Source: Candidatus Omnitrophota bacterium
Lineage (GTDB): Bacteria; Omnitrophota; Gorgyraeia; Gygaellales; Profunditerraquicolaceae
DNA: 64,000 nt
Reading direction: 5' to 3'
Assembly (NCBI GenBank): GCA_028717245.1
Contig: JAQUOD010000003.1
Location: 85,636 to 149,635, forward strand
In this document: positions 1 through 64,000 of the stretch, piece by piece
How positions within the stretch are numbered: the first letter of the stretch is position 1
Layout of the letters: each line of letters starts with the position of its first letter
Made by a program: the position numbers and the translations under genes
Notes under the pieces: generated by a model
The model's input: the letters and a program-made list of their open reading frames with translations, nothing else
Database searches by the model: none
What the model was told of the DNA's origin: nothing

Positions 1-372
1 TTCCTGCTGTGGGCAATATGTTTTTTGTGGGGGGCCTTTGCCAGGGATAAACACCTTTATTGGGTCATCGGCGCTTTAGCCGGTGTAGCCTTGGGTTCTA
101 CTTGGACAGTGACGCGCGCTATGGCGATTAATATTGTACCGGTAGAAAAAGTAGGCGAGATTTTTGGCCTTTTTAATCTAGTCGGGTATCTTTCTGCTAT
201 GGTGGGGGTCATTTTCTGGGGAGTCCTGATTTGGTTTCTCTCTCCTTTGGGAGAAGCAGGATACCGCATCACGCTTTTGAGTTTAATTTTATTTATTGCC
301 CTGGGTTTTATTTTTCTGTTACGCTTGCCAAATAATAAATCAACCTACGGCTACTCCGGTCTAAAGACTTAG
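1..372 (+). CDS. C-terminal fragment of a polytopic membrane transporter (MFS-like), truncated by window start
   Basis: ORF open from base 1 in frame 1; hydrophobic helices typical of MFS C-terminus. Confidence 0.45.
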   Translation, partial: FLLWAICFLWGAFARDKHLYWVIGALAGVALGSTWTVTRAMAINIVPVEKVGEIFGLFNLVGYLSAMVGVIFWGVLIWFLSPLGEAGYRITLLSLILFIALGFIFLLRLPNNKSTYGYSGLKT

Positions 373-453
373 AGTCCGTCACGGTTGATACTGAGCGGCC
401 AAGCTCCATCTGTGTCCTAAAGGGACGTGAGTTTTGTGGCCGCGAACGTATAA

Positions 454-3114
454 ATGCCTGAAGAAAACTTAACTATACCACAGATATTCAATCAGGTTGC
501 CTCCCGATTTCCGGATAAGGTAGCCTTAAAGATTAAAAGGGGCAACCAGTGGCAGAATTTTACCTACCGGGATGTGCAGGAACGCTCTTTGCAGGTAGCT
601 ACTTTTTTGATCCAGGCCGGATTCCATAAGGGGGATGCCGCCATATTAATAGCGGAGAACCGTCCGGAATGGGTAATGATTTACCTGGGCATTGTCCGTG
701 CGGGATTAATCTGCGTTCCGCTAGACCCGCAGTTAAACGCGCAGGAAATAAAAAATCTGGTTAGTGATAGCGCGGCCAAAATTATATTTTGCTCTTTGGC
801 CATATTTAAGGAAAAGATTAAGGAGTATATCCAAAATGGCGCTATAAAAACCGTTGTCTTAGATGCCCCAGGCCTTGGCCATGAGAACCTGATAGATTTT
901 TCCCGCTTTAAGGATGTGCCTTCGGATAAAAATATGATGCCGGATATCACCCGGCAGGATATCGCCTCGCTTATCTACACCTCAGGCACAACCGCTACCC
1001 CCAAGGGGGTATTATTAAGCCACGCCAACATCTGCTCTAATTTTCAGAGCATAGCAAAACTGAATATTTGTCTGCCTTCGGATAATTTCCTGGCTATTTT
1101 GCCTTTGCATCATACCTATGCCTTTATGATTACTTTAATCGTGCCTTTATTTTTAGGCACTACCATTACTTATTGCCTGAGTTTTAGCCCTTCTGAAATA
1201 AGCCGGGCCCTGAAAGAAGCAGATATCAGTATCTTGGTAGGCGTGCCGCAACTTTTTTCAATGTTATATAAAACCATATTTGAACGGATTAAGAAAATCC
1301 CCGGCTCATTCTTGCCTCTTGCCTTATGGCCGCTAAGAATTAAAATACGCCGGGAATGGAGGGGTTTGAGGTTATTAGTGAGCGGCGGAGCAAGGCTTGA
1401 GCCAAAGATCGCCCGGGGTTTAACAAAATTATTAGGGATTAAGTTAGTTGAAGGATATGGCCTGACTGAGACTTCTCCTGTAGTCACCTTGAATCCCCCG
1501 CAGAAGATAAAGTTAGGTTCAGTGGGTAAACCCATACCGGATGTCCAGATTAAGATTTTTAATCCCGATAAATCAGGCATAGGTCAGGTTTTAATCAAGG
1601 GGCCGAATGTAATGCAGGGGTACTTTAAGCATCCGGAGTGGACTGAAAGTGCGATAAAAGAGGGTTGGTTTTATTCCGGGGATTTAGGCTATATAGATAA
1701 GGAGGGTTATCTATATCTGGTGGGCAGGGAGAAAGAAGTGATTGTTTTAAGTTCAGGTAAGAATATCTATCCCGAGGAATTAGAGGAATACTACGGCAGG
1801 AGCCCTTATATAAAAGAAATATGTATCCTGGGGTCTGCGGAAGAAAAATTCGGCCAGCCGATAATATCCTTGTACACCGTAGTGATACCTAACTTAGAAT
1901 ATTTCCGCAGGATGAAAGAAGCGAATATCCGCGCAAAAATCCGTTGGGAACTGGAGAACCTGGGCAAAGGCGCGCCTTCCTATCAACATATCATGGGTTT
2001 TACCGTGGCCAAAGAAGAATTACCGCGCACGGCCTTGAAGAAGATTAAGAGGTATCAGGTTAAAGAGAAATACCTTAAGGAGATAGAGACGCCTTCTGTT
2101 TCCCCGGCAGTTCCCGTAAAAGATAATTTAGAGGGTTTAAATAAAGATATCGCCGGAAGAGTCATCCGTTACATATCTCAACAGACACGTAAGAGCGTAT
2201 ATTCAGAGAGTCATTTAGAGCTGGATTTGGGCATTGATTCTTTAACTAGGGTAGAATTGGGTTTAGGGCTAGAAGAGATCTTCAAAGTGAAAATACCCGA
2301 TGAGCTGCTTTATGGCGCGGATACCGTAAAAGAAATTATCCTGAATCTCTCAAAACTCATCGAGGCGCCTCTTGCTGTAACGCAGAAAGCAGGCGCAACC
2401 GCTGCGGGAAATTGGAGTTATATTTTAAGCCAAACCCCTGAAGATAAAATTCTGCGGAAAATCAGAATAGAGCCGCGTTTTCTGGATAAGCTGTTTACCC
2501 GGATACTCCAGGGTATTCTCTTATCCGTCTTTCGGGTATTCTGGTTTTTAAGGATAGAAGGCAGTAGTAACCTTCCCTTAAGCGGGCCGTATATCATTTG
2601 TTCTAATCACGCCAGTTATCTAGATGGATTCCTACTTTTTAGCAGCATTAAACCCGTCCGGGCAATAAATTTATTCTTCTTAGGTTACAGCGCTATCCTG
2701 GAGAAACCTTTTATAAGCTGGGCAGCCAAGTCAACGCGCCTCATCTCTATTGACCCCAATATGCACTTAATTCAAGCCTTGCAGGCTGCTTCTTTTGTGC
2801 TGGCGCAGAAAAAGATAGTCTGTATATTCCCGGAGGGGAGGCGTTCTATAGACGAGAATATGGGCGAATTCAAAAAAGGCATAGGCATTCTGGTTAAGGA
2901 ACTGGATGTAGCAGTAGTGCCGGCTTATATTAAAGGTTCGCACTATTCCTGGCCGAGGACCAGCCGCCTGCCGCGCATATATCCTTTAAAAATTATCTTT
3001 GGCCGGCCCTTATCTAAAGAAGAATTATTAAAAAATAAAGAAGGCCCCGCAATTGATGATTATGGGTTGATTGCGCAGAGATTAAGGGAGGAGATCGCAA
3101 AGTTGGCATGTTAA
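454..3114 (+). CDS. Tri-domain fusion: AMP-dependent acyl-CoA/ACP synthetase + phosphopantetheine-binding carrier domain + 1-acyl-sn-glycerol-3-phosphate acyltransferase (PlsC-like); Aas-like
   Basis: AMP-binding motifs (YTSGTTATPKGV, GYGLTE); carrier-protein DLGIDSL serine motif; PlsC NHASYLD (HX4D) and FPEGRRS motifs. Confidence 0.8.
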   Translation: MPEENLTIPQIFNQVASRFPDKVALKIKRGNQWQNFTYRDVQERSLQVATFLIQAGFHKGDAAILIAENRPEWVMIYLGIVRAGLICVPLDPQLNAQEIKNLVSDSAAKIIFCSLAIFKEKIKEYIQNGAIKTVVLDAPGLGHENLIDFSRFKDVPSDKNMMPDITRQDIASLIYTSGTTATPKGVLLSHANICSNFQSIAKLNICLPSDNFLAILPLHHTYAFMITLIVPLFLGTTITYCLSFSPSEISRALKEADISILVGVPQLFSMLYKTIFERIKKIPGSFLPLALWPLRIKIRREWRGLRLLVSGGARLEPKIARGLTKLLGIKLVEGYGLTETSPVVTLNPPQKIKLGSVGKPIPDVQIKIFNPDKSGIGQVLIKGPNVMQGYFKHPEWTESAIKEGWFYSGDLGYIDKEGYLYLVGREKEVIVLSSGKNIYPEELEEYYGRSPYIKEICILGSAEEKFGQPIISLYTVVIPNLEYFRRMKEANIRAKIRWELENLGKGAPSYQHIMGFTVAKEELPRTALKKIKRYQVKEKYLKEIETPSVSPAVPVKDNLEGLNKDIAGRVIRYISQQTRKSVYSESHLELDLGIDSLTRVELGLGLEEIFKVKIPDELLYGADTVKEIILNLSKLIEAPLAVTQKAGATAAGNWSYILSQTPEDKILRKIRIEPRFLDKLFTRILQGILLSVFRVFWFLRIEGSSNLPLSGPYIICSNHASYLDGFLLFSSIKPVRAINLFFLGYSAILEKPFISWAAKSTRLISIDPNMHLIQALQAASFVLAQKKIVCIFPEGRRSIDENMGEFKKGIGILVKELDVAVVPAYIKGSHYSWPRTSRLPRIYPLKIIFGRPLSKEELLKNKEGPAIDDYGLIAQRLREEIAKLAC

Positions 3115-3851
3115 GTTATATAATATTGGGGATAATCCAGGGCATCACTGAATTTTTTCCGGTGAGCAGCTCTGCTCACCTGGTTATCGCCCAAAAACTC
3201 CTTGGCGTAAATGAACAGGCGCTGGTTGTGTCGGTAGTGTTGCATTTGGGCACATGTGTAGCTTTAATCATCTTCTTTTTTAAGGATATATTAAATTTAT
3301 TGCGCAATTTTAAGCTACTCTCGTATATAATAATCGTTACCTTAATCACGGGCATCATTGGTATTTCAGGGAAGGATTTTTTTGAGAAGCTCTTCGGTTC
3401 TCCGGTGCTGGTTGCCCTGGCATTAATTGTTACCGGAGCAATCCTTATTTTTACTAAGAAGTTCATCCGGGCAAAGAGGAATAGCCCGAATATAAAAGAT
3501 GCCCTTACTTTAGGCCTTACGCAGGGTATTGCGATTATACCGGGCATTTCGCGCTCCGGGATAACTATCTCCACGCTTTTGTTCAGGGGGGTAGACAGAG
3601 AAACGAGTTTTCGTTTTTCCTTCCTTGCCTCTATCCCCGCGGTCTTTGGCGCGGCAATATTAGAATTGAAGGATATCAGCCTCTGCGGTAATTTAGGAGC
3701 GGGGAATCTGGCTATTGGTTTTGTCTTCAGCCTGTTAACCGGGATCCTCTCCCTTAAAATATTAAAGATGATCTTAGGTAAAGCCAAACTTTACTATTTC
3801 GGATATTATTGTATAATTATTGCTGTGGTTACCTTATTGTTTATAAAATGA
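3108..3851 (+). CDS. uppP: Undecaprenyl-diphosphatase (BacA/UppP)
   Basis: N-terminal ...GIIQGITEFFPVSSSAHLVI... signature, 8 TM helices, ~247 aa. Confidence 0.9.
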   Translation: MLSYIILGIIQGITEFFPVSSSAHLVIAQKLLGVNEQALVVSVVLHLGTCVALIIFFFKDILNLLRNFKLLSYIIIVTLITGIIGISGKDFFEKLFGSPVLVALALIVTGAILIFTKKFIRAKRNSPNIKDALTLGLTQGIAIIPGISRSGITISTLLFRGVDRETSFRFSFLASIPAVFGAAILELKDISLCGNLGAGNLAIGFVFSLLTGILSLKILKMILGKAKLYYFGYYCIIIAVVTLLFIK

Positions 3852-4747
3852 GTATTATTGTTTTAGGGACAGTAGCCTTAGACACGGTCAAGACGCCTTT
3901 TGGCAGGAAGGAACATCTGCTGGGCGGTTCAGCCGCGCATTTTTCCATGGCGGCGCGGCTCTTTACCGAAGTGCACCTGGTAGCGATTATCGGTGAAGAT
4001 TTCCCCGATAAACATATTGATTTTCTGCGCAAGAAAGGCGTAGTCTTAACTTCCCTTATTAAAGAAAAAGGCAGGACCTTTAAATGGGAGGGAGAATATA
4101 AGGGCGATTTAAATACTGCCCTTACCCTGAATACGGAATTAGGCGTACTCTCCGCTTTTCGTCCGGTTATCTCCGAAGAGCAGAAGAGGATTAAACACAT
4201 ATTCCTGGCTAATGTCGACCCTGATATCCAAAGGCACCTTCTGGATAATATGCGTTCTCCTGCCCTTGTGGGTTTAGACAGCATGAATTATTGGATACGC
4301 CATAAGCGTAGTGCGCTCCTGCGTTTATTAAAGCGGATAAATATATATGTAGCCAATGACCAGGAAGCCAGGGCATTATCGGGCGAGAATAATTTATTGA
4401 AGGCGGCCAGGCATTTATCTTCCCATGGGCCGAAGATGGTCCTGATTAAAAAGGGCGAACACGGAGTAATTTTTTACAGCGATAAATTTATTTTTTGTAT
4501 CCCGGCGTATCCCACGGATAAAGTAGTTGACCCTACAGGTGCAGGGGATACCTTTGCTGGAGGGTTTATGGGTTATTTAGCGAAGGTAAGAAAAATAAAT
4601 GCTGTCAGTATTAAGAAGGCAATTGCCTACGGCACCATAGCCGCTTCCTTTAACGTAGAGGATTTCGGGCTAAACAGGACTAGCTGTCTTACGCCAGGCG
4701 ATTTAGAACGCAGGTTATCCAGGTTCAGGGGCCATATTTTGTTTTAA
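3848..4747 (+). CDS. PfkB/ribokinase-family carbohydrate kinase
   Basis: DPTGAGDTFAGGF anion-hole motif, GG dipeptide near N-term; ATG at 3848 overlaps uppP stop (ATGA); ORF-track start 3809 less likely. Confidence 0.75.
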   Translation: MSIIVLGTVALDTVKTPFGRKEHLLGGSAAHFSMAARLFTEVHLVAIIGEDFPDKHIDFLRKKGVVLTSLIKEKGRTFKWEGEYKGDLNTALTLNTELGVLSAFRPVISEEQKRIKHIFLANVDPDIQRHLLDNMRSPALVGLDSMNYWIRHKRSALLRLLKRINIYVANDQEARALSGENNLLKAARHLSSHGPKMVLIKKGEHGVIFYSDKFIFCIPAYPTDKVVDPTGAGDTFAGGFMGYLAKVRKINAVSIKKAIAYGTIAASFNVEDFGLNRTSCLTPGDLERRLSRFRGHILF

Positions 4748-4757
4748 CCAGGGGGTA

Positions 4758-5216
4758 TTGATGTTAGAAGAAAAAATTTTTAATGACTATAAAGAAGCGA
4801 TGAAGAACAGGGACAGTTTGAAGAGCTCGGTATTGAGTTTTTTACGCGCCAGCTTCATGAATACGGCGATTGAGAAGAAAAAGAAGAATCTTGATGACAA
4901 CGATTGTATCGCGGTGATAAAAAAACAGATAAAACAGCGGCAGGATTCCATAGAGCAGTTTCAGAAAGGTAACCGTCAGGACCTGGCGGATAAAGAAAAC
5001 AAAGAATTGGATATCCTCAAATCATATGTCCCCGCGGAAATGAGCGTTGATGAGATCCAGAAGATAATTGAAGAGGTTATTTTGTCTGTCGCCGCATCAG
5101 GCATGAAGGATATGGGTAAGGTCATGAAAGAGGTAAACGCTAAAATCGCCGGCAGGGCAGACGGCAAGTTAGTCAGCGACCTGGTAAAGACGAAGCTTTC
5201 CCCGCCCGCGCCTTAA
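4758..5216 (+). CDS. GatB/YqeY domain protein
   Basis: ~150 aa, YqeY-like helical pattern (KEAMKNRD...LSFLRA). Confidence 0.7.
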   Translation: MMLEEKIFNDYKEAMKNRDSLKSSVLSFLRASFMNTAIEKKKKNLDDNDCIAVIKKQIKQRQDSIEQFQKGNRQDLADKENKELDILKSYVPAEMSVDEIQKIIEEVILSVAASGMKDMGKVMKEVNAKIAGRADGKLVSDLVKTKLSPPAP

Positions 5217-5225
5217 GTTTTTGCC

Positions 5226-5254
5226 TTGACAAGAGCGATTAAATATAGTATTTT
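5226..5254 (+). promoter_or_regulatory. Candidate sigma70-type promoter for hydrogenase-associated operon (TTGACA-17-TATTTT)
   Basis: TTGACA at 5226-5231, 17-bp spacer, TATTTT at 5249-5254. Confidence 0.3.
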
Positions 5255-5329
5255 AGAGTCACATTTTATTTTTTGAGAGGGTTATCTTGTGATAGTTTTC
5301 ACAATATCCCGCCCAACAAATTCTCCGTT

Positions 5330-6391
5330 ATGCACCAGATATATTATATTGAATCCAATCAGTTAGAGACTCTTTTCCAGAAATTAAAAAAGAGCTATAA
5401 GGTATTCTCTCCGGTAGCTAAAGGGCCGAATTACACCGCAAAGGCGGATTATTCCTATAAAGGCCTCGCCGAAGGCGAAAGCCCCGTGTTTAATCCTTAC
5501 CGGGCAGTTGAACCCCTTAAGTCCTTCTTTACCTATGCCCAGGATCAGGCCGCAGAATATTTTAACCGCGACGAACCGGTTTTGGATTCAATGCAGGTTA
5601 TAGTATTCGGCGTTAAAAGTTGTGATATAGCAGGCCATAAGGTGCAGGATTTTGTATTCTTAGAAGGCGTAGAGGTAGATTCTCTATACCGTTTAAGGCG
5701 GGACAACACAATACTTATTTCCGGTGACTGCACTGATTTCAAGGATGTCTGTCATTGTCTTGCCTGGGATATACTGCCGCACCCCACAGAGGGTTTTGAC
5801 CTTAATTTCTCGCCTCTGAATGATGGGTATTTAGTAGAGGTGGGTTCAAAAAAAGGCGAAGGCCTTATCCAACAATACCAGGAATATTTCACTCCGGCAA
5901 AGGAAACCCAGATAGCAGGCCGGCGGGTAAAAAGGGAGAATCTTATCGAGCGCCTTAAAAGGCATCTTTTACCGCAAAAATTGGTTTCCAAGGATAGTGT
6001 GCAAAGATTAATGAGAGAGGGCTATAACCTGGATACCTGGCAGCAGTTTATGCTTACATGCGTCGAATGCGGCGGATGTAATCTTATCTGTAATACCTGT
6101 CATTGTTTTCTCCTGGCGGATAAGAAAGAAGGTAATATTAACAAGAAAGTCAAAGTCTGGGATTCCTGTCAATACGCAAATTTCACCAGGGTCGCCGGAG
6201 GGGCCAACCCTTTAAAGACCAGGACGCAGAGGTTAAGAAACAGGTTCCTGAAAAAATTCGATTTTTTCGTGGATAATTTAGGCATGCCTGCCTGCTGCGG
6301 ATGCGGCAGGTGTATTGAGGTCTGCCCCGGTAAGATTGATATCCGGGAAGTTTTAAAAGACGTAGCCAAAAAGCTTAGTGCCTCCAAATGA
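5330..6391 (+). CDS. Sulfhydrogenase beta subunit / anaerobic sulfite reductase subunit A (HydB/AsrA)-like Fe-S protein
   Basis: Cys clusters CVECGGCNLICNTCHC and CCGCGRCIEVCP; size and position before PyrK-like gamma subunit; start uncertain (ATG 5330 preferred over TTG 5273). Confidence 0.55.
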   Translation: MHQIYYIESNQLETLFQKLKKSYKVFSPVAKGPNYTAKADYSYKGLAEGESPVFNPYRAVEPLKSFFTYAQDQAAEYFNRDEPVLDSMQVIVFGVKSCDIAGHKVQDFVFLEGVEVDSLYRLRRDNTILISGDCTDFKDVCHCLAWDILPHPTEGFDLNFSPLNDGYLVEVGSKKGEGLIQQYQEYFTPAKETQIAGRRVKRENLIERLKRHLLPQKLVSKDSVQRLMREGYNLDTWQQFMLTCVECGGCNLICNTCHCFLLADKKEGNINKKVKVWDSCQYANFTRVAGGANPLKTRTQRLRNRFLKKFDFFVDNLGMPACCGCGRCIEVCPGKIDIREVLKDVAKKLSASK

Positions 6392-7203
6392 AGAATATTT
6401 ATCGGCCCATAGAAGCTGTGCTTGAAGATATCATTACCGAGAGCCCTACAATAAAGACATTTGTTTTAAGGCCCAAAGAGCCCTTTGAATTCAGGACCGG
6501 GCAATTTATCGAGTTGACTTTACCCGGGGTGGGCGAAGCGCCTTTTACGCCTTCATCTGACCCTAACCTGAAAGACAAGATAGATGTGACCATAATGAAT
6601 GTGGGTGAGGTCACCGCGCTTTTACATTCCAGCGCCAAAAATATATCCTTAGGCATACGCGGCCCCTACGGCAAGGGGTATCCCCTGGATAAATTTGAGG
6701 GTAAAGATATTTTAATCGTCGGCGGAGGAGTGGGGCTGGCGCCTTTACGTTCTTTATTATTCAGCCTATTTGCCGATATTGATAAATACAATAAAGTAGT
6801 ATTGCGTTACGGCGCGCGTACTGCCAATGACATCATATATAAGGAAGCCATTCCGCATTGGGCAAAAAAGAAGAAGGTTGACCTGGTTACGACAGTGGAT
6901 ATGGGTAGCCCCGAATGGAAAGGAAACGTCGGCTTAGTAACCACGATATTAAAGGACCTGCCCCTGGATTTGAAGAAAGCAATTTGCGTTGTCTGCGGCC
7001 CGCCCATCATGATGAAATTCGTCACTTTGAAATTACTGGACTTAGGGTTTAATCCTAAAGACATATACCTGTCTATGGAAAAGAATATGTCCTGTGGCCT
7101 GGGTAAATGCGGGCATTGCCGTATCGGCAGTTATTACATTTGTAAGGACGGCCCGGTGTTTACTTATGAGCAGTTAAAGGATTTGTACGATATATGGGAT
7201 TAG
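6388..7203 (+). CDS. Sulfhydrogenase gamma subunit / AsrB / PyrK-like FAD-NAD(P)-binding oxidoreductase with C-terminal 2Fe-2S
   Basis: RTGQF flavin motif, GGGVGLAP NAD(P) motif, C-terminal CGLGKCGHC...C cluster. Confidence 0.75.
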   Translation: MKNIYRPIEAVLEDIITESPTIKTFVLRPKEPFEFRTGQFIELTLPGVGEAPFTPSSDPNLKDKIDVTIMNVGEVTALLHSSAKNISLGIRGPYGKGYPLDKFEGKDILIVGGGVGLAPLRSLLFSLFADIDKYNKVVLRYGARTANDIIYKEAIPHWAKKKKVDLVTTVDMGSPEWKGNVGLVTTILKDLPLDLKKAICVVCGPPIMMKFVTLKLLDLGFNPKDIYLSMEKNMSCGLGKCGHCRIGSYYICKDGPVFTYEQLKDLYDIWD

Positions 7204-7207
7204 ATAG

Positions 7208-7699
7208 ATGAAACGTTTATTTGTCGACTTAGACATCTGTAACCAGTGCAAAGATTGCAGCGCATTCTGCGATTATTTTTATCATCCGCAGAATAACGGG
7301 ATCACTTCTTTGCGCGAATATGCCACCTTTGCTACTATCTGCCGGCATTGCGAAGAGGCGCCCTGCGTAAATTCCTGTTATCATAATGCCTTGGAACGCT
7401 CAAGCGACGGTCACATTAAACGTTATAAGATGCGCTGCACCAGCTGTAAATCCTGTTCTGTAGCTTGTCCCTTCGGGATAATCTTTCAGGATTTCATCCT
7501 ATATCTAGACTCCAGGTGTGATTACTGCGTAGGCAAGAGCGCTAAGTTGCCTAAGTGCGTAACCAGCTGCCCCCATAAGGCCATAGAGATTAAAGAAATA
7601 GAAGAGGATTTGGAGAAAAATATTTATTTTGTAGGCGAACATCTGGCTGTGCATACGCGTAAGTGGTCGAAAGAAGACTTGCAGCCAAAAAAGAGATGA
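7208..7699 (+). CDS. Polyferredoxin-like 4Fe-4S cluster protein
   Basis: Four Cys-rich motifs (CNQCKDCSAFC, CRHCEEAPCVNSC, CTSCKSCSVACP, CDYCVGK...C...CP). Confidence 0.6.
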   Translation: MKRLFVDLDICNQCKDCSAFCDYFYHPQNNGITSLREYATFATICRHCEEAPCVNSCYHNALERSSDGHIKRYKMRCTSCKSCSVACPFGIIFQDFILYLDSRCDYCVGKSAKLPKCVTSCPHKAIEIKEIEEDLEKNIYFVGEHLAVHTRKWSKEDLQPKKR

Positions 7700-7705
7700 C
7701 AAGTT

Positions 7706-7782
7706 CGTTATAGCGTTATAGGGTTATAGCGTTATAGCGTTTGTCAACACAGGTAGCCCGATAACGCAATAACGAAATAACG
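7706..7782. repeat. Intercistronic period-8 inverted-repeat array: (CGTTATAG)x4 then (ATAACG)x3
   Basis: cgttatagcgttatagggttatagcgttatagcgtt ... gataacgcaataacgaaataacg; second half is reverse complement of first. Confidence 0.7.
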
Positions 7783-7787
7783 AAAAT

Positions 7788-8702
7788 ATGCTAAAATTAT
7801 TTTTTCAGTATTTAATATTTCCCGGTTTTCTTTTTAGTGCCTGCGTAGGCTTAATCGCCGGATGGATAGATAGAAAAGTCAGCGCCCGCATCCAGTGGCG
7901 GGTAGGCCCGCCCTGGTATCAGAATTTTGTGGATATCGTGAAATTATTAGGTAAGGAGACCATTGTGCCTGAAGGGGCAAAACTAACCTTTTTATTCTCG
8001 CCCTTTTTAGGCCTATTAAGTTTGATTTTAGTAGCAACAATCTTGGGATTGAATATGTATTCTGCTCCGGCAGGCTTTAGCGGAGATATCATTGTAATCT
8101 TATATCTTTTGACTGTCCCTGCGCTGGCAGTAATCATGGGCGCTTCTTCTTCCAGGAACCCCTTGGCCTCCATTGGTGCCTCACGAGAGATGAAACTGGT
8201 TTTAGGATACGAATTGCCGTTTATATTAGCCGTGATTGCGGTAATAATCAGGTCCGAAGGCGCGATAAAAATCGGCTCGGTCTTAGGGCATCAGATAAAT
8301 GCCGGCTCAAATCTGGCATCCTGGTCAGGGGCCCTGGCGTTTCTGGTAGCCATAATTTGTATGCAGGCAAAGTTGGGCCTGGTGCCGTTTGATATGTCCG
8401 AAGCGGAGCAGGAGATTATGGGCGGGGCCTTTATTGAATATTCGGGCCTGCCTCTGGCTATCTTTAAATTGACAAAGGCGATTTTACTTTATACAATGCC
8501 CCTGTTCTTGATCAGTTTATTCTGGGGTGAGGGCTTAAGCATTTTAGCTTTAACAGGTAAATACATCGCCATATTAGTCATCATCATCCTGATTAAAAAT
8601 ACCAACCCGCGTTTACGCATTGATCAGGCATTAAGATTCTTTTGGGGGCCGGTGACTATTTTAGCGGTGATTGCGGTTGTATTAGCGTTGTTTGGTATAT
8701 AA
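7788..8702 (+). CDS. Membrane-bound hydrogenase subunit MbhM / NuoH-HycD-like
   Basis: DRKVSARIQWRVGP NuoH signature; 8 TM helices. Confidence 0.85.
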   Translation: MLKLFFQYLIFPGFLFSACVGLIAGWIDRKVSARIQWRVGPPWYQNFVDIVKLLGKETIVPEGAKLTFLFSPFLGLLSLILVATILGLNMYSAPAGFSGDIIVILYLLTVPALAVIMGASSSRNPLASIGASREMKLVLGYELPFILAVIAVIIRSEGAIKIGSVLGHQINAGSNLASWSGALAFLVAIICMQAKLGLVPFDMSEAEQEIMGGAFIEYSGLPLAIFKLTKAILLYTMPLFLISLFWGEGLSILALTGKYIAILVIIILIKNTNPRLRIDQALRFFWGPVTILAVIAVVLALFGI

Positions 8703-8822
8703 ATGTTAGAATGTTCAAATGTTGTAAAGTTTGAATGTTGTATATGTTTGTATAAATCTTAGAAAACATTTTAACATTAAAACTTAACATTAAAACATTA
8801 TAACTTTATAACATTCTAACAG
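8702..8822. repeat. Intercistronic period-8 inverted-repeat array: (AATGTT)x5 then (AACATT)x5, outer 12 nt perfectly inverted
   Basis: aatgttagaatgttcaaatgttg...ttgaatgttg ... aacattttaacattaaaacttaacattaaaacatta...ataacattctaaca. Confidence 0.7.
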
Positions 8823-8829
8823 TAAAAGC

Positions 8830-9255
8830 ATGGACCTTAAATTAAAAGCATTAACAAAATCAATCTGGGTTTTTCATGCAGCGACGTCTCCCTGCAACAA
8901 TTGCGATATTGAAATCCTGGACTTACTTACTCCCAGGCACGATGTCGAACGCTTGGGGATAGTTTTAGTAGGAAGCGTGCGGCAGGCTGATGCCCTTTTA
9001 GTAACGGGGGTGCCTAATTATAAAACCAAAGAAAGGCTAAAAAAACTCTATGCTCAAGCGCCTAAACCTTGTTTGGTTGCGGCAATCGGCGGCTGTGCCT
9101 GCGGAAGGATAATTTTTCAGGAATCCTATAATAGCCCCTGCGCAGTGGATGAAATAATTCCTGTAGATGTCTATATCCCCGGCTGCCCGCCTAAGCCGGA
9201 GGCAATGATCGCGGGAATCGCAAAGTTGATAAAGAAAGTTAGAGGCGAAAAATAA
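8830..9255 (+). CDS. [NiFe] hydrogenase small subunit MbhJ / NuoB-like
   Basis: Cys ligands SPCNNCD, GGCACG, PGCPP; ~140 aa NuoB fold. Confidence 0.85.
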   Translation: MDLKLKALTKSIWVFHAATSPCNNCDIEILDLLTPRHDVERLGIVLVGSVRQADALLVTGVPNYKTKERLKKLYAQAPKPCLVAAIGGCACGRIIFQESYNSPCAVDEIIPVDVYIPGCPPKPEAMIAGIAKLIKKVRGEK

Positions 9256-9683
9256 TGTCTATAGCGGATGAGATTAAAGATAAATTGGCCGGTAAAATAG
9301 CTCATTGGCATGAGCACTCGGCAAAGAGGATATATTTTTCCATCAATCCTCAGGATATCAGGGGCGCAGTGAGTTTCTTATTCAAAGATTTGGGTTTAAG
9401 GTTTGCTACTGCTTCGGCCCAGGATACGCCGCAGGGCTTAGAGATATTATACCATTTTAGTTTTGATGAGACCGGAGAAATGGTTTCGGTGCGGGTTTTG
9501 ATAGAAGATAAAAAGAATCCCCAGATAGATTCTATCGCCCCGCTTTTTAAGGGCGCAGAGTGGATTGAGCGTGAAGTATGGGAGCTATTGGGAATTAATT
9601 TTATCGGGCATCCGGATTTAAAGAGGTTACTCCTGGCTGATGAATGGCCGGAAAATAAGTATCCATTAAGAAAAGAAAAATAG
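9255..9683 (+). CDS. Hydrogenase subunit MbhK / NuoC-like
   Basis: NuoC-like ~140 aa protein between NuoB-like and NuoD-like genes. Confidence 0.75.
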   Translation: MSIADEIKDKLAGKIAHWHEHSAKRIYFSINPQDIRGAVSFLFKDLGLRFATASAQDTPQGLEILYHFSFDETGEMVSVRVLIEDKKNPQIDSIAPLFKGAEWIEREVWELLGINFIGHPDLKRLLLADEWPENKYPLRKEK

Positions 9684-9759
9684 TTCGTTGAGTTTTTAGA
9701 GTTCATTGGGTTCGTAGAGTTTTAACTCAATAACTCAAGAAACTCAAATAACTCAATAA
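9684..9759. repeat. Intercistronic period-8 inverted-repeat array: (GAGTT)x4 then (AACTC)x4
   Basis: agttcgttgagtttttagagttcattgggttcgtagagtt ... aactcaataactcaagaaactcaaataactca; begins with same AGTTCGTT 8-mer as array at 7701. Confidence 0.7.
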
Positions 9760-9765
9760 ACAAAT

Positions 9766-10962
9766 ATGTCGCACAAAGTTATAATACCAATTGGCCCCTA
9801 TCATCCTCTGCAGGAAGAGCCGGAACTCTTCAGGCTTTATGTAGAGGGGGAGAAGGTAGTGGATATCGATATCGTCTTAGGCTATGTGCACCGGGGAATC
9901 GAAGAACTCTCTGAGCACAAGCATTTTGACCAGGTCCCGTTTCTGGTCGAGCGTATCTGCGGTATCTGTTCCTCTAGCCACCCCTATGCCTATGTGTTGG
10001 CAGTAGAGGATATATTAGGCGGCGAAGCAAAGGTGGTGCCCGAGAGGGCGCTCTATATACGCACGATTGTAGATGAACTGCAGCGTATTCACAGCCATTT
10101 ATTATGGCTGGGCTTAGCCGGCCACTTTATCGGATACAATACCGTCTGGATGTGGGCCTGGAAATACCGCGAGCCGGTATTGGATTGTTTTGAAATGATT
10201 TGTGGTAACCGCAATCATTACGGTATGAGCAAGGTCGGGGGCGTGCGCCGCGATATAAAAGATGAGGATATACCTATATTAAAGAAGGTTATAGATGAGT
10301 TAGCCCCGGCCGTGGACATGTTTAAGGGCGCAGTAATGGATGACCCAGTGATACAGGCAAGGCTTAAGGGAGTAGGTATTTTAACCAGGCAGCAGGCTGT
10401 TGACTGGTGCGTTGTCGGCCCGACGGGGAGGGCCTCGGGAGTAAATATAGATGTGCGCAGGGACGACCCCTACGGCGTATTTGATAGGGTAGACTGGAAT
10501 GTAATTATAGAAAAAGACGGGGATGTATTCGCCAAGACAAGAGTCCGGATCTTAGAGCTTTATGAATCAATAAGCATTATCCGTCAATGCCTGAATAAAA
10601 TGCCTAAGGGTGAAATCGACGCCGATATAAAGGATATACCTGCCGGAGAAGGCATAGGCCGCGTTGAGGCGCCCAGGGGAGAGTGTTTTCATTACGTAAG
10701 AAGCGACGGCACGAACAGGCCGATCAGGCATAAAATCCGCGCCCCCAGTTTTATGAACGTAGCTTCTAATAAGGTCGCTGTAATCGGAGGCACCATATCA
10801 GATGCGGCCATTACCCTGGCAGCGGTTGACCCTTGTTACTGTTGTACGGAGAGGCTGGCGGTTTTAGACAGGGGTAGCGATAAAAAGGTGATGAACGGCT
10901 GGGACCTGATAAAATTATCCCAGGAAAAGACGGAGAAGTTGAAAAAAAGCCGTAAGTTGTAA
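9766..10962 (+). CDS. Group 4 [NiFe] hydrogenase large (catalytic) subunit MbhL / NuoD-HycE-like
   Basis: N-terminal RICGICSSSH (L1 Ni-Fe ligand motif) and C-terminal DPCYCCTER (L2 DPCxxC motif). Confidence 0.85.
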   Translation: MSHKVIIPIGPYHPLQEEPELFRLYVEGEKVVDIDIVLGYVHRGIEELSEHKHFDQVPFLVERICGICSSSHPYAYVLAVEDILGGEAKVVPERALYIRTIVDELQRIHSHLLWLGLAGHFIGYNTVWMWAWKYREPVLDCFEMICGNRNHYGMSKVGGVRRDIKDEDIPILKKVIDELAPAVDMFKGAVMDDPVIQARLKGVGILTRQQAVDWCVVGPTGRASGVNIDVRRDDPYGVFDRVDWNVIIEKDGDVFAKTRVRILELYESISIIRQCLNKMPKGEIDADIKDIPAGEGIGRVEAPRGECFHYVRSDGTNRPIRHKIRAPSFMNVASNKVAVIGGTISDAAITLAAVDPCYCCTERLAVLDRGSDKKVMNGWDLIKLSQEKTEKLKKSRKL

Positions 10963-10980
10963 GTTTATATTATAGCTAAA

Positions 10981-12651
10981 ATGATAAACTTTTTTTACCC
11001 TTTATTTAAATGGGATAGTTTAAATAGTTTTGTGGTCCTGGCAATAGGTTTATTCTCCGTCCTGACCATAATCTATTCTTTTGGCTTCATGAAAGGAAAA
11101 CAGCGGCTTTTTCAATATTATACCTATATTATCTTAACGGCAGCCGCCTCTGTGTTAGCCGTACTTTCTAACCATCTGGCTTTACTTTTATTGTTCTGGG
11201 GTTTTTTGGGCCTGACGCTTTATCTTCTTGTGAATATGGGCGATAATGCCAGCGCTATAGCCAAAAAGACCTTTATTATCGTAGGCGGTTCGGACGCATT
11301 AATGTTATTGGGCATAGGCATTATTTATTATCTTGCGGGCAGCATGCAGATGGATATGATTAAAATCAGGCCGGATAGCGGCCTAGCAATATCGGCCTAT
11401 CTTTGTATTGCCGTTGCCTGTTTTGCCAAGGCCGGTGCCATGCCGTTTCATTCCTGGATTCCGGATACAGCCAAAGATGCCCCGCTTCCGGTGGTAGCGT
11501 ATCTTCCCGCTGCGCTGGATAAATTATTAGGGATTTATCTTTTGGCGCGGCTCTCCCTGAATTTATTTGTAATGAACAACGGCTTAAATATATTCCTTAT
11601 GGTTATCGGCGCCTTTACTATCGTGGCTGCGGTGATGATGGCTTTAGTCCAGCACAATATGAAGAAACTCCTGGGTTACCATGTGGTTTCACAGGTAGGG
11701 TACATGATTTTAGGTATAGGCACGGGTAATCCTATTGGTATTGCCGGCGGCCTCTTCCATATGCTAAACAACGCAATATATAAATCCTGTTTATTTTTCA
11801 CCAGCGGCAATGTTGAGTATCGCACTAAAACCAGCGAATTAGATGAATTAGGCGGCCTTGCCAGGGCAATGCCCCTTACCTATATATCCGCGCTTGTGGC
11901 CAGCCTTTCGATATCCGGGATTCCGCCTTTTAACGGATTTTTTTCCAAATGGATGATCTATCAAGGAATTGTTGAAATGTTTAAAAGTTCAAATATTTAC
12001 GTGTTTAAAAATCTTTTATGCATGTTATGTTTAATTGCAGCGATGCTTGGAAGTACTTTGACTTTAGCATCATTTATGAAAATAATTCATGCTGTTTTTT
12101 TAGGACAATCGCCTAACATTAAAACATTCCAGCATTCCAACATTTTAACAGAAGTCCGTTGGGCAATGTGGCTTCCCTGCATTATTTTGGCAGGCCTTTG
12201 TATTATCTTCGGCGTATTTGCTGTGCAGCTGCCCATGAAATATTTTATTTTACCCGTCGTGGGCCCGGTTGTTTTTATCGGGGCATGGTATGCGGGCTTA
12301 TCGATGCTACTGATAGTTGTTGCTTTAGCCATAGGTATTTTTATAGTGGGTTTTGGTTTATTAAAGACTTCTCTGCGCCAGGATGTGGCATTCACGGGTA
12401 CAGAATCCCTCGATTTAGAAGAGCACAGGGTCACGGGAACGGAATTTTATAACACTATCAGGGAATTCGGCATTTTTAAAGCGCTTTATAAAAAAGCAGA
12501 GGCAGGATTATTCGATATTTACGAAGGGCTTAAGAAGCTGGTATTTGCCGTATCCGGGGCAATGCAGTATTTACATAACGGCATATTGCCGACATACCTG
12601 GTCTGGTGTTTATTAGGGATGGCGGTTTTATTTTTCTGGTTTTTTAGATAG
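10981..12651 (+). CDS. Mrp antiporter subunit A / NuoL-like membrane subunit (MbhH-like)
   Basis: 556 aa, ~16 TM, NuoL/MrpA family motifs (WIPDTAKDAPLPV, VSQVGYM). Confidence 0.8.
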   Translation: MINFFYPLFKWDSLNSFVVLAIGLFSVLTIIYSFGFMKGKQRLFQYYTYIILTAAASVLAVLSNHLALLLLFWGFLGLTLYLLVNMGDNASAIAKKTFIIVGGSDALMLLGIGIIYYLAGSMQMDMIKIRPDSGLAISAYLCIAVACFAKAGAMPFHSWIPDTAKDAPLPVVAYLPAALDKLLGIYLLARLSLNLFVMNNGLNIFLMVIGAFTIVAAVMMALVQHNMKKLLGYHVVSQVGYMILGIGTGNPIGIAGGLFHMLNNAIYKSCLFFTSGNVEYRTKTSELDELGGLARAMPLTYISALVASLSISGIPPFNGFFSKWMIYQGIVEMFKSSNIYVFKNLLCMLCLIAAMLGSTLTLASFMKIIHAVFLGQSPNIKTFQHSNILTEVRWAMWLPCIILAGLCIIFGVFAVQLPMKYFILPVVGPVVFIGAWYAGLSMLLIVVALAIGIFIVGFGLLKTSLRQDVAFTGTESLDLEEHRVTGTEFYNTIREFGIFKALYKKAEAGLFDIYEGLKKLVFAVSGAMQYLHNGILPTYLVWCLLGMAVLFFWFFR

Positions 12652-12657
12652 GAGAAT

Positions 12658-13179
12658 ATGGAGATTTATCTGCTTTTATTATTTATGATTGTGGCTGCCA
12701 TAGCTGCGATTGAAATCAAGGATATGCTCTCTAGCGTCATTGCCTTGAGCACGGTAGGCCTGGGCCTATGCCTGGCGTTTTTGATTTTAAAGGCGCCTAA
12801 CCTGGCTATTATGCAATTGGTTATTGAGCTCTTATGCCTGATCCTGCTTATCCGCGCCACCATCAACAAGGACCTGCCTCTGGTCAGGGATGGGCGCTGG
12901 CTCTTTAATACTATAGCTAGCGTATTATTTATTGCCGTATTTTTAATTTTTGCTTATTTTGCGCTCCTTGAGCTGCCTCGTTTCGGTGAGCCGATTATGC
13001 GCGTTTCGCAGGAATATATTGCCCGGGGGTTAGAAAAAACCGGTTCGGCTAATATTGTGACGGCAGTCGCCCTTAACTTCCGCAGTTACGATACGTTAGG
13101 CGAGATTGCCGTGCTGGCGACTGCAGTAATAGGCATACTTGCAGTGATGAGGAAGACAGGAAGGATACATGGAAAATAA
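12658..13179 (+). CDS. MrpB-like (DUF4040) membrane subunit
   Basis: small polytopic protein in Mrp module position. Confidence 0.55.
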   Translation: MEIYLLLLFMIVAAIAAIEIKDMLSSVIALSTVGLGLCLAFLILKAPNLAIMQLVIELLCLILLIRATINKDLPLVRDGRWLFNTIASVLFIAVFLIFAYFALLELPRFGEPIMRVSQEYIARGLEKTGSANIVTAVALNFRSYDTLGEIAVLATAVIGILAVMRKTGRIHGK

Positions 13180-13555
13180 GGAAGCAGGGATGGGTATAAT
13201 CGTTAAGACCATTACCCGTTTGACTATCGGCCTGATATTTATCTATGGCATATATGTCAGCCTGCACGGCCATATGCGGCCGGGCGGCGGATTCGCCGGG
13301 GGGCTAATCATTGCGCTTTCTTTTATCCATGTCCTGCTTGCCTTCGGCAAGGATGTTGCCTTGAAGAAATTGAATCAAACATTCCTGTTATCCCTGATGG
13401 CCTTGGCAGCAGCGGTTGTTTTGCTGATTTTAATATCCAGGCCAGCGAATTTAATTATTCTTTCTTTATGCGATATAGCCATATGTTTTACCGTGGGGGC
13501 GGGGTTGTTCATAATTTTTTTGGCTTTAGCTTTGATAAAAAAAGACGGGGCGTAG
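13169..13555 (+). CDS. MnhB/MrpB-like membrane subunit
   Basis: 128 aa hydrophobic, Mrp module context. Confidence 0.5.
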   Translation: MENKEAGMGIIVKTITRLTIGLIFIYGIYVSLHGHMRPGGGFAGGLIIALSFIHVLLAFGKDVALKKLNQTFLLSLMALAAAVVLLILISRPANLIILSLCDIAICFTVGAGLFIIFLALALIKKDGA

Positions 13556-13558
13556 ATT

Positions 13559-13897
13559 ATGATGATATATATATTGTGTTTTATACTTTTTTCTATCGGC
13601 CTTTACGGCGTATTGCGTAAGAGAAACGTCATCAAGATTATCATCGGCCTGGTAGTTATGGATTACGCCGTCAATCTATTCCTGATCCTGGTAGGTTATC
13701 GTTTAAAGGGCCGCGCGCCCATATTTGCCAAGGACCAGGTAATTTTAAATATGGTCGACCCCTTACCCCAGAATTTAGTTTTGACTGCCATGGTCATCGG
13801 CCTGGTTATTACTGCTTTATTGGCGGCTATTGCCATAAGGATATACGAAAAGTACGGTACATTCGATATCACTAAAATAAATAAACTGAAAGGTTAG
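13559..13897 (+). CDS. MrpC / NuoK-like subunit
   Basis: ~110 aa, 3 TM, NuoK-like pattern. Confidence 0.65.
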   Translation: MMIYILCFILFSIGLYGVLRKRNVIKIIIGLVVMDYAVNLFLILVGYRLKGRAPIFAKDQVILNMVDPLPQNLVLTAMVIGLVITALLAAIAIRIYEKYGTFDITKINKLKG

Positions 13898-13901
13898 GTT
13901 T

Positions 13902-15404
13902 ATGCATCAGGTATCGCCGGTATTATTTGTCGCTATTCCTTTAACAGCAGCATTCTTTATTATCCTTTTAGCGAGGGCATTAAAGCAGCTGGAGTATATT
14001 TTTTCTATACTGGCCAGTTCCGTACTTTTTTTGTTATCCTTAAGCGTCTTATTCTTTATACCCAAGGCAACAAATAATATATTTGTTTATAAACTGGGCG
14101 CCTGGCTTCCGGCGCTGGGCGTATCTTTGGCCCTTGACGGTTTGAGCGCTTTAATGCTGGTTACGGTCAATCTGATTAGTTTCTTAGTTACAATATATTC
14201 TTTAGGTTATATGCAACGCTATAGCGACAAATGGAAATTCTCTGCCTTATTTATGCTGATGTTGGCAGGGATGAACGGGATAATTATAAGTGCGGATTTA
14301 TTCAGTATCTATGTATTTTTGGAAGTCGCCTCTATAGCCGGTTATGCCTTGGTTGCTTTTGGCACTGAGTCAGAAGACCTGGAGGCCTCTTTTAAATATG
14401 CGGTGATGGGTTCTGTGGCTTCTATCTTTATTCTCCTGGGCATAGCCATGCTCTATAGTTATACTTCTACCTTGAATATGGCGGATATGGCCGCGGTATT
14501 ATCCGCGAAACCCCAAGGTATGATCATTCGATTTGTAACGGTTTTATTCTTAGCCGGTTTTGGCCTGAAGGCCGCAATAGTCCCTTTTCATGCCTGGCTG
14601 GCGGATGCGCATCCGTCTGCCCCGGCGCCGGTATCCGCAATTCTATCAGGGGTATTTATTAAAACCTCAGGCATATATGCCTTAAGCAGGGTTATTTTTA
14701 ATATCCTGGGAGTTTACGGTAAAGTGCTCTGGGTTTTTATAATCCTGGGGGTATTGTCAATGGTAGCAGGGGCATTTCTGGCAATAGCGCAGAAGGATAT
14801 TAAAAGGATGTTTGCCTATTCTAGCGTCAGCCAGATAGGTTATATTATCTTTGCCCTCGGGATTAACACGCCCTTAGCTATTTTTGCTGCCTTATTCCAT
14901 CTGGTCAATCATGCCTTATTTAAGTCGCTCCTCTTTTTGGATGCCGGCGCAATAGAGTATTCTACCGGCACGCGCCGGCTCGATAAATTAGGAGGGTTAA
15001 GCAGCCGCCTGCCTGTTACGTGCTCCACAAGTTTAATCGGTTCCTTGGCTATTTCGGGCATTCCGCCTTTGGGCGGTTTCTGGAGTAAGTTACTTATTGT
15101 TATAGCAGCAGTCCAGGCGCGCTACTTTGGACTGGCCCTGACGGCAGTGCTGGTGAGTATAATCACCCTCGCTTATTATTTAAAATTCCAGAATTTTACA
15201 TTTTTCGGCAAATCCGAAACCAGCCGGAAGGATATAAAAGAGGTACCCCTGAGCATGAAGATGCCTATGATTATTTTGGCAGTTATCTGCGTATTGAGCG
15301 GGTTATTATTGGCCCCTGCATTCAGGCCTTTTCTTCAGAGGGCAGCCGAGGTTTTATCGTCAGGCAATAATTATCAGAATATCTCCGCGGGTGCAATAAA
15401 ATGA
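13902..15404 (+). CDS. MrpD / NuoM-N-like antiporter subunit
   Basis: 500 aa, ~14 TM, NuoN/MrpD motifs (VPFHAWLADAHPSAPAPVSA, SSVSQIGY). Confidence 0.8.
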   Translation: MHQVSPVLFVAIPLTAAFFIILLARALKQLEYIFSILASSVLFLLSLSVLFFIPKATNNIFVYKLGAWLPALGVSLALDGLSALMLVTVNLISFLVTIYSLGYMQRYSDKWKFSALFMLMLAGMNGIIISADLFSIYVFLEVASIAGYALVAFGTESEDLEASFKYAVMGSVASIFILLGIAMLYSYTSTLNMADMAAVLSAKPQGMIIRFVTVLFLAGFGLKAAIVPFHAWLADAHPSAPAPVSAILSGVFIKTSGIYALSRVIFNILGVYGKVLWVFIILGVLSMVAGAFLAIAQKDIKRMFAYSSVSQIGYIIFALGINTPLAIFAALFHLVNHALFKSLLFLDAGAIEYSTGTRRLDKLGGLSSRLPVTCSTSLIGSLAISGIPPLGGFWSKLLIVIAAVQARYFGLALTAVLVSIITLAYYLKFQNFTFFGKSETSRKDIKEVPLSMKMPMIILAVICVLSGLLLAPAFRPFLQRAAEVLSSGNNYQNISAGAIK

Positions 15405-15898
15405 TAAAGACGCGTATAATCCTGTTTATATTGGCATGGCTAGTTTACCTATTATTAAGCTGGTCCTTGTCTCTGGGGGATTTAATTGCGGGGGTGCTCT
15501 TGGCTTTGACGGTTTCCTGGTTAACCCACGATTTATTTATACAGGATCCCCATATTTTTAAGGATCTTAAGCGCTACCTCTGGTTTATTTATTATATTCC
15601 TTTATTTATCTGGGAATGTATCAAGGCAAATGTTGACAGCGCCTACCGTATAGTGCATCCTGCCTTACCTATACGGCCGGGGATCGTCAAAGTAAAGACT
15701 ACCCTGAAGTCGGATATTGGGTTAGTATTCCTAGCCAATACCCTCACCCTTAAGCCGGGCACTATGACTGTGGATATCGATAAAGAAAATGGTTTTTTAT
15801 ATGTGCACTGGGTTGAGGTTGGGAGTGAAGATATGCGGCAGGCAACAGACATGGTTATCGGCAAGTTCGAACGCATACTGAAGAGGATATTTGAATGA
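15401..15898 (+). CDS. MrpE-like subunit
   Basis: position and size in Mrp order A-B-C-D-E-F-G. Confidence 0.55.
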   Translation: MIKTRIILFILAWLVYLLLSWSLSLGDLIAGVLLALTVSWLTHDLFIQDPHIFKDLKRYLWFIYYIPLFIWECIKANVDSAYRIVHPALPIRPGIVKVKTTLKSDIGLVFLANTLTLKPGTMTVDIDKENGFLYVHWVEVGSEDMRQATDMVIGKFERILKRIFE

Positions 15899-16254
15899 AG
15901 AGGCTGCGCTGGTTTTTGGGGCTAATAATTATTTTATTTATTTTTTCCGCGATTCTGTTTTACCCTTTACCGTCTTTACTGGAATGGCAGTCCGTATTTT
16001 TAAAAAAGGCATTTTTTATCCTGCTTTTCTGCGGCGTATTCTGTTTGTGGCGCGTATTAAAAGGCCCGACCGCCGTGGATAGGGTGGTAGCTATAGATAT
16101 CCTGGGGATTATCATTGTGGGCTTCTGCGCTATTTTAGGCATTCCTACGGGCCGCGACTGGTACATTGATATCGGTATTGCCTGGGCGCTGCAGAGTTTT
16201 ATTTCCATTTTGGCTTTGGCTAAATACCTGGAAGGAAAAAATTTTGAGGAATAA
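15895..16254 (+). CDS. MrpF-like subunit
   Basis: ~119 aa, 3 TM, Mrp module order. Confidence 0.55.
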   Translation: MKRLRWFLGLIIILFIFSAILFYPLPSLLEWQSVFLKKAFFILLFCGVFCLWRVLKGPTAVDRVVAIDILGIIIVGFCAILGIPTGRDWYIDIGIAWALQSFISILALAKYLEGKNFEE

Positions 16255-16260
16255 ATAAAA

Positions 16261-16587
16261 ATGAATGAGATTTTCGGCATGGTTATGATTATGGTCGGTT
16301 TGGGGTTTAATTTTTTAGGTTGCCTGGGGCTGATAAGGCTGCCCGACGTCTATAACCGCTTGCATGCCTCTATCAAATGCGTGACCTTAGGGACCAGCAG
16401 CATACTTTTCGGCTTATTCCTCTATAAAGGTTTTACTGCCTGCGGGGCGAAGGCCCTTTTATGCATATTATTTCTGGCATTAACCGCTCCTGTGTCAGCT
16501 CACGTCTTATCCAGGAGCGCGCATAAATCAGGCGTGAAGCTTTGGGAAAAGTCAGTCTGCGATAAGTACGCAGAAGATAAAAAATGA
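16261..16587 (+). CDS. MrpG-like subunit
   Basis: ~108 aa, MnhG-like hydrophobic pattern. Confidence 0.65.
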   Translation: MNEIFGMVMIMVGLGFNFLGCLGLIRLPDVYNRLHASIKCVTLGTSSILFGLFLYKGFTACGAKALLCILFLALTAPVSAHVLSRSAHKSGVKLWEKSVCDKYAEDKK

Positions 16588-17183
16588 AATATCCCAAACT
16601 AAGAGAATTAAAAGAAGCAATAAGGGCACTCATCAAGGGTCCTTACACTTCTAAGTTTCCTTACCAGCCGCATAAGCCTTTTGAGAGATTCCGGGGAAAG
16701 CCGGAATTCCACGAGAAAGATTGCGTGGGTTGCGGCGCCTGTTTTCAGGTCTGCCCGTCAGGGGCAATCAAGATGGAAGATACCAGAGGCAAGAGGGTCC
16801 TGACGCTGAATTGGGATATGTGCATATTCTGCGGGCAATGCCAGGCCAATTGCATAACCGGTAAAGGCATTATGCTTTCCAATGAATTCGATTTAGCGAC
16901 AACGGGAAAAAGAGGGGAGCTAAAACAGACGATAGAAAAGGAATTTATTGTTTGCTGCTGTTGCGGTGAAAACATTATACCTTACGCGCAGATGCTCTGG
17001 GTAGCCAATAAACTCGGCCCGCTTTGTTTCTCCAATGCTTCGTTGATGCTTTTTTATCTAAAAGACTTAGGACTCGCCCCTGAAACAGAATGCCCTCCTA
17101 AGGAAGGATTCGGATTCCGGCGCGCTGACCGTATAGAAGTCCTCTGCCCCCGCTGCCGGCGCCTAGCTGTGCTCAAATCCTAA
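16584..17183 (+). CDS. 2x[4Fe-4S] ferredoxin subunit MbhN / NuoI-like
   Basis: CVGCGACFQVCP and CIFCGQCQANC motifs. Confidence 0.8.
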   Translation: MKYPKLRELKEAIRALIKGPYTSKFPYQPHKPFERFRGKPEFHEKDCVGCGACFQVCPSGAIKMEDTRGKRVLTLNWDMCIFCGQCQANCITGKGIMLSNEFDLATTGKRGELKQTIEKEFIVCCCCGENIIPYAQMLWVANKLGPLCFSNASLMLFYLKDLGLAPETECPPKEGFGFRRADRIEVLCPRCRRLAVLKS

Positions 17184-17184
17184 G

Positions 17185-18384
17185 ATGCTCTCTTCATTAA
17201 AAGTAAGAAATTACCGGCTCTATTGGCTGGGGATGTTTATTTCGCTTATCGGCACCTGGGTCCAGGCAGTAGCCCAGAGCTGGCTGGTATTCCAAATCAC
17301 GGATTCGGCATTTTTGCTGGGGTTTGTGGGCTTCTTAGGTTCCATACCGGTCTTTCTTTTATCTTTATTCGGCGGGGTAGTAGCAGACCGGGTGAATAAA
17401 AAGATTATCCTTCTTTTTACCCAGAGCGCTTTTATGATTCTGGCATTTTTTTTGGCAGCCTTGACGCAGATGAAGGTGATTACACCCGGCCAGATAATGT
17501 TTATCGCGGTATTAAACGGTATGGTTATGGCCTTTGATGCCCCCAGCCGCCAGGCAGTGGTGGTAGAGTTAGTCGGCCGGGAGCATTTATTTAATGCCAT
17601 TGCCCTTAATTCCATAGCTTTTAATTCCAGCCGGATAATCGGCCCGGCTTTAGCCGGCGTGCTCATCGCAGGTATTAGTATGAGCGGATGCTTTTATATA
17701 AACGCCATAAGTTTCCTGCCGCTGATAATTATTCTTTTGTCTATTAAGATCCATAATAACCCCAGGGCCCCGGGGAATAATACAGTGGCGAGAGACCTGG
17801 CCGAGGGCCTGAGGTTTATAAAAAATAGCCGTTTGATATTGGTATTGATTACCATGGTCGGTATCTCCAGCTTATTCGGCATTTCTTATGTTATACTCAT
17901 GCCTGTTTTTGCCGAACGTATATTAAAGGTAGGTGCCGGGGGTTTAGGCATACTGATGTCTTCCAGCGGATTCGGCGCTTTGATTGCGGCATTGGTCCTG
18001 GCGGCCCTGGGGGATTTTAAATATAAAGGCAGGCTCCTCGTTTTTTCTTCCCTAGTATTCTCCCTTGCTTTAATATTATTTTCTTTATCAAAAATATTTT
18101 TGTTATCAGTTATTGCCCTGATGTTGATCGGCTGGGGTTCTGTTATGGCCATAGCGGTAATAAATACCCTCTTACAGGTTAGTGTCAAAGATGAATTCAG
18201 AGGCAGGGTGATGAGCGTATTTATGTTTACCTTTGCCGGCTTTATGCCTTTTGGTAACCTGCTGGCGGGAATCTTATCGCAGGCATGGGGGGTCTCTCTT
18301 ACAGTAATGGTAAGCGGTATTATCTGCGCCATATTTTTTACGGTTATCAACATAGCATATCCGGATATAAGAAGGCAACATTAA
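17185..18384 (+). CDS. MFS transporter
   Basis: 12 TM, MFS loop motif GGVVADRVNKK. Confidence 0.75.
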   Translation: MLSSLKVRNYRLYWLGMFISLIGTWVQAVAQSWLVFQITDSAFLLGFVGFLGSIPVFLLSLFGGVVADRVNKKIILLFTQSAFMILAFFLAALTQMKVITPGQIMFIAVLNGMVMAFDAPSRQAVVVELVGREHLFNAIALNSIAFNSSRIIGPALAGVLIAGISMSGCFYINAISFLPLIIILLSIKIHNNPRAPGNNTVARDLAEGLRFIKNSRLILVLITMVGISSLFGISYVILMPVFAERILKVGAGGLGILMSSSGFGALIAALVLAALGDFKYKGRLLVFSSLVFSLALILFSLSKIFLLSVIALMLIGWGSVMAIAVINTLLQVSVKDEFRGRVMSVFMFTFAGFMPFGNLLAGILSQAWGVSLTVMVSGIICAIFFTVINIAYPDIRRQH

Positions 18385-18397
18385 AGTTTTATTTGAT

Positions 18398-18459
18398 ACA
18401 TTCGGCGACCCTGCAAAAGGCGGGGTCGCAATTAGGCATACGAATGTGTTGATTTTTTT
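18398..18459 (+). terminator. Rho-independent terminator (nested stems acattcg/cgaatgt and gcgaccc/gggtcgc, then T-tract)
   Basis: inverted repeats followed by ttgattttttt. Confidence 0.6.
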
Positions 18460-18578
18460 GAAAAAAGTATTAGAATAAATAAAGACATCCGCCTTTGGCG
18501 GATTAAATTCGCACTTATAACTTACTTATACTGCGTATCCGTAAGTTATGTGCTCATTTAAGAAAGGGGGAGTGGGGT

Positions 18579-19031
18579 ATGAAGAAGTTCGTATTTATCG
18601 TTTTAGCCTTAGTAGTGAGCATTTCTCTGTTTAGCTGCGCTAAAAAAGAGCAGTCCCTTACAGAAATGCAAGAACCGCTTTCCATAGAGGAATTAGGTAA
18701 CCAGGGTTATGTTTCAACGCCCGAAACAACTTCTAAAACCGCTACACCCGCAGTAACAATAGTTCCGGTTGAGACAAAAACAGAACTGCCCTTGCCGCCT
18801 ACAACCTTTAAGCCCACGGTTGAAGAGATTCAGACCGCGCTTAAGAATTCCGGTTACTATACGGGATTGGCGGATGGCAAAAAGGGACCCATGACCAAGA
18901 AGGCAATTGAGGATTTCCAGAGGGCAAATAATCTGGAAGTTGACGGTAAAGTCGGGCCTAAGACCTGGGCCTTATTGAGCCAGCATCTTAACCCCGCGTC
19001 CGTTTCGTCTACGTCCAAGAAAAAAAGATAA
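18579..19031 (+). CDS. Lipoprotein with C-terminal peptidoglycan-binding (PG_binding_1-like) domain
   Basis: lipobox LFSC; GKKGPMTKKAIEDFQRANNLEVDGKVGPKTWALL repeat typical of PG-binding domain. Confidence 0.65.
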   Translation: MKKFVFIVLALVVSISLFSCAKKEQSLTEMQEPLSIEELGNQGYVSTPETTSKTATPAVTIVPVETKTELPLPPTTFKPTVEEIQTALKNSGYYTGLADGKKGPMTKKAIEDFQRANNLEVDGKVGPKTWALLSQHLNPASVSSTSKKKR

Positions 19032-19147
19032 CCCTGCTTTTTTAAAAGAGGTGTAGCATCAAACCCACAGGCCATGTTATCTGCACTTTAACTATCAGTG
19101 GGCTGGTTTATCTATTTTTCAGGTCTACTATAGCATTTTTTGCCTCT

Positions 19148-19477
19148 TTGGCTGCCGGCATATTGATAGATTCAGACCATGTTCTGGATTATTATGCCAA
19201 CCAGGGGATAACGCTAAAAATAAAAGATATATATGCCTGGTGTGTAGAGGAGAAATACCGCCTTATAGTCCTCATTTTTCATTCCCTAGAGTTAGCAATC
19301 CTATTATGGATTCTCATCTGGTTCCTAAGATTAGGCATATTCTGGATTGCCCTTGCCATTGGTATAACACAACATATGGTCTTTGACCTCCTTTTTAATC
19401 GAAAGCTAAAGATTTTCGCTTATTTTTTCACATTTAGGATTATCAAAGGGTTTAAAGGCGAAAAGATATTTAGATAA
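19148..19477 (+). CDS. Hypothetical small membrane protein
   Basis: ORF with 2-3 hydrophobic helices; TTG start, weak support. Confidence 0.3.
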   Translation: MAAGILIDSDHVLDYYANQGITLKIKDIYAWCVEEKYRLIVLIFHSLELAILLWILIWFLRLGIFWIALAIGITQHMVFDLLFNRKLKIFAYFFTFRIIKGFKGEKIFR

Positions 19478-19531
19478 TTTAGGCGTATCCTCACCTTGAA
19501 AAACAGGTAATTATAGTGTATACTTATATTA

Positions 19532-19714
19532 GCCGATAAAGGTAAACCCGCCGAAAGGCGGATAACGCAAAGCCACAGGCCTAAGTTGCTTTAGCCGGTC
19601 GTTTCTATCGCGAATTTTTCGGGTAGAATAGTGAGGCGGTGAGTAGCAATATGGTAGCTGGGTTGCCGTAAGTAAAGGTGTTGCAAGCTGCGTAAAGCGG
19701 GCACCTTTATCGGC
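19532..19714 (+). ncRNA. Candidate structured RNA or MITE-like element bounded by perfect 12-bp inverted repeats (gccgataaaggt ... acctttatcggc)
   Basis: 12-bp perfect terminal IR enclosing 159 nt with internal GNRA hairpin (ccgccgaaaggcgg); immediately followed by intrinsic terminator. Confidence 0.3.
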
Positions 19715-19730
19715 ACGTTTATCCTCAAAA

Positions 19731-19761
19731 ATCCCAACAAAAAGTTGGGATTTTTTATTTT
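19731..19761 (+). terminator. Rho-independent terminator (atcccaac / gttgggat stem, T-tract)
   Basis: 8-bp stem, loop aaaaa, followed by ttttttatttt. Confidence 0.65.
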
Positions 19762-19765
19762 AGAG

Positions 19766-19823
19766 TGCTATAATAAGTGAGTGCACAATTTATGGAACGT
19801 TAGTGAACATAAATTGTATGCAC
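19766..19823 (+). promoter_or_regulatory. Extended -10 promoter (TGcTATAAT) with downstream palindromic operator (gtgcacaatttatg N13 cataaattgtatgcac) upstream of beta-glucosidase gene
   Basis: TGn-TATAAT at 19766-19774; 14-bp arms inverted repeat 19781-19823. Confidence 0.45.
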
Positions 19824-19901
19824 GAACTTACCCCGCCCTTTTGGCAAGGCAAGCAATCGTAGCAGAATCTGCCTAAAAGAGCGGGGTTTCGCGGAGACAG
19901 A

Positions 19902-21122
19902 GTGATTCAATTCCCTAAAGATTTCTTCTGGGGTGCAGCCACATCTTCCTATCAGGTAGAAGGCAACAATATAAATAGCGACTGGTGGGAGTGGGAGAAG
20001 AGAGTCGGTTTAAGGGACGCCTCAGGCCAGGCCTGCCGCCACTATGAGTTTTATAAAGAGGATTTTGCCTTAGCAGCTAGCCTTAACCATAACTGCCACC
20101 GTTTATCCATAGAGTGGAGCCGCATTGAACCCCGGGAGGGGGAGTTTTCAGCATCAGAAATACAGCGCTATAAAGAAGTAATCCTTTCCTTAAAGGCCAA
20201 CAGCCTTGAACCTGTAGTTACCCTGCATCATTTTACTAACCCGCTTTGGTTTGCAAAATTAGGGGGTTGGCAGAATAAAAAGTCCGGCTTTTACTTTTTA
20301 CGTTACGTGGATAAGGTGGTGCGGGAGCTGGCTCCAGGAGTGCGCTATTGGGTAACTATAAACGAACCTCTGGTTTATGCCTATCATGCCTATATCCTGG
20401 GTGTCTGGCCGCCCCAGGAGAAATCCATTCTTAAAGCTAACCGCGTCCAGGAAAATTTGATCCGCGCCCACATAGAAACCTATCGTTTGATCCGGCGCAT
20501 TTACGAAGATAAATCCTTAAATTATCCTTTAATAAGTATCGCCAAGAATACGCAGGCGTTTGTTGCCTGCATCCCCACCCTAAGAAATAAGATCGCTGTT
20601 TATTTAAGAAACAGGTATTACAATCTTGATTTTGTAGAGAGGCTGCTACGTGCCAAGACGCTGGACTTTATAGGCATAAATTATTATAGCCGCAGCCTGG
20701 TGGAGACGCAAGGCTGGGGCATCAGGAACCTGACAATGGATGTCTGCCAGGGAGGCCATAGTTGCCTTAAGAAGAACTCTATGGGCTGGGATATTTATCC
20801 TGAAGGTTTATACAGCGTGCTCTTAGAATTTAAAAAATATAACCTGCCGCTGTTTATTTTAGAAAACGGCGTATGTACTGACGACGATAATTTAAGGTGG
20901 GATTTTATCTATGCGCATTTAAAAAATTTACATCTGGCGATACAGGCAGGGGCGCCTCTCTTAGGCTATATTTACTGGTCGCTGATAGACAATTTTGAAT
21001 GGGATAAAGGTTTCGCCCCGCGTTTCGGCCTTATTGAAATAGATTACCATACTTATAGGCGCACTGTCAGAGAAAGCGCAAAGAGACTTTCTTTAGTCTG
21101 TAAGACGGGCAGGTTGGAGTAA
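19902..21122 (+). CDS. Glycoside hydrolase family 1 beta-glucosidase
   Basis: FPKDFFWGAATSSYQVEG N-terminal GH1 signature, TINEP and ENG catalytic Glu motifs; GTG start. Confidence 0.9.
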   Translation: MIQFPKDFFWGAATSSYQVEGNNINSDWWEWEKRVGLRDASGQACRHYEFYKEDFALAASLNHNCHRLSIEWSRIEPREGEFSASEIQRYKEVILSLKANSLEPVVTLHHFTNPLWFAKLGGWQNKKSGFYFLRYVDKVVRELAPGVRYWVTINEPLVYAYHAYILGVWPPQEKSILKANRVQENLIRAHIETYRLIRRIYEDKSLNYPLISIAKNTQAFVACIPTLRNKIAVYLRNRYYNLDFVERLLRAKTLDFIGINYYSRSLVETQGWGIRNLTMDVCQGGHSCLKKNSMGWDIYPEGLYSVLLEFKKYNLPLFILENGVCTDDDNLRWDFIYAHLKNLHLAIQAGAPLLGYIYWSLIDNFEWDKGFAPRFGLIEIDYHTYRRTVRESAKRLSLVCKTGRLE

Positions 21123-21124
21123 AA

Positions 21125-23134
21125 ATGGAGACCGTAAATAAAGACTACATCTTCCAGGAGATTCCTTTATTTTTAGGCTTATCCCGAATAGAATTAGATA
21201 TTATTAAGGAAAAAAGCAGTTTCGTAGAATACAGGAAGGGAGAGCTTATTTATAAAGAGGGTTCGCCTCCGGATGCCTTTTATTGCATTATTCTAGGCAG
21301 GGTAGTCATCTATACCCAGGACACCCAGGGCAACGAAACAGCCCTGGAGTATCTGCACCGCGGAAAATATTTCGGGATTATCTCGCTTTTGACAGGCGAG
21401 CCCCATTCCGTTACTGCCAGGGCCATAAATGACAGCCTGCTTCTGGTGATTAAGAAAGAAGACTTCGATTTTGTTTTGAAGAAGATCCCGCGCCTGGCTA
21501 TTGATTTAAGCCAGACCTTATCCCGCAGGCTCAAACGCAAGGACATCCACCAGAAGACGGTTTTTGAAAGCGCTATTATTGCCGTATTCAGCTCTTATTC
21601 GCAGGCCGGTAAGACTGTATATGCGCTGAATCTGGCTTTAAGCCTTCAAAAGGAAACGCATAAGTCTGCGGCCATATTGGATATATGCCTTAAGGATAAT
21701 ACCCACAGCCTGCCCGCAAAATTAGAAATTAATACCAACTATCCTGTTTTTAGTCTCTCTGGCTCTACGGCAGATGCCCCTGATAAGATAAAAGATTTCG
21801 TTTTACATAATAACTTCGGCATGGATTTAATCTGTTTTTCTTACGAACAGGAAGATGCCTCTTGCGTGAAAAACCTGATCGCTGTTTTAACCCTTTTAGT
21901 GAACGATTATCACTACCTGATTTTAGACTTACCTTCGGCCATGGACCGCGCGGTCTTTGATATGCTGCATCAGTCAGACGTGATTAATATCCTTACCAGC
22001 CCTGAGCCTGTGGATTTAAAGAGGACGCGCCATTTGATAGAAAGGCTTAAAGCAGACTTTCATTTCCCCGAGAAAAAGATAAAAGTCATCATTAATGAAT
22101 ATAAACTCTCCAGGCTTACGCATGAAGGGCAAAGAGAACTTTTGGGTCAGCCGATATTCGCTACCCTGCCTAAGATAGAATTTTCCAGCACTGACAGGCT
22201 GGTATTGACGGGCCCGGATAGCGAATACGCCAAAGCTGTAAAAAGAATCGCGCGCCAGATGGGGGATTGTTTGGTAGGCCTGGCATTAGGCGTGGGCTTT
22301 GCTTATGGTTTTTGCCATATCGGGGTCTTGAAGGTAATTGAGGAGGAGAAGATACCCGTAGATGCGATCGCCGGCTCCAGTATCGGCGCGGTTATCGCTG
22401 CCCTTTGGGCGACAGGTAAGTCATCTGGCGAGATACTCCAGATAACCAAAGAATTCAAAGAGCCCAAATACATCTGGAGTTTTATAGACCTGACCCTGCC
22501 GCTAATGGGCTTTATTAAAGGCAATAAACTCTATAATTTCCTGAAGAAACACTTAGGAAATAAGACTTTTTATGATGTCAAGCTGCCATTGATGATTATC
22601 GCCAGCGATGTAAAAAAGAAAGAATCCCGGATTATAGATAAAGGTTTGCTGATAGACGCGATTATGGCCAGCTGTGCCATGCCCGGCGTATTCAAGCCCT
22701 TTAAATTTAAAGAGGAAATATTGTTTGACGGAGGAGTGATCAATCCTTTGCCTACGGAGGCATTATTTAAAACAGGCATGAAAAAGATTATTGCCGTGAA
22801 TGTCACGCCCTCTAAAGAGGATATACTCAGCCAATACGAAAAAGTAAAGGAAGCCATTGATATAAAGGAGATAAAAAAGAAGAAGTGGTTCGGTTTAGGC
22901 AGCTATATTAGGGATAAGTTCAAAGATAATATAGTCGGCATCATATTCAGCAGTATCGAGATGCTGCAGTCGGAAGTGGCGCAAAAAGAGGCGCAGCTGG
23001 CGGATATCGTGCTTCATCCGGATACCGGCGGCCTGCATTGGCTACAACTGCATAAGTCAGAAGATTTTGCCAAAAGAGGAGAGGATGAAACGCGTAAGAA
23101 CCTAGATAAAATCTGGCAGGTCATTAATGAATAA
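21125..23134 (+). CDS. Tri-domain protein: cyclic-nucleotide-binding domain + degenerate ParA/MinD-like domain + patatin-like phospholipase
   Basis: cNMP-binding pattern (FQEIPLF...GELIYKEG...ITGEPHSVTARA); SQAGKT and YHYLILDLPS ParA-like motifs; patatin GxGxxG (GVGFAYG) and GSSIG serine motif, DGG. Confidence 0.8.
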   Translation: METVNKDYIFQEIPLFLGLSRIELDIIKEKSSFVEYRKGELIYKEGSPPDAFYCIILGRVVIYTQDTQGNETALEYLHRGKYFGIISLLTGEPHSVTARAINDSLLLVIKKEDFDFVLKKIPRLAIDLSQTLSRRLKRKDIHQKTVFESAIIAVFSSYSQAGKTVYALNLALSLQKETHKSAAILDICLKDNTHSLPAKLEINTNYPVFSLSGSTADAPDKIKDFVLHNNFGMDLICFSYEQEDASCVKNLIAVLTLLVNDYHYLILDLPSAMDRAVFDMLHQSDVINILTSPEPVDLKRTRHLIERLKADFHFPEKKIKVIINEYKLSRLTHEGQRELLGQPIFATLPKIEFSSTDRLVLTGPDSEYAKAVKRIARQMGDCLVGLALGVGFAYGFCHIGVLKVIEEEKIPVDAIAGSSIGAVIAALWATGKSSGEILQITKEFKEPKYIWSFIDLTLPLMGFIKGNKLYNFLKKHLGNKTFYDVKLPLMIIASDVKKKESRIIDKGLLIDAIMASCAMPGVFKPFKFKEEILFDGGVINPLPTEALFKTGMKKIIAVNVTPSKEDILSQYEKVKEAIDIKEIKKKKWFGLGSYIRDKFKDNIVGIIFSSIEMLQSEVAQKEAQLADIVLHPDTGGLHWLQLHKSEDFAKRGEDETRKNLDKIWQVINE

Positions 23135-23147
23135 AATGGAGGAAAAA

Positions 23148-23705
23148 ATGTTAAATCCCAAATCCCAATTTACAAATCCCAAACAAATCCCAAATCCCAA
23201 TTTACAAAATTATAAACAAAAAATTTTCAGTCATTGGTTATTATTGGGAATTTGCTACTTGATGTTTGGAATTTTAATGAGCGGTTGCGCTTCGCTGACC
23301 GAGGCGGCTAAAGGGTTCGCCGGCATTTCTACCAAAGTTCTGGAGGACAACCGTAGTTCTGCCATCACTAAGGTCTTTAATTACGATTACTTTAGCTCTT
23401 ATACCAAAACGCTGGATATCCTTAAGCGCATGGAGGCATACATTTATAAACAGGACATTAAAAAGCATATGATTGCTATTTATGTTTCCCGCGAAGATAC
23501 TACTGTGGTGGGTTTATTTTTTAAAGAGATAGACGCTAATAATACCAAAATAGAAGTATCTTCGCCGAGCACCTATGCCAAAGAGTTTATTTCCGCAGGC
23601 GTATTTTCTGTTTTGGATAAAACAATGACTTTGGAAGAACTGGAGGTGCGTACCCGTGTACAAAGACAAAAAGCAAAAGAACAAGCAGGACTGGGAGATA
23701 AATAA
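23148..23705 (+). CDS. Putative lipoprotein (start uncertain)
   Basis: GGAGG RBS 5 nt before ATG 23148; hydrophobic segment then Cys (LMSGC); N-terminal region made of a frame-inconsistent 8-nt periodic DNA repeat. Confidence 0.45.
   Translation: MLNPKSQFTNPKQIPNPNLQNYKQKIFSHWLLLGICYLMFGILMSGCASLTEAAKGFAGISTKVLEDNRSSAITKVFNYDYFSSYTKTLDILKRMEAYIYKQDIKKHMIAIYVSREDTTVVGLFFKEIDANNTKIEVSSPSTYAKEFISAGVFSVLDKTMTLEELEVRTRVQRQKAKEQAGLGDK
23155..23215. repeat. Period-8 ATCCCAA repeat block (23-nt unit aaatcccaaatcccaatttacaa x2)
   Basis: aaatcccaaatcccaatttacaa atcccaaac aaatcccaaatcccaatttacaa; partial inverted copy attgggaatttg at ~23236. Confidence 0.6.
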
Positions 23706-23985
23706 ATTTATCAGGGAATGCCACCGTATCGCTAAAGATAAGGGTTGGTGGGACAGCGAACGTAACGACGGAGAGCTCATCGCCCTGATGCATTCGGAGT
23801 TATCCGAGGCCTTAGAGGCGATGCGTAACCACGGCCACAAAGATAATATTGCGGAAGAATTGGCAGACTGCTGCATCCGTATCTTTGATTACTGCGGGGC
23901 CAGAGATATTGACCTGGAAAAAACCCTCCTGAAGAAAATAGAATATAATAAGACCCGTCCCTACCGGCATGGTAAAAAATTCTAA
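23656..23985 (+). CDS. MazG-like nucleotide pyrophosphohydrolase
   Basis: EINKFIRECHRIAKDKGWW...LIALMHSELSEALEA...EELADCCIRIF helical NTP-PPase pattern; GTG start with GGAGG RBS. Confidence 0.65.
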   Translation: MYKDKKQKNKQDWEINKFIRECHRIAKDKGWWDSERNDGELIALMHSELSEALEAMRNHGHKDNIAEELADCCIRIFDYCGARDIDLEKTLLKKIEYNKTRPYRHGKKF

Positions 23986-24628
23986 ATTGCTCACTGCAAG
24001 GCAATCAAAAGATATCGATATAAAGGCGCGTGAAGTTTTCGGTATTTCTACTCTCGTCTTAATGGAGAATGCCGGGAGAGGGGTTTCTGAGGAAGCAATA
24101 AAACTACTGCGCCGCAAGGAAAAGAAGGTGGCGATATTTTGCGGTAAGGGCAATAATGGCGGCGATGGGTTTGTAACAGCGAGGCATCTTTTAACGCAGG
24201 GGATAAAACCCGATATTTATTTAGCCGGCAGTATCGCTGAAGTAGAAAATGAGGCGAGGCCGAACCTGGAGATTTTGTTAAAATTAAAACAGAGGGTGCT
24301 GGAAATTAGTGAGGAAAATTTGCATTTAGTAAAAAATAAGATTTCCGGATATAATCTGATTATTGATGCGCTTTTGGGAGTGGGTTTAGCGGGCGAAGTA
24401 AGGGGTATTTATCGGGACTTAATCGGCATCATCAATATCTCCAATGCCCATATCTTATCCGTGGATATACCTTCGGGTTTGGATGCTACAACAGGAAGGG
24501 TATTGGGTTGTTGTGTAAAAGCTGATACAACCGTGACCTTTGTGGCTAAGAAGCGCGGTATGCTTGTTGGCGATGGGCCGAAGTATTGCGGTAGAATCGT
24601 AGTCAAGGACTTAGGGATACCGATATAG
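23969..24628 (+). CDS. NAD(P)H-hydrate epimerase (YjeF N-terminal domain, NnrE)
   Basis: CGKGNNGGDGFVTARHL motif. Confidence 0.8.
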   Translation: MVKNSKLLTARQSKDIDIKAREVFGISTLVLMENAGRGVSEEAIKLLRRKEKKVAIFCGKGNNGGDGFVTARHLLTQGIKPDIYLAGSIAEVENEARPNLEILLKLKQRVLEISEENLHLVKNKISGYNLIIDALLGVGLAGEVRGIYRDLIGIINISNAHILSVDIPSGLDATTGRVLGCCVKADTTVTFVAKKRGMLVGDGPKYCGRIVVKDLGIPI

Positions 24629-24639
24629 TATTTTGCTGC

Positions 24640-25020
24640 GGGCTTTGCTCGCGTGCTGAAATTGTTCGCTGACGCACGAAGGCTTACGTCTCGCTTTCGC
24701 TCGCAACTTACGCTGGTAAGAGTAGGTTACTCAGGCTTTGAGCTTGACGTAATTCCTCGTGCACCTTTGCCGAACAATTTCTATTGCACGCTCGCAAACC
24801 CTCCGCAAAATAACATGAAATTCCATTTACCATAAATATTAATAGATTTATTTGAACGGATGACTTGGCTTGCTTTCACACAGCATGTAGTTTGTGCGAG
24901 CGGCCAAGGTTCACCCGCTATTTAAATAATCAGTGAGAGCGAGCACAAACTTCAAGCGAGAAATTCCTCGGTGGGGAATTTGGAGCGGTGCTGCGGGAAA
25001 GTAAGACAAGGCAGCCGTAG
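24640..25020. other. ~380-nt noncoding region dense in nested imperfect inverted repeats and gcgagc/gctcgc words
   Basis: ~35-nt arms gcgtgctgaaattgttcgctgacgcacgaagg / cctcgtgcacctttgccgaacaatttctattgcacgc; ttacgtc/gacgtaa; gtttgtgcgagc/gcgagcacaaac; tgctgcggg at both ends. Confidence 0.35.
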
Positions 25021-25026
25021 AAAGTC

Positions 25027-25497
25027 ATGTTAGACCATCTTAAATCTCACCTAAAAGGTAAAGTGGCCATCGTGGGTATCGGCAATACCATGCGTAGTGA
25101 CGATGGGGTGGGGTCAGTTTTGGCCAGCCGCCTCAAAGATAAGGTAGCGTTTAAAGTTTTTGATGTTGGCGTAAGCCCGGAAAACTACTTAGAAAAGATT
25201 ATCAAAGAAGAGCCCGACACTATAGTGATTATAGACGCGGTGGATTTCGGGGCTAAGCCGGGAGAATTCCGGATTCTGGAGGCGCGGGATTTAAAAACAA
25301 CCAATCTCTTTGCCACGCACAATGCCTCTATTTCCTTGACCATAAATTACTTGCAAAGCAATTTAAAGGCGGATATAATTATTTTAATTATTCAGCCGGA
25401 ATCGATTGCTTTCGGGGAAGGATTGAGCCGGGAAGTGGCCCGGAGACTGGATAGGCTGGAGAGTTGGTTTCATGATACAGGCAAAGAAGAGGGATAG
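25027..25497 (+). CDS. hycI: Hydrogenase maturation protease (HycI-like)
   Basis: VAIVGIGNTMRSDDGVG N-terminal protease motif, ~156 aa. Confidence 0.8.
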   Translation: MLDHLKSHLKGKVAIVGIGNTMRSDDGVGSVLASRLKDKVAFKVFDVGVSPENYLEKIIKEEPDTIVIIDAVDFGAKPGEFRILEARDLKTTNLFATHNASISLTINYLQSNLKADIIILIIQPESIAFGEGLSREVARRLDRLESWFHDTGKEEG

Positions 25498-27043
25498 CTG
25501 GGGTTCGCGCTTAGGCATAATCATGGCAGTAGCAGGTTCTGCCGTAGGTTTAGGGAATTTTTTAAGGTTTCCTGCCAAGGTCGCCTCAAACGGCGGCGGC
25601 GCATTTATGATCCCCTATTTCATCTCTCTTTTTTTATTGGGTATACCACTGATGTGGATTGAATGGACCCTGGGCCGTTACGGAGGCGGCTTTGAGCACG
25701 GTACAGCCCCCGGGATATTCCACAGCATCTGGCAGAAGAACCGTTTTATTAAATATTTCGGCGTTATCGGAATATTCGGCCCCTTAGTTATATTAATATA
25801 TTATACCTATATAGAGTCCTGGACCTTAGCCTACAGTTTCTTCGCCCTTTTGGGTAAATACAGCAAATTGGCCGACCAGGCAGCAATGCAGAGTTTCCTA
25901 AGGGGTTTTCAGGGCCTGGAGAATAACCAGTATTTTCACGGGTTAGGCCCGGCATATTTATTTTTCCTCATCACCTTTATTTTAAATATCTGGGTGATAT
26001 ATTATGGTATAAAAGGGGGCATAGAGCGGCTCTGTAAATGGGCGATGCCTCTTTTATTTATCTTTGGCGTAGTACTCTTAATAAGGGTTGCGACTTTAGG
26101 CACGCCTGACCTAACCAGGCCTTCTTGGAACATAATTAATGGCTTTGGTTTCTTATGGAATCCGGATTTTTCTGCCTTAAAATCCGCCAAGGTGTGGCTT
26201 GAGGCAGCAGGCCAGATATTTTTTACTTTAAGCGTAGGTATCGGAGTAATACTCACCTATGCCAGCTATTTATCTAAAGGGGATGACGTTGTCCTCTCCG
26301 GTTTGACTGCTGCCAGCACCAATGAAATAGCCGAGGTTATTTTAGGCGGCAGCATTATTATACCCGCGGCCTTTGTTTTCTTCGGCCCGCAGGATATACA
26401 ATCTATCGCCCGTTCAGGGGTATTTAATCTGGGGTTTGTGACTATGCCTTTGGTTTTGAATAAATTACCGCTGGCGCAGATTTTAGGATTCTTCTGGTTC
26501 TTTCTGTTGTTTTTAGCAGGGATAACTTCTTCGGTATCGCTTGCCCAGCCGGCAGTAGCATTTTTAGAGGATGAGTTTGATATCAGCAGAAAAAAGGCAG
26601 TAGCGTTATTCGGTATCGTAACTTTTATCCTCTGTCATGCCGTAATATTCTTTTTAGGCAACGGCGTAGTGGACGAATTGGATTTCTGGGGCGGGACATT
26701 CTTTTTGGTTTTATTTGCTACCATTGAAACTATACTCTTTGCCTGGGTTTTCGGCATGGAGAAGGCCTGGGATGAGATACACAGGGGAGCGGATATGCGG
26801 GTGCCTAAGGTTTATAAGTTTATTATCCGTTATATCACTCCTTTATTCTTATTTTTTATATTGGGGATGTGGTTCTGGCAGGAGTGGCTCCCTATTATAT
26901 TCATGAAGAATGTCTCTTCGGTAGACCGGATTTTTATCTTAGGCACAAGGATAGGGCTGCTTTTAATATTCTTGACCCTGGCAGTCCTGGTAAAGATAGC
27001 CTGGCAGCACAGAAGGCCTAAAATGCAAAAAAACATAATATGA
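25472..27043 (+). CDS. Sodium-dependent neurotransmitter:sodium symporter (NSS/SNF) family transporter
   Basis: RLGIIMAVAGSAVGLGNFLRFP and GGGAFMIPY LeuT-like motifs. Confidence 0.85.
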   Translation: MIQAKKRDSWGSRLGIIMAVAGSAVGLGNFLRFPAKVASNGGGAFMIPYFISLFLLGIPLMWIEWTLGRYGGGFEHGTAPGIFHSIWQKNRFIKYFGVIGIFGPLVILIYYTYIESWTLAYSFFALLGKYSKLADQAAMQSFLRGFQGLENNQYFHGLGPAYLFFLITFILNIWVIYYGIKGGIERLCKWAMPLLFIFGVVLLIRVATLGTPDLTRPSWNIINGFGFLWNPDFSALKSAKVWLEAAGQIFFTLSVGIGVILTYASYLSKGDDVVLSGLTAASTNEIAEVILGGSIIIPAAFVFFGPQDIQSIARSGVFNLGFVTMPLVLNKLPLAQILGFFWFFLLFLAGITSSVSLAQPAVAFLEDEFDISRKKAVALFGIVTFILCHAVIFFLGNGVVDELDFWGGTFFLVLFATIETILFAWVFGMEKAWDEIHRGADMRVPKVYKFIIRYITPLFLFFILGMWFWQEWLPIIFMKNVSSVDRIFILGTRIGLLLIFLTLAVLVKIAWQHRRPKMQKNII

Positions 27044-27140
27044 AAATATACGGCTTGATTTTTATTATTCTATCCTGGGGTATAATCTTGGGGCTTACCG
27101 GCCTTTGTTTCGTAAAAGTTTTTTCCAAAAAGGTCTTAAA

Positions 27141-27521
27141 ATGAAAAAGACAGCCTTATTTTTATTGCCCTGTATTCTTTTAGTTATTTCAGGATGTGCG
27201 CCTTTAATCGTGGGAGGCGCAGTAGGCGCTGTAGGAGGTCATGCCTCAAGCAGGGATACCATACAAGGCGAAACGGATAAATCTTATGATAGCCTTTGGG
27301 CTTCTGCTCTTACCATCAGCAAGATCCGCGGCCAGATAAAATACGAGGATATGGCCAAGGGCTATATTGAGTTGGAAGCAGAATCAAGTAAGGTATATAT
27401 TAGGTTAATCCGGCTGACGGCTACGACTACCAGGCTTAAGGTCTCGGCGCGTAAATACCATTTTCCCAATTTAGAATTAGCCCAGGATATATTTGTGAAG
27501 ATTATGGAGCAGGCCAAATGA
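27141..27521 (+). CDS. Lipoprotein, unknown function
   Basis: MKKTALFLLPCILLVISGC lipobox; start at 27141 preferred. Confidence 0.5.
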   Translation: MKKTALFLLPCILLVISGCAPLIVGGAVGAVGGHASSRDTIQGETDKSYDSLWASALTISKIRGQIKYEDMAKGYIELEAESSKVYIRLIRLTATTTRLKVSARKYHFPNLELAQDIFVKIMEQAK

Positions 27522-27525
27522 ACCC

Positions 27526-27597
27526 CGCCCTTCCTAAAATTTATAAAAGTATTATAACAGTGAAAGGTTGGGGTATATATCGGAAAGGAAGGGCGGG
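27526..27597 (+). promoter_or_regulatory. Perfect 12-bp inverted repeat hairpin (ccccgcccttcc ... ggaagggcgggg) abutting the pssA GTG start
   Basis: 3' arm overlaps the purine-rich RBS-like sequence immediately before GTG 27598. Confidence 0.4.
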
Positions 27598-28308
27598 GTG
27601 AACCTTTTGGCGAATTCCCTTACTTTCTTAAGCCTAGCTTGCGGTTTTCTATCTGTTATTTTTTCCTTGGAGGCCCATTTTACTTTTGCTGCCTGGGCGA
27701 TAATCCTCTCGGTTATCTTTGACGGGCTCGATGGCCAGGTTGCGCGCAGGAACTCCATCCCGAGTGCGTTTGGAAAAGAACTGGACTCCCTGGTAGATGT
27801 AGTATCTTTTGGCATTGCGCCGGCTCTGTTGGGGTATATATTTATTTGCCGGCACTTTTATTTCTGGGCGACTGCGGCATTATTTATTTATCTTTGTTCT
27901 AGTGTAATGCGCTTGGCCAAATATAATATTACCGCGAAAGAAAAAATGGTAAATTATTTTTATGGCTTGCCCACTACCGTAAGCGGCGGTATATTAGCCT
28001 CTTTTATTCTTATCTACATAAAAGGAAAGGATATCTCTCCGTTGCCCCAATACGTACCCGTGGTTTTTCTGCTTTTAGTGCTGTTGTTGGCTTTCTTGAT
28101 GGTTTCACGGGTAAGATATTTAAATCTTGATGGCTTAAAACAATTATTAGGTAAGCAGGTAAGATTTACGGTTTTAATTTTATTTATTCTTTTAATCTTG
28201 ATTGCTTTCTCAAAAAAGGCAGGCGTGGGCATATTTACGCTTTTTTTAATCTACTTGCTTTTTTCTCCATTTGTGGTAAAAAGATTAAATAGCACCCAGC
28301 CGAGGTAG
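27598..28308 (+). CDS. pssA: CDP-alcohol phosphatidyltransferase (phosphatidylserine synthase-like)
   Basis: DGLDGQVARR...G...D...D motif, multiple TM helices; GTG start 27598 preferred. Confidence 0.7.
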   Translation: MNLLANSLTFLSLACGFLSVIFSLEAHFTFAAWAIILSVIFDGLDGQVARRNSIPSAFGKELDSLVDVVSFGIAPALLGYIFICRHFYFWATAALFIYLCSSVMRLAKYNITAKEKMVNYFYGLPTTVSGGILASFILIYIKGKDISPLPQYVPVVFLLLVLLLAFLMVSRVRYLNLDGLKQLLGKQVRFTVLILFILLILIAFSKKAGVGIFTLFLIYLLFSPFVVKRLNSTQPR

Positions 28309-28394
28309 CTCTTCTGCTACGCCCTTTGATTAGCAAATGATGGTAGGGCTTCGCAGGATTCCTGCCTGCCGGCAGGCGCCAACAAAAAGATTTA

Positions 28395-28466
28395 GCCGAG
28401 GTAGCTCAGTGGTAGAGCGCGGCCCTGAAAAGGCCGGCGTGGGGGGTCCGATTCCCTCCCTCGGCA
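28395..28466 (+). tRNA. tRNA-Phe (anticodon GAA)
   Basis: Acceptor gccgagg/cctcggc, D-arm tagctcagtggtagagc, anticodon stem cggcc/ggccg with loop ctGAAaa, T-arm ggggg-tccgatt-ccctc; integrase immediately downstream. Confidence 0.75.
28453..28466 (+). repeat. attL core: 14-bp direct repeat TCCCTCCCTCGGCA (3' end of tRNA-Phe)
   Basis: identical 14-mer recurs at 39339-39352. Confidence 0.65.
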
Positions 28467-28499
28467 TTTAAATTTATAAGCATCTCGTAACTATATTAC

Positions 28500-28528
28500 T
28501 TGACAAGTATTTACAAAAATGCTACTAT
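28500..28528 (+). promoter_or_regulatory. Sigma70-type promoter for integrase (TTGACA-17-TACTAT)
   Basis: TTGACA 28500-28505, TACTAT 28523-28528. Confidence 0.5.
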
Positions 28529-28537
28529 TTCCAATAG

Positions 28538-28560
28538 GTGCCAGTGCCCAAATGGTGCCC
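28538..28560 (-). promoter_or_regulatory. GGCAC(A) triple direct-repeat operator-like site in int leader
   Basis: ggtgcc agtgccc aaatggtgccca = revcomp tGGGCACcatttGGGCACtGGCACc, between -10 and int start. Confidence 0.45.
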
Positions 28561-28587
28561 ATAGAAACATGAAAAAGTGAGGAAATT

Positions 28588-29613
28588 GTGGCAACTCTCC
28601 GTCGGAGAAACGAATCATACTTTGTTGACTACCGGATTAACGGTAGGCGCTTCCGTAAAAAAGTAGGTCCTTCCAAAAGAATAGCCGAGCTTGCCCTAAA
28701 AGATATAGAAGTTAAAATAGCTAAGGGTGAATTAGGTTTTTCACCAAAAGACAATTCTCTAGAGAAGCTATTTGAAGAATATCTTAAATACTCCAAGATA
28801 AACCACGCTCCGAATACTTACGAAAGATACAGGGGGATTCTTGATAACTTCAAGTCTTTCCTTGCTACTCGCCCCTATGTAAATAAGATTTCTCATTTAG
28901 ATCCTAAGTTATTTGAAGATTATAAGCATTTCCGTAAAGAGGGGAAAGCTGAAGATAAAACAGTTAATATAGAGCTTCAGATGCTCCGGGGTATGTTTAA
29001 TTTGGCACGGAAGTGGGGTTATTCTCAAAATAATCCCACAGAAGGCGTAACTTTCTTTAGAATTACCAAAACCCAGGAGCCAAGATTTCTCTCAAAAGAA
29101 GAATGCGAGAAGTTGCTAAATAATTGTGGAGAAGAGTTATATCCTATATTCTTTACTTTTCTTAACACTGGCATGAGAAGAGGTGAGTTGCTTAATCTTG
29201 AATGGAAAGATATAGATTTTAGCAGGAAGAGACTACAAATAAGAGCTAAAGAGGATTGGGAGCCTAAAACCTCAGAACGGTATATTCCTATGAACGATAG
29301 CTTGATAAAGGTACTAAAGAAGCATAAGGAAAAGAGTAGAGGCAGTTTAGTATTTACTGATAATAAAGGCGAGAAAATTCATAAAAACGAAATTAGGAAG
29401 GAACTTATTCGGATCACAAAGAAAAGCGCTTTTCCCGATGTAACAAAATTGCATAGTCTCCGGCATACTTTTGCAAGCCATTTGGTTATGAGCGGAGTAG
29501 ATTTGCCCACAGTAAAAAAACTAATGGGGCACTCAGACATAGAGACAACTATGATTTATTCTCACTTAGCGGATGAACACGTAGATAGGGCAGTAGAAAA
29601 ACTGGAGTTTTAG
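28588..29613 (+). CDS. int: Tyrosine-type site-specific recombinase (phage integrase family)
   Basis: C-terminal catalytic HSLRHTFASHLV...GHSDIETTMIYSHL (R..HxxR..Y) motifs; GTG start. Confidence 0.9.
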   Translation: MATLRRRNESYFVDYRINGRRFRKKVGPSKRIAELALKDIEVKIAKGELGFSPKDNSLEKLFEEYLKYSKINHAPNTYERYRGILDNFKSFLATRPYVNKISHLDPKLFEDYKHFRKEGKAEDKTVNIELQMLRGMFNLARKWGYSQNNPTEGVTFFRITKTQEPRFLSKEECEKLLNNCGEELYPIFFTFLNTGMRRGELLNLEWKDIDFSRKRLQIRAKEDWEPKTSERYIPMNDSLIKVLKKHKEKSRGSLVFTDNKGEKIHKNEIRKELIRITKKSAFPDVTKLHSLRHTFASHLVMSGVDLPTVKKLMGHSDIETTMIYSHLADEHVDRAVEKLEF

Positions 29614-29630
29614 TAGAGTGAGCTCTGAGA

Positions 29631-30425
29631 ATGAATAATAACTATATGCAAAAAAGTCAAAAAAAGACAAAACCAAATGTGAGGGATGAGCTCTCGAGGC
29701 GGGACACCTTACCCAGAGACTTTTTTGTTTTGTTTAATTTCTTTTCTGATCCAACCAGAGATATTTTATCGAAAATATTCTATAAGGCAATGAAGGTCGT
29801 TTATTTTAAGTTCAAAAGGAAAAAGGATATTTGGGAAGCAAAATTGATACGCAAAAATAAACCCTTGAGAGATTTTTATCCTCTCAGCAAAACAGATATT
29901 TCAAATTCCATTTATCTAGTAGATCATTATTTATCAAATCTTTATATTATTCCACCAGAGTGCGATCCTTTATCAAAATTTGGTCATTTTCCTTATGATG
30001 ATGCTATCAAGTTTTATGAGGAATATGTAGAAGGTAGTGTTAAAGATATTTATGGTAGAGAGATTGTTCTTGATGAAAACGGCCTAAATTCATTATTTGA
30101 TCATGATCCAGATCTTAATCCGAAGAACTATAGCGAGTCTCGAGGAAAACGACTTCCCTGGATAATACCAACACTTAGAAATTCTAAAGGAATCTATGAA
30201 TTTACCGAGCGATCCTGGACAACTTATTATTATATTAGCGCATTAAATGTGCCATATAAAGACAAAGCAACGGGAGAAGTATCAAAAGTTATGCATTACT
30301 TCTTTATTGTTATTAGAAAAGAGGCAGGGAAGCCACTAACTCTTATTACTGCATATCATTTTGATAAAGAATTAATGTTTTTGAAATTCTTAGAACCAGC
30401 ACACCCATTTATATATATGCCATAA
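29631..30425 (+). CDS. Hypothetical protein, co-transcribed with integrase
   Basis: 264-aa ORF 18 nt after int stop; no recognisable motif. Confidence 0.45.
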   Translation: MNNNYMQKSQKKTKPNVRDELSRRDTLPRDFFVLFNFFSDPTRDILSKIFYKAMKVVYFKFKRKKDIWEAKLIRKNKPLRDFYPLSKTDISNSIYLVDHYLSNLYIIPPECDPLSKFGHFPYDDAIKFYEEYVEGSVKDIYGREIVLDENGLNSLFDHDPDLNPKNYSESRGKRLPWIIPTLRNSKGIYEFTERSWTTYYYISALNVPYKDKATGEVSKVMHYFFIVIRKEAGKPLTLITAYHFDKELMFLKFLEPAHPFIYMP

Positions 30426-30616
30426 ATAAAGCTTGCAAATCTAAGATAAATGTTGTATGCTTATATCAGTTGAAGATTGCGGTGTAGGTTATCTGTTGTT
30501 TCTACTGGCGGGAATGACAGTCAAGCCTTGCCGCATAACACCAGCCTAAAAATACCAACCAAAAGTTGGTATTTTTTGTTTTATAGAGAGAAAAACAGTT
30601 CAGTTATTAAAAATTA

Positions 30617-30633
30617 GGCACATTTTGGGCACA
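30617..30633 (+). promoter_or_regulatory. GGCACA-TTTT-GGGCACA direct-repeat operator-like site
   Basis: aGGCACAttttGGGCACAg upstream of ORF 30708. Confidence 0.45.
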
Positions 30634-30707
30634 GAAAGACAGGTGATATTCATAACTTATTGAAAAGTAATAGATAAGAGTCGATTGATGTAGAACGAGG
30701 TGTTCTA

Positions 30708-31469
30708 ATGGATTGTTGGTTAAATTTAGGGATCACCGGAGGGTGTTGCTGGCCTACTGAGGACAAAAAGATTTTATTTGGCGGGCATGAATTTCTTCTA
30801 AAACCTGCGACTAGGGAAACAGAACAGTCTATTCATATTAACATTAGTAAGGAAAAAATGTCTCGTATTGATGCGATGACTCTTGTTAACAGGTTTTTAA
30901 GTATTATTTCATGGTGTGATGGTGGGAATGGAGGTATGGATATTATATATGATATCGGTGTGTCTAATGTCGCCCCTATTGCTATACCGATGAGAAGGAG
31001 AATGCTAGGTTCCTCAATAGATTTTCCATTTTACCGGGATATAGAAAAGAATCATAAAGCGTCTTTAGCGCTTGCCCTTTACAGAGAAGGCTTAGTAACG
31101 GATTCTGTTCCTTTGTCTTTCTTGAGCTTCTTTAAGATTATAAATATCTTTTATAATGACAAAACTACAAGAGTAAATAAACAGAAGCCTCAGAATGAAT
31201 TGATCGCAAGCCTAGGAAGTTTACTTCAGCATATAAAGTGTGACCTTGCCACGAAAAGAATAGATGAGCTCAAAAAATCAGTAAATGACATCCCGAAGTA
31301 TTTATATGAACGCCGGTGTGCAATCGCTCATGCATTTGTAGATCCAACAATTGATCCGGATAATGTGGCTGAATCAAGGGATTTATCTCAAGATACATGG
31401 ATTATAAGGGCGATAGCAGATTATCTAATAGAGAAAAAACTCAATGTTTCAAAATCAATATTGGGGTAG
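30708..31469 (+). CDS. Hypothetical protein with C-terminal HEPN-like Rx4-6H motif (candidate RNase/Abi-like)
   Basis: ERRCAIAHAF (R-x4-AH) near C-terminus in predicted helical domain. Confidence 0.5.
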   Translation: MDCWLNLGITGGCCWPTEDKKILFGGHEFLLKPATRETEQSIHINISKEKMSRIDAMTLVNRFLSIISWCDGGNGGMDIIYDIGVSNVAPIAIPMRRRMLGSSIDFPFYRDIEKNHKASLALALYREGLVTDSVPLSFLSFFKIINIFYNDKTTRVNKQKPQNELIASLGSLLQHIKCDLATKRIDELKKSVNDIPKYLYERRCAIAHAFVDPTIDPDNVAESRDLSQDTWIIRAIADYLIEKKLNVSKSILG

Positions 31470-31512
31470 TAAGCACATTAAAAGATAGAGGAGCATTTAA
31501 CTTGAACCAATT

Positions 31513-31530
31513 GGGCACAAGTTAGGCACA
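31513..31530 (+). promoter_or_regulatory. GGGCACA-N5-GGCACA operator-like site
   Basis: ttGGGCACAagttaGGCACAaat upstream of ORF 31637. Confidence 0.4.
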
Positions 31531-31636
31531 AATTTAATCATGGTCAATCCTATCTGCTTGGATTATAACAAGTAGTAGTTATTAGTATTAGATCAGTATA
31601 TTCTAAACTAATCTTGATTGTTACAAGGAAAACAAG

Positions 31637-33199
31637 ATGCCGAATGCTATAGAAGGTAAATATTGCATTTTTAATTACTCTGAATTCCCACAGCTTAAAG
31701 ATAGGGCTTTTCAGTTATTCCAGTATTTTGAGAATAAATACCCAAAGATTCTACAGCTCGTTGATCTTCCAATGCGTGAGAGGGTTAATATCGTTATGAA
31801 AACATTACCCTTAGGGCCACCAGCTGGGAAGACTGGCCATAGTGATATCTATTTGGATCCGAACCAGCTTGATCCTAAGGATTTAGGAGTCTTAGTCCAT
31901 GAGGGAACTCATGTGGCACAAGATTTTCAAGATGATAACTTTGAAAATATTGATAATAAATTATGGCTTATAGAAGGAATGGCTAATCATGTGCGATTGT
32001 TGTTGGGATGGGATGGTCCGAATCAACCCAAATTCGAACCAAGCAAAATAAAAATAAATACTAGCTTGAAAGAGCAAAGAGACTATGATGTGTGGGCTGA
32101 ATTTTTTAAATGGTTAGCAACAAAATATTCTAAAGGAAACTTGCTTGTTGATTTTACAAATGCGTTGAAAAATAGCGAAACAGATGAAGCTTTCCTCAAA
32201 AGAGAATTTGGTAAGTCTAGTGGACAACTCTGGGGAGAATTTGAAGGTCGAGTACTTTTTGAACAATTCAAGGTTAAAAGAGAATTATGGATAGAATGCC
32301 TCTCCGGTAAAGACCGTAATTCTATATTCAATCAGATTTTTGACATGGTTTGGAATGCTGCCGTTTTTAGAGTAATTAACGAGGCGCGCAAGATAACTGC
32401 GGAAAATGAAGAAGGTCAGAAGGAAATCAATGGGATGTTACATCACTTTATAGATGAGTGTTTCTTCGATAGTCAATTTCTTGCTATTCGCCGGTTAACA
32501 GATCCAGCTTATGAGCTACGTGATGCCGAGAGAGGGATTTTTTCTCTATTTGCATTATTAAATGATATGAGGAAAAATATAGCGTTATTCACTAGGGAGA
32601 ATTTTTTTGCAGCAGAAGGTCTCGAATATGATTACGAGGCTATTGAGAAACGAGAGCAAGAGTTTATCGCTGAACAAGTAAAAAATGGACAACGGGTTAT
32701 TTGGGGGCCGCGAGACTTAGATAGTTGGCCGATAAAATTACGTCATGAAGCAATTGATGCGTTATCTGGAGTAAGCGCAGAGCAACGCAAGCCTTCTGAT
32801 GTTATCCAAGAAAAAGTCTTAGATTGTTTAATTAAGATACTTAAAGACGTATCGACAGACATTAACCTATACGTGAATAAATACATAGCGCATCTCGCTA
32901 CGCCTCAGAGTCGGGAGCATTATAAGGCTGATGAAGTATCGATTACCTTAGGTCATTTGTGGAATGCATATAAAGTAATATGTCAGGTTGCTAATTTTGT
33001 CGATTCATATATGCTTACGGGAGCGAGTCACAGTTTTTTACCAGTTCCACAATTTAATAATTTTGAATTTATTGAGAAGTCCTTGGTTTCTTATTCAAAT
33101 ATCGAGGTTTTAAGCAAGGCATGGGATGATTTTTCTAAGGAAACAAGTTCTTGGGGTTCTTGGGGTCTGAAAGAGCTCCGTGAACAAAGTGGGCTTTAG
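31637..33199 (+). CDS. Multidomain protein: N-terminal HExxHxxQ zinc-metallopeptidase-like domain (BSP/basic-secretory-protein-like) + ~320-aa C-terminal domain of unknown function
   Basis: HEGTHVAQD motif at ~aa 88-96; rest unmatched. Confidence 0.5.
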   Translation: MPNAIEGKYCIFNYSEFPQLKDRAFQLFQYFENKYPKILQLVDLPMRERVNIVMKTLPLGPPAGKTGHSDIYLDPNQLDPKDLGVLVHEGTHVAQDFQDDNFENIDNKLWLIEGMANHVRLLLGWDGPNQPKFEPSKIKINTSLKEQRDYDVWAEFFKWLATKYSKGNLLVDFTNALKNSETDEAFLKREFGKSSGQLWGEFEGRVLFEQFKVKRELWIECLSGKDRNSIFNQIFDMVWNAAVFRVINEARKITAENEEGQKEINGMLHHFIDECFFDSQFLAIRRLTDPAYELRDAERGIFSLFALLNDMRKNIALFTRENFFAAEGLEYDYEAIEKREQEFIAEQVKNGQRVIWGPRDLDSWPIKLRHEAIDALSGVSAEQRKPSDVIQEKVLDCLIKILKDVSTDINLYVNKYIAHLATPQSREHYKADEVSITLGHLWNAYKVICQVANFVDSYMLTGASHSFLPVPQFNNFEFIEKSLVSYSNIEVLSKAWDDFSKETSSWGSWGLKELREQSGL

Positions 33200-33203
33200 A
33201 ATA

Positions 33204-33220
33204 GGCACATTTTGGGCACA
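33204..33220 (+). promoter_or_regulatory. GGCACA-TTTT-GGGCACA operator-like site
   Basis: taGGCACAttttGGGCACAaat upstream of ORF 33364. Confidence 0.45.
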
Positions 33221-33363
33221 AATAAACGGTAATCTTTATAACTTCTTGTATTTCATGAAACAAAGAAAAGTAGTTTAGAACAGATAGTTCTAACTCGCTC
33301 AAAAAGTGATATAATGATTCTATAATCACAATAGGTTGCAAATAAGATATGAGAAAAAAGTGA

Positions 33364-33678
33364 ATGGATGATAAAATGCAGCCAATAACTTGGGAAGATT
33401 TTGTATTACAAAGATACGAATGGACGAAAGTTTCTAGGTATGCAGTAACATTGGATGGTATCTTAGTGCGAGACGATAGTAAACCCGACAGTCCCTTTTA
33501 CATGTGCCTATGGGAAGGCTGGTGGGAGCCGCAGGGCTTGCCAGCAGTCGGCGTGAGCATAAGAGATGTACTTGAGGCAAAACCGGTCAGCACGGAAGAA
33601 GCGAGAGAGATAATACGCCGGGAAGCAAAACCTAGAGTAATGAGACCAGCGGAAAGAAAAAACTGGAGATTTGATTGA
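33364..33678 (+). CDS. Hypothetical protein (104 aa)
   Basis: ORF with Trp-rich segment WEGWWEPQG; no motif. Confidence 0.4.
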   Translation: MDDKMQPITWEDFVLQRYEWTKVSRYAVTLDGILVRDDSKPDSPFYMCLWEGWWEPQGLPAVGVSIRDVLEAKPVSTEEAREIIRREAKPRVMRPAERKNWRFD

Positions 33679-33772
33679 TACAAATTATTATTGATTGTTT
33701 TCTTTGTTGAGGTAATATTGAGTTAGACAATCTGGTCCAATAGCTTTACCTTAAAGAGGCTTTAAGGCCTCT

Positions 33773-33851
33773 AACAGTGACGTAAGGTAAGCTGCATTAC
33801 TCCCCGAAAGGGGAGGGGGAAATGCAGTCTTATCGGATTTACGTCACTGTT
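33773..33851 (+). other. 79-nt three-tier hairpin: 13-bp perfect stem (aacagtgacgtaa/ttacgtcactgtt), 8-bp inner stem, 6-bp stem with GAAA tetraloop; T-tract 15 nt downstream
   Basis: perfect inverted repeats; ctccccgaaaggggag GNRA hairpin at centre. Confidence 0.55.
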
Positions 33852-33911
33852 GCCGGTAGGAATATGCGCCCCCTTTTTTGTTAAAGTGGGTATATATAAA
33901 GGAGGGATAAG

Positions 33912-34445
33912 ATGAATATTTTAGAGCAAATTATGATAGGATTCATAGGAAGGCCAATCTTAACTCTTATTAAATGGTTAAGATGGTATTTCTTTCTTGG
34001 TGGGATAATGTTCAATACGGTTGAGATATATGATCCAGCTACTAAAAGCATAGTTTCAAGCCAGTTTACTATAATCCCTTTTCTTTTGGGTTTAGTTTTA
34101 TTAGCTATTGGATTGACAGTTAAGAGATATGATGAAAATGTTGCTACGCTTCACGGTATCTCTATGTTGGAAGGATTGCAGGGAAAGATAAGAAAAGCCT
34201 ATCAAAATGGTAAGGAAGCAGATGCACAGGAGAGGGTGGACAAGGATTACCAAGAAACGCTCCAATTGTTAGCGGAGGGGCGGCAAGTACTCAACAAAGC
34301 GAGATCGGAGCGGTTGAGAGACGACAGCAGTCCGTTCAATCCGAGATTAAGCGAGAACGAAGCCTCTGGGGTTATTAAGAAGTCAGTAGAAGCTATTGAG
34401 CAAGAAGAGAAGCAAAATAAATCTAAACAAGATAACAAAAAGTAA
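33912..34445 (+). CDS. Hypothetical membrane protein (2 TM + charged coiled-coil C-terminus)
   Basis: two hydrophobic helices, then E/K/Q-rich tail. Confidence 0.4.
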   Translation: MNILEQIMIGFIGRPILTLIKWLRWYFFLGGIMFNTVEIYDPATKSIVSSQFTIIPFLLGLVLLAIGLTVKRYDENVATLHGISMLEGLQGKIRKAYQNGKEADAQERVDKDYQETLQLLAEGRQVLNKARSERLRDDSSPFNPRLSENEASGVIKKSVEAIEQEEKQNKSKQDNKK

Positions 34446-34623
34446 TATTATATTTTCTTAGTCTTAATCGGTCCCCCCCCCTAAGAGCTTCGCAATCTAT
34501 CCAACCAAATAGTGCTTTTCTTTCGTTCCTTTGCGTCTCTACCTGTTTTGTGCTTAAATTTTGCCATTAAGATGGTTTTTTTTCTTTATACTCTATTTAA
34601 AGTAGTAATTTGGTATATGCGAT

Positions 34624-35640
34624 TTGTGGTATAATTATATAAAAAGCGAGGAAGACGTGGCTTTAAAGACTAAGAAGAAACTATTTGAAAAATTAAACAA
34701 TGTAGAAGAAGCGCTCTGTTTATCAAAAATATCTCAACCCGAGTTTTTTGAGGCATATTTAGAACTTGAAACAAATCTCCACAGTATTTTTAAAAAAATA
34801 GGGGAAGTTTACGAAAAAAATAAAATTAGTCATCAAAATAATCCTGAATACATTAAGCTAAAACAACATAAAAAGAATTTAATAAGTAATTTCTACAAAA
34901 AATGGGGAATATCTCCTTCATCTTTTAAAGTAGTTAATAGTAAAATAGAGATAGACGAATCTATTAAAAACATAGACGGGATTGCGGTGCATATTGATAC
35001 TCCTCTTCCTGAAATAATCGGGAAGATCGTGCCTGCTAAGGAAAAATATTTAACTTTGTTGATAGACACCTTCGAAGAAAAAGAAATAATTTTAGCCGAA
35101 GTTTCCCGGATCTATGATTGGATAAATGAGATGCGAACAGAAACGGGAGTAAAGCTTCCTAAAGACAAATGTCATGTAAAGGTATTGGTTAGGAGATACA
35201 AAGTATTTAATCTAAGAAACCAAAGACCCCCAATGAAATTCAAGGAAATTGTTTTTCATATGATAACGAAAGGATTTTATAAAGATGAAACATTAGAAAA
35301 AGCAGAAAACTTAGCAAAAAAAGATTATGCAGCGGCTTATAGGAAGATTCACGGTATTCCATATAAAGAGCATAATAAATCGCAACTTAAGAAATCAAAT
35401 TTCAAAGGTTGCGCGTCTTGTGAAGCAAGACAAAAATGTAAAGAGCCTTGTTCCCAAGCAGAGTATTATTTATCTTTAGATGAAAAGAAGCAATCAGAAC
35501 TGCTTTTTAATAGGGGCGTAACTGATATTATTCATCCCGAAGATCTTAAAGAGGCGAAACAGAAAAAAAGAGCGATGATGTCAGAAGATGAAGAAGAGTG
35601 GAGACAAGAAGAGATTGAAAGGGGTATATATAAAAAGTAG
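34624..35640 (+). CDS. Hypothetical Lys-rich protein with C-terminal Cys cluster (CASCEARQKCKEPC)
   Basis: 338-aa ORF; start could be in-frame GTG at 34657. Confidence 0.4.
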   Translation: MWYNYIKSEEDVALKTKKKLFEKLNNVEEALCLSKISQPEFFEAYLELETNLHSIFKKIGEVYEKNKISHQNNPEYIKLKQHKKNLISNFYKKWGISPSSFKVVNSKIEIDESIKNIDGIAVHIDTPLPEIIGKIVPAKEKYLTLLIDTFEEKEIILAEVSRIYDWINEMRTETGVKLPKDKCHVKVLVRRYKVFNLRNQRPPMKFKEIVFHMITKGFYKDETLEKAENLAKKDYAAAYRKIHGIPYKEHNKSQLKKSNFKGCASCEARQKCKEPCSQAEYYLSLDEKKQSELLFNRGVTDIIHPEDLKEAKQKKRAMMSEDEEEWRQEEIERGIYKK

Positions 35641-35655
35641 TGTTTAGGGAAAATT

Positions 35656-35693
35656 AAATCAGGGTAACCCGATTTTTCACTTTTACAAGGGTG
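35656..35693 (+). repeat. 38-bp direct repeat copy 1 (aaatcagggtaacccgatttttcacttttacaagggtg)
   Basis: identical to 35738-35775. Confidence 0.8.
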
Positions 35694-35723
35694 AGGGCTT
35701 AAAAACTCTCACCCTTTTTGTTT
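35688..35723 (+). terminator. Rho-independent terminator (agggtgag/ctcaccct, T-tract) overlapping repeat copy 1
   Basis: 8-bp perfect stem + tttttgttt. Confidence 0.65.
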
Positions 35724-35737
35724 ATCCAGGCTTTTAA

Positions 35738-35775
35738 AAATCAGGGTAACCCGATTTTTCACTTTTACAAGGGTG
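35738..35775 (+). repeat. 38-bp direct repeat copy 2, 20 nt upstream of SpoVG-like gene
   Basis: identical to copy 1; contains near-palindrome atcagggtaacccgat. Confidence 0.8.
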
Positions 35776-35795
35776 GAAGGACAAATTTAAAGAAG

Positions 35796-36119
35796 ATGAG
35801 CGAAATAGTGGTCTCCGAAGTTCAAATTATTCCAGTTAAACCCAGAGAGGGCCTCGTTGCTTTTGCTTCTTGTGTTATCAACGGCCATTTTTATCTTGGT
35901 GGATTAGCGATTTATACCTGTCTTTCTTCCTCAGAAGGTTTCCGAGTGACCTATCCTACCAAAGTTTTAAATAACGGCACTAAATTAGATCTAGTTTATC
36001 CAATAACACGCGAAGTTGGGTTAACAGTTCAGAAGAAAATTGTCGAAAAATACGTAAAACTCATAGAAGATTTAACGAAAGGGAATGGTAAAAATGAACA
36101 AGAGCCGAGATTTACTTAA
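35796..36119 (+). CDS. SpoVG-like nucleic-acid-binding protein
   Basis: VSEVQIIPVKPREGLVAFASCVINGHFYLGGLAIY...GFRVTYPTK...VYPITREVGLTVQKKIVEKY matches SpoVG fold pattern; ATG 35796 preferred over ORF-track 35718. Confidence 0.5.
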   Translation: MSEIVVSEVQIIPVKPREGLVAFASCVINGHFYLGGLAIYTCLSSSEGFRVTYPTKVLNNGTKLDLVYPITREVGLTVQKKIVEKYVKLIEDLTKGNGKNEQEPRFT

Positions 36120-36399
36120 ACGTTTCGCCTCTTCAAAATCAAAATATTTTGATTTGCCTGATGGCGAAGAAACCCAAGTAAAATTTCTTTATGCAGAAGA
36201 AGTCCCTAATCATTTTGATGGCGGAGAAACAGTTTGTATTCGCTATCACTTTGACGTTGATGGTAAAGAAATGCTTTGGGATAGAACTTCGAGAGAGTTA
36301 GCTAAACAAATAGCTTCGATTTCTGAAGGAGAAACAATTTTAATAAAAAGAACCGGTGAAAAAAGTAAAACTAAATATTTTATCAGGAAAGTTGAATAA
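36085..36399 (+). CDS. Hypothetical protein (104 aa)
   Basis: ORF only. Confidence 0.35.
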   Translation: MVKMNKSRDLLKRFASSKSKYFDLPDGEETQVKFLYAEEVPNHFDGGETVCIRYHFDVDGKEMLWDRTSRELAKQIASISEGETILIKRTGEKSKTKYFIRKVE

Positions 36400-36616
36400 T
36401 GACATCAACAAGGCCCCTGTCAATTTTTCATCGCTCTGACCTACTTACTCTGTCAACGATGACCTATACAAGCATGCAGGGGCTTTGTTTTAGATTTAGA
36501 TATTGCTTTAGAGATATGCTTGGTAGGAATAAAGAGTAAAGCTTAGGCCAATAGAACGTAATTAAGTTATTTATTTCTATATATAGATAATAGTCATTTA
36601 AGAGGAGGGGAAGGAT

Positions 36617-36868
36617 ATGGGATTAACCGGAGTTAACAAATTATGTGCTCAGTGTATAAATAAATGTAAGCAGTGGAGGGAAATCAAGGTAATCAGCTGT
36701 CCACTTTTTATAAGCACGCAAAGAAAAAAACCTGATCTGAATGGCAGAAATTTTCAAGGCATACCCAACAAGCACAGGGGAATGGCGGAAATGCCATTCT
36801 TTGAGGCGTTTTCTGAAGAAAGGAATAAAGATATGGCTTCTGAGTTTATGGATACCCTGCAAGCGTGA
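36617..36868 (+). CDS. Hypothetical small protein with CxxC..C zinc-ribbon-like N-terminus
   Basis: CAQCINKCKQW; GGAGGGG RBS. Confidence 0.35.
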   Translation: MGLTGVNKLCAQCINKCKQWREIKVISCPLFISTQRKKPDLNGRNFQGIPNKHRGMAEMPFFEAFSEERNKDMASEFMDTLQA

Positions 36869-36912
36869 GATATTAGTACAAACTATACTAAACTATACCA
36901 CATTGAACGGAA

Positions 36913-37299
36913 ATGGATAAAAAGACGAAACTGTCAAACAGGCAATTATTAACAGTCAGTCATATCATTACTTCTCCTACCCTTGAAGAAGCCAGAAGGA
37001 AAGCTAAGGTAAGTAAGGGAACTTTATACGCTTGGTTAAAAGAAGAAGCCTTTAAGGTTGAGTTGAAGCGTCAGAGAGATGAAGTTATTAAAGAAGCGCT
37101 CTCTCGGTTAAAGAGTGCTATATCCCAGGCTGTAGAAAAATTGGTTAAGTTACTTGATAATGAAAAGCCAGATTTGAGGCGCCTAGTTTGTAGGGATATA
37201 CTGAATTATGCTTTAAAGAGCATTGAACTAGAAGATATCGAGACAAGGATAGCCAATCTGGAAGAAAAAACAAAATTAGCACGGAAATTTCACAGATGA
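36913..37299 (+). CDS. HTH DNA-binding protein (terminase-small-subunit-like or regulator)
   Basis: TLEEARRKAKVSKGTLYAWLK helix-turn-helix. Confidence 0.45.
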   Translation: MDKKTKLSNRQLLTVSHIITSPTLEEARRKAKVSKGTLYAWLKEEAFKVELKRQRDEVIKEALSRLKSAISQAVEKLVKLLDNEKPDLRRLVCRDILNYALKSIELEDIETRIANLEEKTKLARKFHR

Positions 37300-37553
37300 G
37301 AATTGAGAAGAGATTAGAACGGCTCGAGAAAGATATAGGGGATAAATTTCAGCCAGACCCCGGAGAAATTATTATCAATGGCAAAAGGTTAGACCAAATG
37401 ACAACGGAGGAGTTGATAGCAGATGTCAATAAGAAGGTTAAGGCCATGGAGGATACAGAGTATGGAAGGAAAATAATGAAACTATCCATAGACGATAAAA
37501 TAAAACGTCTAAACCAATGGGCTATTACCGGCGTTTGTCCACCATTAGATTAG
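37296..37553 (+). CDS. Hypothetical coiled-coil protein (85 aa)
   Basis: ORF overlapping upstream stop (ATGA). Confidence 0.35.
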   Translation: MRIEKRLERLEKDIGDKFQPDPGEIIINGKRLDQMTTEELIADVNKKVKAMEDTEYGRKIMKLSIDDKIKRLNQWAITGVCPPLD

Positions 37554-37581
37554 CCAAATTTATGGGGAGAATATGAAAAAA

Positions 37582-37609
37582 GGCATTTTTTGGGCATTTT
37601 TTGGGCACA
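37582..37609 (+). promoter_or_regulatory. Triple GGCA/GGGCA/GGGCACA direct-repeat operator-like site upstream of xis
   Basis: aGGCAttttttGGGCAttttttGGGCACAaaat. Confidence 0.45.
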
Positions 37610-37688
37610 AAATTAAGGTTATCTTTTGTTATGTATTGCAAACAAAGAAGTTAGTAAAAGTTAGTGCAGAATAAGGAAATCTAACCTT

Positions 37689-37895
37689 GTGGAAAAGTTA
37701 CTTACGATAAGCCAATTAAGTGAGTTATTACAAGTTAGTCCAAAGACAATTTATCAATGGACGCACATAGGTTTTGTTCCTCACTATAAATTCCCTAAAG
37801 GTGTTCGTTTTAGGATAATAGAAATAGAAAATTGGTTAAAAAGCAGGAAAAAAAGAGGGAGAGCTTCGTATGTCTTGGTTGACAAAGGACCATAA
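37689..37895 (+). CDS. xis: AlpA/excisionase-family HTH protein (Xis)
   Basis: LLTISQLSELLQVSPKTIYQW...GVRFRIIEIENWL pattern typical of phage excisionase/AlpA. Confidence 0.7.
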   Translation: MEKLLTISQLSELLQVSPKTIYQWTHIGFVPHYKFPKGVRFRIIEIENWLKSRKKRGRASYVLVDKGP

Positions 37896-38775
37896 TTATG
37901 TTATTTTAAGGCAGCATAAGGAGATAACTTTGAAAGGTACAATTCAAGAAAAAACAAAGATTGCATACCTTGGTCCGGAAGAAACCTTTAGCCATCAGGT
38001 TGTAGATGAGCTCTTTGGAGATTCGGCAATATACCTACCTCAAGATAATTTTCCCTCAGTTATAAAACTTATATGCGACGGCAAGGCAGACAGAGGTGTT
38101 ATTCCATTCTTTAACCCCTATGAAGAACATATACGCGAATGTCAAGAAGAGCTATTCAAAACCGATTTAATAGCAACAAATGTTCATAAGATTGATATTG
38201 ATTTATACTTAGCAACTAACAGATTACGTTTGGATGAGGTAAAATCAATACGATCTAATGAGCATGTGTTTAAACAATGTGATGTTTGGTTAAGTCAACA
38301 TTTACCAGAAATACGTTTTGATGGAAGAGGTAGCACCGCGGGAGCAGCCGAGGATATAAAAAAAATACCTTATGCCGCGGCAATCTGCTCATTTAAAGCT
38401 GCCATAAAAAACGATCTGGATATTTTAGCAAAAAGCATACAAAATACAAAGAATTTCACATTATTTTTTGTTATACAAAAAGCAGATACCATAGAAGAAT
38501 GGGAAGACTATTCATTTCTTTGTTTCAAGATAAAAGATGCTAAAGAACAAAAAGCAATATTGGATATTCTTCAGAAACATCGTTTCAGAAGTTCGCAAAA
38601 GTGGGATTTTCCTCATCCGACGGGGGAATACATACTTTTCTTCTTAGAGTTTTTTGGAGCTTATCTTGATGCAAATGTTGTTTCTTTTATCGCAGAGGTT
38701 AAAAAATACTTTCCAGACTGTAAACTGATAGGGACTTTTAAGGAGAGTATTACGAGAAGAATGGTTGAAATTTAG
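37870..38775 (+). CDS. Divergent prephenate-dehydratase (PDT)-like domain protein
   Basis: IAYLGPEETFSH, SNEHVFKQC, STAGAAE, N-FTLF (cf. PDT IAYLGPEGTFS, SHPQALAQC, STAAAA, N-TRF); Arg of TRF replaced by Leu. Confidence 0.45.
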   Translation: MSWLTKDHNYVILRQHKEITLKGTIQEKTKIAYLGPEETFSHQVVDELFGDSAIYLPQDNFPSVIKLICDGKADRGVIPFFNPYEEHIRECQEELFKTDLIATNVHKIDIDLYLATNRLRLDEVKSIRSNEHVFKQCDVWLSQHLPEIRFDGRGSTAGAAEDIKKIPYAAAICSFKAAIKNDLDILAKSIQNTKNFTLFFVIQKADTIEEWEDYSFLCFKIKDAKEQKAILDILQKHRFRSSQKWDFPHPTGEYILFFLEFFGAYLDANVVSFIAEVKKYFPDCKLIGTFKESITRRMVEI

Positions 38776-38776
38776 T

Positions 38777-38806
38777 TTGACAAAGTGAGAAAAGATACTA
38801 TATAAT
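38777..38806 (+). promoter_or_regulatory. Sigma70-type promoter (TTGACA ... TATATAAT)
   Basis: TTGACA 38777-38782; tactatataat 38797-38806. Confidence 0.45.
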
Positions 38807-38831
38807 AGAGTACATCCTATCCTATCACAAT

Positions 38832-39095
38832 ATGACTAAAAACGAAGAAATGAAACCATTTCTGAACTTGACAACTGTCCAGATTAACGGTTGGGCTATG
38901 GCTTTTTGCCCTGAATTTGAGGTATCTGCTTGTGGTCCTGATCGCGATGCAGTGGTCGAGGATTTATTTGATATGGTCAAAAGGAACGCAAGCATATTCT
39001 TGCAAGAAGAGTCAACTTCTCCGGCTCTAAGAAAATGGTCGAAAGAAGTTGTTGATCATCAGGATCGTATTGCAGATTTATTCAAAACAGCTTAA
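38832..39095 (+). CDS. HicB-like (UPF0150) antitoxin-fold protein, solitary
   Basis: INGWAMAFCPEFEVSACGPDRDAVVEDLFDMVK resembles HicB N-domain; no HicA partner seen. Confidence 0.35.
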   Translation: MTKNEEMKPFLNLTTVQINGWAMAFCPEFEVSACGPDRDAVVEDLFDMVKRNASIFLQEESTSPALRKWSKEVVDHQDRIADLFKTA

Positions 39096-39187
39096 TAGTA
39101 GTAGTCATTTGTCACGGTTTTTATAAAAACAGAAGTGGTTAATTACTTCTGTTTTTTTATTTGTAATTTTATAAAATAAGATACTTC

Positions 39188-39205
39188 TGTGCCCAAAATG
39201 TGCCC
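39188..39205 (-). promoter_or_regulatory. GGGCACA-TTTT-GGGCACA operator-like site (reverse orientation) near island right end
   Basis: tgtgcccaaaatgtgccca. Confidence 0.4.
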
Positions 39206-39338
39206 ATCCAAGTGAAAAACATCGGGAAACAAAGGGTAACATCAGGCAACATCCAGACTCGCTAATCCATTGACAATAAAAGCATTGGATATTTAATACA
39301 TTAAAACACAGAGGGTTAGGGAAATAAGCACGATGGAC

Positions 39339-39352
39339 TCCCTCCCTCGGCA
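39339..39352 (+). repeat. attR core: 14-bp direct repeat TCCCTCCCTCGGCA
   Basis: exact copy of tRNA-Phe 3' end (28453-28466). Confidence 0.65.
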
Positions 39353-39358
39353 CCATAT

Positions 39359-39400
39359 AAAAACGAGAGGTTTCAGTAAGCCTCTCGTTTTGCTTTATTT
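39359..39400. terminator. Bidirectional intrinsic terminator (aaacgagagg/cctctcgttt 10-bp stem)
   Basis: perfect 10-bp stem, A-tract upstream and T-tract downstream. Confidence 0.6.
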
Positions 39401-39496
39401 AGGCGTAATTGGTTAAGTTATGAAGCGGTTTACGTCCCTTTTATTCGTTTAGGGACGCTTGGAAAGATTGCATAGTTTTATATAACATTGATTCTT

Positions 39497-39516
39497 AATG
39501 GCACGCTAATGGCACA
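39497..39516 (+). promoter_or_regulatory. AATGGCAC direct-repeat pair ~150 bp outside attR (same half-site and 11-bp phasing as island motif)
   Basis: aatggcacgctaatggcaca. Confidence 0.3.
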
Positions 39517-39674
39517 ATTCTAATTTTCTTACCTGACACAGAGAGTCTTTCTGTCGCGCCGTATTTCTAGACGTCCTTAGCGGGGATACCTCTCAAATTT
39601 ACAAATAGCTGTTTACAGAGAGTCCGCCCCTTTATCGAATATTACTGCCCGAGCGGGGCCACCTTAAAAAATAC

Positions 39675-39719
39675 TTGACAAAAAATCAGAATAGTGTATA
39701 TTTAATAATGAAAACCATT
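39675..39719 (+). promoter_or_regulatory. fur promoter (TTGACA-16-TGtATATT) with overlapping Fur-box-like palindrome (taataatgaaaaccatt)
   Basis: TTGACA 39675-39680; TATATT 39697-39702; AATGaaaacCATT immediately downstream. Confidence 0.4.
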
Positions 39720-39735
39720 CCCAATAAGGAGCGAT

Positions 39736-40209
39736 ATGCTAAGAAGCGAATGTAGAGGGCAAGGGTGGTGGCACGGTAAATTCAGAGGCTGCGGCTATAG
39801 GCTTACCCTGGGCCGGGAGGCTATCCTTGATGTCTTATCGAAGGCCGAAGGCCACTTAAGCGCCGAAGATATATACTTGAAGATACATCCGAAGCATCCT
39901 AACGTAGGTTTGACTACCGTTTACCGGACATTAGATGTATTATCAGGCCTTGGTATGGTTTATAAACTTGATTTCGGAGACGGTCGTTCACGCTATGAGT
40001 TTGCCGAAGGGCCTAAGGGGGCACACCACCATCACCACTTAGTCTGTACCCAGTGCAATAAGGTGATTGACTACACCGATTTTATAGACGATGAGGTTGA
40101 ATTGCTCAATCAGACCGAAAAAGGCTTAGGGCAAAAGTATAAGTTTAAGATCACAAATCATCTGATACAGTTTTACGGTTTGTGCGAGGATTGTAGCGGT
40201 AAAAAATAG
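39736..40209 (+). CDS. fur: Fur-family metal-responsive transcriptional regulator
   Basis: winged-helix LTTVYRTLDVLSGLGMV, His-rich HHHHH..C..C and C-terminal CxxC; N-terminal start uncertain. Confidence 0.8.
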   Translation: MLRSECRGQGWWHGKFRGCGYRLTLGREAILDVLSKAEGHLSAEDIYLKIHPKHPNVGLTTVYRTLDVLSGLGMVYKLDFGDGRSRYEFAEGPKGAHHHHHLVCTQCNKVIDYTDFIDDEVELLNQTEKGLGQKYKFKITNHLIQFYGLCEDCSGKK

Positions 40210-40272
40210 CCGCTATATTTTTTTACTTCTAAATGAAAATCATTTTCATTAAGTGTAAGGAGGGTAAAGGTT

Positions 40273-40788
40273 ATGCCAAGATTTGACGGTACTGGCCCTT
40301 TAGGTAAAGGGCCGTTTACCGGAAGAGGGATGGGGTATTGTGTGATTAAATTAGATTCTAAAAACGATGATCTTCAAAAAAATGAAGGGAAGGAGGTACT
40401 TAATATGCCAAGAGGAGACGGAACAGGGCCGATGGGATTAGGTCCCATGACCGGAAGAGCGGCAGGTTTCTGCGCTGGATATTCGGTGCCCGGCTATATG
40501 AATTCGATTCCCGGCAGGGGTTATTTTGGCAGAGGAAGAGGATTTTATGGTCGTGGCGGCGGAAGAGGGTGGCGCAATTTGTATTATGCCACGGGTATTC
40601 CTGGCTGGCAAAGAGCCTCAATGGGGATGCCTGCTTTTGGCGGAGCGTATCCTTATGCTCCGGAAATGACTTCGAAGCAGGAAGCGGATATCTTAAAGAA
40701 TGAAGCAGATTTTTTAAAAAAACAGCTTGAAGATGTCCAGGCCCGTATCGAGGCGTTAGAAAAAGTTCAGGCAGAAAAGAATGAATAG
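40273..40788 (+). CDS. DUF5320-like protein with duplicated MPRxDGTGPxGxGPxTGR motif and C-terminal coiled coil
   Basis: MPRFDGTGPLGKGPFTGRGMGYC and MPRGDGTGPMGLGPMTGRAAGFCAGY internal repeats. Confidence 0.55.
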   Translation: MPRFDGTGPLGKGPFTGRGMGYCVIKLDSKNDDLQKNEGKEVLNMPRGDGTGPMGLGPMTGRAAGFCAGYSVPGYMNSIPGRGYFGRGRGFYGRGGGRGWRNLYYATGIPGWQRASMGMPAFGGAYPYAPEMTSKQEADILKNEADFLKKQLEDVQARIEALEKVQAEKNE

Positions 40789-40858
40789 CTGCTATGGGGT
40801 GAGGGGATGAAAATAAGCTTTATCCCTTCACTCTGATTATTTTTTAAAAGGAGGAATT

Positions 40859-41275
40859 ATGCGCGTAGCTATATCTACAGATGGAGAGTTTGTATCTGCC
40901 CATTTTGGCAGGTGCCCTTCCTTTACTCTTATCGATATTGAAAATGGCAAGATAACCAAAAGGACGGAAGTGGCAAATCCCGGGCATCAGCCGGGGGCTA
41001 TCCCGCAGTTTCTGCATCAAAAAGGCGTAAATTGTATTGTTGCCGGAGGTATGGGAGCGCGGGCAACCTCATTTTTTGAGGAATATAGCATCAAGACGAT
41101 TGTAGGGATAAGTGGAAAGATAGATGATGTGGTGGAACAGCTTAAGAAGGGTACTTTGGAAGGCGGAGAAAGCCTTTGCAAGCCCGGTGTGGGAAAAGGG
41201 TATGGTTTAGATAAGTCGATATGCGACCATCCGCACGAAGATAATTGTGATCATTCGGGAGGTGAGAATATATGA
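40859..41275 (+). CDS. NifX/NifB-type (dinitrogenase FeMo-cofactor-binding fold) protein
   Basis: MRVAISTDGEFVSAHFGRCPSFTLIDIENG ... CIVAGGMGARA pattern. Confidence 0.7.
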   Translation: MRVAISTDGEFVSAHFGRCPSFTLIDIENGKITKRTEVANPGHQPGAIPQFLHQKGVNCIVAGGMGARATSFFEEYSIKTIVGISGKIDDVVEQLKKGTLEGGESLCKPGVGKGYGLDKSICDHPHEDNCDHSGGENI

Positions 41276-41649
41276 AAATATGCATTACTTCAGAAAGCGG
41301 CAGTTTAGATTCTAAGGTAGATCCGCGATTCGGTAGGTGTCAATATTTCATTATTGCTGATACCGATACTTTAGAATTTGAGGTTATTGTAAATCCGAAT
41401 ACCGAATCTATGGGAGGAGCGGGGATTCAATCGGCGCAGTTAGTTAGTTCAAAACAGGTAAAGGCCGTGATTACGGGAAATGTAGGTCCTAATGCCTTTC
41501 AGACTTTACAGGCTGCTGGCATAGAAATTTTTACCGGCGCATCAGGTACGGTAAAAGAAGTAATTGAGAAATATAAAAAGGGAGAATTTAAGGCAGTTTC
41601 CGGCCCCAGTGTTGGTTCACATGCCGGAATGCCGGGAAAGAAAAAATAA
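41272..41649 (+). CDS. NifX/NifB-type cofactor-binding fold protein (paralog)
   Basis: MKICITSESGSLDSKVDPRFGRCQYFIIAD ... AVITGNVGPNA. Confidence 0.7.
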   Translation: MKICITSESGSLDSKVDPRFGRCQYFIIADTDTLEFEVIVNPNTESMGGAGIQSAQLVSSKQVKAVITGNVGPNAFQTLQAAGIEIFTGASGTVKEVIEKYKKGEFKAVSGPSVGSHAGMPGKKK

Positions 41650-41753
41650 TAGCACTCAATCCTATTATGCATCCTGCCGTATTGAATCGGCAGGTGCGCC
41701 CGCCGCCTTTGCGGCGATAGATTGGCGTAAAGTAACTGGTTAAGGAGCAGCTT

Positions 41754-41921
41754 ATGGCAGCGAAGGTAGACAAAAAGAAATGTAACGGTTGCGGCACATG
41801 CAAAGATATTTGCCCTGTAAACGCTATAAAGATAGAAAAAGAAAAGGCGGTTATCAGCGATGATTGCGTGGAATGCGGCGCGTGCGTAAATCAGTGCCCG
41901 AATGAGGCAATCTCAATTTAG
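41754..41921 (+). CDS. Small 2x[4Fe-4S] ferredoxin (55 aa; below ORF-track cutoff)
   Basis: [12 protein letters not shown] and [12 protein letters not shown]; AAGGAG RBS. Confidence 0.7.
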
Positions 41922-41929
41922 GAGGTTTG

Positions 41930-43108
41930 ATGGATAGGCATAAGTATTTTTTTAGCTCCGAATCAGTTGGAGAGGGGCATCCGGATAAGTTATGCGATCA
42001 GATATCAGATGGGGTATTAGATGAAGTCTTAAAACTTGACCCTAATAATGAAAAAAGCAGAGTTGCCTGCGAGACTTACGTTACAATGGGGCTTCTGGTT
42101 ATTGGAGGGGAGATTATGACTTCCGCCTATGTTAATATCCAGAAACTTGCCCGTGAGATTATTCGAGAAATAGGTTATACCCACCCGAAATATGGTTTTG
42201 ATCACGAGACCTGTGCTATTGTAAATACCATTAATAGCCAATCTCCTGATATCGCGCAAGGAGTGAATATCGGAGGGGCGGGAGACCAGGGGATTATGTT
42301 TGGTTATGCTTGTAATGAGACCAAGGAGTATATGCCGCTACCGATAACACTGGCGCATAAATTGGTTAAACGCATGGCCGATGTGCGCAGAGCCGGTATT
42401 TTAAAATATCTTGGCCCGGATTGCAAATCGCAGGTAACGGTAGAATATCACGATGGCAAGCCTAAGCGGATAGACGCAGTTGTGCTTGCTTGTCAGCATA
42501 CCGATACTATCTTGGACAAAACAGGAAAAAATATAACTTCAAAGGCGCGTCAAGAGCTTATTGACGTTATCGCTAAGCCTATTTTAGAAGGTTTGGTAGA
42601 TAGGAATACAAAATATTATGTTAATCAAACGGGAAAATTCTTAATCGGCGGGCCGCAATCCGATACCGGGATGACCGGCAGAAAAATAATTGTGGATACT
42701 TATGGCGGAACCGTCGCCCATGGCGGCGGGGCATTCTCAGGAAAAGACCCTACAAAGGTCGATCGTTCCGCAGCCTATATGTGCCGTTATATCGCTAAGA
42801 ATATGGTTACCGCAGGGCTTGCTGAGAAATTTCTTGTTCAGTTGGCTTATGTTATCGGTTATTCAGAGCCGCTTTCTGTCTATGTAGAAACCTATGGCAC
42901 AGGGAAATTACCTAATGAGCAACTGGTTAAGCTTATTCGCGAAAATTTTAAGCTTACGCCAAGGGGTATAATTGATTCACTAAAATTACTCAGGCCGGTT
43001 TATAGGAAAACTGCCTGTTACGGGCATTTTGGCCGTGATGACGCAGGTTTTAACTGGGAATTGACGGATAAGGCAGAGGCGTTAAAAAAACAGGCTTCGA
43101 GATTATAA
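41930..43108 (+). CDS. metK: S-adenosylmethionine synthetase
   Basis: [21 protein letters not shown]-terminal signature, [19 protein letters not shown]. Confidence 0.9.
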
Positions 43109-43129
43109 ACAAAAGAGGAGGTGATTTGT

Positions 43130-43381
43130 ATGCCATTTTTTGAGCCGTTAGAAAAGTTGGATCCTAAGCATGTTGATTTAGAAAGAGCAAGAAAATCCCT
43201 GAGGGAAGAGCTTGAAGCAGTAGATTTTTATCAGGAGCGGGTTGACGCAACCGATGATGAGTCATTGAAAAAGCTTCTTGCGCATAATATGAATGAGGAA
43301 AAAGAGCACGCGGCAATGCTTATGGAATGGATTAGAAAGAATGATTCAACGCAAGACAAGATGTTTAAAGAGCATGATTAG
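43130..43381 (+). CDS. Encapsulated-ferritin-like (EncFtn-like) protein
   Basis: EELEAVDFYQERVDATDDESLKKLLAHNMNEEKEHAAMLMEWIRKND matches EncFtn ExxH di-iron motif; GGAGG RBS. Confidence 0.65.
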   Translation: MPFFEPLEKLDPKHVDLERARKSLREELEAVDFYQERVDATDDESLKKLLAHNMNEEKEHAAMLMEWIRKNDSTQDKMFKEHD

Positions 43382-43393
43382 GAGGTGATTAGT

Positions 43394-43645
43394 ATGCCAA
43401 GAGGCGATGGAACTGGCCCTTTAGGTCAAGGCCCAGGTATGGGAAGGGGCATAGGAAGAGGCCGTGGTAGAATGCCTGCCCGTCCGGCAGGCGGGAGCGG
43501 CGGCCGTTTAGGAGCAGGGCCAGGAGGGAATTGCGTCTGCCCAAGCTGCGGGACTAAAGTTGTGCATCAGGCAGGCACACCCTGTTCTTCGATGAATTGC
43601 CCTAAATGCGGGATAAGAATGGTGCGGGAAGGATGGATTGGATAA
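43394..43645 (+). CDS. DUF5320-like MPRGDGTGP-motif protein with C-terminal zinc ribbon
   Basis: MPRGDGTGPLGQGPGMGRG..., CPSCG...CPKCG. Confidence 0.55.
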   Translation: MPRGDGTGPLGQGPGMGRGIGRGRGRMPARPAGGSGGRLGAGPGGNCVCPSCGTKVVHQAGTPCSSMNCPKCGIRMVREGWIG

Positions 43646-44249
43646 AGAAGTTTTAGAAAACCACAAAAAATATCTCGAGCGAAAAACCCTATATAAAAGT
43701 TTTGGCTGCGATGTTGACCAGGAAAGGGCCTTTATTATCGAGAAGGCCCAGCCTCTTTATGGCGATATATTGGAAGCCGGAACCGGTAAGGGCCATTTTG
43801 CGCTCGCTTTGGCTAAAGAAGGCTACCGATTTACTACCTTTGATATTTCCAAAGAAGAGCAGAAATTCGCGCGGCTAAATCTAAAATATTTTGGGCTTGA
43901 CCAGTTGGTAGATTTTCGTATTGAGAATGGCGAATCCTTAAGTTTTAAAGATAAGAGTTTCGACATAATTTTTTCAATAAACACCTTCCACCACTTGGTA
44001 AATCCCTATAAAGTCCTTGATGAGCTAATCCGCCTACTTTCCTTTGAGGGAAAGCTTATTTTAAGCGATTTTACCAAGGAAGGAATGGCATTAATGGATA
44101 AAATCCATGCCAGCGAAGGGAGAAAACACGAAGTCAGTAAAACCACTCTGGCTGATATAGAGCCATATTTAATAAAGAAGGGTTTTAAAATTAATAAGGC
44201 AAGCAGTAAATTTCAGGGAGTTTTAATAACGTACCATCAATTAATATGA
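43638..44249 (+). CDS. Class I SAM-dependent methyltransferase
   Basis: ILEAGTGKGHFALALA motif I. Confidence 0.7.
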   Translation: MDKEVLENHKKYLERKTLYKSFGCDVDQERAFIIEKAQPLYGDILEAGTGKGHFALALAKEGYRFTTFDISKEEQKFARLNLKYFGLDQLVDFRIENGESLSFKDKSFDIIFSINTFHHLVNPYKVLDELIRLLSFEGKLILSDFTKEGMALMDKIHASEGRKHEVSKTTLADIEPYLIKKGFKINKASSKFQGVLITYHQLI

Positions 44250-45100
44250 TTATTTCAGTTGCCAGCGGAAAAGGCGGGACAGGAAAAACAACAGTTGCGG
44301 TAAATTTGGCTTTATCCATAGATAATGTGCAGTTTATTGATTGTGATGTTGAAGAACCCAATGCGCACATTTTTTTAAAACCAGCCATTAAGGAGCAAAA
44401 GAAAGCTTACATACCTGTTCCAGAAATCGATGAATCGAGATGTAATTATTGTGGTAAATGCGCCACGGTTTGTGTTTATCATGCCATAGCGGTTTTACCT
44501 TCCTCGGATAGTAAAAAAGGAAATACTTTAATTTTTCCACATCTTTGCCACGGCTGTGGCGCTTGCAGCGCATTATGCCCGGAAAAGGCGATAAAAGAAG
44601 TAAATAGAGAGATTGGTGTCGTGGAGTTAGGCAATTGCGGGAAGATAGATTTTGTTCACGGAAAGCTCAATATCGGCGAAGCGATGTCTCCGCCACTTAT
44701 CCGGCAGGTTAAAGAAGAGATAAATCTTGATAAAACCGTTATCATTGACGCTCCTCCGGGTACTTCCTGTCCGGTAGTTGCTTCGGTTAAGGACAGTGAT
44801 TTTTGCGTGTTAGTTACCGAGCCTACGCCGTTTGGTTTAAATGATTTGATTTTAGCTGTAGAAGTTCTAAGGAAATTAAAGATTCCTTTCGGTGTAGTTA
44901 TCAATCGCTCGGATTTAGGAAATAATAAAACCGAAGAGTATTGCCAAAAGGAAAATATTCCGGTATTGATGAGAATACCCTTTAGAAAAGAAATAGCCAT
45001 GGCCTATTCAAAGGGAGAACCCATGGTTAAGGCATTCCCGGAATCTAAAAAAGATTTTCAGAGCTTTTTTAATAAAATCAAACATGGAAAATCTAATTAA
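44246..45100 (+). CDS. MinD/ParA-family P-loop ATPase with inserted 2x[4Fe-4S] ferredoxin domain
   Basis: ASGKGGTGKTT Walker A; CNYCGKCATVC and CHGCGACSALCP. Confidence 0.8.
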   Translation: MIISVASGKGGTGKTTVAVNLALSIDNVQFIDCDVEEPNAHIFLKPAIKEQKKAYIPVPEIDESRCNYCGKCATVCVYHAIAVLPSSDSKKGNTLIFPHLCHGCGACSALCPEKAIKEVNREIGVVELGNCGKIDFVHGKLNIGEAMSPPLIRQVKEEINLDKTVIIDAPPGTSCPVVASVKDSDFCVLVTEPTPFGLNDLILAVEVLRKLKIPFGVVINRSDLGNNKTEEYCQKENIPVLMRIPFRKEIAMAYSKGEPMVKAFPESKKDFQSFFNKIKHGKSN

Positions 45101-45473
45101 AGATTTCTTACAGCAAAAACGGTTCGCTGTAATAGGCTCTTTTAGGAATAAAGAAAAATTTGCTTATAGGATTTTAGCTAACTTGATTGAAAAAGGCTAT
45201 GAGGTTTTTCCCGTTAATCCTCGCTTAAAGGAGATAGAAGGCAGGACCTGCTATAAGACTATAAGCGATATTCCATATAGCGTGGATGCCGCTAATATAG
45301 TTACGCCTCCTTTAGTGACGAAAAACATTTTAAAAGAATGCCTGCAAAAAGGCATAAAAAAAGCATGGCTTCAGCCGGGCGCGGAAAGCCAAGATGCTAT
45401 ACAATTTTGTCATGATAACGATATAAAAGTGATCCACAGCATGTGTATAATGCTGGAATTGTTGAGAAAATAG
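45084..45473 (+). CDS. CoA-binding domain protein
   Basis: FAVIGSFRNKEKFAYRI...GYEVFPVNP pattern. Confidence 0.65.
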   Translation: MENLIKDFLQQKRFAVIGSFRNKEKFAYRILANLIEKGYEVFPVNPRLKEIEGRTCYKTISDIPYSVDAANIVTPPLVTKNILKECLQKGIKKAWLQPGAESQDAIQFCHDNDIKVIHSMCIMLELLRK

Positions 45474-45480
45474 GAGAATC

Positions 45481-46831
45481 TATGAACAAAAAAGCAGATA
45501 TTCTTATTATCGGCGCGGGCCCTGCGGGAGTTGTATGCGCCATAACTGCAAGAAAATACTATCCCGACAAAAGTATCCTGGTGATGAAAGATATCGCAAA
45601 TGGAGTTATCCCCTGCGGAATTCCCTATATGTTCGTTAGCCTCGATAACCCCGAAGAAAATAAGCTAGGGATGGTATCACTTGAAAAAAATAATGTTGAG
45701 GTTGTTGTTGATTCCGCCGTAAGCATAAACCGTAAAGATAAGACTATAGAAACAAGAAATAAAGATACGTATTCCTATGAAAAATTAGTTTTAGCGATAG
45801 GCTCAACTCCGATAATTTTACCTATCAAGGGAGTGGATAAAAAAGGGGTATATCCTATAAATAAAGAAATGGGCTATTTAAAAGGCGTGATAAACCAGAT
45901 TAAGCAGTGCAAAAATGTGTTAGTTATAGGAGGAGGATTTATCGGCGTCGAGTTTGCCGACGAGCTTTCTAAAATCAAAGGGATTAACGTTGTCTTAATA
46001 GAAATGCTTCCGCAAATACTCGCTAACTCTTTTGATCCGGAATTTTCGCAAGTTGCTGAGGCGCGTTTGCGGGAAAAAGGAGTGATTGTTTTGACCAATA
46101 CTAAGGTTGAGGAAATAATCGGACAGGATAAAGTCGAAAAGGTGAAGCTTGGTGACGGAAGAGAGCTTCCGATCGAAGGCGTAATTCTTGGGGTAGGTTC
46201 AAAGCCGAACGTCAAAATAGCCGTAGACTCCGGATTAGAGATCGGATCCTGTAAAGGTATTATGACCGATGAGTACATGCGTTCGTCAGCGGACCCGGAT
46301 ATTTTCGCCATCGGAGACTGTGCCTGTAAGCGTGATTTCTATACCCGTAAAGCAATTCCTGTAATGCTAGCTTCTACCGCGACGGCCGAAGCCAGGATTG
46401 CGGGTGCTAATCTTTACCAGATTAAGGTAATCCGCGAAAATAAGGGGACTATTGCGGTGTATTCGACGTACATCGATGGATTAGTTTTAGGTTCGGCCGG
46501 GCTTACCGAGAAAACCGCCCGAGAAGAAGGTTTTGAAATTGTCGTCGGAAGTATCGACGGCGTGGATAAACATCCCGCTTCTTTGCCGGGTGCCTGTAAG
46601 GGCAAGATAAAACTGATTTTCTCCAAGCAATCGGGGATCATTTTGGGAGGGCAGGTAAGCTGCGGTATGTCCTGCGCGCAGATGATAAATATCATAGGTG
46701 TTGCGATTCAGAAGCGCATGTCGGCCACGGAATTGGAGACTTTGCAAGTAGCGACGCATCCTTATTTGACTAGCGCCCCGACAATGTTCCCCATAGTGTT
46801 AGCAGCTCAGGACGTGTATGGGAAAATATAA
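45481..46831 (+). CDS. Pyridine nucleotide-disulfide oxidoreductase of the CoA-disulfide reductase / NADH oxidase family
   Basis: ILIIGAGPAG FAD motif; single redox Cys in VIPCGIPY; AGGAG RBS before ATG 45481. Confidence 0.7.
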
Positions 46832-46846
46832 CGAGGATAAGATTAT

Positions 46847-47698
46847 ATGAAGCAGATAGTTGTGATAAGCGGGAAAGGTGGCACGGGTAAAACAGTAATT
46901 ACGGGAGCGTTTGCCGCTTTAACGAAAAATAAAGTTATGGCTGACTGCGATGTTGACGCGGCAGATTTACATTTATTATTGCAGCCAAAAATCAAAGAAC
47001 GCCATGACTTTAGAAGCGGTTTAAGCGCGTCAATTGATAAAAAAATCTGCCAGCAATGCGGCAAGTGCATCGCAGCCTGTAGATTTAACGCCATAAGCGA
47101 CAGCTTTGTAGTTGATCATGTGCCTTGTGAGGGGTGCGGTTTTTGCAGCCATATTTGCCCGGTGGGCGCCATAAAGATGGAGGAAAACCTTGCCGGAGAG
47201 TGGTTTATTTCCGAGACGCGCTTTGGCCCTATGGTGCACGCTAAGCTTGGGATAGCTGAAGAGAATTCAGGCAAGCTTGTGTCTCTAGTGAAAAAGCAGG
47301 CAAAAGACCTGGCAGAGAAGGCAAATTTCGATTGGGTAATTATTGACGGCGCTCCTGGTATAGGCTGTCCGGTAATTGCTTCGCTTTCTGGCGTAGATTG
47401 CGCAGTAGTAGTAACTGAACCTACGCTATCCGGTCTTCATGATGCGTTAAGAGTTATAGAAGTAACGAACCACTTTAACGTTCCGTCTAAGATGGTAATT
47501 AATAAATATGATTTAAATATGGAAATGTCAAATAAAATTGAGGAATATTGCGCAAAGAACAGGATTCCATTGATCGGCAAGGTCGGGTTTGATAAAGCAG
47601 TAGTAGAAGCTATGGTAGAGGGTAAGACGATTATGGAATATAAAGACACTCCTGTTAAAGATGAGATTATTAGGATTTGGGAGAAGCTGCAAGTTTAA
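46847..47698 (+). CDS. MinD/ParA-family P-loop ATPase with 2x[4Fe-4S] ferredoxin domain (paralog)
   Basis: SGKGGTGKTV; CQQCGKCIAAC and CEGCGFCSHICP. Confidence 0.8.
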   Translation: MKQIVVISGKGGTGKTVITGAFAALTKNKVMADCDVDAADLHLLLQPKIKERHDFRSGLSASIDKKICQQCGKCIAACRFNAISDSFVVDHVPCEGCGFCSHICPVGAIKMEENLAGEWFISETRFGPMVHAKLGIAEENSGKLVSLVKKQAKDLAEKANFDWVIIDGAPGIGCPVIASLSGVDCAVVVTEPTLSGLHDALRVIEVTNHFNVPSKMVINKYDLNMEMSNKIEEYCAKNRIPLIGKVGFDKAVVEAMVEGKTIMEYKDTPVKDEIIRIWEKLQV

Positions 47699-47710
47699 AA
47701 TAAGGCTCTT

Positions 47711-48700
47711 ATGGATAAGCGGGATATACACGTATTAAAATATTTTTCATCTTTTGTGAGCGTGTCTTACGGAAAGGTTATCAATATTACCGAGCCGACA
47801 CTTACTTTTTGCCCATTGGCAAAGCATTTATACAGGGATTTTAGTGGTATTTCGGGTAATAACAAGAAAGCTCTTAAAAATGCCATAAAAAAAGCGATTG
47901 AGTCAAAAATAAGAGACTACGGTTTTTTCACGTATAAACGAAAGATTTCATCTGATGGTGTTGCAATACCGTATGGCGCCTCAGAGATGATCAGTTTTGC
48001 GTTAAGAAAAAAGGCCGTTGACGCGGCGGTTGTAGTGTGTGAAGGGGCAGGAACAGTGGTTACGAATAAGCCGGAAGTCGTCCAGGGTATTGGCGCCCGA
48101 ATGAATAGTCTATTGTTAACCTCGCCCATTAAAGAGATTATCCATAATCTTAAAAATTCCGGCTGTCGGGTAGTATTTGAAAACGCGCTTATTAATCAGG
48201 TACGGGGAGTTGAGGATGCGATAAAAGCCGGGTATAAGACTATTGCTGTTACTGTATGCGGCCATTCAGCCGAGGACTTAAAAGTATTCCGTTCATTAGA
48301 AAAAGAAGACAGCGTTAAAATAATTTCTTTAGCGGTATGTACGACCGGTATATCTAAAAACAAAATCAATATGATACGTGACTACGCTGATCTGGTGTGG
48401 AGCTGCGCTTCTTTTGATATACGTCGTATGATCGGGCATTTGGCCGTATTACAGCTATCCCGGCAAATACCTGTTTTTGTTTTAACGAAAAAAGGCATAG
48501 ATTTTGTTTCAATGTATTCCCGGGAAGAAGAAATTATAAAGAATTTGGATATCCATAAGCAATACCTTTTTTCAAATGAGCTGAACGGGCAATGTGTTCA
48601 TATGGGGGATTCCAAGGTATTTATCAACGAGTCTAAATTACCGGTTAGCTCCCGGAAGGAGCCCGTACTTGAAAATAAAAGCGAATACGCGGCCATATAG
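47711..48700 (+). CDS. Hypothetical protein (329 aa)
   Basis: ORF; not assignable by eye. Confidence 0.4.
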   Translation: MDKRDIHVLKYFSSFVSVSYGKVINITEPTLTFCPLAKHLYRDFSGISGNNKKALKNAIKKAIESKIRDYGFFTYKRKISSDGVAIPYGASEMISFALRKKAVDAAVVVCEGAGTVVTNKPEVVQGIGARMNSLLLTSPIKEIIHNLKNSGCRVVFENALINQVRGVEDAIKAGYKTIAVTVCGHSAEDLKVFRSLEKEDSVKIISLAVCTTGISKNKINMIRDYADLVWSCASFDIRRMIGHLAVLQLSRQIPVFVLTKKGIDFVSMYSREEEIIKNLDIHKQYLFSNELNGQCVHMGDSKVFINESKLPVSSRKEPVLENKSEYAAI

Positions 48701-48727
48701 AAATATTACATTCGGGAGGGAATTTAT

Positions 48728-49123
48728 ATGAAGAATTCAAGTAGCAAAGAGGGAACCCTCGGCTATCCTACGGAAGTAATAAGTCTTTTAAATAGCCCTA
48801 AGTTTTTTGGCAGGATGAATGACCCCACAGCTTCTTCATATTTAAAAGGGCCTTGCGGAGATTCTATGGAATTCTACCTGGTGATAGAAGATAAAAGGAT
48901 TACCGATATCAGATATTACGCAGATGGATGTGGAGCTACCAGGGCATGCGCTGCAATGGTTGCGTATTTGGCTTACGGCAAGACTGTCAATGAGGCTTTA
49001 AATATCTCGGCGGGAGAGGTGATTAAACGATTAAAGGGGCTACCGGAAGACCACTTGCATTGTTCGATACTTTCTGTAAGCACGCTTTACCGGGCGATAG
49101 CGGATTATTTATTAAAGGCATGA
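48728..49123 (+). CDS. NifU N-terminal / IscU-like Fe-S scaffold domain protein
   Basis: GPCGDSM...GCGATRAC...HCS three-Cys scaffold pattern. Confidence 0.65.
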   Translation: MKNSSSKEGTLGYPTEVISLLNSPKFFGRMNDPTASSYLKGPCGDSMEFYLVIEDKRITDIRYYADGCGATRACAAMVAYLAYGKTVNEALNISAGEVIKRLKGLPEDHLHCSILSVSTLYRAIADYLLKA

Positions 49124-49776
49124 TTATAACTAAACAAAAACCGATAGAGGAGATTCTCGATTATATTAAAAATGATTCGGCTGTTTTTTTAGTTGGCTGC
49201 GCTGTCTGCGCGACTACCTGTAAAACCGGAGGAGAGGTTGAAACAAAACTGTTATCTGAGTTGTTTAGTGCTAAAGGTAAAAAAGTAACCGGTTGGGATA
49301 TTCTTAATCCGGCTTGTTATCTTTTAGAATCAAAAAAGCTTCTCAGGCGTAAAGAAAAAGAAATAGCCGCAGCAGAATCAATTATCAGCCTTGCCTGCGG
49401 CGGAGGCACGCAGGCCATAGCGGAAGTGACAGGAAAGCCCGTATATCCGGCAAATGATACGTTATTTCAGGGAGAGATAATACGGCTTTCCCCACAGGAA
49501 GACCGTTTTGAGAAAAAATGCCTTATGTGCGGAGAGTGTATTCTCGGCAGCACCGGAGGAATATGTCCGGTGACGCGGTGCCCCAAAGGCCTGCGTAACG
49601 GCCCTTGTGGCGGGACTAATAGAGGAAAGTGCGAAGTTGACCCTGAGCGGGATTGCGTTTGGTCGCTTATTTACGATAAACTTAAAGAACTTGGGAAACT
49701 TGAAAATGTAAGACTAATGAGCAAGGCAAGAGATTATAGTGACGAAAGAAATTATGTCTTAATAAATAAACGGTAG
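49120..49776 (+). CDS. Cys-rich protein with MTHFR-C-terminal-like CPKGLRNGPCGG motif
   Basis: CAVCATTC, CLMCGEC, CPVTRCPKGLRNGPCGG; ATG 49120 overlaps IscU-like stop. Confidence 0.45.
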   Translation: MIITKQKPIEEILDYIKNDSAVFLVGCAVCATTCKTGGEVETKLLSELFSAKGKKVTGWDILNPACYLLESKKLLRRKEKEIAAAESIISLACGGGTQAIAEVTGKPVYPANDTLFQGEIIRLSPQEDRFEKKCLMCGECILGSTGGICPVTRCPKGLRNGPCGGTNRGKCEVDPERDCVWSLIYDKLKELGKLENVRLMSKARDYSDERNYVLINKR

Positions 49777-49793
49777 CGGAATGAAAGACAAAT

Positions 49794-50621
49794 ATGGAAT
49801 CTAGAGAAGCGGAATATTCAGTGCAGGAAAAGCGGCTTAAAGAGAGGATATCTAAAATAGGGCATCCTTTAATCGTGATGAGTGGCAAGGGCGGGGTGGG
49901 TAAATCAACGGTGGCGGTAAATCTTGCGTATGCGTTATCGCTTTCCGGTAATATGGTTGGCATTTTAGATATCGATCTTCACGGACCTAATATCGCCAAG
50001 ATGCTCGGGATTGAGAAACAATCAATTTTTGCCCTTGAATCCGGAATAGAGCCGGTTGAGGTCAGCAAAAACCTTAAAGCTGTTAGCATCGCCCTTTCGG
50101 GGTATAGCCCGGATCAGCCGATAATCTGGCGCGGGCCTGCTAAGTCCGCGGTTATCCGGCAATTCTTAAGCGATGTGAATTGGGGAGAATTGGACTATTT
50201 GGTTATTGATTCGCCTCCGGGGACGGGGGATGAACCATTAAGCGCCTGTCAGTTGGTCCCTAATGTAAGCGGCATAATCATTGTGACTACACCTCAAGAC
50301 GTTGCCATACTTGATGCACGAAAGAGCGTTTTATTTGCCAGAGAGATTAAAATACCGGTTGTAGGCGTCATTGAGAATATGAGCGGGTTTATCTGCCCGC
50401 ATTGCCATACTGAAACAGATATTTTTAAGAAAGGTGGAGGCGAAAAGGCGGCGCGAGAGTTGAAAATTCCGTTCTTAGGAAGGGTGCCGTTTGAACCGGA
50501 ATTTGTCGAGTTTGGCGATAAAGGGACGCCGTTTGTTTCCTTTGAACATAAATCAAAGTCTGCCGAAGCGTTTATAGAGATTGTGGCTAGAATAAAAGAA
50601 TTCGTCGGGGATAACCAATGA
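49794..50621 (+). CDS. Mrp/NBP35 (ApbC-like) Fe-S cluster carrier ATPase
   Basis: SGKGGVGKST Walker A; C-terminal CPHC. Confidence 0.85.
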   Translation: MESREAEYSVQEKRLKERISKIGHPLIVMSGKGGVGKSTVAVNLAYALSLSGNMVGILDIDLHGPNIAKMLGIEKQSIFALESGIEPVEVSKNLKAVSIALSGYSPDQPIIWRGPAKSAVIRQFLSDVNWGELDYLVIDSPPGTGDEPLSACQLVPNVSGIIIVTTPQDVAILDARKSVLFAREIKIPVVGVIENMSGFICPHCHTETDIFKKGGGEKAARELKIPFLGRVPFEPEFVEFGDKGTPFVSFEHKSKSAEAFIEIVARIKEFVGDNQ

Positions 50622-51409
50622 AACCTGTGTTTAAATATATTTACGGCCCGGTGCCCTCTTGGAGGCTGGGGAGCTCTTTAGGCATAGATCTGCTTTCGCA
50701 GGAAGAAAAAATCTGTAATTTTGATTGTGTTTATTGCCAACTTGGCCCGGTTAAAAAGCACACAATTGAAAGAAAAATTTATGTTCCAGTTGAAAAGATT
50801 ATAGAAGAATTAGAGATGTTACCTCAGACGCATATAGATTATATTACTTTTTCCGGCAGGGGAGAGCCTACTCTAGCGGCAAATTTAGGCGAGGCAATAA
50901 AAGCGGTAAAACTTGTCCGTAAAGAGCCGATTGCAGTTTTAACTAATAGTTCTTTAATGGGGACAAATAAAGCAAGGGAAGAACTGGCTTTGGCAGATTT
51001 TGTTGTTGCCAAGTTAGATGCCTATTCCCCGGAATCTTTGCAGGAAATTAATAGGCCTGCTAATGAAGTAGAATTCGGCAGCATTTTAGATGGTATAAAA
51101 AAATTCAGGAAAAGCTATGGGGGGAAATTAGCATTACAGGTAATGTTTATGGAAAACAATAAAGTGTATATTAGTAAGTATGTTTATTTAGCAAATTATA
51201 TCAAACCGGATGAAATCCAAGTTAATACGCCGTTAAGGCCATGCGGTATCAAGGCATTAACGAAAGAAGAAATTTTTAAGATAAAGGGTAATTTTATTGC
51301 CTCTTGCCAGGGGATTAATGTAGTTTGTGCGTATGATGAGAGGGCGGAAAAGAGCATTGTTTCTTTAAGCGATGAGGAAACATTAAAAAGAAGGGGGAAG
51401 GTTAAATAA
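50618..51409 (+). CDS. Radical SAM protein
   Basis: CNFDCVYC (Cx3Cx2C) near N-terminus. Confidence 0.65.
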   Translation: MKPVFKYIYGPVPSWRLGSSLGIDLLSQEEKICNFDCVYCQLGPVKKHTIERKIYVPVEKIIEELEMLPQTHIDYITFSGRGEPTLAANLGEAIKAVKLVRKEPIAVLTNSSLMGTNKAREELALADFVVAKLDAYSPESLQEINRPANEVEFGSILDGIKKFRKSYGGKLALQVMFMENNKVYISKYVYLANYIKPDEIQVNTPLRPCGIKALTKEEIFKIKGNFIASCQGINVVCAYDERAEKSIVSLSDEETLKRRGKVK

Positions 51410-51413
51410 TATA

Positions 51414-51764
51414 ATGCTGGTAGAGATTTTAAAATCGAAGATTCACGGGGCAATAATTACTAAAAAGGAGCTCTATTACCAGGGGAGTATTGGTATTGAT
51501 AGGGCGATTTTAGCAAAAAGCGATATTGCGGCTAACCAAAAAGTCCAGGTAGTAAATTTCAATAATGGTTCGCGTTTTGAAACATACGTGATTGAAGAAG
51601 AGGAAAACAGCGGACAAATCGTTCTTTGCGGCCCGGCAGCACGTCAGGCGGAAGTAGGGGATAGAGTTTGTATCATTGCGTACGGAATAGTAGAAGATAG
51701 CCAGGCAGAGTTGATAAAACCCCAGGTAATTATTTTAGACGATAAAAACAAAATAAAATCATGA
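51414..51764 (+). CDS. panD: Aspartate 1-decarboxylase
   Basis: KSKIHGAIITKKELYYQGSIGID with G-S self-cleavage site. Confidence 0.85.
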   Translation: MLVEILKSKIHGAIITKKELYYQGSIGIDRAILAKSDIAANQKVQVVNFNNGSRFETYVIEEEENSGQIVLCGPAARQAEVGDRVCIIAYGIVEDSQAELIKPQVIILDDKNKIKS

Positions 51765-52675
51765 AAACTTATTTAGATTGCATCCCTTGTTTCTTTCGGC
51801 AAGCGCTGGAAGGCAGCCGGATTGTCCGGACAACCCCAAAACAGCAAAAACAGATTATAGATGAATTTGCCCGCAAAATTCCGAAGATATCGCTTGAAGC
51901 TAGCCCTCCTGAAATAGCTAGGTTTGGGTACGCTCTTTTAAGAAAGATAACCCCTAATAGAGATCCGTATAAAAAGATAAAACAAAAAAGCAATCGCATT
52001 GCTTTAAGGTTATTAGGCAAATTAAGGAATAAAGTCAATCATTCCCAGGACAGGCTTTTGACAGCGCTGGAGTTGGCTATCGCCGGTAATATCATAGATT
52101 TTGGCGTAAAGAATAGCTTGAATGTAAAAACGGAGTTAAAAAAGATACTCGCAGAGGAAAATAAGGTTATCTATAGACAATCTATATTTCATTACGCAGA
52201 GTTCAGACGGGCTTTAAAGAAGGCAGGGGATATTTTATATCTGGCTGATAACGCAGGAGAGGTGGTATTTGACCGGGTTTTAGTCGAAGAAATAAAAAAA
52301 GAGTATCTGGATAAAAACATTTACTATGCCGTAAAGGAAAAACCCGTTATAAACGATGCGCTATTTGAAGATGCCAAGGTTTGTGGGATCGATAAGACGG
52401 CTCAGGTGATTTCTAACGGCACAGGCGCTCCGGGAACGATTCTTGCTTTATGCTCAAAAGAATTCAAACGAATTTATAAAAGCGCGGATATGATAATCAG
52501 TAAAGGCCAGGGTAATTTTGAATCTCTATCAAACGAAAAAAGACCTATTTTTTTCTTATTTATGGTGAAATGCCCGGTGGTAGCCAGGGAAACCGGATGT
52601 AAGATGGGAAATATAGTTTTATTTTACAATTTAAAGAAAAATGGAGCCATTAGAAATAAAAAAATATCCGGATAG
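51761..52675 (+). CDS. DUF89/ARMT1-family damage-control phosphatase
   Basis: MKTYLDCIPCFFRQAL N-terminal signature. Confidence 0.65.
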   Translation: MKTYLDCIPCFFRQALEGSRIVRTTPKQQKQIIDEFARKIPKISLEASPPEIARFGYALLRKITPNRDPYKKIKQKSNRIALRLLGKLRNKVNHSQDRLLTALELAIAGNIIDFGVKNSLNVKTELKKILAEENKVIYRQSIFHYAEFRRALKKAGDILYLADNAGEVVFDRVLVEEIKKEYLDKNIYYAVKEKPVINDALFEDAKVCGIDKTAQVISNGTGAPGTILALCSKEFKRIYKSADMIISKGQGNFESLSNEKRPIFFLFMVKCPVVARETGCKMGNIVLFYNLKKNGAIRNKKISG

Positions 52676-53141
52676 CGTTTTAAGAAAGAATGCGCTTGAG
52701 ATAAAAGATATTACAGATACAGAAGCAAGGCTTTTTGAAGAGATGCATTTTACAATGCGGCATTTTGCGGGAATTGGTTTGGCTGCGCCTCAAATTGGAA
52801 TTTCCAAAAATTTGATAGTTGCAGATATTGGCGAAGGCGCAATCAAATTGGCTAATCCTGTAGTTCTGAAAACAAAAGGGTTAGATAAGATGGAAGAGGG
52901 CTGTTTAAGCATCCCGGGCGTAGGCGTGGTTATAGATAGGCCGGACGAAATTATTGTCAGTGGATTAAACGAAAAGGGAAAGGTTATAAAATTAGAGGCA
53001 CAGGGGCTTTTGGCGAGAGTGCTCCAGCATGAGATAGACCATTTAAGCGGCAAATTAATCATAGACTATTTAAGCCTAGTAGAAAAATTTAAATTAAAGC
53101 TGCATGCAAGAAGGGAAAATAGACGATATGCCGATTTATGA
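52641..53141 (+). CDS. def: Peptide deformylase
   Basis: GIGLAAPQIG, EGCLSIPG, HEIDHL motifs. Confidence 0.85.
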   Translation: MEPLEIKKYPDSVLRKNALEIKDITDTEARLFEEMHFTMRHFAGIGLAAPQIGISKNLIVADIGEGAIKLANPVVLKTKGLDKMEEGCLSIPGVGVVIDRPDEIIVSGLNEKGKVIKLEAQGLLARVLQHEIDHLSGKLIIDYLSLVEKFKLKLHARRENRRYADL

Positions 53142-53376
53142 ATATAAGTGCAGGGATTGCGGAAAAATCAGCGAATTCCTTACAGGCGTTGGGCAAGAAA
53201 AGGCAGAAATTAAGTGCAGTTCGTGCGGAAGTAAAAAATTAAAGAAGATTTTCTCTCAGAGTTTTATTTCTAACGGTAGTCATATAATAGGCTCGCAGGG
53301 AGGCAAAACCTGCTGCGGCAGAACAGAGCGATGCGATACTCCGCCTTGCTCGGGAGACGGGGTCTGTAAAGGATGA
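53128..53376 (+). CDS. FmdB-family zinc-ribbon protein
   Basis: MPIYEYKCRDCG...CSSCGS. Confidence 0.6.
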   Translation: MPIYEYKCRDCGKISEFLTGVGQEKAEIKCSSCGSKKLKKIFSQSFISNGSHIIGSQGGKTCCGRTERCDTPPCSGDGVCKG

Positions 53377-53454
53377 GATTATCAGACGGCTGCTTAAGAG
53401 TATCGGCAGGCAAGTTAAAAAGGTTAATTCTATTTTAAAAAGGCGGTTTTTAAA

Positions 53455-54168
53455 ATGCGGATAAAAGTGATTTTTGATAAAGGTGCTTTGGAAAATAGCC
53501 TTCGTACTGGTTGGGGCGTATCATTTTTAGTTGACGAGAAAATATTATTTGATACTGGCGAAAAAGGGGAATGGTTACTTCAAAATATGCGCTCTTTAGG
53601 GGTTGATATAAACAAGATTGAAGCGGTAGTAATTTCTCACGACCATTGGGATCACTGGGGAGGGCTGTGGGATATACTCAAAGAAAGAGAGGGGTTTAAG
53701 GTGTATTCCTGCCCTGGTTTCGGCAAAGAATTTAAAGATAAAGTAAAAGAGTTGGGAGGAGACCTTATTGAAGTTCAAAAAATTATAGAGATTGCGCCGG
53801 ATATTTATATTACGGGAGAAATACCCGGCGCTTTTCGTGGAAGGTACATGCCTGAGCAGGCAATCGTATTAAAAACGAATAATGGGCTTACTATAATTAC
53901 CGGATGCGCACATCCCGGGATTTTAAAAATGGTAGAAAAGGCAAAGGCTAAATTTCCTGTTGAGCCTGTTTATTTTGTATTGGGTGGATTTCACCTGATG
54001 GAATCAGATAAACGGGCAATAGAAATAGTAGCCGAGAATTTCAAAAAGCTGAATATAATAAAAGCCGGGCCTACGCATTGCAGCGGTGAGGTAGCGGAAG
54101 ATATTTTTAAAAAATACTATGCGGAGAATTTTGTATCTATAAAAGCAGGGCAGGAGATAGAGGTCTAA
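53455..54168 (+). CDS. Metallo-beta-lactamase-fold hydrolase
   Basis: HDHWDHWGG metal-binding motif. Confidence 0.7.
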   Translation: MRIKVIFDKGALENSLRTGWGVSFLVDEKILFDTGEKGEWLLQNMRSLGVDINKIEAVVISHDHWDHWGGLWDILKEREGFKVYSCPGFGKEFKDKVKELGGDLIEVQKIIEIAPDIYITGEIPGAFRGRYMPEQAIVLKTNNGLTIITGCAHPGILKMVEKAKAKFPVEPVYFVLGGFHLMESDKRAIEIVAENFKKLNIIKAGPTHCSGEVAEDIFKKYYAENFVSIKAGQEIEV

Positions 54169-54172
54169 TAAA

Positions 54173-54805
54173 ATGGCCTATAACATTTTAAAAGAATTAA
54201 AGACGCACGCTCCTTTTACGATATTCGGCACAATTACTGGAATAATTATCATGGCGTTTACATTGAAGCTGCCTTACGAGGCTTCATATAATATTTTTTA
54301 TGTGCTTCATCCCTTGCATGTGTTTTTAAGCGCACTAGTTACCGCGGCAATGTATAAACTTCATACGTGCCCCAGCATAAGCGCTAATTGCATCAAAGGA
54401 AAATGTAATTTTTGGGCTTTAACTATAATAGGCTATGTTGGATCCGTGGGTATCGCGACTATCAGCGATTCCCTTATTCCTTACGTGGCTGAATCCCTGC
54501 TTGGTATGCCTAATAGGGGAATACACCTTGGTTTCATTGAGAAATGGTGGCTGGTTAACCCTTTGGCCATTTTAGGCATAGTGATTGCTTACTTTAAACC
54601 AAGAACAAAATTTCCCCATGCCGGCCATGTGTTGTTAAGTACCTGGGCGTCTTTGTTCCATATAATTATGGCAAAAATAGTGATTTTAAGCTGGTTTTCA
54701 TATGTTACTATTTTTATATTTTTATTTTTAGCAGTTTGGCTTCCTTGCTGCGTAAGCGATATAGTTTTTCCTTTGTTATTTGTGAAAGGCGATAAGATAA
54801 AGTAA
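54173..54805 (+). CDS. Hypothetical polytopic membrane protein
   Basis: ~6 TM helices. Confidence 0.4.
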   Translation: MAYNILKELKTHAPFTIFGTITGIIIMAFTLKLPYEASYNIFYVLHPLHVFLSALVTAAMYKLHTCPSISANCIKGKCNFWALTIIGYVGSVGIATISDSLIPYVAESLLGMPNRGIHLGFIEKWWLVNPLAILGIVIAYFKPRTKFPHAGHVLLSTWASLFHIIMAKIVILSWFSYVTIFIFLFLAVWLPCCVSDIVFPLLFVKGDKIK

Positions 54806-54873
54806 ATCTTTGAAAGGGTAAAGCCGCATGGTTAATTTAAGAAAGCTTATATTATATTTGCTGCTAAGAGCTT

Positions 54874-55194
54874 ATGAAAAACATTGGGCCTTTTGTTAAG
54901 AAGCTTGATGGCCGAAAGAAGTTTAAGCGTATATTTGGTAAATCCGGCAAGAAAAAAGGCTTATCTTCGGGATTTATGACCATTAAAAAAGGCGATACCG
55001 TAGGAATTCATAATACAGGGGGCAAAGAAGAGGTCTTAGTTGTTTTACATGGCAAAGCGCAGGTCAGTATCGCAAATAAACATTTTATCTTAAAGGATGG
55101 GATAGTGTTATATATTCCGCCTGATACTTTGCATGATGTTAAAAATATAGGTACGCGGTTACTTAAATATTTATATGTTACCGCGGCTGTGTAA
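54874..55194 (+). CDS. Cupin-domain protein
   Basis: G(D)TVGIHN...HGKAQ...PPDTLHDVKN cupin pattern. Confidence 0.5.
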   Translation: MKNIGPFVKKLDGRKKFKRIFGKSGKKKGLSSGFMTIKKGDTVGIHNTGGKEEVLVVLHGKAQVSIANKHFILKDGIVLYIPPDTLHDVKNIGTRLLKYLYVTAAV

Positions 55195-55203
55195 AGGGAT
55201 TCT

Positions 55204-55575
55204 ATGCACGAGACAAGATTCATTAACGAAATATTTGCAGTCTTAAAAGAGAAATTGGCTAAAGAAAAGGTTACTGGGCAGGCCGTAGTCAATGTTCGCT
55301 TAAGCCCTTTTAGCCATGTTGCTGCTGAAACCTTGCAAGGTTCCTTTAATGAGTTGATTAAAGGTGAGAATTTTAAGAATGCGCTGCTTAAAGTTCTGCC
55401 CCTTGAAATCCTGTTAGAGTGCAAAAACTGCAAACGTAGCACCCGCATTACCAAGAGGGTATTCGGTTGTCCTTTTTGCAATAGCGCGGATGTTAATATC
55501 CAGATGGATAAGGAATTTTTTGTTGAGTCCATAGAAATTGAGCGTAAAGAGAAGGGAGTAAAAGATGGGGATTGA
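55204..55575 (+). CDS. hypA: Hydrogenase nickel-incorporation protein HypA-like
   Basis: MHE N-terminus; CKNC...CPFC zinc motif. Confidence 0.7.
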   Translation: MHETRFINEIFAVLKEKLAKEKVTGQAVVNVRLSPFSHVAAETLQGSFNELIKGENFKNALLKVLPLEILLECKNCKRSTRITKRVFGCPFCNSADVNIQMDKEFFVESIEIERKEKGVKDGD

Positions 55576-55882
55576 TATAAATGACGGCAATTTTAAGCAG
55601 GAGGTGTTGGAAGAAACTTTGCCTGTTCTGGTAGATTTTTGGGCAGTATGGTGTGGCCCTTGCCTTAGGCTTGCTCCGGTAATTGAGCAGATTGCCAAAG
55701 AATACAAAGGAAAATTGAAGGTTTGTAAGTTAAATGTGGATGAGGCTCCCAAGACAGCTTCCAGCTATGGTATTATGAGCATACCAACGTTAGCGATTTT
55801 TAGGAATGGGGAAGCAGTGGATAAAATTGTAGGCGCGCTACCTAAGGCAGAGCTGGAAACTACGATTAAGAAATACATCTGA
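55565..55882 (+). CDS. trxA: Thioredoxin
   Basis: WAVWCGPC active site. Confidence 0.85.
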   Translation: MGIDINDGNFKQEVLEETLPVLVDFWAVWCGPCLRLAPVIEQIAKEYKGKLKVCKLNVDEAPKTASSYGIMSIPTLAIFRNGEAVDKIVGALPKAELETTIKKYI

Positions 55883-55903
55883 TTAATAACACAAGAGCGT
55901 TTT

Positions 55904-56221
55904 ATGATGGATTTTAAGCAGATTAATGAAGCAAGGAAGATTTTAGGGCTAGGTGAAGAGGCAAGCATGGAAGAGATTAAAGATGTCTTTAGGGATTTAG
56001 CCCTTAAATACCATCCTGATAGATGCAAGGAGAAGGATAAGAAACACTGCGAAGAGATGTTTAAGAAGATAAACCACGCAAAGGATATTATCACAAGTTA
56101 CTGCGCGAATTACAGGTTTTCTTTTAAAGAAAAAGATGTTAAGAAGAATATTATGTCAAAAGAGGAATATGAGCATCTTAAGCGTTTTTTTGACGGCTGG
56201 TTCGGAGATTTGGATTTATGA
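55904..56221 (+). CDS. J-domain (DnaJ-like) protein
   Basis: KYHPDR HPD motif. Confidence 0.65.
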   Translation: MMDFKQINEARKILGLGEEASMEEIKDVFRDLALKYHPDRCKEKDKKHCEEMFKKINHAKDIITSYCANYRFSFKEKDVKKNIMSKEEYEHLKRFFDGWFGDLDL

Positions 56222-56838
56222 GCGATATTTTCGATAAGTATTATAAAAAATATGACGTATGGTATAATAGGCATAAATTTGCTTATTTATCAGAAATTGG
56301 CGCACTGAAAAAAGTTGTACCTAAGAAAGGTGAGGGATTGGAAATTGGCGTTGGTACAGGCAGATTCGCTTCTAGATTAGGGATAAAGTACGGAGTCGAT
56401 CCTTCTGAAAATATGCTTAAAATTTCCAAAAAAAGAGGTATAGATGCACGCCATGCTCAAGGAGAAAGATTACCGTTTGACAGTTCCATTTTTGATTATG
56501 TTGCTATTATTATTACTTTGTGTTTTGTTAAAGATCCCATTAAGGTATTGATAGAGGCAAAAAGGGTTTTAAAGAATCGTGGTAAGATTATTGTTGGAAT
56601 TATCGATAAGGATAGTTTTTTAGGCAATTTTTATCAAAGGAAAAAGAGTCTATTTTATAGGCAGGCTCATTTTTTCGGCGTGAAAGAAGTTACTGATTTA
56701 CTTAAGATGTCAGGTTTCGGCAGAGTTTCGTATTATCAAACGATATATAAATTCCCGGATGAAATAAATTCAGTTGAAAAGCCTAAGAAAGGCTTTGGCC
56801 GGGGTGGGTTTGTGGTAATCTCAGGAGAAAAGATTTGA
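56218..56838 (+). CDS. Class I SAM-dependent methyltransferase
   Basis: LEIGVGTGRF motif I. Confidence 0.65.
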   Translation: MSDIFDKYYKKYDVWYNRHKFAYLSEIGALKKVVPKKGEGLEIGVGTGRFASRLGIKYGVDPSENMLKISKKRGIDARHAQGERLPFDSSIFDYVAIIITLCFVKDPIKVLIEAKRVLKNRGKIIVGIIDKDSFLGNFYQRKKSLFYRQAHFFGVKEVTDLLKMSGFGRVSYYQTIYKFPDEINSVEKPKKGFGRGGFVVISGEKI

Positions 56839-57317
56839 GAGGAGAGCTTAAACTAAAGCCCATTGGAATCATCCATACGCCCTATAGAGAGACTAAGGGT
56901 ATTCCCATCCAGGGCAAATTTGAGAAAGGCGTCAGGGGCACAATAGAGATTTTCCCTGAATATCGGGCGGGTCTAAAAGATATCAAGGGATTTTCATATC
57001 TTATACTAATTTACTATTTTCACCGCTCAAAAGAAGAGCGGCTTGTGGGCAGGCCATTCCTTGAGGATAAGGAGCATGGGATATTCGCTATACGCAGCCC
57101 GCATCGGCCGAATCATATCGGATTTTCAATTGTGAAGCTGGGAAAGGTTAAAGGCAATAATATTACTTTTTCTGAAGTGGATATACTTGACGGAACGCCG
57201 CTTTTAGATATTAAGCCGTATGTGGCGCATTTCGATTCCAGAAAGCGCGTAAAAAGCGGCTGGATTGATAAGTATTTTAGGAATGGCAAGATACCAAAGA
57301 AAACCAGAATACGATGA
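56835..57317 (+). CDS. tsaA: TsaA/YaeB-like tRNA methyltransferase (swapped-hairpin barrel)
   Basis: KPIGIIHTPYRETKGIPIQG...RPNHIG pattern. Confidence 0.7.
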   Translation: MRGELKLKPIGIIHTPYRETKGIPIQGKFEKGVRGTIEIFPEYRAGLKDIKGFSYLILIYYFHRSKEERLVGRPFLEDKEHGIFAIRSPHRPNHIGFSIVKLGKVKGNNITFSEVDILDGTPLLDIKPYVAHFDSRKRVKSGWIDKYFRNGKIPKKTRIR

Positions 57318-57492
57318 AAATTATTCTAAATAAATGTTTGATAATCCTATCCTTCGTACACAGAATTTGTCCTCTTTGCGTTATATCCCGTAAATTCCCG
57401 AGATCGAAATTCGCAAAAATAGTCTTTCTTTGGGGCGAGATTTGCCCCTGTTGCAATATCTATTTTTTGGCTAAGAGAAGGGATCTTATAAG

Positions 57493-57735
57493 ATGAATAA
57501 AATAAAAATAGATTTAACCCAAATGCAGCCAGGAGAAACTGGTATAGTAAAAGAAATTCAGGGAGGCCAAGGCTTCGTAAGAAAATTACAAAGTATGGGA
57601 GTAAGGCCGGAAAAGAAGATAACTAAGGTAAGCTCTCATTTTTGGCGTGGTCCCCAGACAGTAGAGGTAGATAATATACAGATTGCTGTTGGTTTTGGCA
57701 TGGCCAGAAGAATTTTAGTGGAAGTACAGAGATGA
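57493..57735 (+). CDS. feoA: FeoA
   Basis: 80-aa SH3-like, LTQMQPGETGIVKEI. Confidence 0.65.
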   Translation: MNKIKIDLTQMQPGETGIVKEIQGGQGFVRKLQSMGVRPEKKITKVSSHFWRGPQTVEVDNIQIAVGFGMARRILVEVQR

Positions 57736-59447
57736 AAATAGAGAAGATCTTATTGGTGGGGAATCCTAATGTCGGCAAAAGCGCCATATTCTCCAGGCTT
57801 ACCGGAGCAAAGGTAATAATTTCTAATTATCCCGGAACAACAGTAGAGTTTACCCAGGGTAAAATGAAGCTTGGTGATGAAGCAGTAATGATTATAGATG
57901 TCCCGGGAACATATACTTTAGAGCCGACTTGCAAAGCCGAAGACGTGGCTTGCCGAATGGTAAAAGAAGGCGGTTTGGTGATTAATATTATTGATGCCAC
58001 AAATTTAGAGAGAAATCTTTATCTAACCTTACAACTCTTAGAAAAAGGTATGCCGTTTATGGTGGCTTTGAATATGTGGGATGATACCAAGCACCGGGGA
58101 ATTTATATTGATATTAAAAAATTAGAAGAACAGTTAGGAGTACCGGTAATTCCTACTTGTGGTTTAACCGGAGAGGGCATCAAAGGACTAATCGATCGCT
58201 TGCCAGAAACAAAGGCGAGAGATTCATCTGCTTCTTCTGATAGCCAGAAATGGGAAAAAATAGGCAAAATTGTAGAAGAGGTTCAGAAATTAACTCACCG
58301 TCACCACACGTTGTTAGAAAGACTGGAAGATTTAAGTATTAAGCCACTCACAGGGTTGCCGATTGCCTTAGGTATCATATATTGTGCCTTTTGGGTAGTT
58401 CGTTTTGTTGGGGAGAATCTAATTGGGCATATATTTGAACCCTTGTTTACCAAGTTATGGTTGCCTTTGTTGATGAAATTAAGCGCATTTTTGCTGGAGG
58501 GAAGTTTTTTACACCATATTCTTATTGGTAATCTTATAGAAGGTAAAATAAATTTTGGCCAGTCTTTCGGACTTTTAACCACAGGCCTCTATGTTCCTGT
58601 TGCCATGGTGCTACCTTATATATTTAGTTTTTATCTCATATTAGGGTTACTGGAGGATTTAGGATATCTTCCTCGCTTGGCGGTTTTAGCAGATAATTTT
58701 ATGCATCATTTGGGCCTGCATGGATATGCGATAATTCCTTTTATTCTAGGTTTAGGTTGTAAAGTTCCCGGTCTCTTAGCCACTCGGCTTTTAGAGGAAA
58801 GACGCGAAAAATTTATCGCTGCTACTTTAATGGCAATCGGCGTCCCTTGTATGGCGCAAATTGCCATGATTGTGGGATTAGTGGGGCAAAGAGGAGGAAA
58901 GTATGTAGCAATCATATTTTTTGTTCTTTTTCTCCTCTTAATAATTAAGGGCCTGGTTTTAAATAGAGTTTTAAAAGGAGTAAGCCCTGAGATATTAATT
59001 GAAATTCCTCCTTATCGAACACCTCAGATTCAAGCGGTGATTAAGAAACTTTGGATGCGTTTATCCGGTTTTTTAAAGGAAGCGTTGCCTTTGGTGCTTT
59101 TAGGTGTGTTTTTTGTGAATATACTTTATACCTTAAAGATTATAGATTTCTTTGCTTATATTTTTACTCCGGTTTTAACCGGCTTATGGGGACTTCCCAA
59201 AGAGGCTACCTCTGCTTTAATAGTTGGTTTTTTAAGAAAAGATGTTGCTGTAGGTATGCTTGGGCCGCTTAATCTGACTACTAAGCAATTAGTAGTTGGC
59301 TCTACGATATTAGCGGTTTACTTTCCCTGCATTGCTACTTATATAGTTTTAATCGGGGAATTGGGGATAAAAGATACGCTTAAAAGCACATCTATTATGA
59401 TTGTGGTTGCGTTACTAATCGGAACATTACTTAATTTGATTCTTTAA
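57732..59447 (+). CDS. feoB: Ferrous iron transporter FeoB
   Basis: GNPNVGKS G1 motif, DVPGTYTL, membrane domain with gate motifs. Confidence 0.85.
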   Translation: MKIEKILLVGNPNVGKSAIFSRLTGAKVIISNYPGTTVEFTQGKMKLGDEAVMIIDVPGTYTLEPTCKAEDVACRMVKEGGLVINIIDATNLERNLYLTLQLLEKGMPFMVALNMWDDTKHRGIYIDIKKLEEQLGVPVIPTCGLTGEGIKGLIDRLPETKARDSSASSDSQKWEKIGKIVEEVQKLTHRHHTLLERLEDLSIKPLTGLPIALGIIYCAFWVVRFVGENLIGHIFEPLFTKLWLPLLMKLSAFLLEGSFLHHILIGNLIEGKINFGQSFGLLTTGLYVPVAMVLPYIFSFYLILGLLEDLGYLPRLAVLADNFMHHLGLHGYAIIPFILGLGCKVPGLLATRLLEERREKFIAATLMAIGVPCMAQIAMIVGLVGQRGGKYVAIIFFVLFLLLIIKGLVLNRVLKGVSPEILIEIPPYRTPQIQAVIKKLWMRLSGFLKEALPLVLLGVFFVNILYTLKIIDFFAYIFTPVLTGLWGLPKEATSALIVGFLRKDVAVGMLGPLNLTTKQLVVGSTILAVYFPCIATYIVLIGELGIKDTLKSTSIMIVVALLIGTLLNLIL

Positions 59448-59464
59448 TTATACCAGCAGACAAA

Positions 59465-60334
59465 ATGTTAAATCAGAATTTAAAAGAAAAAGTCTTAAAA
59501 GCCCAGAGGAACGAGATTACCGATCATATTGTGTATAGAAGGCTTTCTTCTATTGTAAAAATCAGAGAACATTCGGAAATCTTGAGAAAGATATCCCAAG
59601 AGGAGCTTGAGCATTACGGGATTTTTAAGGATATAACTAATCAAGAGCCAGCTCCTGACCGCTTGAAAATATTCTTTTACGTGTTTATTTCTAAAGTCTT
59701 TGGTTTAAACTTCGGCTTGAGGCTTATGGAAAAAGGGGAAGACCTCGCTAAAGATACTTACGAAGCAATAAAAGAATTATCTCCTAAAATTGAAGAGATA
59801 ATCCGGGATGAGAGTAGACATGAAAACGAACTCTTAGATTTAATCGATGAGGAGCGTTTAAAATACGTAAGCTCTATGGTGTTGGGTTTAAATGACGCGT
59901 TGGTAGAATTAACCGGCGCCTTGGCAGGGTTTACTCTGGCAATACAAAACACAAGGCTTATCGGCATGGTAGGGTTGATTACTGGGATTGCGGCCTCTAT
60001 GTCTATGGCAGCTTCAGAGTATTTATCCACCAAGCAGGAAGAAACGGAAAAAAGCCCTTTAAAAGCAAGCATATATACCGGTTTTGCCTACGTAGGAACG
60101 GTTATACTTTTAATTTTTCCCTATCTTATATTTAAGAATATATTTATCTGCTTAGGTTTTGTATTATCTAATTCCCTCTTGGTAATCCTCATTTTTACTT
60201 TTTATATATCGGTTGCTAAAGGATTGAATTTTAGAAAAAGATTTTTCGAAATGGCGGGTTTAAGTTTAAGCATAGCTATAATCAATTTCTTTATTGGGTT
60301 AATCATCAAAAATGTTTTTGGAATAGAGGCCTAA
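59465..60334 (+). CDS. Ferritin-like/VIT1 (CCC1-family) membrane iron transporter fusion
   Basis: N-terminal ferritin-like E..H helices (EELEHYG, ESRHENE) then 5 TM VIT1 domain. Confidence 0.65.
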   Translation: MLNQNLKEKVLKAQRNEITDHIVYRRLSSIVKIREHSEILRKISQEELEHYGIFKDITNQEPAPDRLKIFFYVFISKVFGLNFGLRLMEKGEDLAKDTYEAIKELSPKIEEIIRDESRHENELLDLIDEERLKYVSSMVLGLNDALVELTGALAGFTLAIQNTRLIGMVGLITGIAASMSMAASEYLSTKQEETEKSPLKASIYTGFAYVGTVILLIFPYLIFKNIFICLGFVLSNSLLVILIFTFYISVAKGLNFRKRFFEMAGLSLSIAIINFFIGLIIKNVFGIEA

Positions 60335-60362
60335 AAGGAACAGAAAATATTTCAGCTAAAAT

Positions 60363-61109
60363 ATGAATAAAGTTATTTCTTTTTGTCTAATTGTAGGGTT
60401 GGTATTTATTTTAAATTCTTGCGTTACCGCGCCTATTAAACCCCCCATAACTCCTGCAAAAGAAGTATATCCGCACACCGCTATGCCGGTTTTAAGGCAG
60501 GATGCCTCTCATATAGTTGCTCCCGGAGAGACACTCTGGCGAATTAGTAAAATGTACAATGTCCCTATAAAGGACATATCATCCGCAAATAATTTAAAGA
60601 CGCAAACCTTAGGTAAGGGGCAACGCCTTTTGATCCCTAATGCTGCGCCCATTGTTCCTGTTATACCCTTATATCATTCCAAGAAATGGAAATATATCGT
60701 TATTCATCACAGCGCAACTGACGAAGGTAATTCCCTGCAATTTGATAAGTATCATCAAAGCAAAGGATGGGAAGGGATAGGGTATCATTTCGTGATTGAT
60801 AACGGCACAAAAGGAAAACAGGATGGCCAGATTGAGGTTTCTCCCCGCTGGATAAAACAAGAAGGCGGCTCTCATTGTAGGGCAGGCAATATGAATGAAA
60901 AAGCAATCGGGATTTGCCTCGTAGGAAATTTTAATAGAGAATACGTATCTTCAAAACAATTAGACGCCTTAGTGTATTTGGTAAATGTATTAAGAAAATA
61001 TTACAAAATTCCTGTTAAAAGAATAACAGGGCATAATCAGGTTTTAGGCGCCAGAACAGAATGCCCGGGCAAAAATTTCCCTTGGACAAGGTTTAAAAAC
61101 AGTTTATAG
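60363..61109 (+). CDS. N-acetylmuramoyl-L-alanine amidase (Amidase_2) with N-terminal LysM, signal peptide
   Basis: LysM (VAPGETLWRISKMYNV...LLIP); amidase YIVIHHSAT...GYHFVID...CPG. Confidence 0.8.
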   Translation: MNKVISFCLIVGLVFILNSCVTAPIKPPITPAKEVYPHTAMPVLRQDASHIVAPGETLWRISKMYNVPIKDISSANNLKTQTLGKGQRLLIPNAAPIVPVIPLYHSKKWKYIVIHHSATDEGNSLQFDKYHQSKGWEGIGYHFVIDNGTKGKQDGQIEVSPRWIKQEGGSHCRAGNMNEKAIGICLVGNFNREYVSSKQLDALVYLVNVLRKYYKIPVKRITGHNQVLGARTECPGKNFPWTRFKNSL

Positions 61110-61178
61110 CACAAAACACTTGACACTGGTTTATTTTGTGCTATTATTTTTATAAAAGTAATACCAGTAAAACCAATT

Positions 61179-61592
61179 ATGAATAAATTATTTAGATTCG
61201 GTATTTCATTAGATAAGGATTTACTAGATAAGTTTGACCGGCTCATCAGGGAGAAGAATTATACTAACCGTTCCGAGGCCTTCCGAGATTTAATCCGCGA
61301 GAATTTAGTAAAAGCTGAATGGAAGAAGAATAAGGAAATCGTAGGCGCAATAACCCTGATTTATGACCACCACAAAAGAGAACTTGTAAATAAGCTTATG
61401 GATATCCAGCATGATTTCGGAGGCATAATAATTTCTTCTCAGCACATTCATCTTGATCACAATAACTGTTTAGAAATCATAGCGGTTAAGGGCCATTCAG
61501 AGAAAGCCCAAAAATTATCCGATAGCCTGAAGTCAGTAAAGGGGGTGAAGCACGGGACATTAAGCCTATCAACTACAGGGAAGGATATTTAG
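61179..61592 (+). CDS. nikR: Nickel-responsive regulator NikR
   Basis: RFGISLDKDLLDKFD RHH domain; His-rich ACT-like domain (YDHH...HIHLDHNNC). Confidence 0.8.
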   Translation: MNKLFRFGISLDKDLLDKFDRLIREKNYTNRSEAFRDLIRENLVKAEWKKNKEIVGAITLIYDHHKRELVNKLMDIQHDFGGIIISSQHIHLDHNNCLEIIAVKGHSEKAQKLSDSLKSVKGVKHGTLSLSTTGKDI

Positions 61593-61789
61593 CGAACTAA
61601 CCGTTATTATTTTTTTGCCCAATCGTAGCACGAAATTAAAAAACGTAGTATAAAATAAACCCCGCCTTCTTCTCGCAAAAGATTCCGGCGGGGCGGTACC
61701 TGGCGTAACATAACGAAACACCAAGCCCAGCCATAAGTATACCATAACTTTAAGCTGGTGCAAACAACAGATGGGATGGGGGTATAATT

Positions 61790-63151
61790 ATGGCGGTTTT
61801 AAAGAAAGCAGCATTATTTTTGGTAGCTTTTTCTTTTCTTTACGCTACGGTAACCTTTGCTGAAGAATTATCTATCAGAGATGAAATTAATCAGCTTAAA
61901 GAGCGTATTGCTACCTTAGAAAAGAAAGTTTTGAATCAAGACGAATATATCGCTACACAGAATTCAACAGTTAAGGTACAGCAACAAACGATTTCAGAAT
62001 ACGAAACAAAGCTATCGCAGTTTGAGGAGAAGCTTAAGCGTGTGCCCGGTGAACCTATGAAACTGATGGAAGGCCTTGAGCTTGGCGTGGGTGCGACCGT
62101 GATTGTCCAGGGGACTAATAACGTTAACTATGCTCCTGAAGGTGAGACAAAAAAGAAAAACCGCACCGATGGCTCATATTCAGCGGATATAACTTTAGCT
62201 AAAGAGTTAAAAGAAGCCGGAGGAAAAGCATTTCTGCACCTTGAGGCAGGAGAGGGTGCTGGCCTTGAGGATAACCTGACGCTTTACAGCAATGTTAACC
62301 GCGATGCCGATGATGAGGATGACATCCGGGTAACCGAATTATGGTATGAGCAGGGCCTGTTTAAGGATAAGGCAGTTATTACCTTTGGTAAGCTTGACCC
62401 GACTGCCTATTTCGATCAAAGCGAAGTTGCTAATGACGAGACTACCCAGTTCTTGGGCAGGATATTCCGTAATAGCCCGACAATCGAATTTCCGGATAAC
62501 GGATTAGGTGTACGCGCTGCCTATATGCCAAAGGAATGGTTGGAATTAGGTTATGGCTTATTGAACGCAAAGAGTAGTTGGGAGAAGATAGGGGATAACC
62601 TTTTTAATATCGGGCAAGCCCACTTTAAGACTAATTTCTTTGATCTTGCCGGTAACTATCGCTTTTTAGGATGGTATAACAATGCCTATCATACAAAATG
62701 GCTTGATGACAGCAAGCAAAAGGAGGGTACTTATGGTTTTGGATTAAGCTTTGATCAAAAAGTTAATGGTATAACGACCGCATTTTTACGCTATGCTTGG
62801 CAAGATCCTAAGGTTTACAATCCTGATATCAAGGCAACGGGTGACCTTAACTATTCACTGGAACATTCCTGGAGCACGGGTCTTCGGGTAGAAGGTAAAC
62901 CTTGGGGTAGAGAAAATGACGTATTGGCTTTTGCGATCGGCCAGGTATTTCCTTCGGGTGATTACAAGAAATACTATAGCTATTCGGCTAAGCCAGAAGG
63001 GCACCTGGAAACATATTACCGGATACACGTTAATAAATATTTATCTTTAAGCCCTGATTTTCAATACATCTGGAATCCATTTGGCGGGGATGTCGGTGAT
63101 GACCCAAATAATATCTTTGTCGGTGGCATGAGGGCGCAGGTAGATTTTTAA
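61790..63151 (+). CDS. Outer-membrane beta-barrel porin-like protein with N-terminal coiled-coil
   Basis: signal peptide, coiled coil, alternating amphipathic strands, C-terminal ...QVDF. Confidence 0.5.
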   Translation: MAVLKKAALFLVAFSFLYATVTFAEELSIRDEINQLKERIATLEKKVLNQDEYIATQNSTVKVQQQTISEYETKLSQFEEKLKRVPGEPMKLMEGLELGVGATVIVQGTNNVNYAPEGETKKKNRTDGSYSADITLAKELKEAGGKAFLHLEAGEGAGLEDNLTLYSNVNRDADDEDDIRVTELWYEQGLFKDKAVITFGKLDPTAYFDQSEVANDETTQFLGRIFRNSPTIEFPDNGLGVRAAYMPKEWLELGYGLLNAKSSWEKIGDNLFNIGQAHFKTNFFDLAGNYRFLGWYNNAYHTKWLDDSKQKEGTYGFGLSFDQKVNGITTAFLRYAWQDPKVYNPDIKATGDLNYSLEHSWSTGLRVEGKPWGRENDVLAFAIGQVFPSGDYKKYYSYSAKPEGHLETYYRIHVNKYLSLSPDFQYIWNPFGGDVGDDPNNIFVGGMRAQVDF

Positions 63152-63174
63152 TTTAAAAAGAAAGGAGGAAAGGT

Positions 63175-63453
63175 ATGTGGTTAGTAACGACTTCTATCGC
63201 GGCAGCGGGTGCGACTTTAGGTAAGTTTGTTATACCTAAGGATTACAAGTTAGGTTTTCTGGCTTTAATGCTCTGGGGAGCGGCAGCAATGGTTCTGATC
63301 GACCATATATTGGGATATGAAGGCGGAGCGTTTTTGGAAAAGACAACAGACGGGATGGTTAAAAATAGCGCTATATTAGGAATAGTAATGTTGGCGCCTG
63401 TGTTTATAACTTGGGGTGTTTCACTTTTAATCTCAAATTTAAAAAGGAGGTGA
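63175..63453 (+). CDS. Small membrane protein (tandem paralog 1)
   Basis: 2-3 TM, similar to next ORF. Confidence 0.4.
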   Translation: MWLVTTSIAAAGATLGKFVIPKDYKLGFLALMLWGAAAMVLIDHILGYEGGAFLEKTTDGMVKNSAILGIVMLAPVFITWGVSLLISNLKRR

Positions 63454-63456
63454 AGT

Positions 63457-63768
63457 ATGGCTTGTTTCTTGGTTCCTACGGCTGCGGCAATAGTAACAAC
63501 TGCTGTCGGAAAGAAAGTTCCCGAAAAATACCATATGAATTGGTTAAATTCAATGTTATGGGGCGGGGTGGTAATGTTGGCAGTCGAACATATCTCTCAC
63601 GGAGAAATCGTTCCCTATCCGCCTTTTCTCACCGCTGGCCTTCCTGAAGTATTTCCAGAGATGATGAGGGTAGGTATCCCTATGACCCTGTCGATTTTTC
63701 TGATATGGGGGGTGATGGTAGCAGTAGCTGTGAGAGCGAGTAAAAGAGTACCATATATGGAGGCGTAA
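63457..63768 (+). CDS. Small membrane protein (tandem paralog 2)
   Basis: shares MLWGxxxMxxxxHI pattern with 63175 ORF. Confidence 0.4.
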   Translation: MACFLVPTAAAIVTTAVGKKVPEKYHMNWLNSMLWGGVVMLAVEHISHGEIVPYPPFLTAGLPEVFPEMMRVGIPMTLSIFLIWGVMVAVAVRASKRVPYMEA

Positions 63769-64000
63769 TAAGAAACTACACTAGAACTGCTAAGAGAGTA
63801 CTTTTAAAAGGCCTTGCTTTTAAGATTATTAGAAGTAAGGTCTTTTAATAATTGTATCCACCTTGCGAGGGTAGACAATAAATAACACTTTATTATGACA
63901 TAATGTAAAATATATTTCGCACTTTTGATATTGTCTAAGGAATAAAAAAGGCATATCCTCTTAGGTTGATAACGCAAATTATTAACCTAACCGGGCTGTT

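Follow-up and report, generated by a model that had tools for sequence, protein, structure and literature searches.

A conserved Omnitrophota protein family combining a CNB-type sensor, a MinD/ParA-fold domain and a predicted patatin-like lipase

Introduction

With regard to domain architecture, the locus described here raises the question of what purpose is served by a single protein that joins a cyclic-nucleotide-binding (CNB)-type domain, a MinD/ParA-fold domain and a patatin-like lipase domain. The encoding gene was found in a stretch of 64,000 nucleotides (termed the window; contig JAQUOD010000003.1, assembly GCA_028717245.1) from a Candidatus Omnitrophota bacterium, a member of a phylum that is largely uncultured. 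A sequence-only reading of this DNA had recognized the three domains and hinted at a defense or second-messenger effector. On the basis of sequence comparisons, the gene product is on balance probably a cytoplasmic, ligand-regulated patatin-type lipid acyl-hydrolase belonging to a conserved family that occurs mainly in Omnitrophota. All coordinates given are those of the window and refer to its plus strand.

Architecture and Distribution

The tri-domain gene (21125..23134) is complete, comprises an ATG start, 669 codons and a stop, and constitutes the sole long open reading frame (ORF) at its position. The N-terminus of the deduced protein agrees with those of its homologs. In agreement with the sequence-only reading, which had claimed three domains in a single 669-aa ORF, Pfam returned cNMP_binding, CbiA and Patatin, and the domains extend approximately over residues 1–139 (CNB), 140–385 (MinD/ParA) and 386–669 (patatin). 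The motifs quoted in that reading are all present, i.e., SSYSQAGKT (residues 156–164), YHYLILDLPS (262–271), TSPEP (291–295), GSSIG (417–421) and DGG (535–537). Neither a signal peptide nor a transmembrane helix was detected in the 669-aa protein, and its top-scoring 19-residue Kyte-Doolittle window coincides with strand beta1 and the Gly-rich loop of the patatin domain and not with a transmembrane segment. A secreted toxin resembling ExoU, PlpD or VipD was rejected, as signal peptide, transmembrane segment and translocator domain are all missing. A full-length AF2 model reached a pTM of 0.52, and the geometry between the domains is not reliably predicted in it.

No published account of a CNB plus ParA/MinD plus patatin architecture was found in literature searches, which agrees with the earlier remark that the inserted ParA-like domain could not be matched to a described architecture; a paper on the Lipocone superfamily mentions both patatin and Omnitrophota, in unrelated contexts only. 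On the other hand, the protein had been called unusual, and it is no rarity: the family around it is large and conserved, with hundreds of homologs in Omnitrophota that are 67–91% identical, and the combination PF00027+PF01656+PF01734 is already assigned to family members in precomputed annotations. The best 120 homologs exhibit 67–91% identity at 91–100% coverage, are nearly all full length and carry source names referring to Omnitrophica/Omnitrophota, 'NTE family protein' or 'patatin-like phospholipase family protein'. This degree of identity across many metagenomes points to a vertically inherited core gene. In addition, about 70 divergent full-length relatives stem from Omnitrophota, some Verrucomicrobiia and metagenome-assembled genomes labelled Planctomycetia. 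For the motif census described below, a close set of 38 members was compared with 80 further members, 10 of which belong to the clade of the window protein while 70 are divergent.

The C-Terminal Patatin-Like Domain

The C-terminal domain (residues 386–669; 22280..23131) was assigned to the patatin-like lipases of the RssA/PlpD type by Pfam PF01734, NCBIfam RssA and comparison with PlpD. The Pfam match covers residues 386–547 (E=2.5e-31, 109.8 bits vs. a gathering score of 27.7), and the NCBIfam RssA model spans residues 382–667, with the curated cut-off of the RssA equivalog NF007623 not being reached (99.1 vs. 272 bits). Matches to PlpD were obtained with E=8e-23 (5fqu) and with Foldseek TMt values of 0.80–0.84. 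Alignment to PlpD located the Gly-rich oxyanion loop GLALGVGFAYG (22277..22309), the nucleophile elbow GSSIG with Ser419 (22373..22387), which corresponds to GTSMG in PlpD, and the catalytic Asp535 in DGG (22727..22735), which corresponds to DGG in PlpD. The loop reads G389-V-G391-F-A-Y-G395 and conforms to GxGxxxG as in PlpD; the Arg of the PlpD GGAARG loop is Tyr394 here and L, F or Y across the family. The patatin motifs had been described as intact, and this stands for GSSIG and DGG, whereas the loop is not literally GxGxxG.

Among the members outside the close set, 78 of 80 retain GxSxG and 79 of 80 retain DG[GA]. Ser419, Asp535 and Arg377 are invariant among 44 sequences that are 28–64% identical to the query, as are G385, L388, G391 and G536 in the alignment of these 44 divergent sequences. 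The domain retains the Ser419/Asp535 dyad and the Gly-rich loop and is a predicted lipase.

The Central MinD/ParA-Fold Domain

For the central region (residues 140–385; 21542..22279), Pfam, a profile search of the PDB, a structural model and Foldseek agree on a MinD/ParA (SIMIBI) fold, as had been claimed earlier together with a degenerate Walker A motif. The Pfam model CbiA (CobQ/CobB/MinD/ParA) matches residues 152–350 (E=6e-6, 26.6 bits vs. a gathering score of 25.4), and a family profile of the domain retrieved 3ea0 first from the PDB (E=4e-11), followed by Soj and MinD. The model of the isolated domain (pLDDT 85.5, pTM 0.86) likewise matched 3ea0 (Foldseek TMq 0.76), which is the best hit by both sequence and structure, as well as FlhG (0.73–0.75) and MinD (0.72–0.76) and then FleN, Soj, BcsQ and NifH. 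Cut-offs for the MinD/CpaE equivalogs TIGR01968, TIGR01969 and TIGR03815 were not reached (27.9 vs. 201.75 bits for minD_arch and 21.7 vs. 212.9 bits for minD_bact). An ordinary NTE/RssA-family lysophospholipase with a mere linker in the middle, i.e., the outcome that had been named as refuting the ParA assignment, would accord with the source annotations 'NTE family protein' and 'patatin-like phospholipase family protein', the 'NTE family' label on the homologs stemming from source annotation only. It is refuted by the PDB profile, the domain model and Foldseek: by Pfam, profile and predicted structure (TM ~0.75) the region is MinD/ParA, and 44 of its 246 positions are invariant, more than would be expected of a linker. 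We leave this explanation next to no probability.

The deviant Walker A motif SSYSQAGKT (residues 156–164; 21590..21616), aligned to 'NQKGGVGKT' of Soj, departs from xKGGxGK[ST] in that the signature Lys is Tyr158 and Gly-Gly is Ser-Gln, while GKT is retained. A Walker A'-like AILDI follows with Asp186 (21671..21685), an Asp in 36 of the 38 close members, and a Walker B-like YHYLILDLPS with Asp268 (21908..21937), which is invariant in the clade. Four P-loop positions (S156, S157, G162 and K163) do not vary within the clade. According to the motif census, GK[ST] is present in all 38 close-clade members and the signature Lys in none. Just 17 of 70 divergent members possess GK[ST], with decayed P-loops such as ALLQGQ, AQQERS, PEINSR or YREDQA elsewhere, and the Walker B Asp is missing in about a quarter of the divergent tri-domain proteins; the Walker A' Asp, too, has disappeared from part of the wider family.

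A search of representative sequences with the central-domain profile yielded 2782 matches. The best of these are tri-domain proteins of 640–754 aa, and next come proteins of about 400 aa that consist of a REC and a MinD-like domain with canonical KGGxGK[ST]; outside the tri-domain family, the central domain is most closely related to REC-MinD/CpaE-like ATPases. Such relatives could speak for an active MinD/ParA-type ATPase, the ATP-dependent dimerization of which positions or recruits the lipase, e.g., to the membrane or a pole, in the way that CpaE/TadZ, MinD and FlhG position or recruit their cargos. The strong conservation of GKT, including the invariant K163, and of Asp186 and Asp268 in the clade is in line with this explanation. 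However, the signature Lys and both P-loop glycines are missing in all 38 close members, GK[ST] has been lost from 53 of 70 divergent proteins and the Walker B Asp from about a quarter with the patatin dyad intact, and an amphipathic membrane-targeting helix is lacking at the C-terminal end, where the domain continues straight into patatin strand beta1. We therefore regard an active ATPase as rather improbable. The retention of GK[ST] by only 17 of 70 divergent relatives instead argues for a family-wide pseudo-ATPase, and the central domain is likely a pseudo-ATPase with ancestry in REC-MinD/CpaE-like ATPases. Within the clade of the window protein, the invariance of P-loop residues argues that some ligand binding has been kept and that the domain is not purely structural. 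Given that GKT, Asp186 and Asp268 are kept there, nucleotide binding as an extra input is possible, while canonical sandwich-dimer hydrolysis is not predicted.

The N-Terminal CNB-Type Domain

The N-terminal domain (residues 1–139; 21125..21541) exhibits a CNB fold of the CRP/PKA type with a C-terminal helix at residues ~122–137. Pfam cNMP_binding (PF00027) matches residues 34–119 (E=2e-22, 79.3 bits vs. a gathering score of 27.5). Sequence matches in the PDB comprise PKG, PKA-R and CRP from T. thermophilus, and Foldseek matches comprise CRP, GlxR and DNR. In the canonical cassette of PKA, PKG and CRP, the Glu of FGE touches the ribose 2'-OH and the Arg of PRxA touches the cyclic phosphate. 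HMMER alignments to PKG/PKA (yfgE...ePRsat) identify the corresponding phosphate-binding cassette as FGIISLLTGEPHSVTA (residues 83–98; 21371..21418), which is non-canonical in that the ribose-binding Glu is Ile85 and the phosphate-binding Arg is His94. The sequence-only reading had termed this a cNMP-binding domain: the fold holds, the ligand contacts do not, as both residues contacting cAMP/cGMP are replaced. In the clade alignment H94 is invariant and I85 is conserved to at least 90%; the census found the Ile/His pair in 38 of 38 close-clade members. Beyond this close set, His occupies the Arg position in 75 of 80 members and Arg in 2 only, while the cassette Glu is retained in half of the divergent family members.

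These substitutions bear directly on a classical cNMP-gated lipase, in which cAMP or cGMP from a cyclase encoded elsewhere would turn the patatin on via the N-terminal domain. Gating of this kind has been proposed for NTE/PNPLA6-type and mycobacterial CNB-patatin proteins. The strength of the CNB-domain match and the Glu kept by half of the divergent members are consistent with it, His94 could still touch a cyclic phosphate via a hydrogen bond, and a canonical FGE...PRS cassette occurs in more distant relatives, i.e., two from Chloroflexota (L032, L034), one from Candidatus Vecturithrix (L030) and the CNB-MinD protein P0240, from which we conclude that the ancestor was probably cNMP-responsive. 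On the other hand, the Arg is exchanged for His in all 38 close members and 75 of 80 others, the Glu for Ile in all close members, and the scanned ORFs of the window are without a cyclase (see below). Because the former exchange is family-wide and the latter characterizes the clade, canonical gating by cAMP/cGMP is doubtful, and we consider it unlikely. The sensor ligand is probably not classically bound cAMP or cGMP, judging from the cassette, and 'cNMP-binding' is here a label for a fold, not for an inferred ligand.

The C-helix of the sensor is joined to beta1 of the ParA-like domain by the linker RKDIHQKTVFES (residues 138–149; 21536..21571), which is near-invariant, with H142, K144, F147 and E148 invariant, and is modelled with low confidence.

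Genomic Context

A search for homologs and their gene neighborhoods, which had been proposed as a check, revealed a conserved family, conserved synteny and, in divergent relatives, a glpK/beta-oxidation context. In the window, a gene for a GH1 beta-glucosidase-like protein (19902..21122), present in three of four close-clade loci, ends 3 nt before the tri-domain start, and the two are therefore probably co-transcribed. A PG_binding_1 lipoprotein-like gene (18579..19031) lies upstream in four of four close-clade loci. Downstream, a conserved gene for a lipoprotein with the lipobox LMSGC (23127..23705; 52–66% identical in L001, L003 and L005) overlaps the tri-domain stop by 8 nt and is followed by a conserved gene for a small MazG-like protein (23656..23985; 76–82% identical in the same three loci), for which the MazG match is weak (20.6 vs. 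22 bits) and the true start probably lies downstream of the listed GTG. An NCBIfam scan of these two conserved downstream genes gave no matches. The conserved block has the order PG-binding lipoprotein – GH1 – lipase – lipoprotein – MazG-like, a gene for a CDP-alcohol phosphatidyltransferase lies beyond it on the downstream side, and the tri-domain gene is thereby placed in a housekeeping synteny conserved in four Omnitrophota genomes. Lipid genes noted nearby are limited to this phosphatidyltransferase gene, at a downstream distance of ~4.4 kb, and an Aas-like gene located 18 kb upstream.

The earlier remark that no cyclase is adjacent was corroborated for the scanned genes: Pfam scans of 29 window ORFs, i.e., those scanned within ~8 kb on each side and 20 other large ones, against ~45 smaller ORFs outside the scans, found no cyclase, a few small flanking ORFs being assigned by synteny alone. 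This finding also concerns the suggestion of a defense function, according to which the protein would be an anti-phage or abortive-infection effector of the CBASS/Pycsar type, i.e., a patatin that attacks and destroys the cell membrane once a nucleotide has activated it. PADLOC yielded domain-level matches to a CBASS phospholipase (E=6e-12) and, for the CNB region, to PycTIR/TIR effectors (E=1e-8), NCBIfam CBASS_lipase gave 29.2 bits, Foldseek noted a likeness to CapV and CapE, and an island with an integrase and HEPN-AbiU2 begins 5.5 kb downstream. However, the matches are far below family cut-offs (200 bits for CBASS_lipase), the island is situated outside the synteny conserved in the four genomes, neither a CD-NTase nor a Pycsar cyclase is found among the scanned neighbors, relatives reside in beta-oxidation/glpK operons, and the 67–91% identity across metagenomes is that of a vertically inherited core gene. 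The hint at a defense or second-messenger effector is thus without support, and a CBASS/Pycsar-type role is very improbable.

Of 24 divergent ParA-patatin loci, 14 contain glpK or beta-oxidation genes in the same orientation at distances of up to 8 kb, which points to lipid catabolism, and in 12 of the 24 such a gene is the immediate neighbor (gap of at most 75 nt or overlap). Thiolase genes follow 7 to 36 nt downstream in five loci (L010, L011, L015, L017, L023), acyl-CoA dehydrogenase genes end 4–15 nt upstream in two (L008, L013), a FadB-like gene overlaps the start in three (L026, L028, L029) and GlpK, above the NCBIfam cut-off, is encoded directly upstream in L015 and L021. The operon in divergent members takes the form glpK – lipase – fadA – fadB – fadD or acyl-CoA dehydrogenase. 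The locus scan employed the patatin pattern G[LFI][AS]H[IV]GV..., to which GFCHIGV of the clade does not conform, so that it covered divergent relatives and stand-alone patatins only. The loci with glpK/beta-oxidation context are 31–38% identical and may represent paralogs, not orthologs, and the clade of the window protein itself is without this context. Moreover, stand-alone RssA-like patatins lie near 3-hydroxyacyl-CoA dehydrogenase genes in 19 of 56 loci, and the association with beta-oxidation is accordingly not specific to the tri-domain form.

Proposed Function and Comparison with Known Systems

As an ATP-binding P-loop is apparently no longer needed family-wide, the central domain most likely serves as a rigid dimerization or relay module. 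A conformational change of the sensor C-helix would be passed via linker residues 138–149 and the central domain to the lipase, which would set fatty acids free from glycerolipids for catabolism or membrane-lipid turnover. We infer this relay indirectly, since the inter-domain geometry is not reliably predicted (pTM 0.52). Tentatively, and as a possibility only, the family may represent a new class of ligand-gated intracellular lipases, in which a pseudo-ATPase relay and a sensor that has moved away from cAMP/cGMP control the entry of glycerolipids into glpK/beta-oxidation. The sensor of such a lipase might respond to a metabolite derived from lipids, to a non-canonical nucleotide or to a signal that depends on pH or metal. 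The glycerolipids are possibly taken from hosts or prey, and in the clade of the window protein the retained GKT could make adenylate or energy status a second input. If this were true, a ParA/MinD-fold pseudoenzyme would act as a regulatory module inside a metabolic enzyme; other ParA/MinD proteins are, to our knowledge, positioning ATPases that stand alone. The tri-domain family further offers a testable link from a regulated lipase to glycerol and fatty-acid catabolism operons in Omnitrophota, calls for caution in annotation, as 'cNMP_binding' need not mean cAMP/cGMP signalling, and might be of practical value as a ligand-switchable lipase scaffold.

The RssA model is covered over its whole length by the C-terminal 285 aa, and the Gly-rich loop, with Tyr394 in place of the PlpD Arg, the GxSxG nucleophile and the DGG Asp are common to the protein and PlpD (PDB 5fqu/5fya). 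While PlpD has its own type-Vd translocator and POTRA domain, the tri-domain protein is devoid of either and instead bears a 385-aa N-terminal regulatory extension. With NTE/PNPLA6/Swiss-cheese (SWS) proteins it shares one or more CNB-type domains N-terminal to a patatin esterase, an arrangement also found in the bacterial CNB-patatin proteins L032 and L034 of Chloroflexota (559 aa each). NTE features a transmembrane anchor, three CNB sites and no MinD/ParA domain, whereas the present protein has a single CNB-like domain with a His-substituted phosphate-binding cassette, an intercalated pseudo-ATPase and no transmembrane segment. For SWS, an effect of the CNB sites on phospholipase function is reported (PMC12710771).

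In CBASS (CapV/CapE) and Pycsar, effectors under nucleotide control likewise make use of a patatin lipase or a CNB-type sensor. CapV, which lacks a CNB domain and binds cGAMP directly, differs from the tri-domain protein in sensor logic, and in contrast to CBASS/Pycsar genes the tri-domain gene has no cyclase partner among the scanned neighbors and resides in a housekeeping/catabolic context. According to the titles of PDB entries, CapV and CapE are activated through ligand-induced oligomerization, which provides a possible analogy for a dimerization module that gates a patatin.

With CpaE/TadZ and MinD-like REC-MinD proteins, finally, the family has in common the order of a ~135-aa sensor or receiver-like domain followed by a MinD/ParA domain. 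REC-MinD proteins keep KGGxGK[ST], known atypical variants aside, and do not carry an enzymatic C-terminal domain, whereas the tri-domain proteins contain CNB in place of REC, a degenerate P-loop and an attached lipase. Their central domain probably descends from ATPases of the sensor-plus-MinD/CpaE type, which comprise REC-MinD proteins of ~400 aa and a rarer CNB-MinD form. Among the relatives retrieved, one (P0240) combines a canonical CNB with a canonical MinD-like domain, and one REC-MinD-like protein is fused to a T2SSE/CpaF-type ATPase.

Domain composition and family membership

The stretch at 21125..23134 (+) of the window is a single ORF of 669 amino acids, opposite which the other strand is crowded with stops; its ATG follows the stop codon of the preceding GH1 gene by 3 nt, and its own stop is overlapped by 8 nt by a downstream lipoprotein gene. 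In agreement with the three domains proposed in the sequence-only reading, Pfam yielded cNMP_binding (aa 34-119, E=2e-22), CbiA, i.e., CobQ/CobB/MinD/ParA (aa 152-350, 26.6 bits vs. a gathering score of 25.4), and Patatin (aa 386-547, E=2.5e-31). NCBIfam was concordant, with the CRP (aa 24-139), archaeal MinD (aa 151-379) and RssA (aa 382-667) models all matching far under their equivalog cut-offs, and every motif quoted in that reading occurs at its assigned place. The protein belongs to the patatin superfamily, with scores that place it outside the RssA, MinD and CpaE equivalogs. As neither a signal peptide nor a transmembrane segment was detectable, it would be a cytoplasmic lipase.

A first homology search returned 862 matches, the best 120 of which share 67-91% identity at 91-100% coverage, are nearly all 658-699 aa long and, where the source is named, stem from Candidatus Omnitrophica/Omnitrophota. 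The combination PF00027+PF01656+PF01734 is already present in the precomputed annotation of many homologues. The tri-domain protein belongs to a family and is not a single oddity; its sequences are already public under generic database names, and literature searches found no paper describing the architecture of cyclic-nucleotide-binding (CNB) domain, pseudo-MinD and patatin. It shares the proposed idea of a sensor-gated patatin with NTE/PNPLA6 and the build "sensor plus MinD" with CpaE/TadZ-type proteins, to which it adds a lipase. We regard it as a peculiarity that is well supported, conserved and open to testing, and not as a new kind of system.

Conserved lipase and altered sensor pocket

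The patatin dyad is intact. Among 80 members outside the 38-member set closest to the query, GxSxG is retained in 78 and DG[GA] in 79. An alignment of 44 sequences with only 28-64% identity to the query left invariant, mostly in the patatin domain, G385, L388, G391, G400, D413, S419, G421, G431, S516, D535, G536, P541 and G652, together with the CNB glycines G58 and G84 and with Arg377 (window 22253-22255), which sits in the final helix of the MinD-like domain and is the sole one of the 16 positions in that domain. Since the invariants are almost all patatin residues and both motifs are kept, lipase chemistry appears to be the selected function of the family.

With regard to the N-terminal domain, the earlier designation as cyclic-nucleotide-binding holds for the fold but not for the pocket. 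In CRP, PKA and PKG, a Glu of the phosphate-binding cassette (PBC) touches the ribose 2'-OH and an Arg the cyclic phosphate. HMMER alignment to PKG/PKA regulatory domains places the query's "YFGIISLLTGEPHSVTA" opposite "yfgE(l/r)all..ePRsat", such that Ile85 and His94 occupy the Glu and Arg positions. His94 is invariant in the close clade. Of the 80 members not in the close set, which include ten close-clade sequences, 75 likewise have His at the Arg position; the Glu position is Ile in 38/38 close members, but roughly half of the divergent members still have Glu there. The canonical Arg is kept by more distant proteins from Chloroflexota and Vecturithrix and by P0240, a 410-aa protein treated below. 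Judged by its PBC residues, the sensor falls outside the functional cNMP receptors and is not a canonical one; an ancestor responsive to cNMPs probably came first, and the binding pocket would have been altered later, in the Omnitrophota/PVC family. Classical cNMP gating of the lipase, for which the CNB fold and the relatives with a canonical cassette speak, is accordingly an unlikely reading in view of the Ile85/His94 pocket and of the lack of a nucleotide cyclase, none having turned up in the ORFs scanned within ~8 kb or in the full set of 29 scanned window ORFs; the sequence-only reading had likewise noted no adjacent cyclase.

A MinD/ParA fold with a decaying P-loop

A profile of the central region built from 21 family members matched, in the PDB, 3ea0 (the ParA-family ATPase of Chlorobium tepidum; E=4e-11), followed by Soj and MinD. 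In the full-length AlphaFold model (pLDDT 75.5, pTM 0.52), Foldseek related the C-terminus to PlpD (TMt 0.80-0.84), the N-terminus to CRP-type proteins and the middle to 3ea0. Modelled by itself (pLDDT 85.5, pTM 0.86), the central domain had exclusively SIMIBI ATPases as top matches, i.e., 3ea0 (TMq 0.76), FlhG (0.73-0.75) and MinD (0.72-0.76), then FleN, Soj, BcsQ and NifH. On profile and model, the central domain genuinely has the MinD/ParA fold, as first proposed. These same matches refute the notion of a mere NTE linker without a ParA fold, to which we attach practically no probability.

The P-loop is practically fixed in the close clade (FSSYSQAGKT, with S156, S157, G162 and K163 invariant), where the Walker A' residue Asp186 and the Walker B residue Asp268 are retained as well. 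Its degeneracy, also recognized earlier, is evident from alignment to the Soj motif NQKGGVGKT, where Tyr158 stands at the signature Lys and Ser-Gln at the Gly-Gly pair; by this signature motif the protein is not a deviant-Walker-A ATPase. Among 70 divergent members (the 80 minus ten close-clade sequences misplaced by a naming filter), GK[ST] is kept in only 17, decayed strings such as ALLQGQ, AQQERS, PEINSR or YREDQA are common, and the Walker B Asp is also gone in about a quarter. Because the P-loop decays while the patatin motifs persist, ATP turnover by the middle domain would not be the selected function, at least family-wide. An active positioning ATPase, which the GKT and Asp residues of the close clade would favor, is thus quite improbable given the lost signature Lys and the decay among relatives; in that clade, retention of GKT, Asp186 and Asp268 would still permit nucleotide binding as a second input.

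We propose that a ligand on the N-terminal domain would set lipase activity, the signal passing from the sensor C-helix (aa ~122-137) via the nearly invariant linker RKDIHQKTVFES to the MinD-like domain, which would act as a dimerisation/relay scaffold, not as an ATPase, and control the attached patatin. Such a relay is plausible only by analogy: to judge from the titles of their PDB entries, ligand-driven oligomerisation switches on CapV and CapE, both patatin effectors. The linker between sensor and MinD-like domain (aa 138-149, window 21536-21571) is nearly invariant despite a modelled pLDDT <50.

Related architectures

An exhaustive search of 1.84 billion representatives with the central-domain profile gave 2782 matches, which were sorted with local HMMs for the three domains. 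The top matches are full-length tri-domain proteins (640-754 aa), followed by REC-plus-MinD/CpaE-like proteins (~370-430 aa) with the canonical S/T-K-G-G-x-G-K-T/S, one of which carries a T2SSE (CpaF-type) ATPase as fusion partner. In P0240, a canonical CNB domain (FGE...PRS; FFGEMALIEGEPRSATV) is joined to a canonical MinD-like ATPase (SAKGGVGKS), and no lipase is present; the protein is possibly a MinD/ParA-type ATPase under cNMP control and would make a plausible evolutionary intermediate.

Scanning GTDB species representatives revealed tri-domain genes at 18 loci (L007-L024), most from Omnitrophota MAGs, several labelled Planctomycetia/Planctomycetales, two Verrucomicrobiia and one an unclassified bacterial MAG. 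A further tri-domain homologue, from Ca. Vecturithrix (L030, 7905-9839), has the canonical PBC Arg; its patatin is probably catalytically dead, as the nucleophile motif reads ASNTG and DGG is replaced by DGS. Omnitrophota loci L025-L029 encode ParA-like-patatin proteins of ~500 aa without the CNB sensor, and two Chloroflexota loci (L032, L034) CNB-patatin proteins whose middle region is short and degenerate. Stand-alone RssA-like patatins are numerous.

Gene neighborhoods

Gene order is common to the window and the close-clade loci L001, L003 and L005: PG_binding_1 lipoprotein, GH1, tri-domain gene, lipoprotein, MazG-like gene, with GH1 missing from L003 only. The downstream lipoprotein, of no assigned function, is 52-66% identical across these loci and the small MazG-like protein 76-82%. 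Farther downstream follow a CDP-alcohol phosphatidyltransferase (4/4) and an SNF transporter (3/4, none seen in L005); the upstream side has an Mrp/Mbh-type membrane complex in three of the four and unrelated biosynthetic genes in L001. This conserved synteny contradicts a CBASS/Pycsar-like defence effector, which is highly improbable: PADLOC and NCBIfam gave domain-level matches only, far under cut-offs, and tests for membership among such effectors were negative. The tight GH1-lipase junction raises the possibility of glycolipids among the substrates.

The MazG-like gene (23656-23985, +), as listed from its GTG, shares 50 nt with the 3' end of the lipoprotein gene; its true start is probably farther downstream, as the homologues have 102-103 aa, and their identity is unusually high for a ~100-aa protein. 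Small PilZ-domain proteins (~115-130 aa) recur a few kb from the tri-domain gene in L005, L009, L011, L016 and L023, directly upstream in L011 (e.g., 3689-4072) and L016.

Among divergent relatives, just 31-38% identical to the window protein, beta-oxidation or glycerol genes occur on the same strand within 8 kb at 14 of 24 loci, at 12 as immediate neighbors. A thiolase starts 7-36 nt past the stop in L010, L011, L015, L017 and L023, and behind it usually come genes for 3-hydroxyacyl-CoA dehydrogenase, enoyl-CoA hydratase and an AMP-binding acyl-CoA ligase. In L008 and L013 the end of an acyl-CoA dehydrogenase gene precedes the lipase gene by 4-15 nt, and in L015 and L021 the gene next upstream encodes a bona fide GlpK (676 and 629 bits vs. 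a cut-off of 590). The order glpK-lipase-fadA-fadB-fadD is as would be expected for glycerolipid catabolism, in which the lipase would liberate fatty acids and glycerol and the neighboring genes consume both. This reading is qualified by the low identity of these relatives to the window protein and by the stand-alone patatins of the same type, which also lie near 3-hydroxyacyl-CoA dehydrogenase genes (19/56 loci). Among the five sensor-less loci (e.g., L026, 1811-3349 and 3363-4508), a FadB-like gene overlaps the start of the lipase gene in L026, L028 and L029, and a REC-HisKA-HATPase hybrid kinase immediately follows in L026-L029; the loss of the CNB domain next to this kinase suggests that the sensor input was exchanged for a two-component system.

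Other features of the window

On the same strand 18 kb upstream, 454-3114 (+) encodes 886 aa with AMP-binding, PP-binding (carrier) and Acyltransferase domains, by architecture an Aas-like acyl-ACP synthetase/lysophospholipid acyltransferase, which would re-acylate lysolipids made by the patatin lipase. A long same-strand cluster resembling group 4 membrane-bound [NiFe] hydrogenase/Mrp-type complexes occupies 5273-17183 (+) and 25027-25497 (+), the lipase block separating the HycI maturation protease from it; Pfam found Fer4_22, NAD_binding_1, NADHdh, Complex1_49kDa/NiFeSe_Hases and Proton_antipo_M in window ORFs, and syntenic L003 and L005 point to MNHE, MrpF, PhaG and Fer4 as well. Just past the conserved CDP-alcohol phosphatidyltransferase, 28588-36400 (+) starts with a phage-type integrase (28588-29613), behind which lie genes that the syntenic loci lack, including those for a MauJ-like protein (30708-31469, +) and for a protein of 520 aa with BSP peptidase domain and HEPN AbiU2 (31637-33199, +); this segment probably represents an integrated island carrying a gene of defence type. 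Over 1-54800, ~65 consecutive predicted genes all lie on the plus strand, the only two minus-strand ORFs being short and located at 55008-56094. At 47711-48700 (+), this bacterial (Omnitrophota-like) window encodes a DUF2099 protein ("conserved in archaea", E=2e-78).

Follow-up and report, generated by a model that had tools for sequence, protein, structure and literature searches.

Organization of the locus

The analysed stretch of DNA (64 kb, hereafter the window) contains a single tRNA gene, tRNA-Phe(GAA), which was called by ARAGORN and scored 63.5 bits with the Rfam tRNA model. Directly downstream, a promoter and a tyrosine integrase gene (int) open a series of 15–17 intact ORFs, all on the + strand and tightly packed, with an excisionase gene (xis) near the far end. 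There, the 3′-terminal 14 nt of the tRNA gene (TCCCTCCCTCGGCA) recur exactly, followed immediately by a hairpin of 14 pairs flanked by A and T runs (39360-39391). The features are listed in Table 1. Tested here by independent means, the elements of an earlier sequence-only reading held up: the tRNA and its 14-nt repeat, the promoter and tyrosine integrase, about 17 ORFs, a raised AT content, and a terminator just past the second repeat.

Table 1. Features of the tRNA-Phe island, with positions in the window
Feature	Position	Strand	Evidence or remark
tRNA-Phe(GAA), integration target	28395..28466	+	ARAGORN, Rfam, identity with empty-site tRNA-Phe of L011
attL core, tRNA 3′-terminal 14 nt	28453..28466	+	exact repeat of 39339-39352
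int promoter TTGACA-17-TG-n-TACTAT	28500..28528	+	promoter scan, 10/12 positions
Right-of-core arm repeats GGTGCCA, GTGCCCA, aatg, GTGCCCA (probable)	28537..28561	+	11 bp apart
Tyrosine integrase, 341 aa	28588..29613	+	Pfam PF00589 1.9e-34, PF13102; phrog_1 3e-79
Cargo slot 1 ORF, 264 aa	29631..30425	+	
Inverted tandem-repeat copy TAGGCACattttGGGCAC	30615..30632	+	75 nt 5′ of MauJ-family ORF
MauJ-family protein (PF17419), cargo	30708..31469	+	Pfam 2e-17
Inverted tandem repeat	31512..31529	+	107 nt 5′ of 520-aa ORF
HEGTH metallopeptidase-like (PF04450) and AbiU2-type HEPN-like fusion, 520 aa, cargo	31637..33199	+	Pfam
Inverted tandem repeat	33202..33219	+	144 nt 5′ of 104-aa ORF
104-aa ORF	33364..33678	+	46% identity with sister island L055
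Near-perfect long intergenic hairpin	33773..33852	+	RNA folding
177-aa ORF, hydrophobic N-terminus	33912..34445	+	58% with L034; also in L051, L115
338-aa ORF (327 aa as deposited)	34624..35640	+	phage-shared
Terminator hairpin (35687-35716) within exact 38-nt duplication (35656-35693, 35738-35775)	35656..35775	+	
SpoVG-like nucleic-acid-binding protein, core	35796..36119	+	Pfam SpoVG 1.4e-08
OB-fold SSB-like protein, 101 aa, core	36094..36399	+	
Putative 83-aa ORF	36617..36868	+	partial match in L034
Small-terminase-like protein, phBC6A51 HTH type, core	36913..37299	+	phrog_2538 'terminase small subunit' 6.4e-08
85-aa conserved partner of small-terminase-like gene	37296..37553	+	homologous context in sister islands
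Inverted repeat units, n=3, 11 bp apart	37582..37608	+	80 nt 5′ of xis
Excisionase (recombination directionality factor), HTH_17/MerR type	37689..37895	+	Pfam PF12728 1.5e-11; excisionase PHROGs
Prephenate-dehydratase-like protein, divergent (PDT + ACT), cargo slot 2	37870..38775	+	PF00800 9.4e-36
87-aa ORF, cargo slot 2	38832..39095	+	own consensus promoter 38777-38806, terminator 39125-39156
Left-of-core arm repeats GTGCCCAaaatGTGCCCA (probable)	39189..39206	+	begin 150 nt left of attR core
attR core, tRNA 3′-end copy	39339..39352	+	exact repeat; chromosomal synteny (fur) restarts beyond

Integration site and boundaries

Allowing up to one mismatch, 0.02 matches to the 14-nt repeat are expected by chance; with one mismatch tolerated, the core repeat reaches 17 nt (GAyTCCC...). 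Between the cores (28467-39338) the GC content is 0.360, compared with 0.432 in the left and 0.425 in the right flank, and the lowest-GC 10.9-kb stretch of the window begins at 28501. Insertion leaves the tRNA-Phe whole, as its 3′ end is replaced by an identical one from the island.

The sequence-only reading had proposed a comparison with an empty tRNA-Phe site. Such a site is present in a related Omnitrophota MAG (L011), where transporter, DUF3568, pssA, tRNA-Phe, fur, DUF5320 and NifB-like genes follow one another without an insert. The tRNA-Phe is identical to that of the window and Fur shares 84% amino acid identity; 368 nt separate tRNA-Phe and fur in L011, and 384 nt separate attR and fur in the window. 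Since the pssA-tRNA-Phe-fur order is uninterrupted in L011, the 14-mer lies exactly at the synteny breakpoint. The segment 28453-39352 is a site-specifically integrated mobile element of 10.9 kb in the Candidatus Omnitrophota chromosome. The tyrosine integrase recombined a 14–17-bp core identical to the tRNA-Phe 3′ end, thereby rebuilding the tRNA and leaving attL and attR behind as direct repeats. An excised circle, an attP junction or a copy packaged in virions was not seen; one exact-junction search of viral contigs gave no match.

Integrase, excisionase and tandem repeats

The integrase consists of an N-terminal arm-binding-type segment, a SAM-like domain and a catalytic domain, and its sequence shows the full set of catalytic residues (R197, K227, H289-x-x-R292, H315, Y324). 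A TTGACA-17-TAnnAT arrangement 5′ of int was also found in many sister islands. The excisionase shows 50–74% identity in most sister islands and less in some few. Its earlier description as AlpA-type was correct as to an excisionase, but loosely worded, as the Phage_AlpA model gave no match.

Tandem GTGCCCA-type repeats occur at both ends and within the island. All seven matches (7/7) in the 64-kb window are island-internal, with 0.5 expected. The attL-side copy is located between the −10 element and the ribosome-binding site of int, 62–78 nt from the core in the window island, L033, L034, L040 and L115, and the attR-side repeats lie 146–150 nt from the core in the window island, L033, L034 and L040. 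A site equivalent to the inverted units 5′ of xis is kept in L034, L040, L046 and L115. The repeat sequence itself varies from locus to locus; it seemed to covary with an N-terminal integrase residue, but L115 breaks this pattern. Judged from their arrangement, the repeats are probably integrase arm-type sites doubling as operators, and those at 28537-28561 would probably combine arm-type sites with the int operator. We infer that Int binds them, but the binding protein could instead be Xis or another island protein. The copy between promoter and start of int may provide autoregulation, and through the inverted copies 5′ of xis and of three cargo genes, these genes may come under the control of the same protein.

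Cargo genes

The cargo had been described as almost entirely unknown. This applies to some ORFs: the 264-aa ORF had no match in Pfam, PHROGs, PADLOC or NCBIfam and no homolog among the sister islands, and the 87-aa ORF had no family match. The description was nevertheless overstated because several cargo ORFs have recognisable domains; across the island, a domain or fold could be assigned to seven ORFs besides int and xis. The MauJ-family protein carries an RRCAIAH motif (R-x4-H, HEPN-like), read from its sequence. In the 520-aa fusion, the PF04450 domain covers residues ~1-207 and the AbiU2-type HEPN-like domain residues ~208-518; an R-x4-6-H motif is absent from this protein. In an exhaustive HMMER search, the two halves were mostly found on separate proteins, with one other example of the fusion among the best 150 listed. 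The prephenate-dehydratase-like ORF, whose start overlaps the end of xis, matches PDB 3mwb over its full length (2.5e-16), with TRF replaced by TLF and ESRP by FPHP, and scores below the NCBIfam equivalog cut-offs.

No significant match of the cargo to PADLOC defence models was obtained. From their domains, the cargo genes look like Abi/HEPN, defence-type genes that are swappable between members, and the HEPN/AbiU2-type proteins may protect the host cell or counteract phages. The long intergenic hairpin lies in a region (33760-33890) with a predicted RNA fold of −54.5 kcal/mol (z = −4.65) and had no Rfam match.

Core genes and the link to phages

The 338-aa ORF has a single non-self homolog among 5.8 billion proteins, located directly 5′ of small- and large-terminase genes on a 4.4-kb phage contig (L025); island and contig share 77% DNA identity over 643 bp. 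Most sister islands have a 220–340-aa protein in the same slot just 5′ of the SpoVG-like gene, and weak similarity among these positional analogues makes a regulator possible. The homology to L025 ends right after the hairpin 35687-35716, and the duplication around this hairpin marks a module junction.

The SpoVG-like gene is present in 12 of the 18 clustered islands, with relatives of 40–48% identity on phage contigs L110-L112. The following OB-fold protein resembles SSB; its 49–90% identity over 53 homologs suggests selection. For the small-terminase-like protein, the PF13022 score (1.2e-4, 22.6 bits) is below the curated cut-off of 27.9. The structural model (pLDDT 88.7) has a helical hairpin after an HTH; in the PDB it matches 2ao9 and 7joq, the NV1 small terminase, best, with a top Foldseek E-value of 0.015. 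Of the BFVD matches that carry a name, most read 'terminase small subunit'. With such weak profile and fold scores, the protein is a putative small terminase and could also be a plain HTH regulator. Its homologs occur in islands only and never adjoin a large terminase in the three contigs examined in detail; a small ORF likewise comes after them in L113 (42% identity), L115 and L117. At least four unrelated small-terminase-like families were found in family members, mostly just 5′ of xis. The small terminase of L025 is also present in island L052, and an 87-aa gene is common to L025 and L054. As the sequence-only reading had noted, capsid, portal and large-terminase families are missing among the island ORFs (Pfam, PHROGs).

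A family of related islands

For comparison, 80 integrase-related loci were retrieved. The island belongs with small islands of phage origin that form a family without an earlier name and look like phage satellites; they are 6.5–11 kb in size, transcribed in one direction and inserted at tRNA-Phe, Ser, Tyr or Leu genes. Complete members bounded by tRNA 3′-end repeats are L033 (6.5 kb), L034 (10.5 kb), L040 (8.5 kb) and L046 (11.2 kb); their shared genes come in one order, from int through the SpoVG-like gene and a ~100-aa gene to xis. In general, the tRNA is followed by int and cargo slot 1; a variable regulator-like gene then precedes the SpoVG-like gene, and next comes the OB-fold SSB-like gene or, in its place, one of replication type. 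The small-terminase-like gene and xis follow, and cargo slot 2 leads up to attR. The two slots hold unrelated genes in different members, and L115/L116 repeat the entire right-hand core of the window island. Further out in the integrase clade, relatives with a primase-helicase occur.

Integrases 86–88% identical to that of the window island (L030, L031) belong to islands at the same tRNA-Phe site. The L030 island adjoins pssA and has different cargo, and L031 lies beside the upstream transporter and DUF3568 genes. Host PssA identity is only ~61% in these cases; the higher conservation of the integrase suggests horizontal spread, although the two proteins may evolve at different rates. Capsid, portal and large-terminase genes were absent from the 35 scanned sister-island proteins.

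Lifestyle of the element

Four other explanations were weighed. As the DNA comes from a MAG (locus tags PHC54_...), whose contigs may be chimeric, a low-GC segment could have been misjoined, with a coincidental 14-nt repeat. This is highly improbable: the repeat is the exact tRNA 3′ end at the synteny breakpoint, the tRNA-int junction recurs in the independent assemblies L030 and L031, 1,837 nt of the island are reproduced exactly by an assembly from an independent read set (L026), and sister islands have equal boundaries. The island could also be a decayed remnant of a temperate phage that entered at tRNA-Phe, lost its structural and lysis genes and is now immobile. Phage relatives of the 338-aa, SpoVG-like and small-terminase-like genes and the absence of virion genes would fit, and L001, where tRNA-Phe is followed by a mere ~110 nt from the left end of a related island, indicates that such elements do decay. 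However, the compact order recurs at many independent loci and different tRNAs, and prophages of 40 kb that decay by chance would not arrive at one such arrangement. Also, att repeats, int and xis are intact, the arm-site geometry is conserved across loci, the ORFs are all uninterrupted and lie close together on a single strand, and the OB-fold protein appears to be under selection, so that we regard a remnant as unlikely.

We give a similarly low chance to an integrative mobilizable element that excises by its own Int and Xis and is transferred by conjugation from a mimic oriT, using the relaxase and mating pore of a conjugative element in the same cell, with the SSB-like protein serving single-stranded DNA transfer. 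SXT/R391 elements drive mobilizable genomic islands in this way. Small size, int and xis, the lack of replication and virion genes and the conserved OB-fold protein agree with this explanation, and nicking or transfer could take place at the hairpin 33773-33852; yet no relaxase, coupling protein or type IV secretion domain was found in the island or the scanned sister-island proteins, and the recognisable non-cargo links all lead to phages (at least four small-terminase-like families, L025 DNA). Slightly less credence is due to a fixed defence or variable island, in which the tRNA-Phe 3′ end is a recombination hotspot gathering cargo and int and xis are relics. Integrase-less islets bounded by tRNA-Phe 3′-end copies in other genomes (L010), other variable DNA after the same tRNA (L006) and the Abi/HEPN-type cargo speak for it. 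Against it stand the complete catalytic residues of Int, the retained promoter and operator arrangement, an intact Xis, identical att cores and the suggested horizontal spread of the integrase, with the reservation on rates made above.

As the island has phage-derived genes for packaging recognition and for DNA handling but none for virions, a satellite lifestyle is most likely, and we consider it reasonably probable that the element is a helper-dependent phage satellite with Abi/HEPN-type cargo. Its excision, replication, packaging and helper dependence are what we infer from gene content. Xis-directed excision would yield a circular element, which would be packaged by the large terminase and capsid of a helper phage, with the island's own small-terminase-like protein redirecting the packaging.

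The sequence-only reading had left a mobile island, a prophage remnant and a PICI-like element side by side, and the last is favoured here. In PICIs, the master repressor is divergently transcribed. The window island differs from them in formal terms, having no divergent repressor and no recognisable replication initiator, primase or other replication gene. PICI-like is preferred because the compact architecture recurs as a family whose members have a small-terminase-like gene but lack a large terminase.

Attachment site, island boundaries and empty site

The island is bounded by two exact copies of TCCCTCCCTCGGCA, the last 14 nt of a tRNA-Phe(GAA) gene that is the sole tRNA of the window. In shuffled sequence, 0.02 matches to this core were obtained with up to one mismatch allowed, and direct reading of the sequence extended the identity to 17 nt with one mismatch. 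The interior has a GC content of 36.0%, compared to 43.2% and 42.5% in the 10-kb flanks, and position 28501 is the start of the lowest-GC 10.9-kb stretch of the window. From the bases alone, the sequence-only reading had proposed the tRNA, its repeated 3′ end, an AT-richer interior, a promoter and an integrase directly after the tRNA, an excisionase gene, about 17 ORFs and a terminator just past the distal repeat. Each of these was recovered (see table below), with 15–17 ORFs counted between the repeats, all on the plus strand.

By the homologs of the neighbouring pssA gene, the host belongs to Candidatus Omnitrophota. The gene order transporter, DUF3568, pssA and tRNA-Phe is kept in at least seven related genomes. 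In a related Omnitrophota MAG (L011, JBAZKC010000001.1) nothing is inserted, and pssA and an identical tRNA-Phe are followed, after 368 nt, by fur (84% amino acid identity), DUF5320 and a NifB-like gene; in the window, 384 nt separate attR and fur. Since the gene order past tRNA-Phe in L011 is that past attR in the window, the repeat lies at the synteny breakpoint, as had been anticipated. Hence, a 3′-end repeat with an integrase beside the tRNA, an empty site and a deviant GC content, by which tRNA islands are recognized, were all found. That the island was integrated by site-specific recombination at the 3′ end of tRNA-Phe is established beyond reasonable doubt.

The predicted attP junction would read ...GATGGAC-TCCCTCCCTCGGCA-TTTAAATTT..., and in the predicted attB junction the tRNA-Phe end would be joined to CCATATAAAAACGAG. 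An exact search of viral contigs for the attP junction gave no match. An identical 1.8-kb piece of the island was assembled from run SRR22315508. On the minus strand, a 13/14 match to the att core (about 0.02 expected) is present at 32524–32537 inside the 520-aa ORF and is probably a coincidence.

Features of the island and its attachment site in window coordinates
Feature	Position	Strand	Remarks
tRNA-Phe(GAA)	28395-28466	+	ARAGORN; Rfam tRNA model 63.5 bits
attL core	28453-28466		3′ end of tRNA-Phe
int promoter	28500-28528		sigma-70 type: TTGACA, 17 nt, TG-n-TACTAT
Terminal repeat, attL arm	28544-28561	+	GTGCCCA-N4-GTGCCCA; third degenerate unit at 28537
Tyrosine integrase	28588-29613	+	341 aa; PF00589 1.9e-34, PF13102 2.1e-11
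MauJ-like ORF	30708-31469	+	PF17419, 2e-17
520-aa ORF	31637-33199	+	PF04450 and PF18734
104-aa ORF	33364-33678	+	
Hairpin	33773-33852		80 nt
338-aa ORF	34624-35640	+	
SpoVG-like ORF	35796-36119	+	PF04026
OB-fold SSB-like ORF	36094-36399	+	
Small-terminase-like ORF	36913-37299	+	128 aa
85-aa ORF	37296-37553	+	
Excisionase (xis)	37689-37895	+	68 aa; HTH_17 (Pfam, PHROGs)
PDT+ACT protein	37870-38775	+	PF00800 9.4e-36
Terminal repeat, attR arm	39189-39206	+	GTGCCCA-N4-GTGCCCA
attR core	39339-39352		exact copy of attL core
Terminator	39360-39391		strong hairpin just past attR

Use of the same tRNA by other elements

Two further islands (L030 and L031) have integrases 86–88% identical to that of the island and the same tRNA-Phe target; L030, whose contig reaches further, carries different cargo. 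In the closest genome (L001:6641-6760; PssA 78% identical), tRNA-Phe is followed by about 110 nt of the left end of a related island, including a GTGCCCAAATTATGCCCA repeat and without int, and then directly by a cyclophilin gene; this remnant looks like a deletion scar. In another Omnitrophota MAG (L010:10751-15280), the tRNA-Phe 3′ end is found again at 12918, where the copy spans about 40 nt of the tRNA 3′ half, and at 15267. These copies bound two tandem islets of 2.1–2.4 kb without integrase, containing methyltransferase, glycosyltransferase and other genes, so that this tRNA has repeatedly served as an integration hotspot. In a further Omnitrophota genome (L006:9400-10167), tRNA-Phe is followed by a small variable region of another kind, with a 255-aa ORF that, judged by eye, is possibly restriction-endonuclease-like.

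Recombination genes and terminal repeats

The integrase gene starts 121 nt past the tRNA, and the complete catalytic set of a tyrosine recombinase (R197, K227, H289, R292, H315, Y324) was read in its sequence; the protein combines a SAM-like core-binding domain with a C-terminal catalytic domain. Besides the recombination genes, a motif consisting of two GTGCCCA units 11 bp apart (GGCACATTTTGGGCAC) was found; with up to three mismatches, it has seven matches in the 64-kb window, all within the island (0.5 expected). The repeat of the attL arm is located 77 nt past the attL core, between the −10 element and the ribosome-binding site of int, and that of the attR arm precedes the attR core by 150 nt, measured from start to start. 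Inverted internal copies (TAGGCAC-N4-TGGGCAC) precede the MauJ-like, 520-aa and 104-aa genes and xis by 75–144 nt. This layout is shared by three related islands (L033, L034, L040) with 62–77 nt past the attL core and 146–150 nt before the attR core, and L115 has the same arm repeats 73 nt past its attL core. The inverted copy upstream of xis is also present in L034, L040, L046 and L115. At the equivalent position in other loci, past a conserved TTGACA-17-TAnnAT promoter, variants of the unit (GCGCCCA, GTGACCA, GTGACGA, CTGCCCA) are found.

Because of the fixed geometry on both arms and an N-terminal segment of the arm-binding type in the integrase, the repeats are read as putative integrase arm sites, which might also regulate int, xis and the cargo genes as operators; alternatively, Xis or a different protein of the island could bind them. 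Reading the repeats (GGCAC-N6-GGGCA) as sigma-54 promoters was also considered, since the GG-to-GC spacing of 12 fits, yet it was rejected because the units form genuine tandem arrays, two of them with three units, the island is without an enhancer-binding ATPase, and both terminal copies face away from any gene, one of them running into the terminator. An apparent covariation of the repeat variant with integrase residue 12 (F/L with GCCCA; Q/Y/E with GACCA) is broken by L115, which combines Y with GCCCA, and was therefore not used to assign the binding protein.

A family of related islands

A metagenome scan with the integrase yielded 80 loci, which were searched with the island proteins and whose ORFs were clustered. 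The recurrent order is a tRNA (Phe, Ser, Tyr or Leu), int in the same orientation, variable genes, a SpoVG-like gene, a gene for about 100 aa, small ORFs, in some members a small-terminase-like gene, xis and again variable genes. Four members are complete and bounded by tRNA 3′-end repeats of 14–24 nt (L033, 6.5 kb; L034, 10.5 kb; L040, 8.5 kb; L046, 11.2 kb). Two other loci (L115/L116) repeat the entire right-hand core of the window, i.e. a 293-aa protein, the SpoVG-like protein, a 101-aa protein, two small ORFs, the small-terminase-like gene, a 71-aa ORF and xis, followed by Fic-domain cargo. The place after the SpoVG-like gene is taken by an OB-fold protein, a DnaD/Rep-N-terminal-like winged-helix protein or a protein of 412–416 aa. 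Overall, dozens of int-related loci have core genes, and the two core proteins used as queries had 53 and 62 homologs.

The islands differ in their cargo, among which are Fic, DNA methylase, restriction enzymes, DUF3800, UvrD with DUF5677 and reverse transcriptases. A primase-helicase, of a kind typical of P4- and PICI-type satellites, is encoded by distant members of the integrase clade (L048, L054). One of the complete islands (L046:8587-19808) contains two xis genes and an internal repeat pair (16247/16258) oriented like the terminal arm repeats, and may consist of two elements integrated in tandem. The cargo of a related island whose right end carries xis and int (L117:1855-5193) comprises a methylase-nuclease and two adjacent RVT_1 reverse-transcriptase genes, possibly a defence system of the retron or DRT type.

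Cargo genes

The slot after int (slot 1) contains a 264-aa orphan ORF, a MauJ-family protein with a HEPN-type RRCAIAH motif and the 520-aa ORF, in which a HEGTH metallopeptidase-like domain is fused to an AbiU2-type HEPN-like domain. The latter matched PF18734 with 8.8e-07 and 29.0 bits (cut-off 26.8), and no R-x4-6-H motif is present in the 520-aa ORF. Over 1,000 representatives were matched in an exhaustive HMMER search with this ORF, and the AbiU2-like half accounts for nearly all of the matches listed; the two halves are normally separate proteins, and among the best 150 listed only one other fusion of this kind occurred. A standalone protein of 212 aa is 79% identical to residues 1–207, and residues 208–518 fall into a large family whose members, standalone AbiU2-like proteins, measure about 320 aa. 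Sister islands share both the 104-aa and the 177-aa ORF. In the intergenic region separating these two ORFs lies a near-perfect hairpin, after which come a G+C-rich stretch and a run of T. The fold of 33760–33890 had −54.5 kcal/mol (z = −4.65) and matched no Rfam family; Rfam recognized only the tRNA. The hairpin might serve in termination, as an origin, or in packaging or transfer.

In the slot after xis (slot 2), the start of a gene for a prephenate-dehydratase-like PDT+ACT protein overlaps the end of xis. It matched PDB entry 3mwb (2.5e-16), but TRF is replaced by TLF and ESRP by FPHP, and its NCBIfam score is 98.9 bits versus an equivalog cut-off of 219; it does not qualify as a prephenate dehydratase (PheA) and may be a ligand sensor instead of an enzyme. 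The gene is part of an island integrated at tRNA-Phe. An 87-aa ORF in this slot has its own consensus promoter and terminator. PADLOC gave no significant match to a known defence system for the cargo ORFs, and PDB sequence searches with the 520-aa and small-terminase-like ORFs returned nothing informative.

Core genes and links to phages

Among 5.8 billion proteins, the 338-aa core protein has a single non-self homolog (50% amino acid identity), which is encoded on a 4.4-kb phage contig (L025), where it is directly followed by a DUF5681 small-terminase-like gene, a 586-aa large terminase matching terminase PHROGs and a DnaD-like gene. On the DNA level, window and L025 are 77% identical over 643 bp, covering the 3′ part of the 338-aa gene and a terminator hairpin. 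This homology ends where the island has an exact 38-nt duplication flanking the terminator hairpin (35656–35775), which looks like a recombination junction between modules. The layout of the duplication suggests that the SpoVG-like gene starts at ATG 35796 and not at TTG 35718. Sister island L052 encodes a 48% homolog of the L025 small terminase, and a counterpart of the 87-aa gene of L025 is present in L054. Relatives of the SpoVG-like protein with 40–48% identity were found on IMG/VR phage contigs, one of them with an array of 13 tRNAs. IMG/VR scans for close relatives of the 338-aa, small-terminase-like, 520-aa, SpoVG-like and OB-fold proteins found none, and the scan with the integrase gave only matches of at most 33% identity.

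The small-terminase-like protein matched phrog_2538 'terminase small subunit' (6.4e-08) and weakly PF13022, the phBC6A51 HTH family (1.2e-4; 22.6 bits, below the cut-off of 27.9). Its model (pLDDT 88.7) has the expected topology of an N-terminal HTH and a helical hairpin. The best PDB fold match, the nine-chain phBC6A51 protein 2ao9, was weak (Foldseek E = 0.015), as was that to the NV1 small terminase 7joq (E = 0.13), and the named BFVD matches were mostly 'terminase small subunit'. Where homologs of this gene were examined in detail, on three contigs, they always lie in int/xis islands and never beside a large terminase, which is what a satellite copy would show; the 85-aa ORF is the conserved partner of the gene. 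Within the family, small-terminase-like genes of at least four unrelated families (phBC6A51 type, phrog_309, phrog_51, DUF5681) occur, mostly just upstream of xis.

Nature of the element

The island fits a phage satellite that would depend on a helper, with helper dependence, excision and packaging being inferred. Its nearest counterparts are VEIMEs (virion-encapsidated integrative mobile elements) and PICI-type islands. This reading is based on the compact conserved architecture, the intact recombination module, the strong conservation of small core proteins and the repeated acquisition of small-terminase genes in the absence of those for large terminase or capsid. An intact temperate prophage had been dismissed in the sequence-only reading in favor of a site-specifically integrated mobile island, prophage remnant or PICI-like element; repeats, empty site, int and xis support site-specific integration, and Pfam and PHROGs recognized no major capsid, portal, large terminase, tail or lysis gene in any island ORF. 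A randomly decayed prophage is argued against by a compact architecture that is conserved across loci with its recombination module intact, by the strong conservation of the small core proteins and by the repeated capture of small-terminase genes without large-terminase or capsid genes. Among the sister-island proteins scanned, capsid, portal and large terminase had no match either.

Conjugative mobilisation of the island is a possible minority reading, against which stands that no relaxase or type IV secretion domain was found in the island or in the sister-island proteins scanned, though an oriT could escape recognition by sequence; a fixed defence island is another minority reading of this kind. 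With regard to the satellite reading, several typical modules had no counterpart in the island: there is no divergent HTH gene as PICI master repressor, no match to primase, helicase or Rep, where only the SpoVG-like and OB-fold proteins are present, no PHROG or Pfam match to the P4-like alpha primase-helicase, sid, psu or delta, and no recognizable capsid-redirection gene. The DNA common to L025 and the island is the only indication of a helper and would make L025 the candidate helper lineage.

Omnitrophota have not been cultured; many are very small and may live as predators or depend on a host, and to our knowledge their mobile elements and phage interactions are almost uncharted. The island anchors a recognizable family whose boundaries are clear, whose attachment-site architecture is defined and for which there is a candidate helper-phage lineage. 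The family thereby offers a testable satellite-helper pair, an example of putative integrase arm sites recurring at cargo promoters and, with its two turnover slots (Abi/HEPN, Fic, restriction-modification, methylase, reverse transcriptases), a route to Omnitrophota defence cargo. A further proposal, which we regard as rather unlikely, is a new Omnitrophota-specific satellite family in which a core of SpoVG-like protein, OB-fold SSB-like protein and captured small terminase would replace the primase/Rep and capsid-remodelling modules of PICI, P4 and PLE, and the arm repeats would be operators before xis and each slot-1 cargo gene. If so, the element's recombination state, or else infection by a helper, would directly control the expression of its Abi/HEPN cargo. 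Should it merely be an ordinary integrated island, the low-GC block and the local synteny break would still be explained.

Comparison with known systems

In the recombination modules of lambda, P4 and KplE1, a heterobivalent tyrosine integrase acts on a short core in a tRNA 3′ end with tandem arm repeats at fixed distance on both arms, and arm sites overlapping the int promoter lead to autoregulation of int. The island resembles these modules in integrase type, tRNA core, putative arm repeats and their overlap with the int promoter region, here as judged from sequence; it differs in that xis and three cargo genes are each preceded by an inverted copy of the repeat, an arrangement conserved across the family. 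Another similar group are the MGIs driven by SXT/R391, small islands at tRNA or gene ends which have only int and a directionality factor and often defence genes as cargo. These features are shared by the island as a small tRNA-integrating element with defence-type cargo, whereas no link to oriT or a relaxase was found, and its affinities are all to phage genes.

PICIs and SaPIs comprise about 10–15 kb with site-specific int and xis, a small terminase redirecting helper packaging, no virion genes and accessory defence genes at the ends. The island is alike in size, int and xis, the lack of virion genes and the end cargo, and may be so in its small-terminase-like gene, whose scores are weak; unlike PICIs, it has no divergent master repressor, recognizable primase-replication gene, origin iterons or capsid-size-redirection genes, and all genes are on one strand. 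Of the PICI-like character suggested earlier, the compact satellite-like architecture stands, but formal PICI or P4 membership fails on repressor and primase. We know of no PICIs described in Omnitrophota.

Like the island, VEIMEs and minimalist PICI-type islands are integrative elements of about 5–12 kb that encode a tyrosine integrase and an excisionase or AlpA-type HTH protein, in some cases also a homolog of the small terminase; VEIMEs have no capsid genes, and their cargo is of the defence type, such as Abi or restriction-modification (PMC9618062). Their small-terminase genes are closest to those of co-occurring phages (PMC9618062), a kinship represented here by L025 and L052. However, VEIMEs are defined as concatemers packaged in virus particles and known from these (PMC9618062), while the island is known here from its genes, and VEIME replication genes (primase-helicases, plasmid-type Rep) are absent from it. 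A preprint on lateral gene transfer in Omnitrophota deals with different, much larger elements. The SpoVG-like plus OB-fold core matches no described satellite module found, and a literature search for SpoVG with 'phage satellite' gave nothing. The kind of element is already known, while the specific family was not found described in the literature; it would be distinguished by the combination of its Omnitrophota host, a core of SpoVG-like, OB-fold and small-terminase-like proteins, and arm-type repeats recurring at cargo promoters.

Follow-up and report, generated by a model that had tools for sequence, protein, structure and literature searches.

What protein do the phased direct repeats scattered over a tRNA-borne island of a metagenome-assembled genome of Candidatus Omnitrophica serve? 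The island lies in the 64-kb stretch of DNA analysed here (the window). An earlier note, made from the sequence alone, had read its GGCACA repeats either as arm-type integrase sites or as sites of a dedicated regulator, one protein coordinating the whole element, and had proposed the Int N-domain, Xis and a 128-aa HTH protein as candidates.

The island and its phased repeats

The island occupies positions 28467-39352, has tRNA-Phe as its target and is a member of a large family defined by tyrosine integrases that target tRNA and tmRNA genes. Its ends, and the host sequence next to them, carry the following features:

28395-28466, + strand: tRNA-Phe gene (ARAGORN, Rfam tRNA)
28450-28466, + strand: attL core, the 3′ end of tRNA-Phe, a 17-mer recurring with 1 mismatch at 39336-39352
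28500-28528, + strand: int promoter Pint (TTGACA, 17 nt, TACTAT, TG extension; 10/12 positions in the promoter scan)
28538-28560, − strand: P′ arm, three GGCAC half-sites (GTGCC at 28538, 28544 and 28555)
28588-29613, + strand: tyrosine integrase (Int), 341 aa, with a predicted N-terminal beta3-alpha domain at residues 1-46
39188-39206, − strand: P arm, two GGGCAC half-sites, 130-148 bp left of the attR core
39218-39277, + strand: P-arm accessory blocks, AACATC three times (39218, 39238, 39248), ATCCAGAC at 39251-39258 and TTGACAAT at 39270-39277
39336-39352, + strand: attR core, the displaced 3′ end of tRNA-Phe
39500-39516, + strand: host-side GGCACgctaatGGCACA pair, 148 bp outside attR

The GGCAC repeat motif is real and far from random. 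GGCAC-N6-GGCAC gave 6 matches in the 64-kb window against 0.02 expected, a count equalled in none of 100 shuffles, and the 17-mer GGCACAttttGGGCACA with at most 3 mismatches also gave 6 matches (0.16 expected). All copies listed previously, from 28538 to 39516, are present in the sequence; the conserved half-site is GGCAC or GGGCA(C) and not strictly GGCACA, as it had been given. The enrichment inside the island was borne out in seven related islands, with 20 motif matches in 68 kb of island DNA versus 1 in 127 kb of host flank. The motif is specific to the island within the genome window, but it is common to the whole integrase family and found even in Gordonia phage attP.

Within the island, copies occupy 4 of about 10 intergenic regions and both att arms. 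They do not stand in every intergenic promoter region, as had been claimed: six gaps (before 33912, 34624, 35718, 36617, 36913 and 38832) are devoid of a copy, and the motif is also missing from the perfect sigma-70 promoter at 38777-38806. Separately, the host-side pair at 39500 is the sole host-flank match in 127 kb, and an integrase arm-site reading leaves its relation to the island unexplained.

Copies on the attachment arms

The structure model of Int shows three strands and a helix at the N-terminus (pLDDT about 80-90), a separate domain predicted to be of the arm-binding type. In the window island as well as in L022, L102 and L036, repeats unrelated to the core were found on both sides of the crossover, within about 150 bp. 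In the window, 72-94 bp separate the P′ set from the core; it follows the Pint −10 and precedes the int Shine-Dalgarno (about +3 to +26 in the Pint leader), and the P set has the same orientation. The copy described earlier as near attR is the P set, with attR itself corrected to 39336-39352. The P-arm repeat is the longest k-mer that the window has in common with the P′ arm; the repeat is likewise the longest k-mer common to both arms in the complete islands L102 and L036, and only among the longest (7 nt) in L022. All 4 complete islands carry both-arm copies in direct orientation, and in the complete relatives the distance of the repeat from the core is about 75 bp on the right and 117-137 bp on the left, again in a single orientation. 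The P arms of L022, L102, L106 and L108 are homologous, and the accessory blocks, kept in L022, L102 and L106, may comprise sites for Xis or a host bending factor together with an outward promoter-like box.

A repeat pair was observed within the last 60 bp before int in nearly every relative listed. This int-proximal pair spans Omnitrophota, Ratteibacteria, Zixibacteria and Ignavibacteriales, with tRNA-Ser, -Leu, -Phe, -Ala and tmRNA as targets. It lies about 72-95 bp past the tRNA or tmRNA end where measured (window, L022, L029, L036 and L102), and in L029, L102 and L111 it keeps its tRNA-relative position though another gene separates it from int. The half-site follows the integrase lineage, not the target tRNA or the cargo, reading GTGCCC, GTGCCA, GTGAC(C/T) or TGGGACT in the integrase subgroups sampled, variants that are found with different tRNA and tmRNA targets. 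L036, a 3.7-kb island with int but without xis, has two half-sites on P′ and three perfect tandem copies on P; in this single example the sites persist without a recombination directionality factor (RDF) or other island DNA-binding protein. Similarly, Gordonia phage loci (Schmidt, Dardanus and, as inferred, Gsput1) and a fourth viral contig hold two GGGCAC-N5-GGGCAC clusters each, 167-229 bp apart and in one orientation. In the three Gordonia loci at least, one cluster adjoins or overlaps the 3′ end of the tyrosine int gene, and in Dardanus, the sole such locus read in sequence, the clusters bracket a tRNA-3′-like core. To judge from their sequence and position, the end copies are most likely ordinary arm-type sites. 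Of the two options first offered, arm-type sites or a dedicated regulator, the former is supported for both end copies, and the likeliest binder is the Int N-domain.

The same comparison speaks to the second option, in which the regulator would be the TerS-like 128-aa HTH protein, a SpoVG-like protein or the product of an adjacent small ORF, the resemblance to arm sites being secondary. The SpoVG-like gene recurs in the window, L022, L102 and L108, the TerS-like gene in the window, L022 and L102, while L106, L108 and L110 have ORFs of matching size in the corresponding place that may be its counterparts, and both are protein types for which DNA binding is possible. However, both genes are absent from L036, which keeps the repeats with Int only, and neither was found by tblastn in the available portions of the Zixibacteria and Ignavibacteriales islands, which still carry int-proximal repeats. 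The half-site, moreover, varies with the integrase subgroup and not with these genes, and the PHROG matches indicate packaging rather than regulation. The 128-aa protein (36913), named in the earlier note as a candidate regulator, resembles a small terminase subunit more than a regulator. We consider a dedicated regulator of this kind quite improbable.

Copies ahead of xis and cargo genes

The forward copies of the window belong to four modules, the last of which precedes xis:

30617-30707, + strand: cargo module 1, GGCACAttttGGGCACA at 30617-30633, −10-like CATAAC at 30651-30656, hairpin/palindrome TAGAACgaggtGTTCTA at 30691-30707
31513-31636, + strand: cargo module 2, GGGCACAagttaGGCACA at 31513-31530, ahead of the BSP-peptidase/HEPN-AbiU2 gene (31637-33199)
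33204-33297, + strand: cargo module 3, GGCACAttttGGGCACA at 33204-33220, TATAAC at 33237-33242, palindrome TTTAGAACagataGTTCTAA at 33275-33294
37582-37688, + strand: Pxis module, GGCA / GGGCA / GGGCACA with 11-bp phasing at 37582-37609
37689-37895, + strand: Xis, the presumed RDF, 68 aa, HTH_17/MerR-like (Pfam HTH_17, 1.5e-11)

In module 1, TAGAACgaggtGTTCTA abuts the ATG of the MauJ-like gene (30708-31469). Module 3 begins 5 nt past the preceding stop codon, precedes the gene for a 104-aa protein (33364-33678) and is homologous to L108 4707-4801 and L110 4283-4359. The triple repeat of the Pxis module lies 80-107 bp upstream of the start of xis, whose product matches the PHROG 'excisionase and transcriptional regulator'. 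A forward copy before xis was found in 8 islands, the window and seven relatives (L022, L096, L098, L102, L106, L108 and L110) in which it stands about 85-130 bp before the xis start; copies ahead of cargo or defence genes were found in 4 (window, L108, L110 and L111).

The promoter scan detected no sigma-70 consensus promoter (gene strand, −10 before the start codon) in any of the 4 motif-bearing gaps, while Pint, the 38777 promoter and the fur promoter reached 10-12 of 12 positions. A −10-like (T/C)ATAAC occurs 16-19 nt past GGCACA in most modules and 13-14 nt past it in L102. The spacing between the proximal half-site and the candidate −10 box varies from 12 to 19 nt, which makes the assignment of these promoters soft. 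The unusual feature is that the forward copies appear to occupy the −35 position, and such placement of arm-site copies ahead of xis and cargo suggests Int-responsive promoters.

Alternatively, the forward copies could be sigma-54 (−24 GG / −12 GC) or other alternative-sigma promoters: they face genes and have no sigma-70 boxes, and the 39500 copy (TGGCACGctaaTGGCA) is one mismatch from TGGCACG-N4-TTGCA. GGCAC-N6-GGCA also fits GG-N10-GC, a fit that is automatic, because any GGC-containing 11-bp repeat yields it. Against this, the −12 element reads GGGCA and not TTGC(A/T), the P and P′ copies face away from genes or into a terminator, and the family variants GTCAC and GTCCCA are without the GG and GC positions. 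No AAA+ enhancer-binding protein was found among the island genes, and a conserved upstream activator site is absent. Sigma-54 identity was rejected on the −12 sequence, the missing island activator and the arm copies not facing genes; alternative-sigma promoters of any kind seem to us very improbable.

The main rival to Int as binder is Xis. The 68-aa protein would polymerise head to tail along the repeats, each turn of the helix taking up one monomer; it would bend the att arms at excision, repress int, autoregulate xis and co-regulate cargo. P2 Cox, 186 Apl, P4 Vis, KplE1 TorI and RdfS are directionality factors that double as transcription factors. The sublineage with promoter copies has a conserved Xis, att and the xis promoter alike carry head-to-tail 11-bp repeats, and the phased half-sites, A/T spacers and triple repeat adjoining xis suit RDF or BldC-like filaments. 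Winged-helix RDFs (Xis/BldC/RdfS type) bind head-to-tail repeats one turn apart and RdfS binds attP and its own promoter (PMC11963761), while TorI sites overlap PintS (PMC2951348). We nevertheless hold it unlikely that the repeats are Xis sites. Both att arms carry them, at distances like those in lambda, whereas RDF sites are normally confined to one att arm (lambda, L5, KplE1), and L036 retains perfect repeats on both arms without xis; the sites are neither confined to one arm nor dependent on an RDF. The Gordonia phage attP regions have one cluster that adjoins or overlaps the int 3′ end. More distant xis-bearing relatives have the int-proximal repeat, but none was found upstream of their xis, so the promoter copies are a derived feature of one sublineage, which counts against the Int reading as well. 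Finally, binding by Xis would leave the arms without another common sequence for Int, despite its arm-binding-type domain.

A proposed role for Int and known parallels

The GGCAC / GGGCAC direct repeats, 11 bp apart, are thus probably arm-type sites of a heterobivalent Int, present also at promoters. We infer that Int binds them and that its binding alters transcription. The N-terminal beta3-alpha domain would be the part that binds; the P set and P′ set, flanking the core, would together build up the intasome that integrates and excises the element. Int on the P′ set would repress its own gene in an autoregulation of the KplE1 IntS type, as is to be expected from the position of that set in the transcribed leader right after the Pint −10. 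Elsewhere, the arm-site sequence would have been copied in reversed orientation to the −35 position of a promoter/leader module of about 100 bp, which would drive xis and three cargo genes here (for the MauJ-like, peptidase/HEPN-AbiU2 and 104-aa proteins), and the xis and cargo promoters would respond to the level of Int. Because GGCACAttttGGGCACA is identical at the P arm (39188-39206) and at two cargo sites (30617 and 33204), the same protein should bind arms and internal copies. The idea of one coordinating protein survives in a modified form, with internal copies that match arm sites and stand at promoter positions, though not at all promoters. As to the effect on the module promoters, we lean slightly to activation, since the modules are without a −35 box whereas unregulated island promoters are near consensus.

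More speculatively, the arm-binding domain of Int may have been recruited as a transcription factor through a portable module of about 100 bp in Omnitrophota/Ratteibacteria islands, a possibility in which we place limited confidence. If so, xis and anti-phage cargo (HEPN-AbiU2, restriction enzymes, DUF4379, MauJ-like) would be under integrase-level control, and the expression of the cargo would be tied to the element's state of recombination. Bacteria would then offer a parallel to the AP2-domain transcription factors, which have the same fold as the integrase arm-binding domain. In the open literature we found no earlier case of an xis promoter with Int arm sites; hence the arrangement may be new, or this reading may be wrong.

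Several known systems resemble the island in part. The modules may resemble class II activator sites (lambda CII TTGC-N6-TTGC, PhoB boxes), direct repeats of two or three half-sites, spaced by a turn of the helix, that replace or straddle a missing −35 upstream of a weak −10; the island differs in the protein family, which is unrelated, in its candidate −10 distance of 12-19 nt and in that activation is hypothetical. Dual-function RDFs have helically phased direct repeats at att and at promoters, and the coupling of excision with transcription by one small protein would be a further likeness to the island, where in contrast both arms are occupied, the repeats persist without xis and the presumed binder is Int. 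Gordonia phages Schmidt and Dardanus (Gsput1 inferred) carry the identical GGGCACATTTTGGGCACA repeat in two clusters beside a tyrosine integrase, though their integrases show merely 24-29% identity to the island Int over the catalytic domain and one cluster runs into the 3′ coding end of int.

Lambda is likewise served by a heterobivalent integrase with an N-terminal beta3-alpha domain, a likeness that on the island side is modelled. Its arm sites (P1, P2, P′1-P′3) are core-unrelated short direct repeats on both arms over about 150 bp, with a tandem array on the int-proximal P′ arm, and their consensus cAGTCACTAT is similar to the half-site GGCACA (GTCACA in relatives). Unlike lambda, the island has extra sites kilobases from att, in reversed orientation, before xis and cargo. 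In KplE1 the int promoter overlaps attL and is repressed by Int, a layout predicted to be widespread (Panis et al. 2010, PMC2951348). The island has the same arrangement, with tRNA and int co-oriented, a sigma-70 promoter between core and int, inside attL, and putative Int arm sites overlapping the promoter region; the TTGACA/−10 layout of Pint stands upstream of most integrase relatives listed. It departs from KplE1 in that the putative sites lie past the −10, in the leader, and recur at other promoters of the element.

Motif copies and anatomy of the island

All motif copies listed by the earlier note, direct GGCAC or GGGCAC half-sites 11 bp apart, were present where it had placed them. GGCAC-N6-GGCAC occurred six times in the 64 kb for 0.02 expected, a count reached by no shuffle, and the exact 17-mer GGCACATTTTGGGCACA was found three times, at 30617, 33204 and, reversed, 39188. 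When seven related islands were pooled, GGCA-N7-GGCAC had 20 matches in the 68 kb of island DNA and one in the 127 kb of host sequence around it, this one being the copy at 39500. Chance was thus ruled out by the shuffles and by island versus host density. Two broader claims had to be given up. The motif does not occupy every intergenic region, since copies lie in 4 of about 10 such regions, plus both att arms, and none is present at 38777-38806, where the island has its strongest sigma-70 promoter (12/12 positions). Nor is it private to this island, as it was also found in others.

The host-side pair, GGCACgctaatGGCACA at 39500-39516, is located 148 bp beyond attR, upstream of a Fur-family gene (39736-40209), and is one base off the sigma-54 consensus. 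Being the sole host-side match in 127 kb, it is unlikely to be due to chance and may have been left behind by an earlier island. In the related island L102, three GGAATATCCAGAC repeats (L102 12688-12735) likewise lie just beyond attR.

A tRNA-Phe gene is the insertion site of the island, which spans about 10.9 kb and is organized as follows.

Recombination and control features of the island (window coordinates)
28395-28466, tRNA-Phe, insertion site
28450-28466, attL core, the tRNA 3' end
28500-28528, int promoter (Pint), TTGACA-17-TACTAT with TG extension
28588-29613, tyrosine integrase gene (int), adjoining attL (Pfam 1.9e-34)
37689-37895, HTH_17 excisionase gene (xis)
39336-39352, attR core, one mismatch to attL 28450-28466

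Its cargo, which includes a MauJ-like protein and a fusion of peptidase and HEPN-AbiU2, has a defence flavour. The island also carries a prephenate-dehydratase-like gene, and genes for a SpoVG-like protein and for a 128-aa protein resembling small terminase subunits (TerS-like). Exact-sequence look-ups of Int and Fur gave no match on record. Between the genes for 104-aa and 177-aa proteins we observed a long, very stable hairpin (33772-33852; perfect 13-nt outer arms, -44.8 kcal/mol, z = -7.4), without match in an Rfam search; it may serve as a terminator, as an origin-like hairpin or as a structured RNA. The 38-bp sequence AAATCAGGGTAACCCGATTTTTCACTTTTACAAGGGTG is perfectly repeated in direct orientation (35656-35693 and 35738-35775), flanking a terminator-like hairpin; this region lies just 5' of the SpoVG-like gene and extends over its start.

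End copies in the attachment-site arms

We compared the k-mers of the 135 bp after attL (P' arm) with those of the 230 bp before attR (P arm) in the four complete islands: the window's and the related L022, L102 and L036. The longest k-mer common to both arms was the repeat in the window, L102 and L036, while in L022 it was only among the longest shared k-mers (7 nt), a 9-mer inverted match being longer. Arm copies were in direct orientation in all four islands, the P' set 72-95 bp and the P set 117-137 bp from the core. Despite a gene inserted before int in three loci (L029, L102, L111), the P' set keeps its distance to the tRNA end and is hence a part of the attachment site rather than of int itself. 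In the 3.7-kb L036 island, composed of int and unrelated cargo without excisionase, P' holds two half-sites and P has three perfect TTTGTGCCATA units in tandem. On the protein side, the N-terminus of Int was modelled as three strands and a helix (pLDDT about 80-90) and full-length lambda Int structures aligned to the whole model over about 340 columns; in Pfam, Arm-DNA-bind_2 matched below threshold. Taken together, we regard the end copies as probably arm-type sites of the integrase.

The strongest rival, to which we give a minor share of the probability, has Xis as the binder of the repeats: head-to-tail sites one turn apart are recognized by winged-helix RDFs and by BldC, and RdfS binds attP as well as its own promoter (PMC11963761). 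However, both arms carry the repeats, L036 keeps them without xis, and no other sequence is common to the arms although Int has a domain of arm-binding type. Comparison of Xis recognition-helix residues with the half-site gave no decisive covariation. That another island regulator, the TerS-like or the SpoVG-like protein, recognizes the repeats is unlikely: both genes are missing from L036, and neither was found in the examined portions of the Zixibacteria and Ignavibacteriales islands, where int-proximal repeats are present.

Between the arm sites and the core, the P arm contains further conserved blocks, AACATC three times, ATCCAGAC and TTGACAAT (window 39218-39277; L102 12475-12540; L022 17325-17385; L106 11580-11625). 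Xis or a host bending factor may bind at these blocks, and TTGACAAT resembles a promoter reading across attR that would point toward int in the excised circle.

Integrase relatives, half-site variants and viral loci

An integrase scan with one genome per species yielded 73 loci in Omnitrophota, Ratteibacteria, Zixibacteria, Ignavibacteriales and others, and the protein database holds 3,588 homologues (E <= 1e-20). In almost all loci int starts 110-125 bp downstream of a tRNA or tmRNA 3' end. Inspection of 125 bp upstream of int for 30 loci revealed, in most of them, a common layout: the tRNA end, a TTGACA/-10 promoter, about 10 nt, a pair of direct repeats 11 bp apart and both in reverse orientation, about 20 nt, then the ribosome-binding site and the int start. 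Among the subgroups sampled, the half-site varies with the integrase.

Half-site by integrase subgroup
GTGCCC, Omnitrophota and Ratteibacteria group
GTGCCA, tmRNA-targeting Zixibacteria and Ignavibacteriales group
GTGAC(C/T), tRNA-Leu/Ser group
TGGGACT, locus L047

Four loci (L101, L103, L104, L105) that have the TerS-like gene and lack GGCAC repeats were set aside as uninformative; the integrase of L103 and L104 is a different one, and no int was called in the examined parts of L101 and L105. No relatives of the TerS-like protein were found in viral contigs. Two candidates were discarded, the apparent attR of L044, a chance 11-mer within a gene, and element A of L038, a decayed remnant with a different arm layout.

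Cargo of the family is largely defence-like (HEPN-AbiU2, SIR2, BglII and EcoRI restriction systems, DUF4379, Fic, HicAB, MauJ-like) and changes between islands at the same positions (window 29631-33678; L106 4246-8293; L108 1292-5445; L110 7938-9119). Several islands have small-terminase-like HTH and SpoVG-like proteins in common, joined in some members by a primase-like zinc-finger protein (L022) or a Prim-Pol/AAA_25 protein (L111); the regions concerned are window 36913-37299 and 35718-36119, L022 13363-15242 and L111 10032-11816. This gene content suggests a replicating, possibly phage-satellite-like element and not a passive island. On a metagenome contig (L109 1-8341), the same host genes, an SNF symporter and a CDP-alcohol phosphatidyltransferase, lie upstream of the integration site, followed by a different island with an integrase 88% identical to that of the window, then an HNH protein and a transposase. 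Integration at tRNA-Phe thus apparently recurs in this host lineage.

The exact 17-mer also matched 19 viral contigs, eight of which had a tyrosine integrase gene in the stretch examined. In seven of these eight it fell inside the 3' end of int or at most about 270 bp from it. Four contigs (L004, L007, L018, L019) carry two GGGCAC-N5-GGGCAC clusters 167-229 bp apart in one orientation; by BLAST, L018 matches Gordonia phage Dardanus and L019 Gordonia phage Schmidt, and L004 is probably Gordonia phage Gsput1.

Clusters of the GGGCACATTTTGGGCACA repeat beside int, two per Gordonia locus
L018 1295-1540
L019 7064-7309
L004 2181-2391

In all three Gordonia loci one cluster adjoins or falls within the int 3' end, and in L018, where the sequence was inspected, the clusters bracket a tRNA-3'-like core. 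Several of the viral matches are Gordonia phage attP regions, not chance single hits. Judged on sequence, this attP layout is an independent check on the arm-site reading: cultured actinophages with integrases only 24-29% identical to the island Int display the same arm sequence, which fits Int instead of Xis. In Dardanus the int-proximal copy is part of the 3' end of int, where it codes for the C-terminal residues CAQNVP; it would thus be at once coding sequence and putative binding site.

Forward copies at putative xis and cargo promoters

Within the island the repeat is also found in the opposite, forward orientation to the arm copies. A forward copy of two or three half-sites precedes the xis start by about 85-130 bp in eight islands (window, L022, L096, L098, L102, L106, L108, L110). 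No such copy was found upstream of xis in more distant xis-bearing relatives, which makes it a derived feature of an Omnitrophota/Ratteibacteria sublineage. Others precede cargo genes.

Forward cargo copies
Window, three
L108, two, before a DUF4379 gene and a BglII-type endonuclease gene
L110, one, before another MauJ-like gene
L111, one, before a DUF4379 gene

In alignments A1 and A4 the cargo copies are part of a conserved, roughly 100-bp module, in which the repeats are followed by a 16-19 nt spacer, a -10-like (T/C)ATAAC(T) box, about 35 nt, and a palindrome, TTTAGAAC-N5-6-GTTCTAA, and/or a second element, AGAACGAGrTGyTCTAA. The latter places a Shine-Dalgarno-like GAGG in a hairpin loop, sometimes with the start codon directly after, and may act as a translational hairpin or as the operator of some other factor. 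The palindromes lie at window 30691-30707 and 33275-33294 and at L108 3115-3165 and 4775-4830. No known RNA family was found in the modules, the tRNA alone giving a hit, and apart from a 6-7-bp hairpin their leaders showed no unusual structure. We rejected integron-like cassettes with TTAGAAC-N6-GTTCTAA as core-type site, the palindrome being unlike the tRNA-derived core; the sole other core-like sequence (32524-32540, 3 mismatches) is within a gene and far from the modules. Relics of tandem accretion were also rejected: the internal copies are opposite in orientation to the arm copies, no core fragment lies near, and their homology to the xis promoter module counts against it.

The proximal GGCACA stands where a -35 hexamer would be. 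A promoter scan of the four motif-bearing gaps detected no consensus sigma-70 promoter that runs with the gene and has its -10 before the start codon; by contrast, Pint, the 38777 promoter and the fur promoter are near consensus. Sigma-54 promoters are formally possible, GG-N10-GC arising from any 11-bp GGC repeat, but neither the -12 sequence nor the GTCAC family variants fit, nor does the direction in which the end copies point, and on these grounds the reading was rejected; an enhancer-binding protein is also absent from the island.

Since one and the same 17-mer forms the P-arm site and two of the cargo sites, whatever binds the P arm should also bind the cargo promoters. Our main reading, which we hold to be somewhat favoured overall, is that the repeats are Int arm sites reused at xis and cargo promoters. 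The Int N-domain would bind the repeats and, on the arms, build the intasome; at the int leader it would limit its own synthesis, and on the -35 region of the xis and cargo modules it would make them dependent on Int level. Int binding, its regulatory effect and the direction of that effect we infer: the missing -35 box favours activation, and repression of these modules by occlusion is possible.

If Int reads the promoter copies, the recombinase would be the island's master regulator too, its amount deciding expression of excisionase and defence cargo. This would add a simple circuit to genomic-island biology, show how new cargo plugs in, each behind the same portable module, and offer a first entry point to how mobile elements of uncultured Omnitrophota regulate their genes. 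If not, a clean map of attL, attR, arm sites and int promoter is still obtained, for a large integrase family of which we found no description.

A limited literature search found no description of arm sites reused as promoter elements for xis and successive cargo. Such reuse on a portable promoter module, recurring in several islands of an uncultured phylum, would be the new part as read from the sequences, its proposed activating geometry resembling that of PhoB or lambda CII sites. Both the arm sites and an int promoter embedded in attL are of an ordinary, already-known kind. Three P' half-sites lie at about +3 to +26 relative to Pint, an arrangement like that of KplE1, in which IntS and TorI repress an intS promoter overlapping attL; autoregulation was predicted there for co-oriented tRNA-int pairs of many genomes (PMC2951348).
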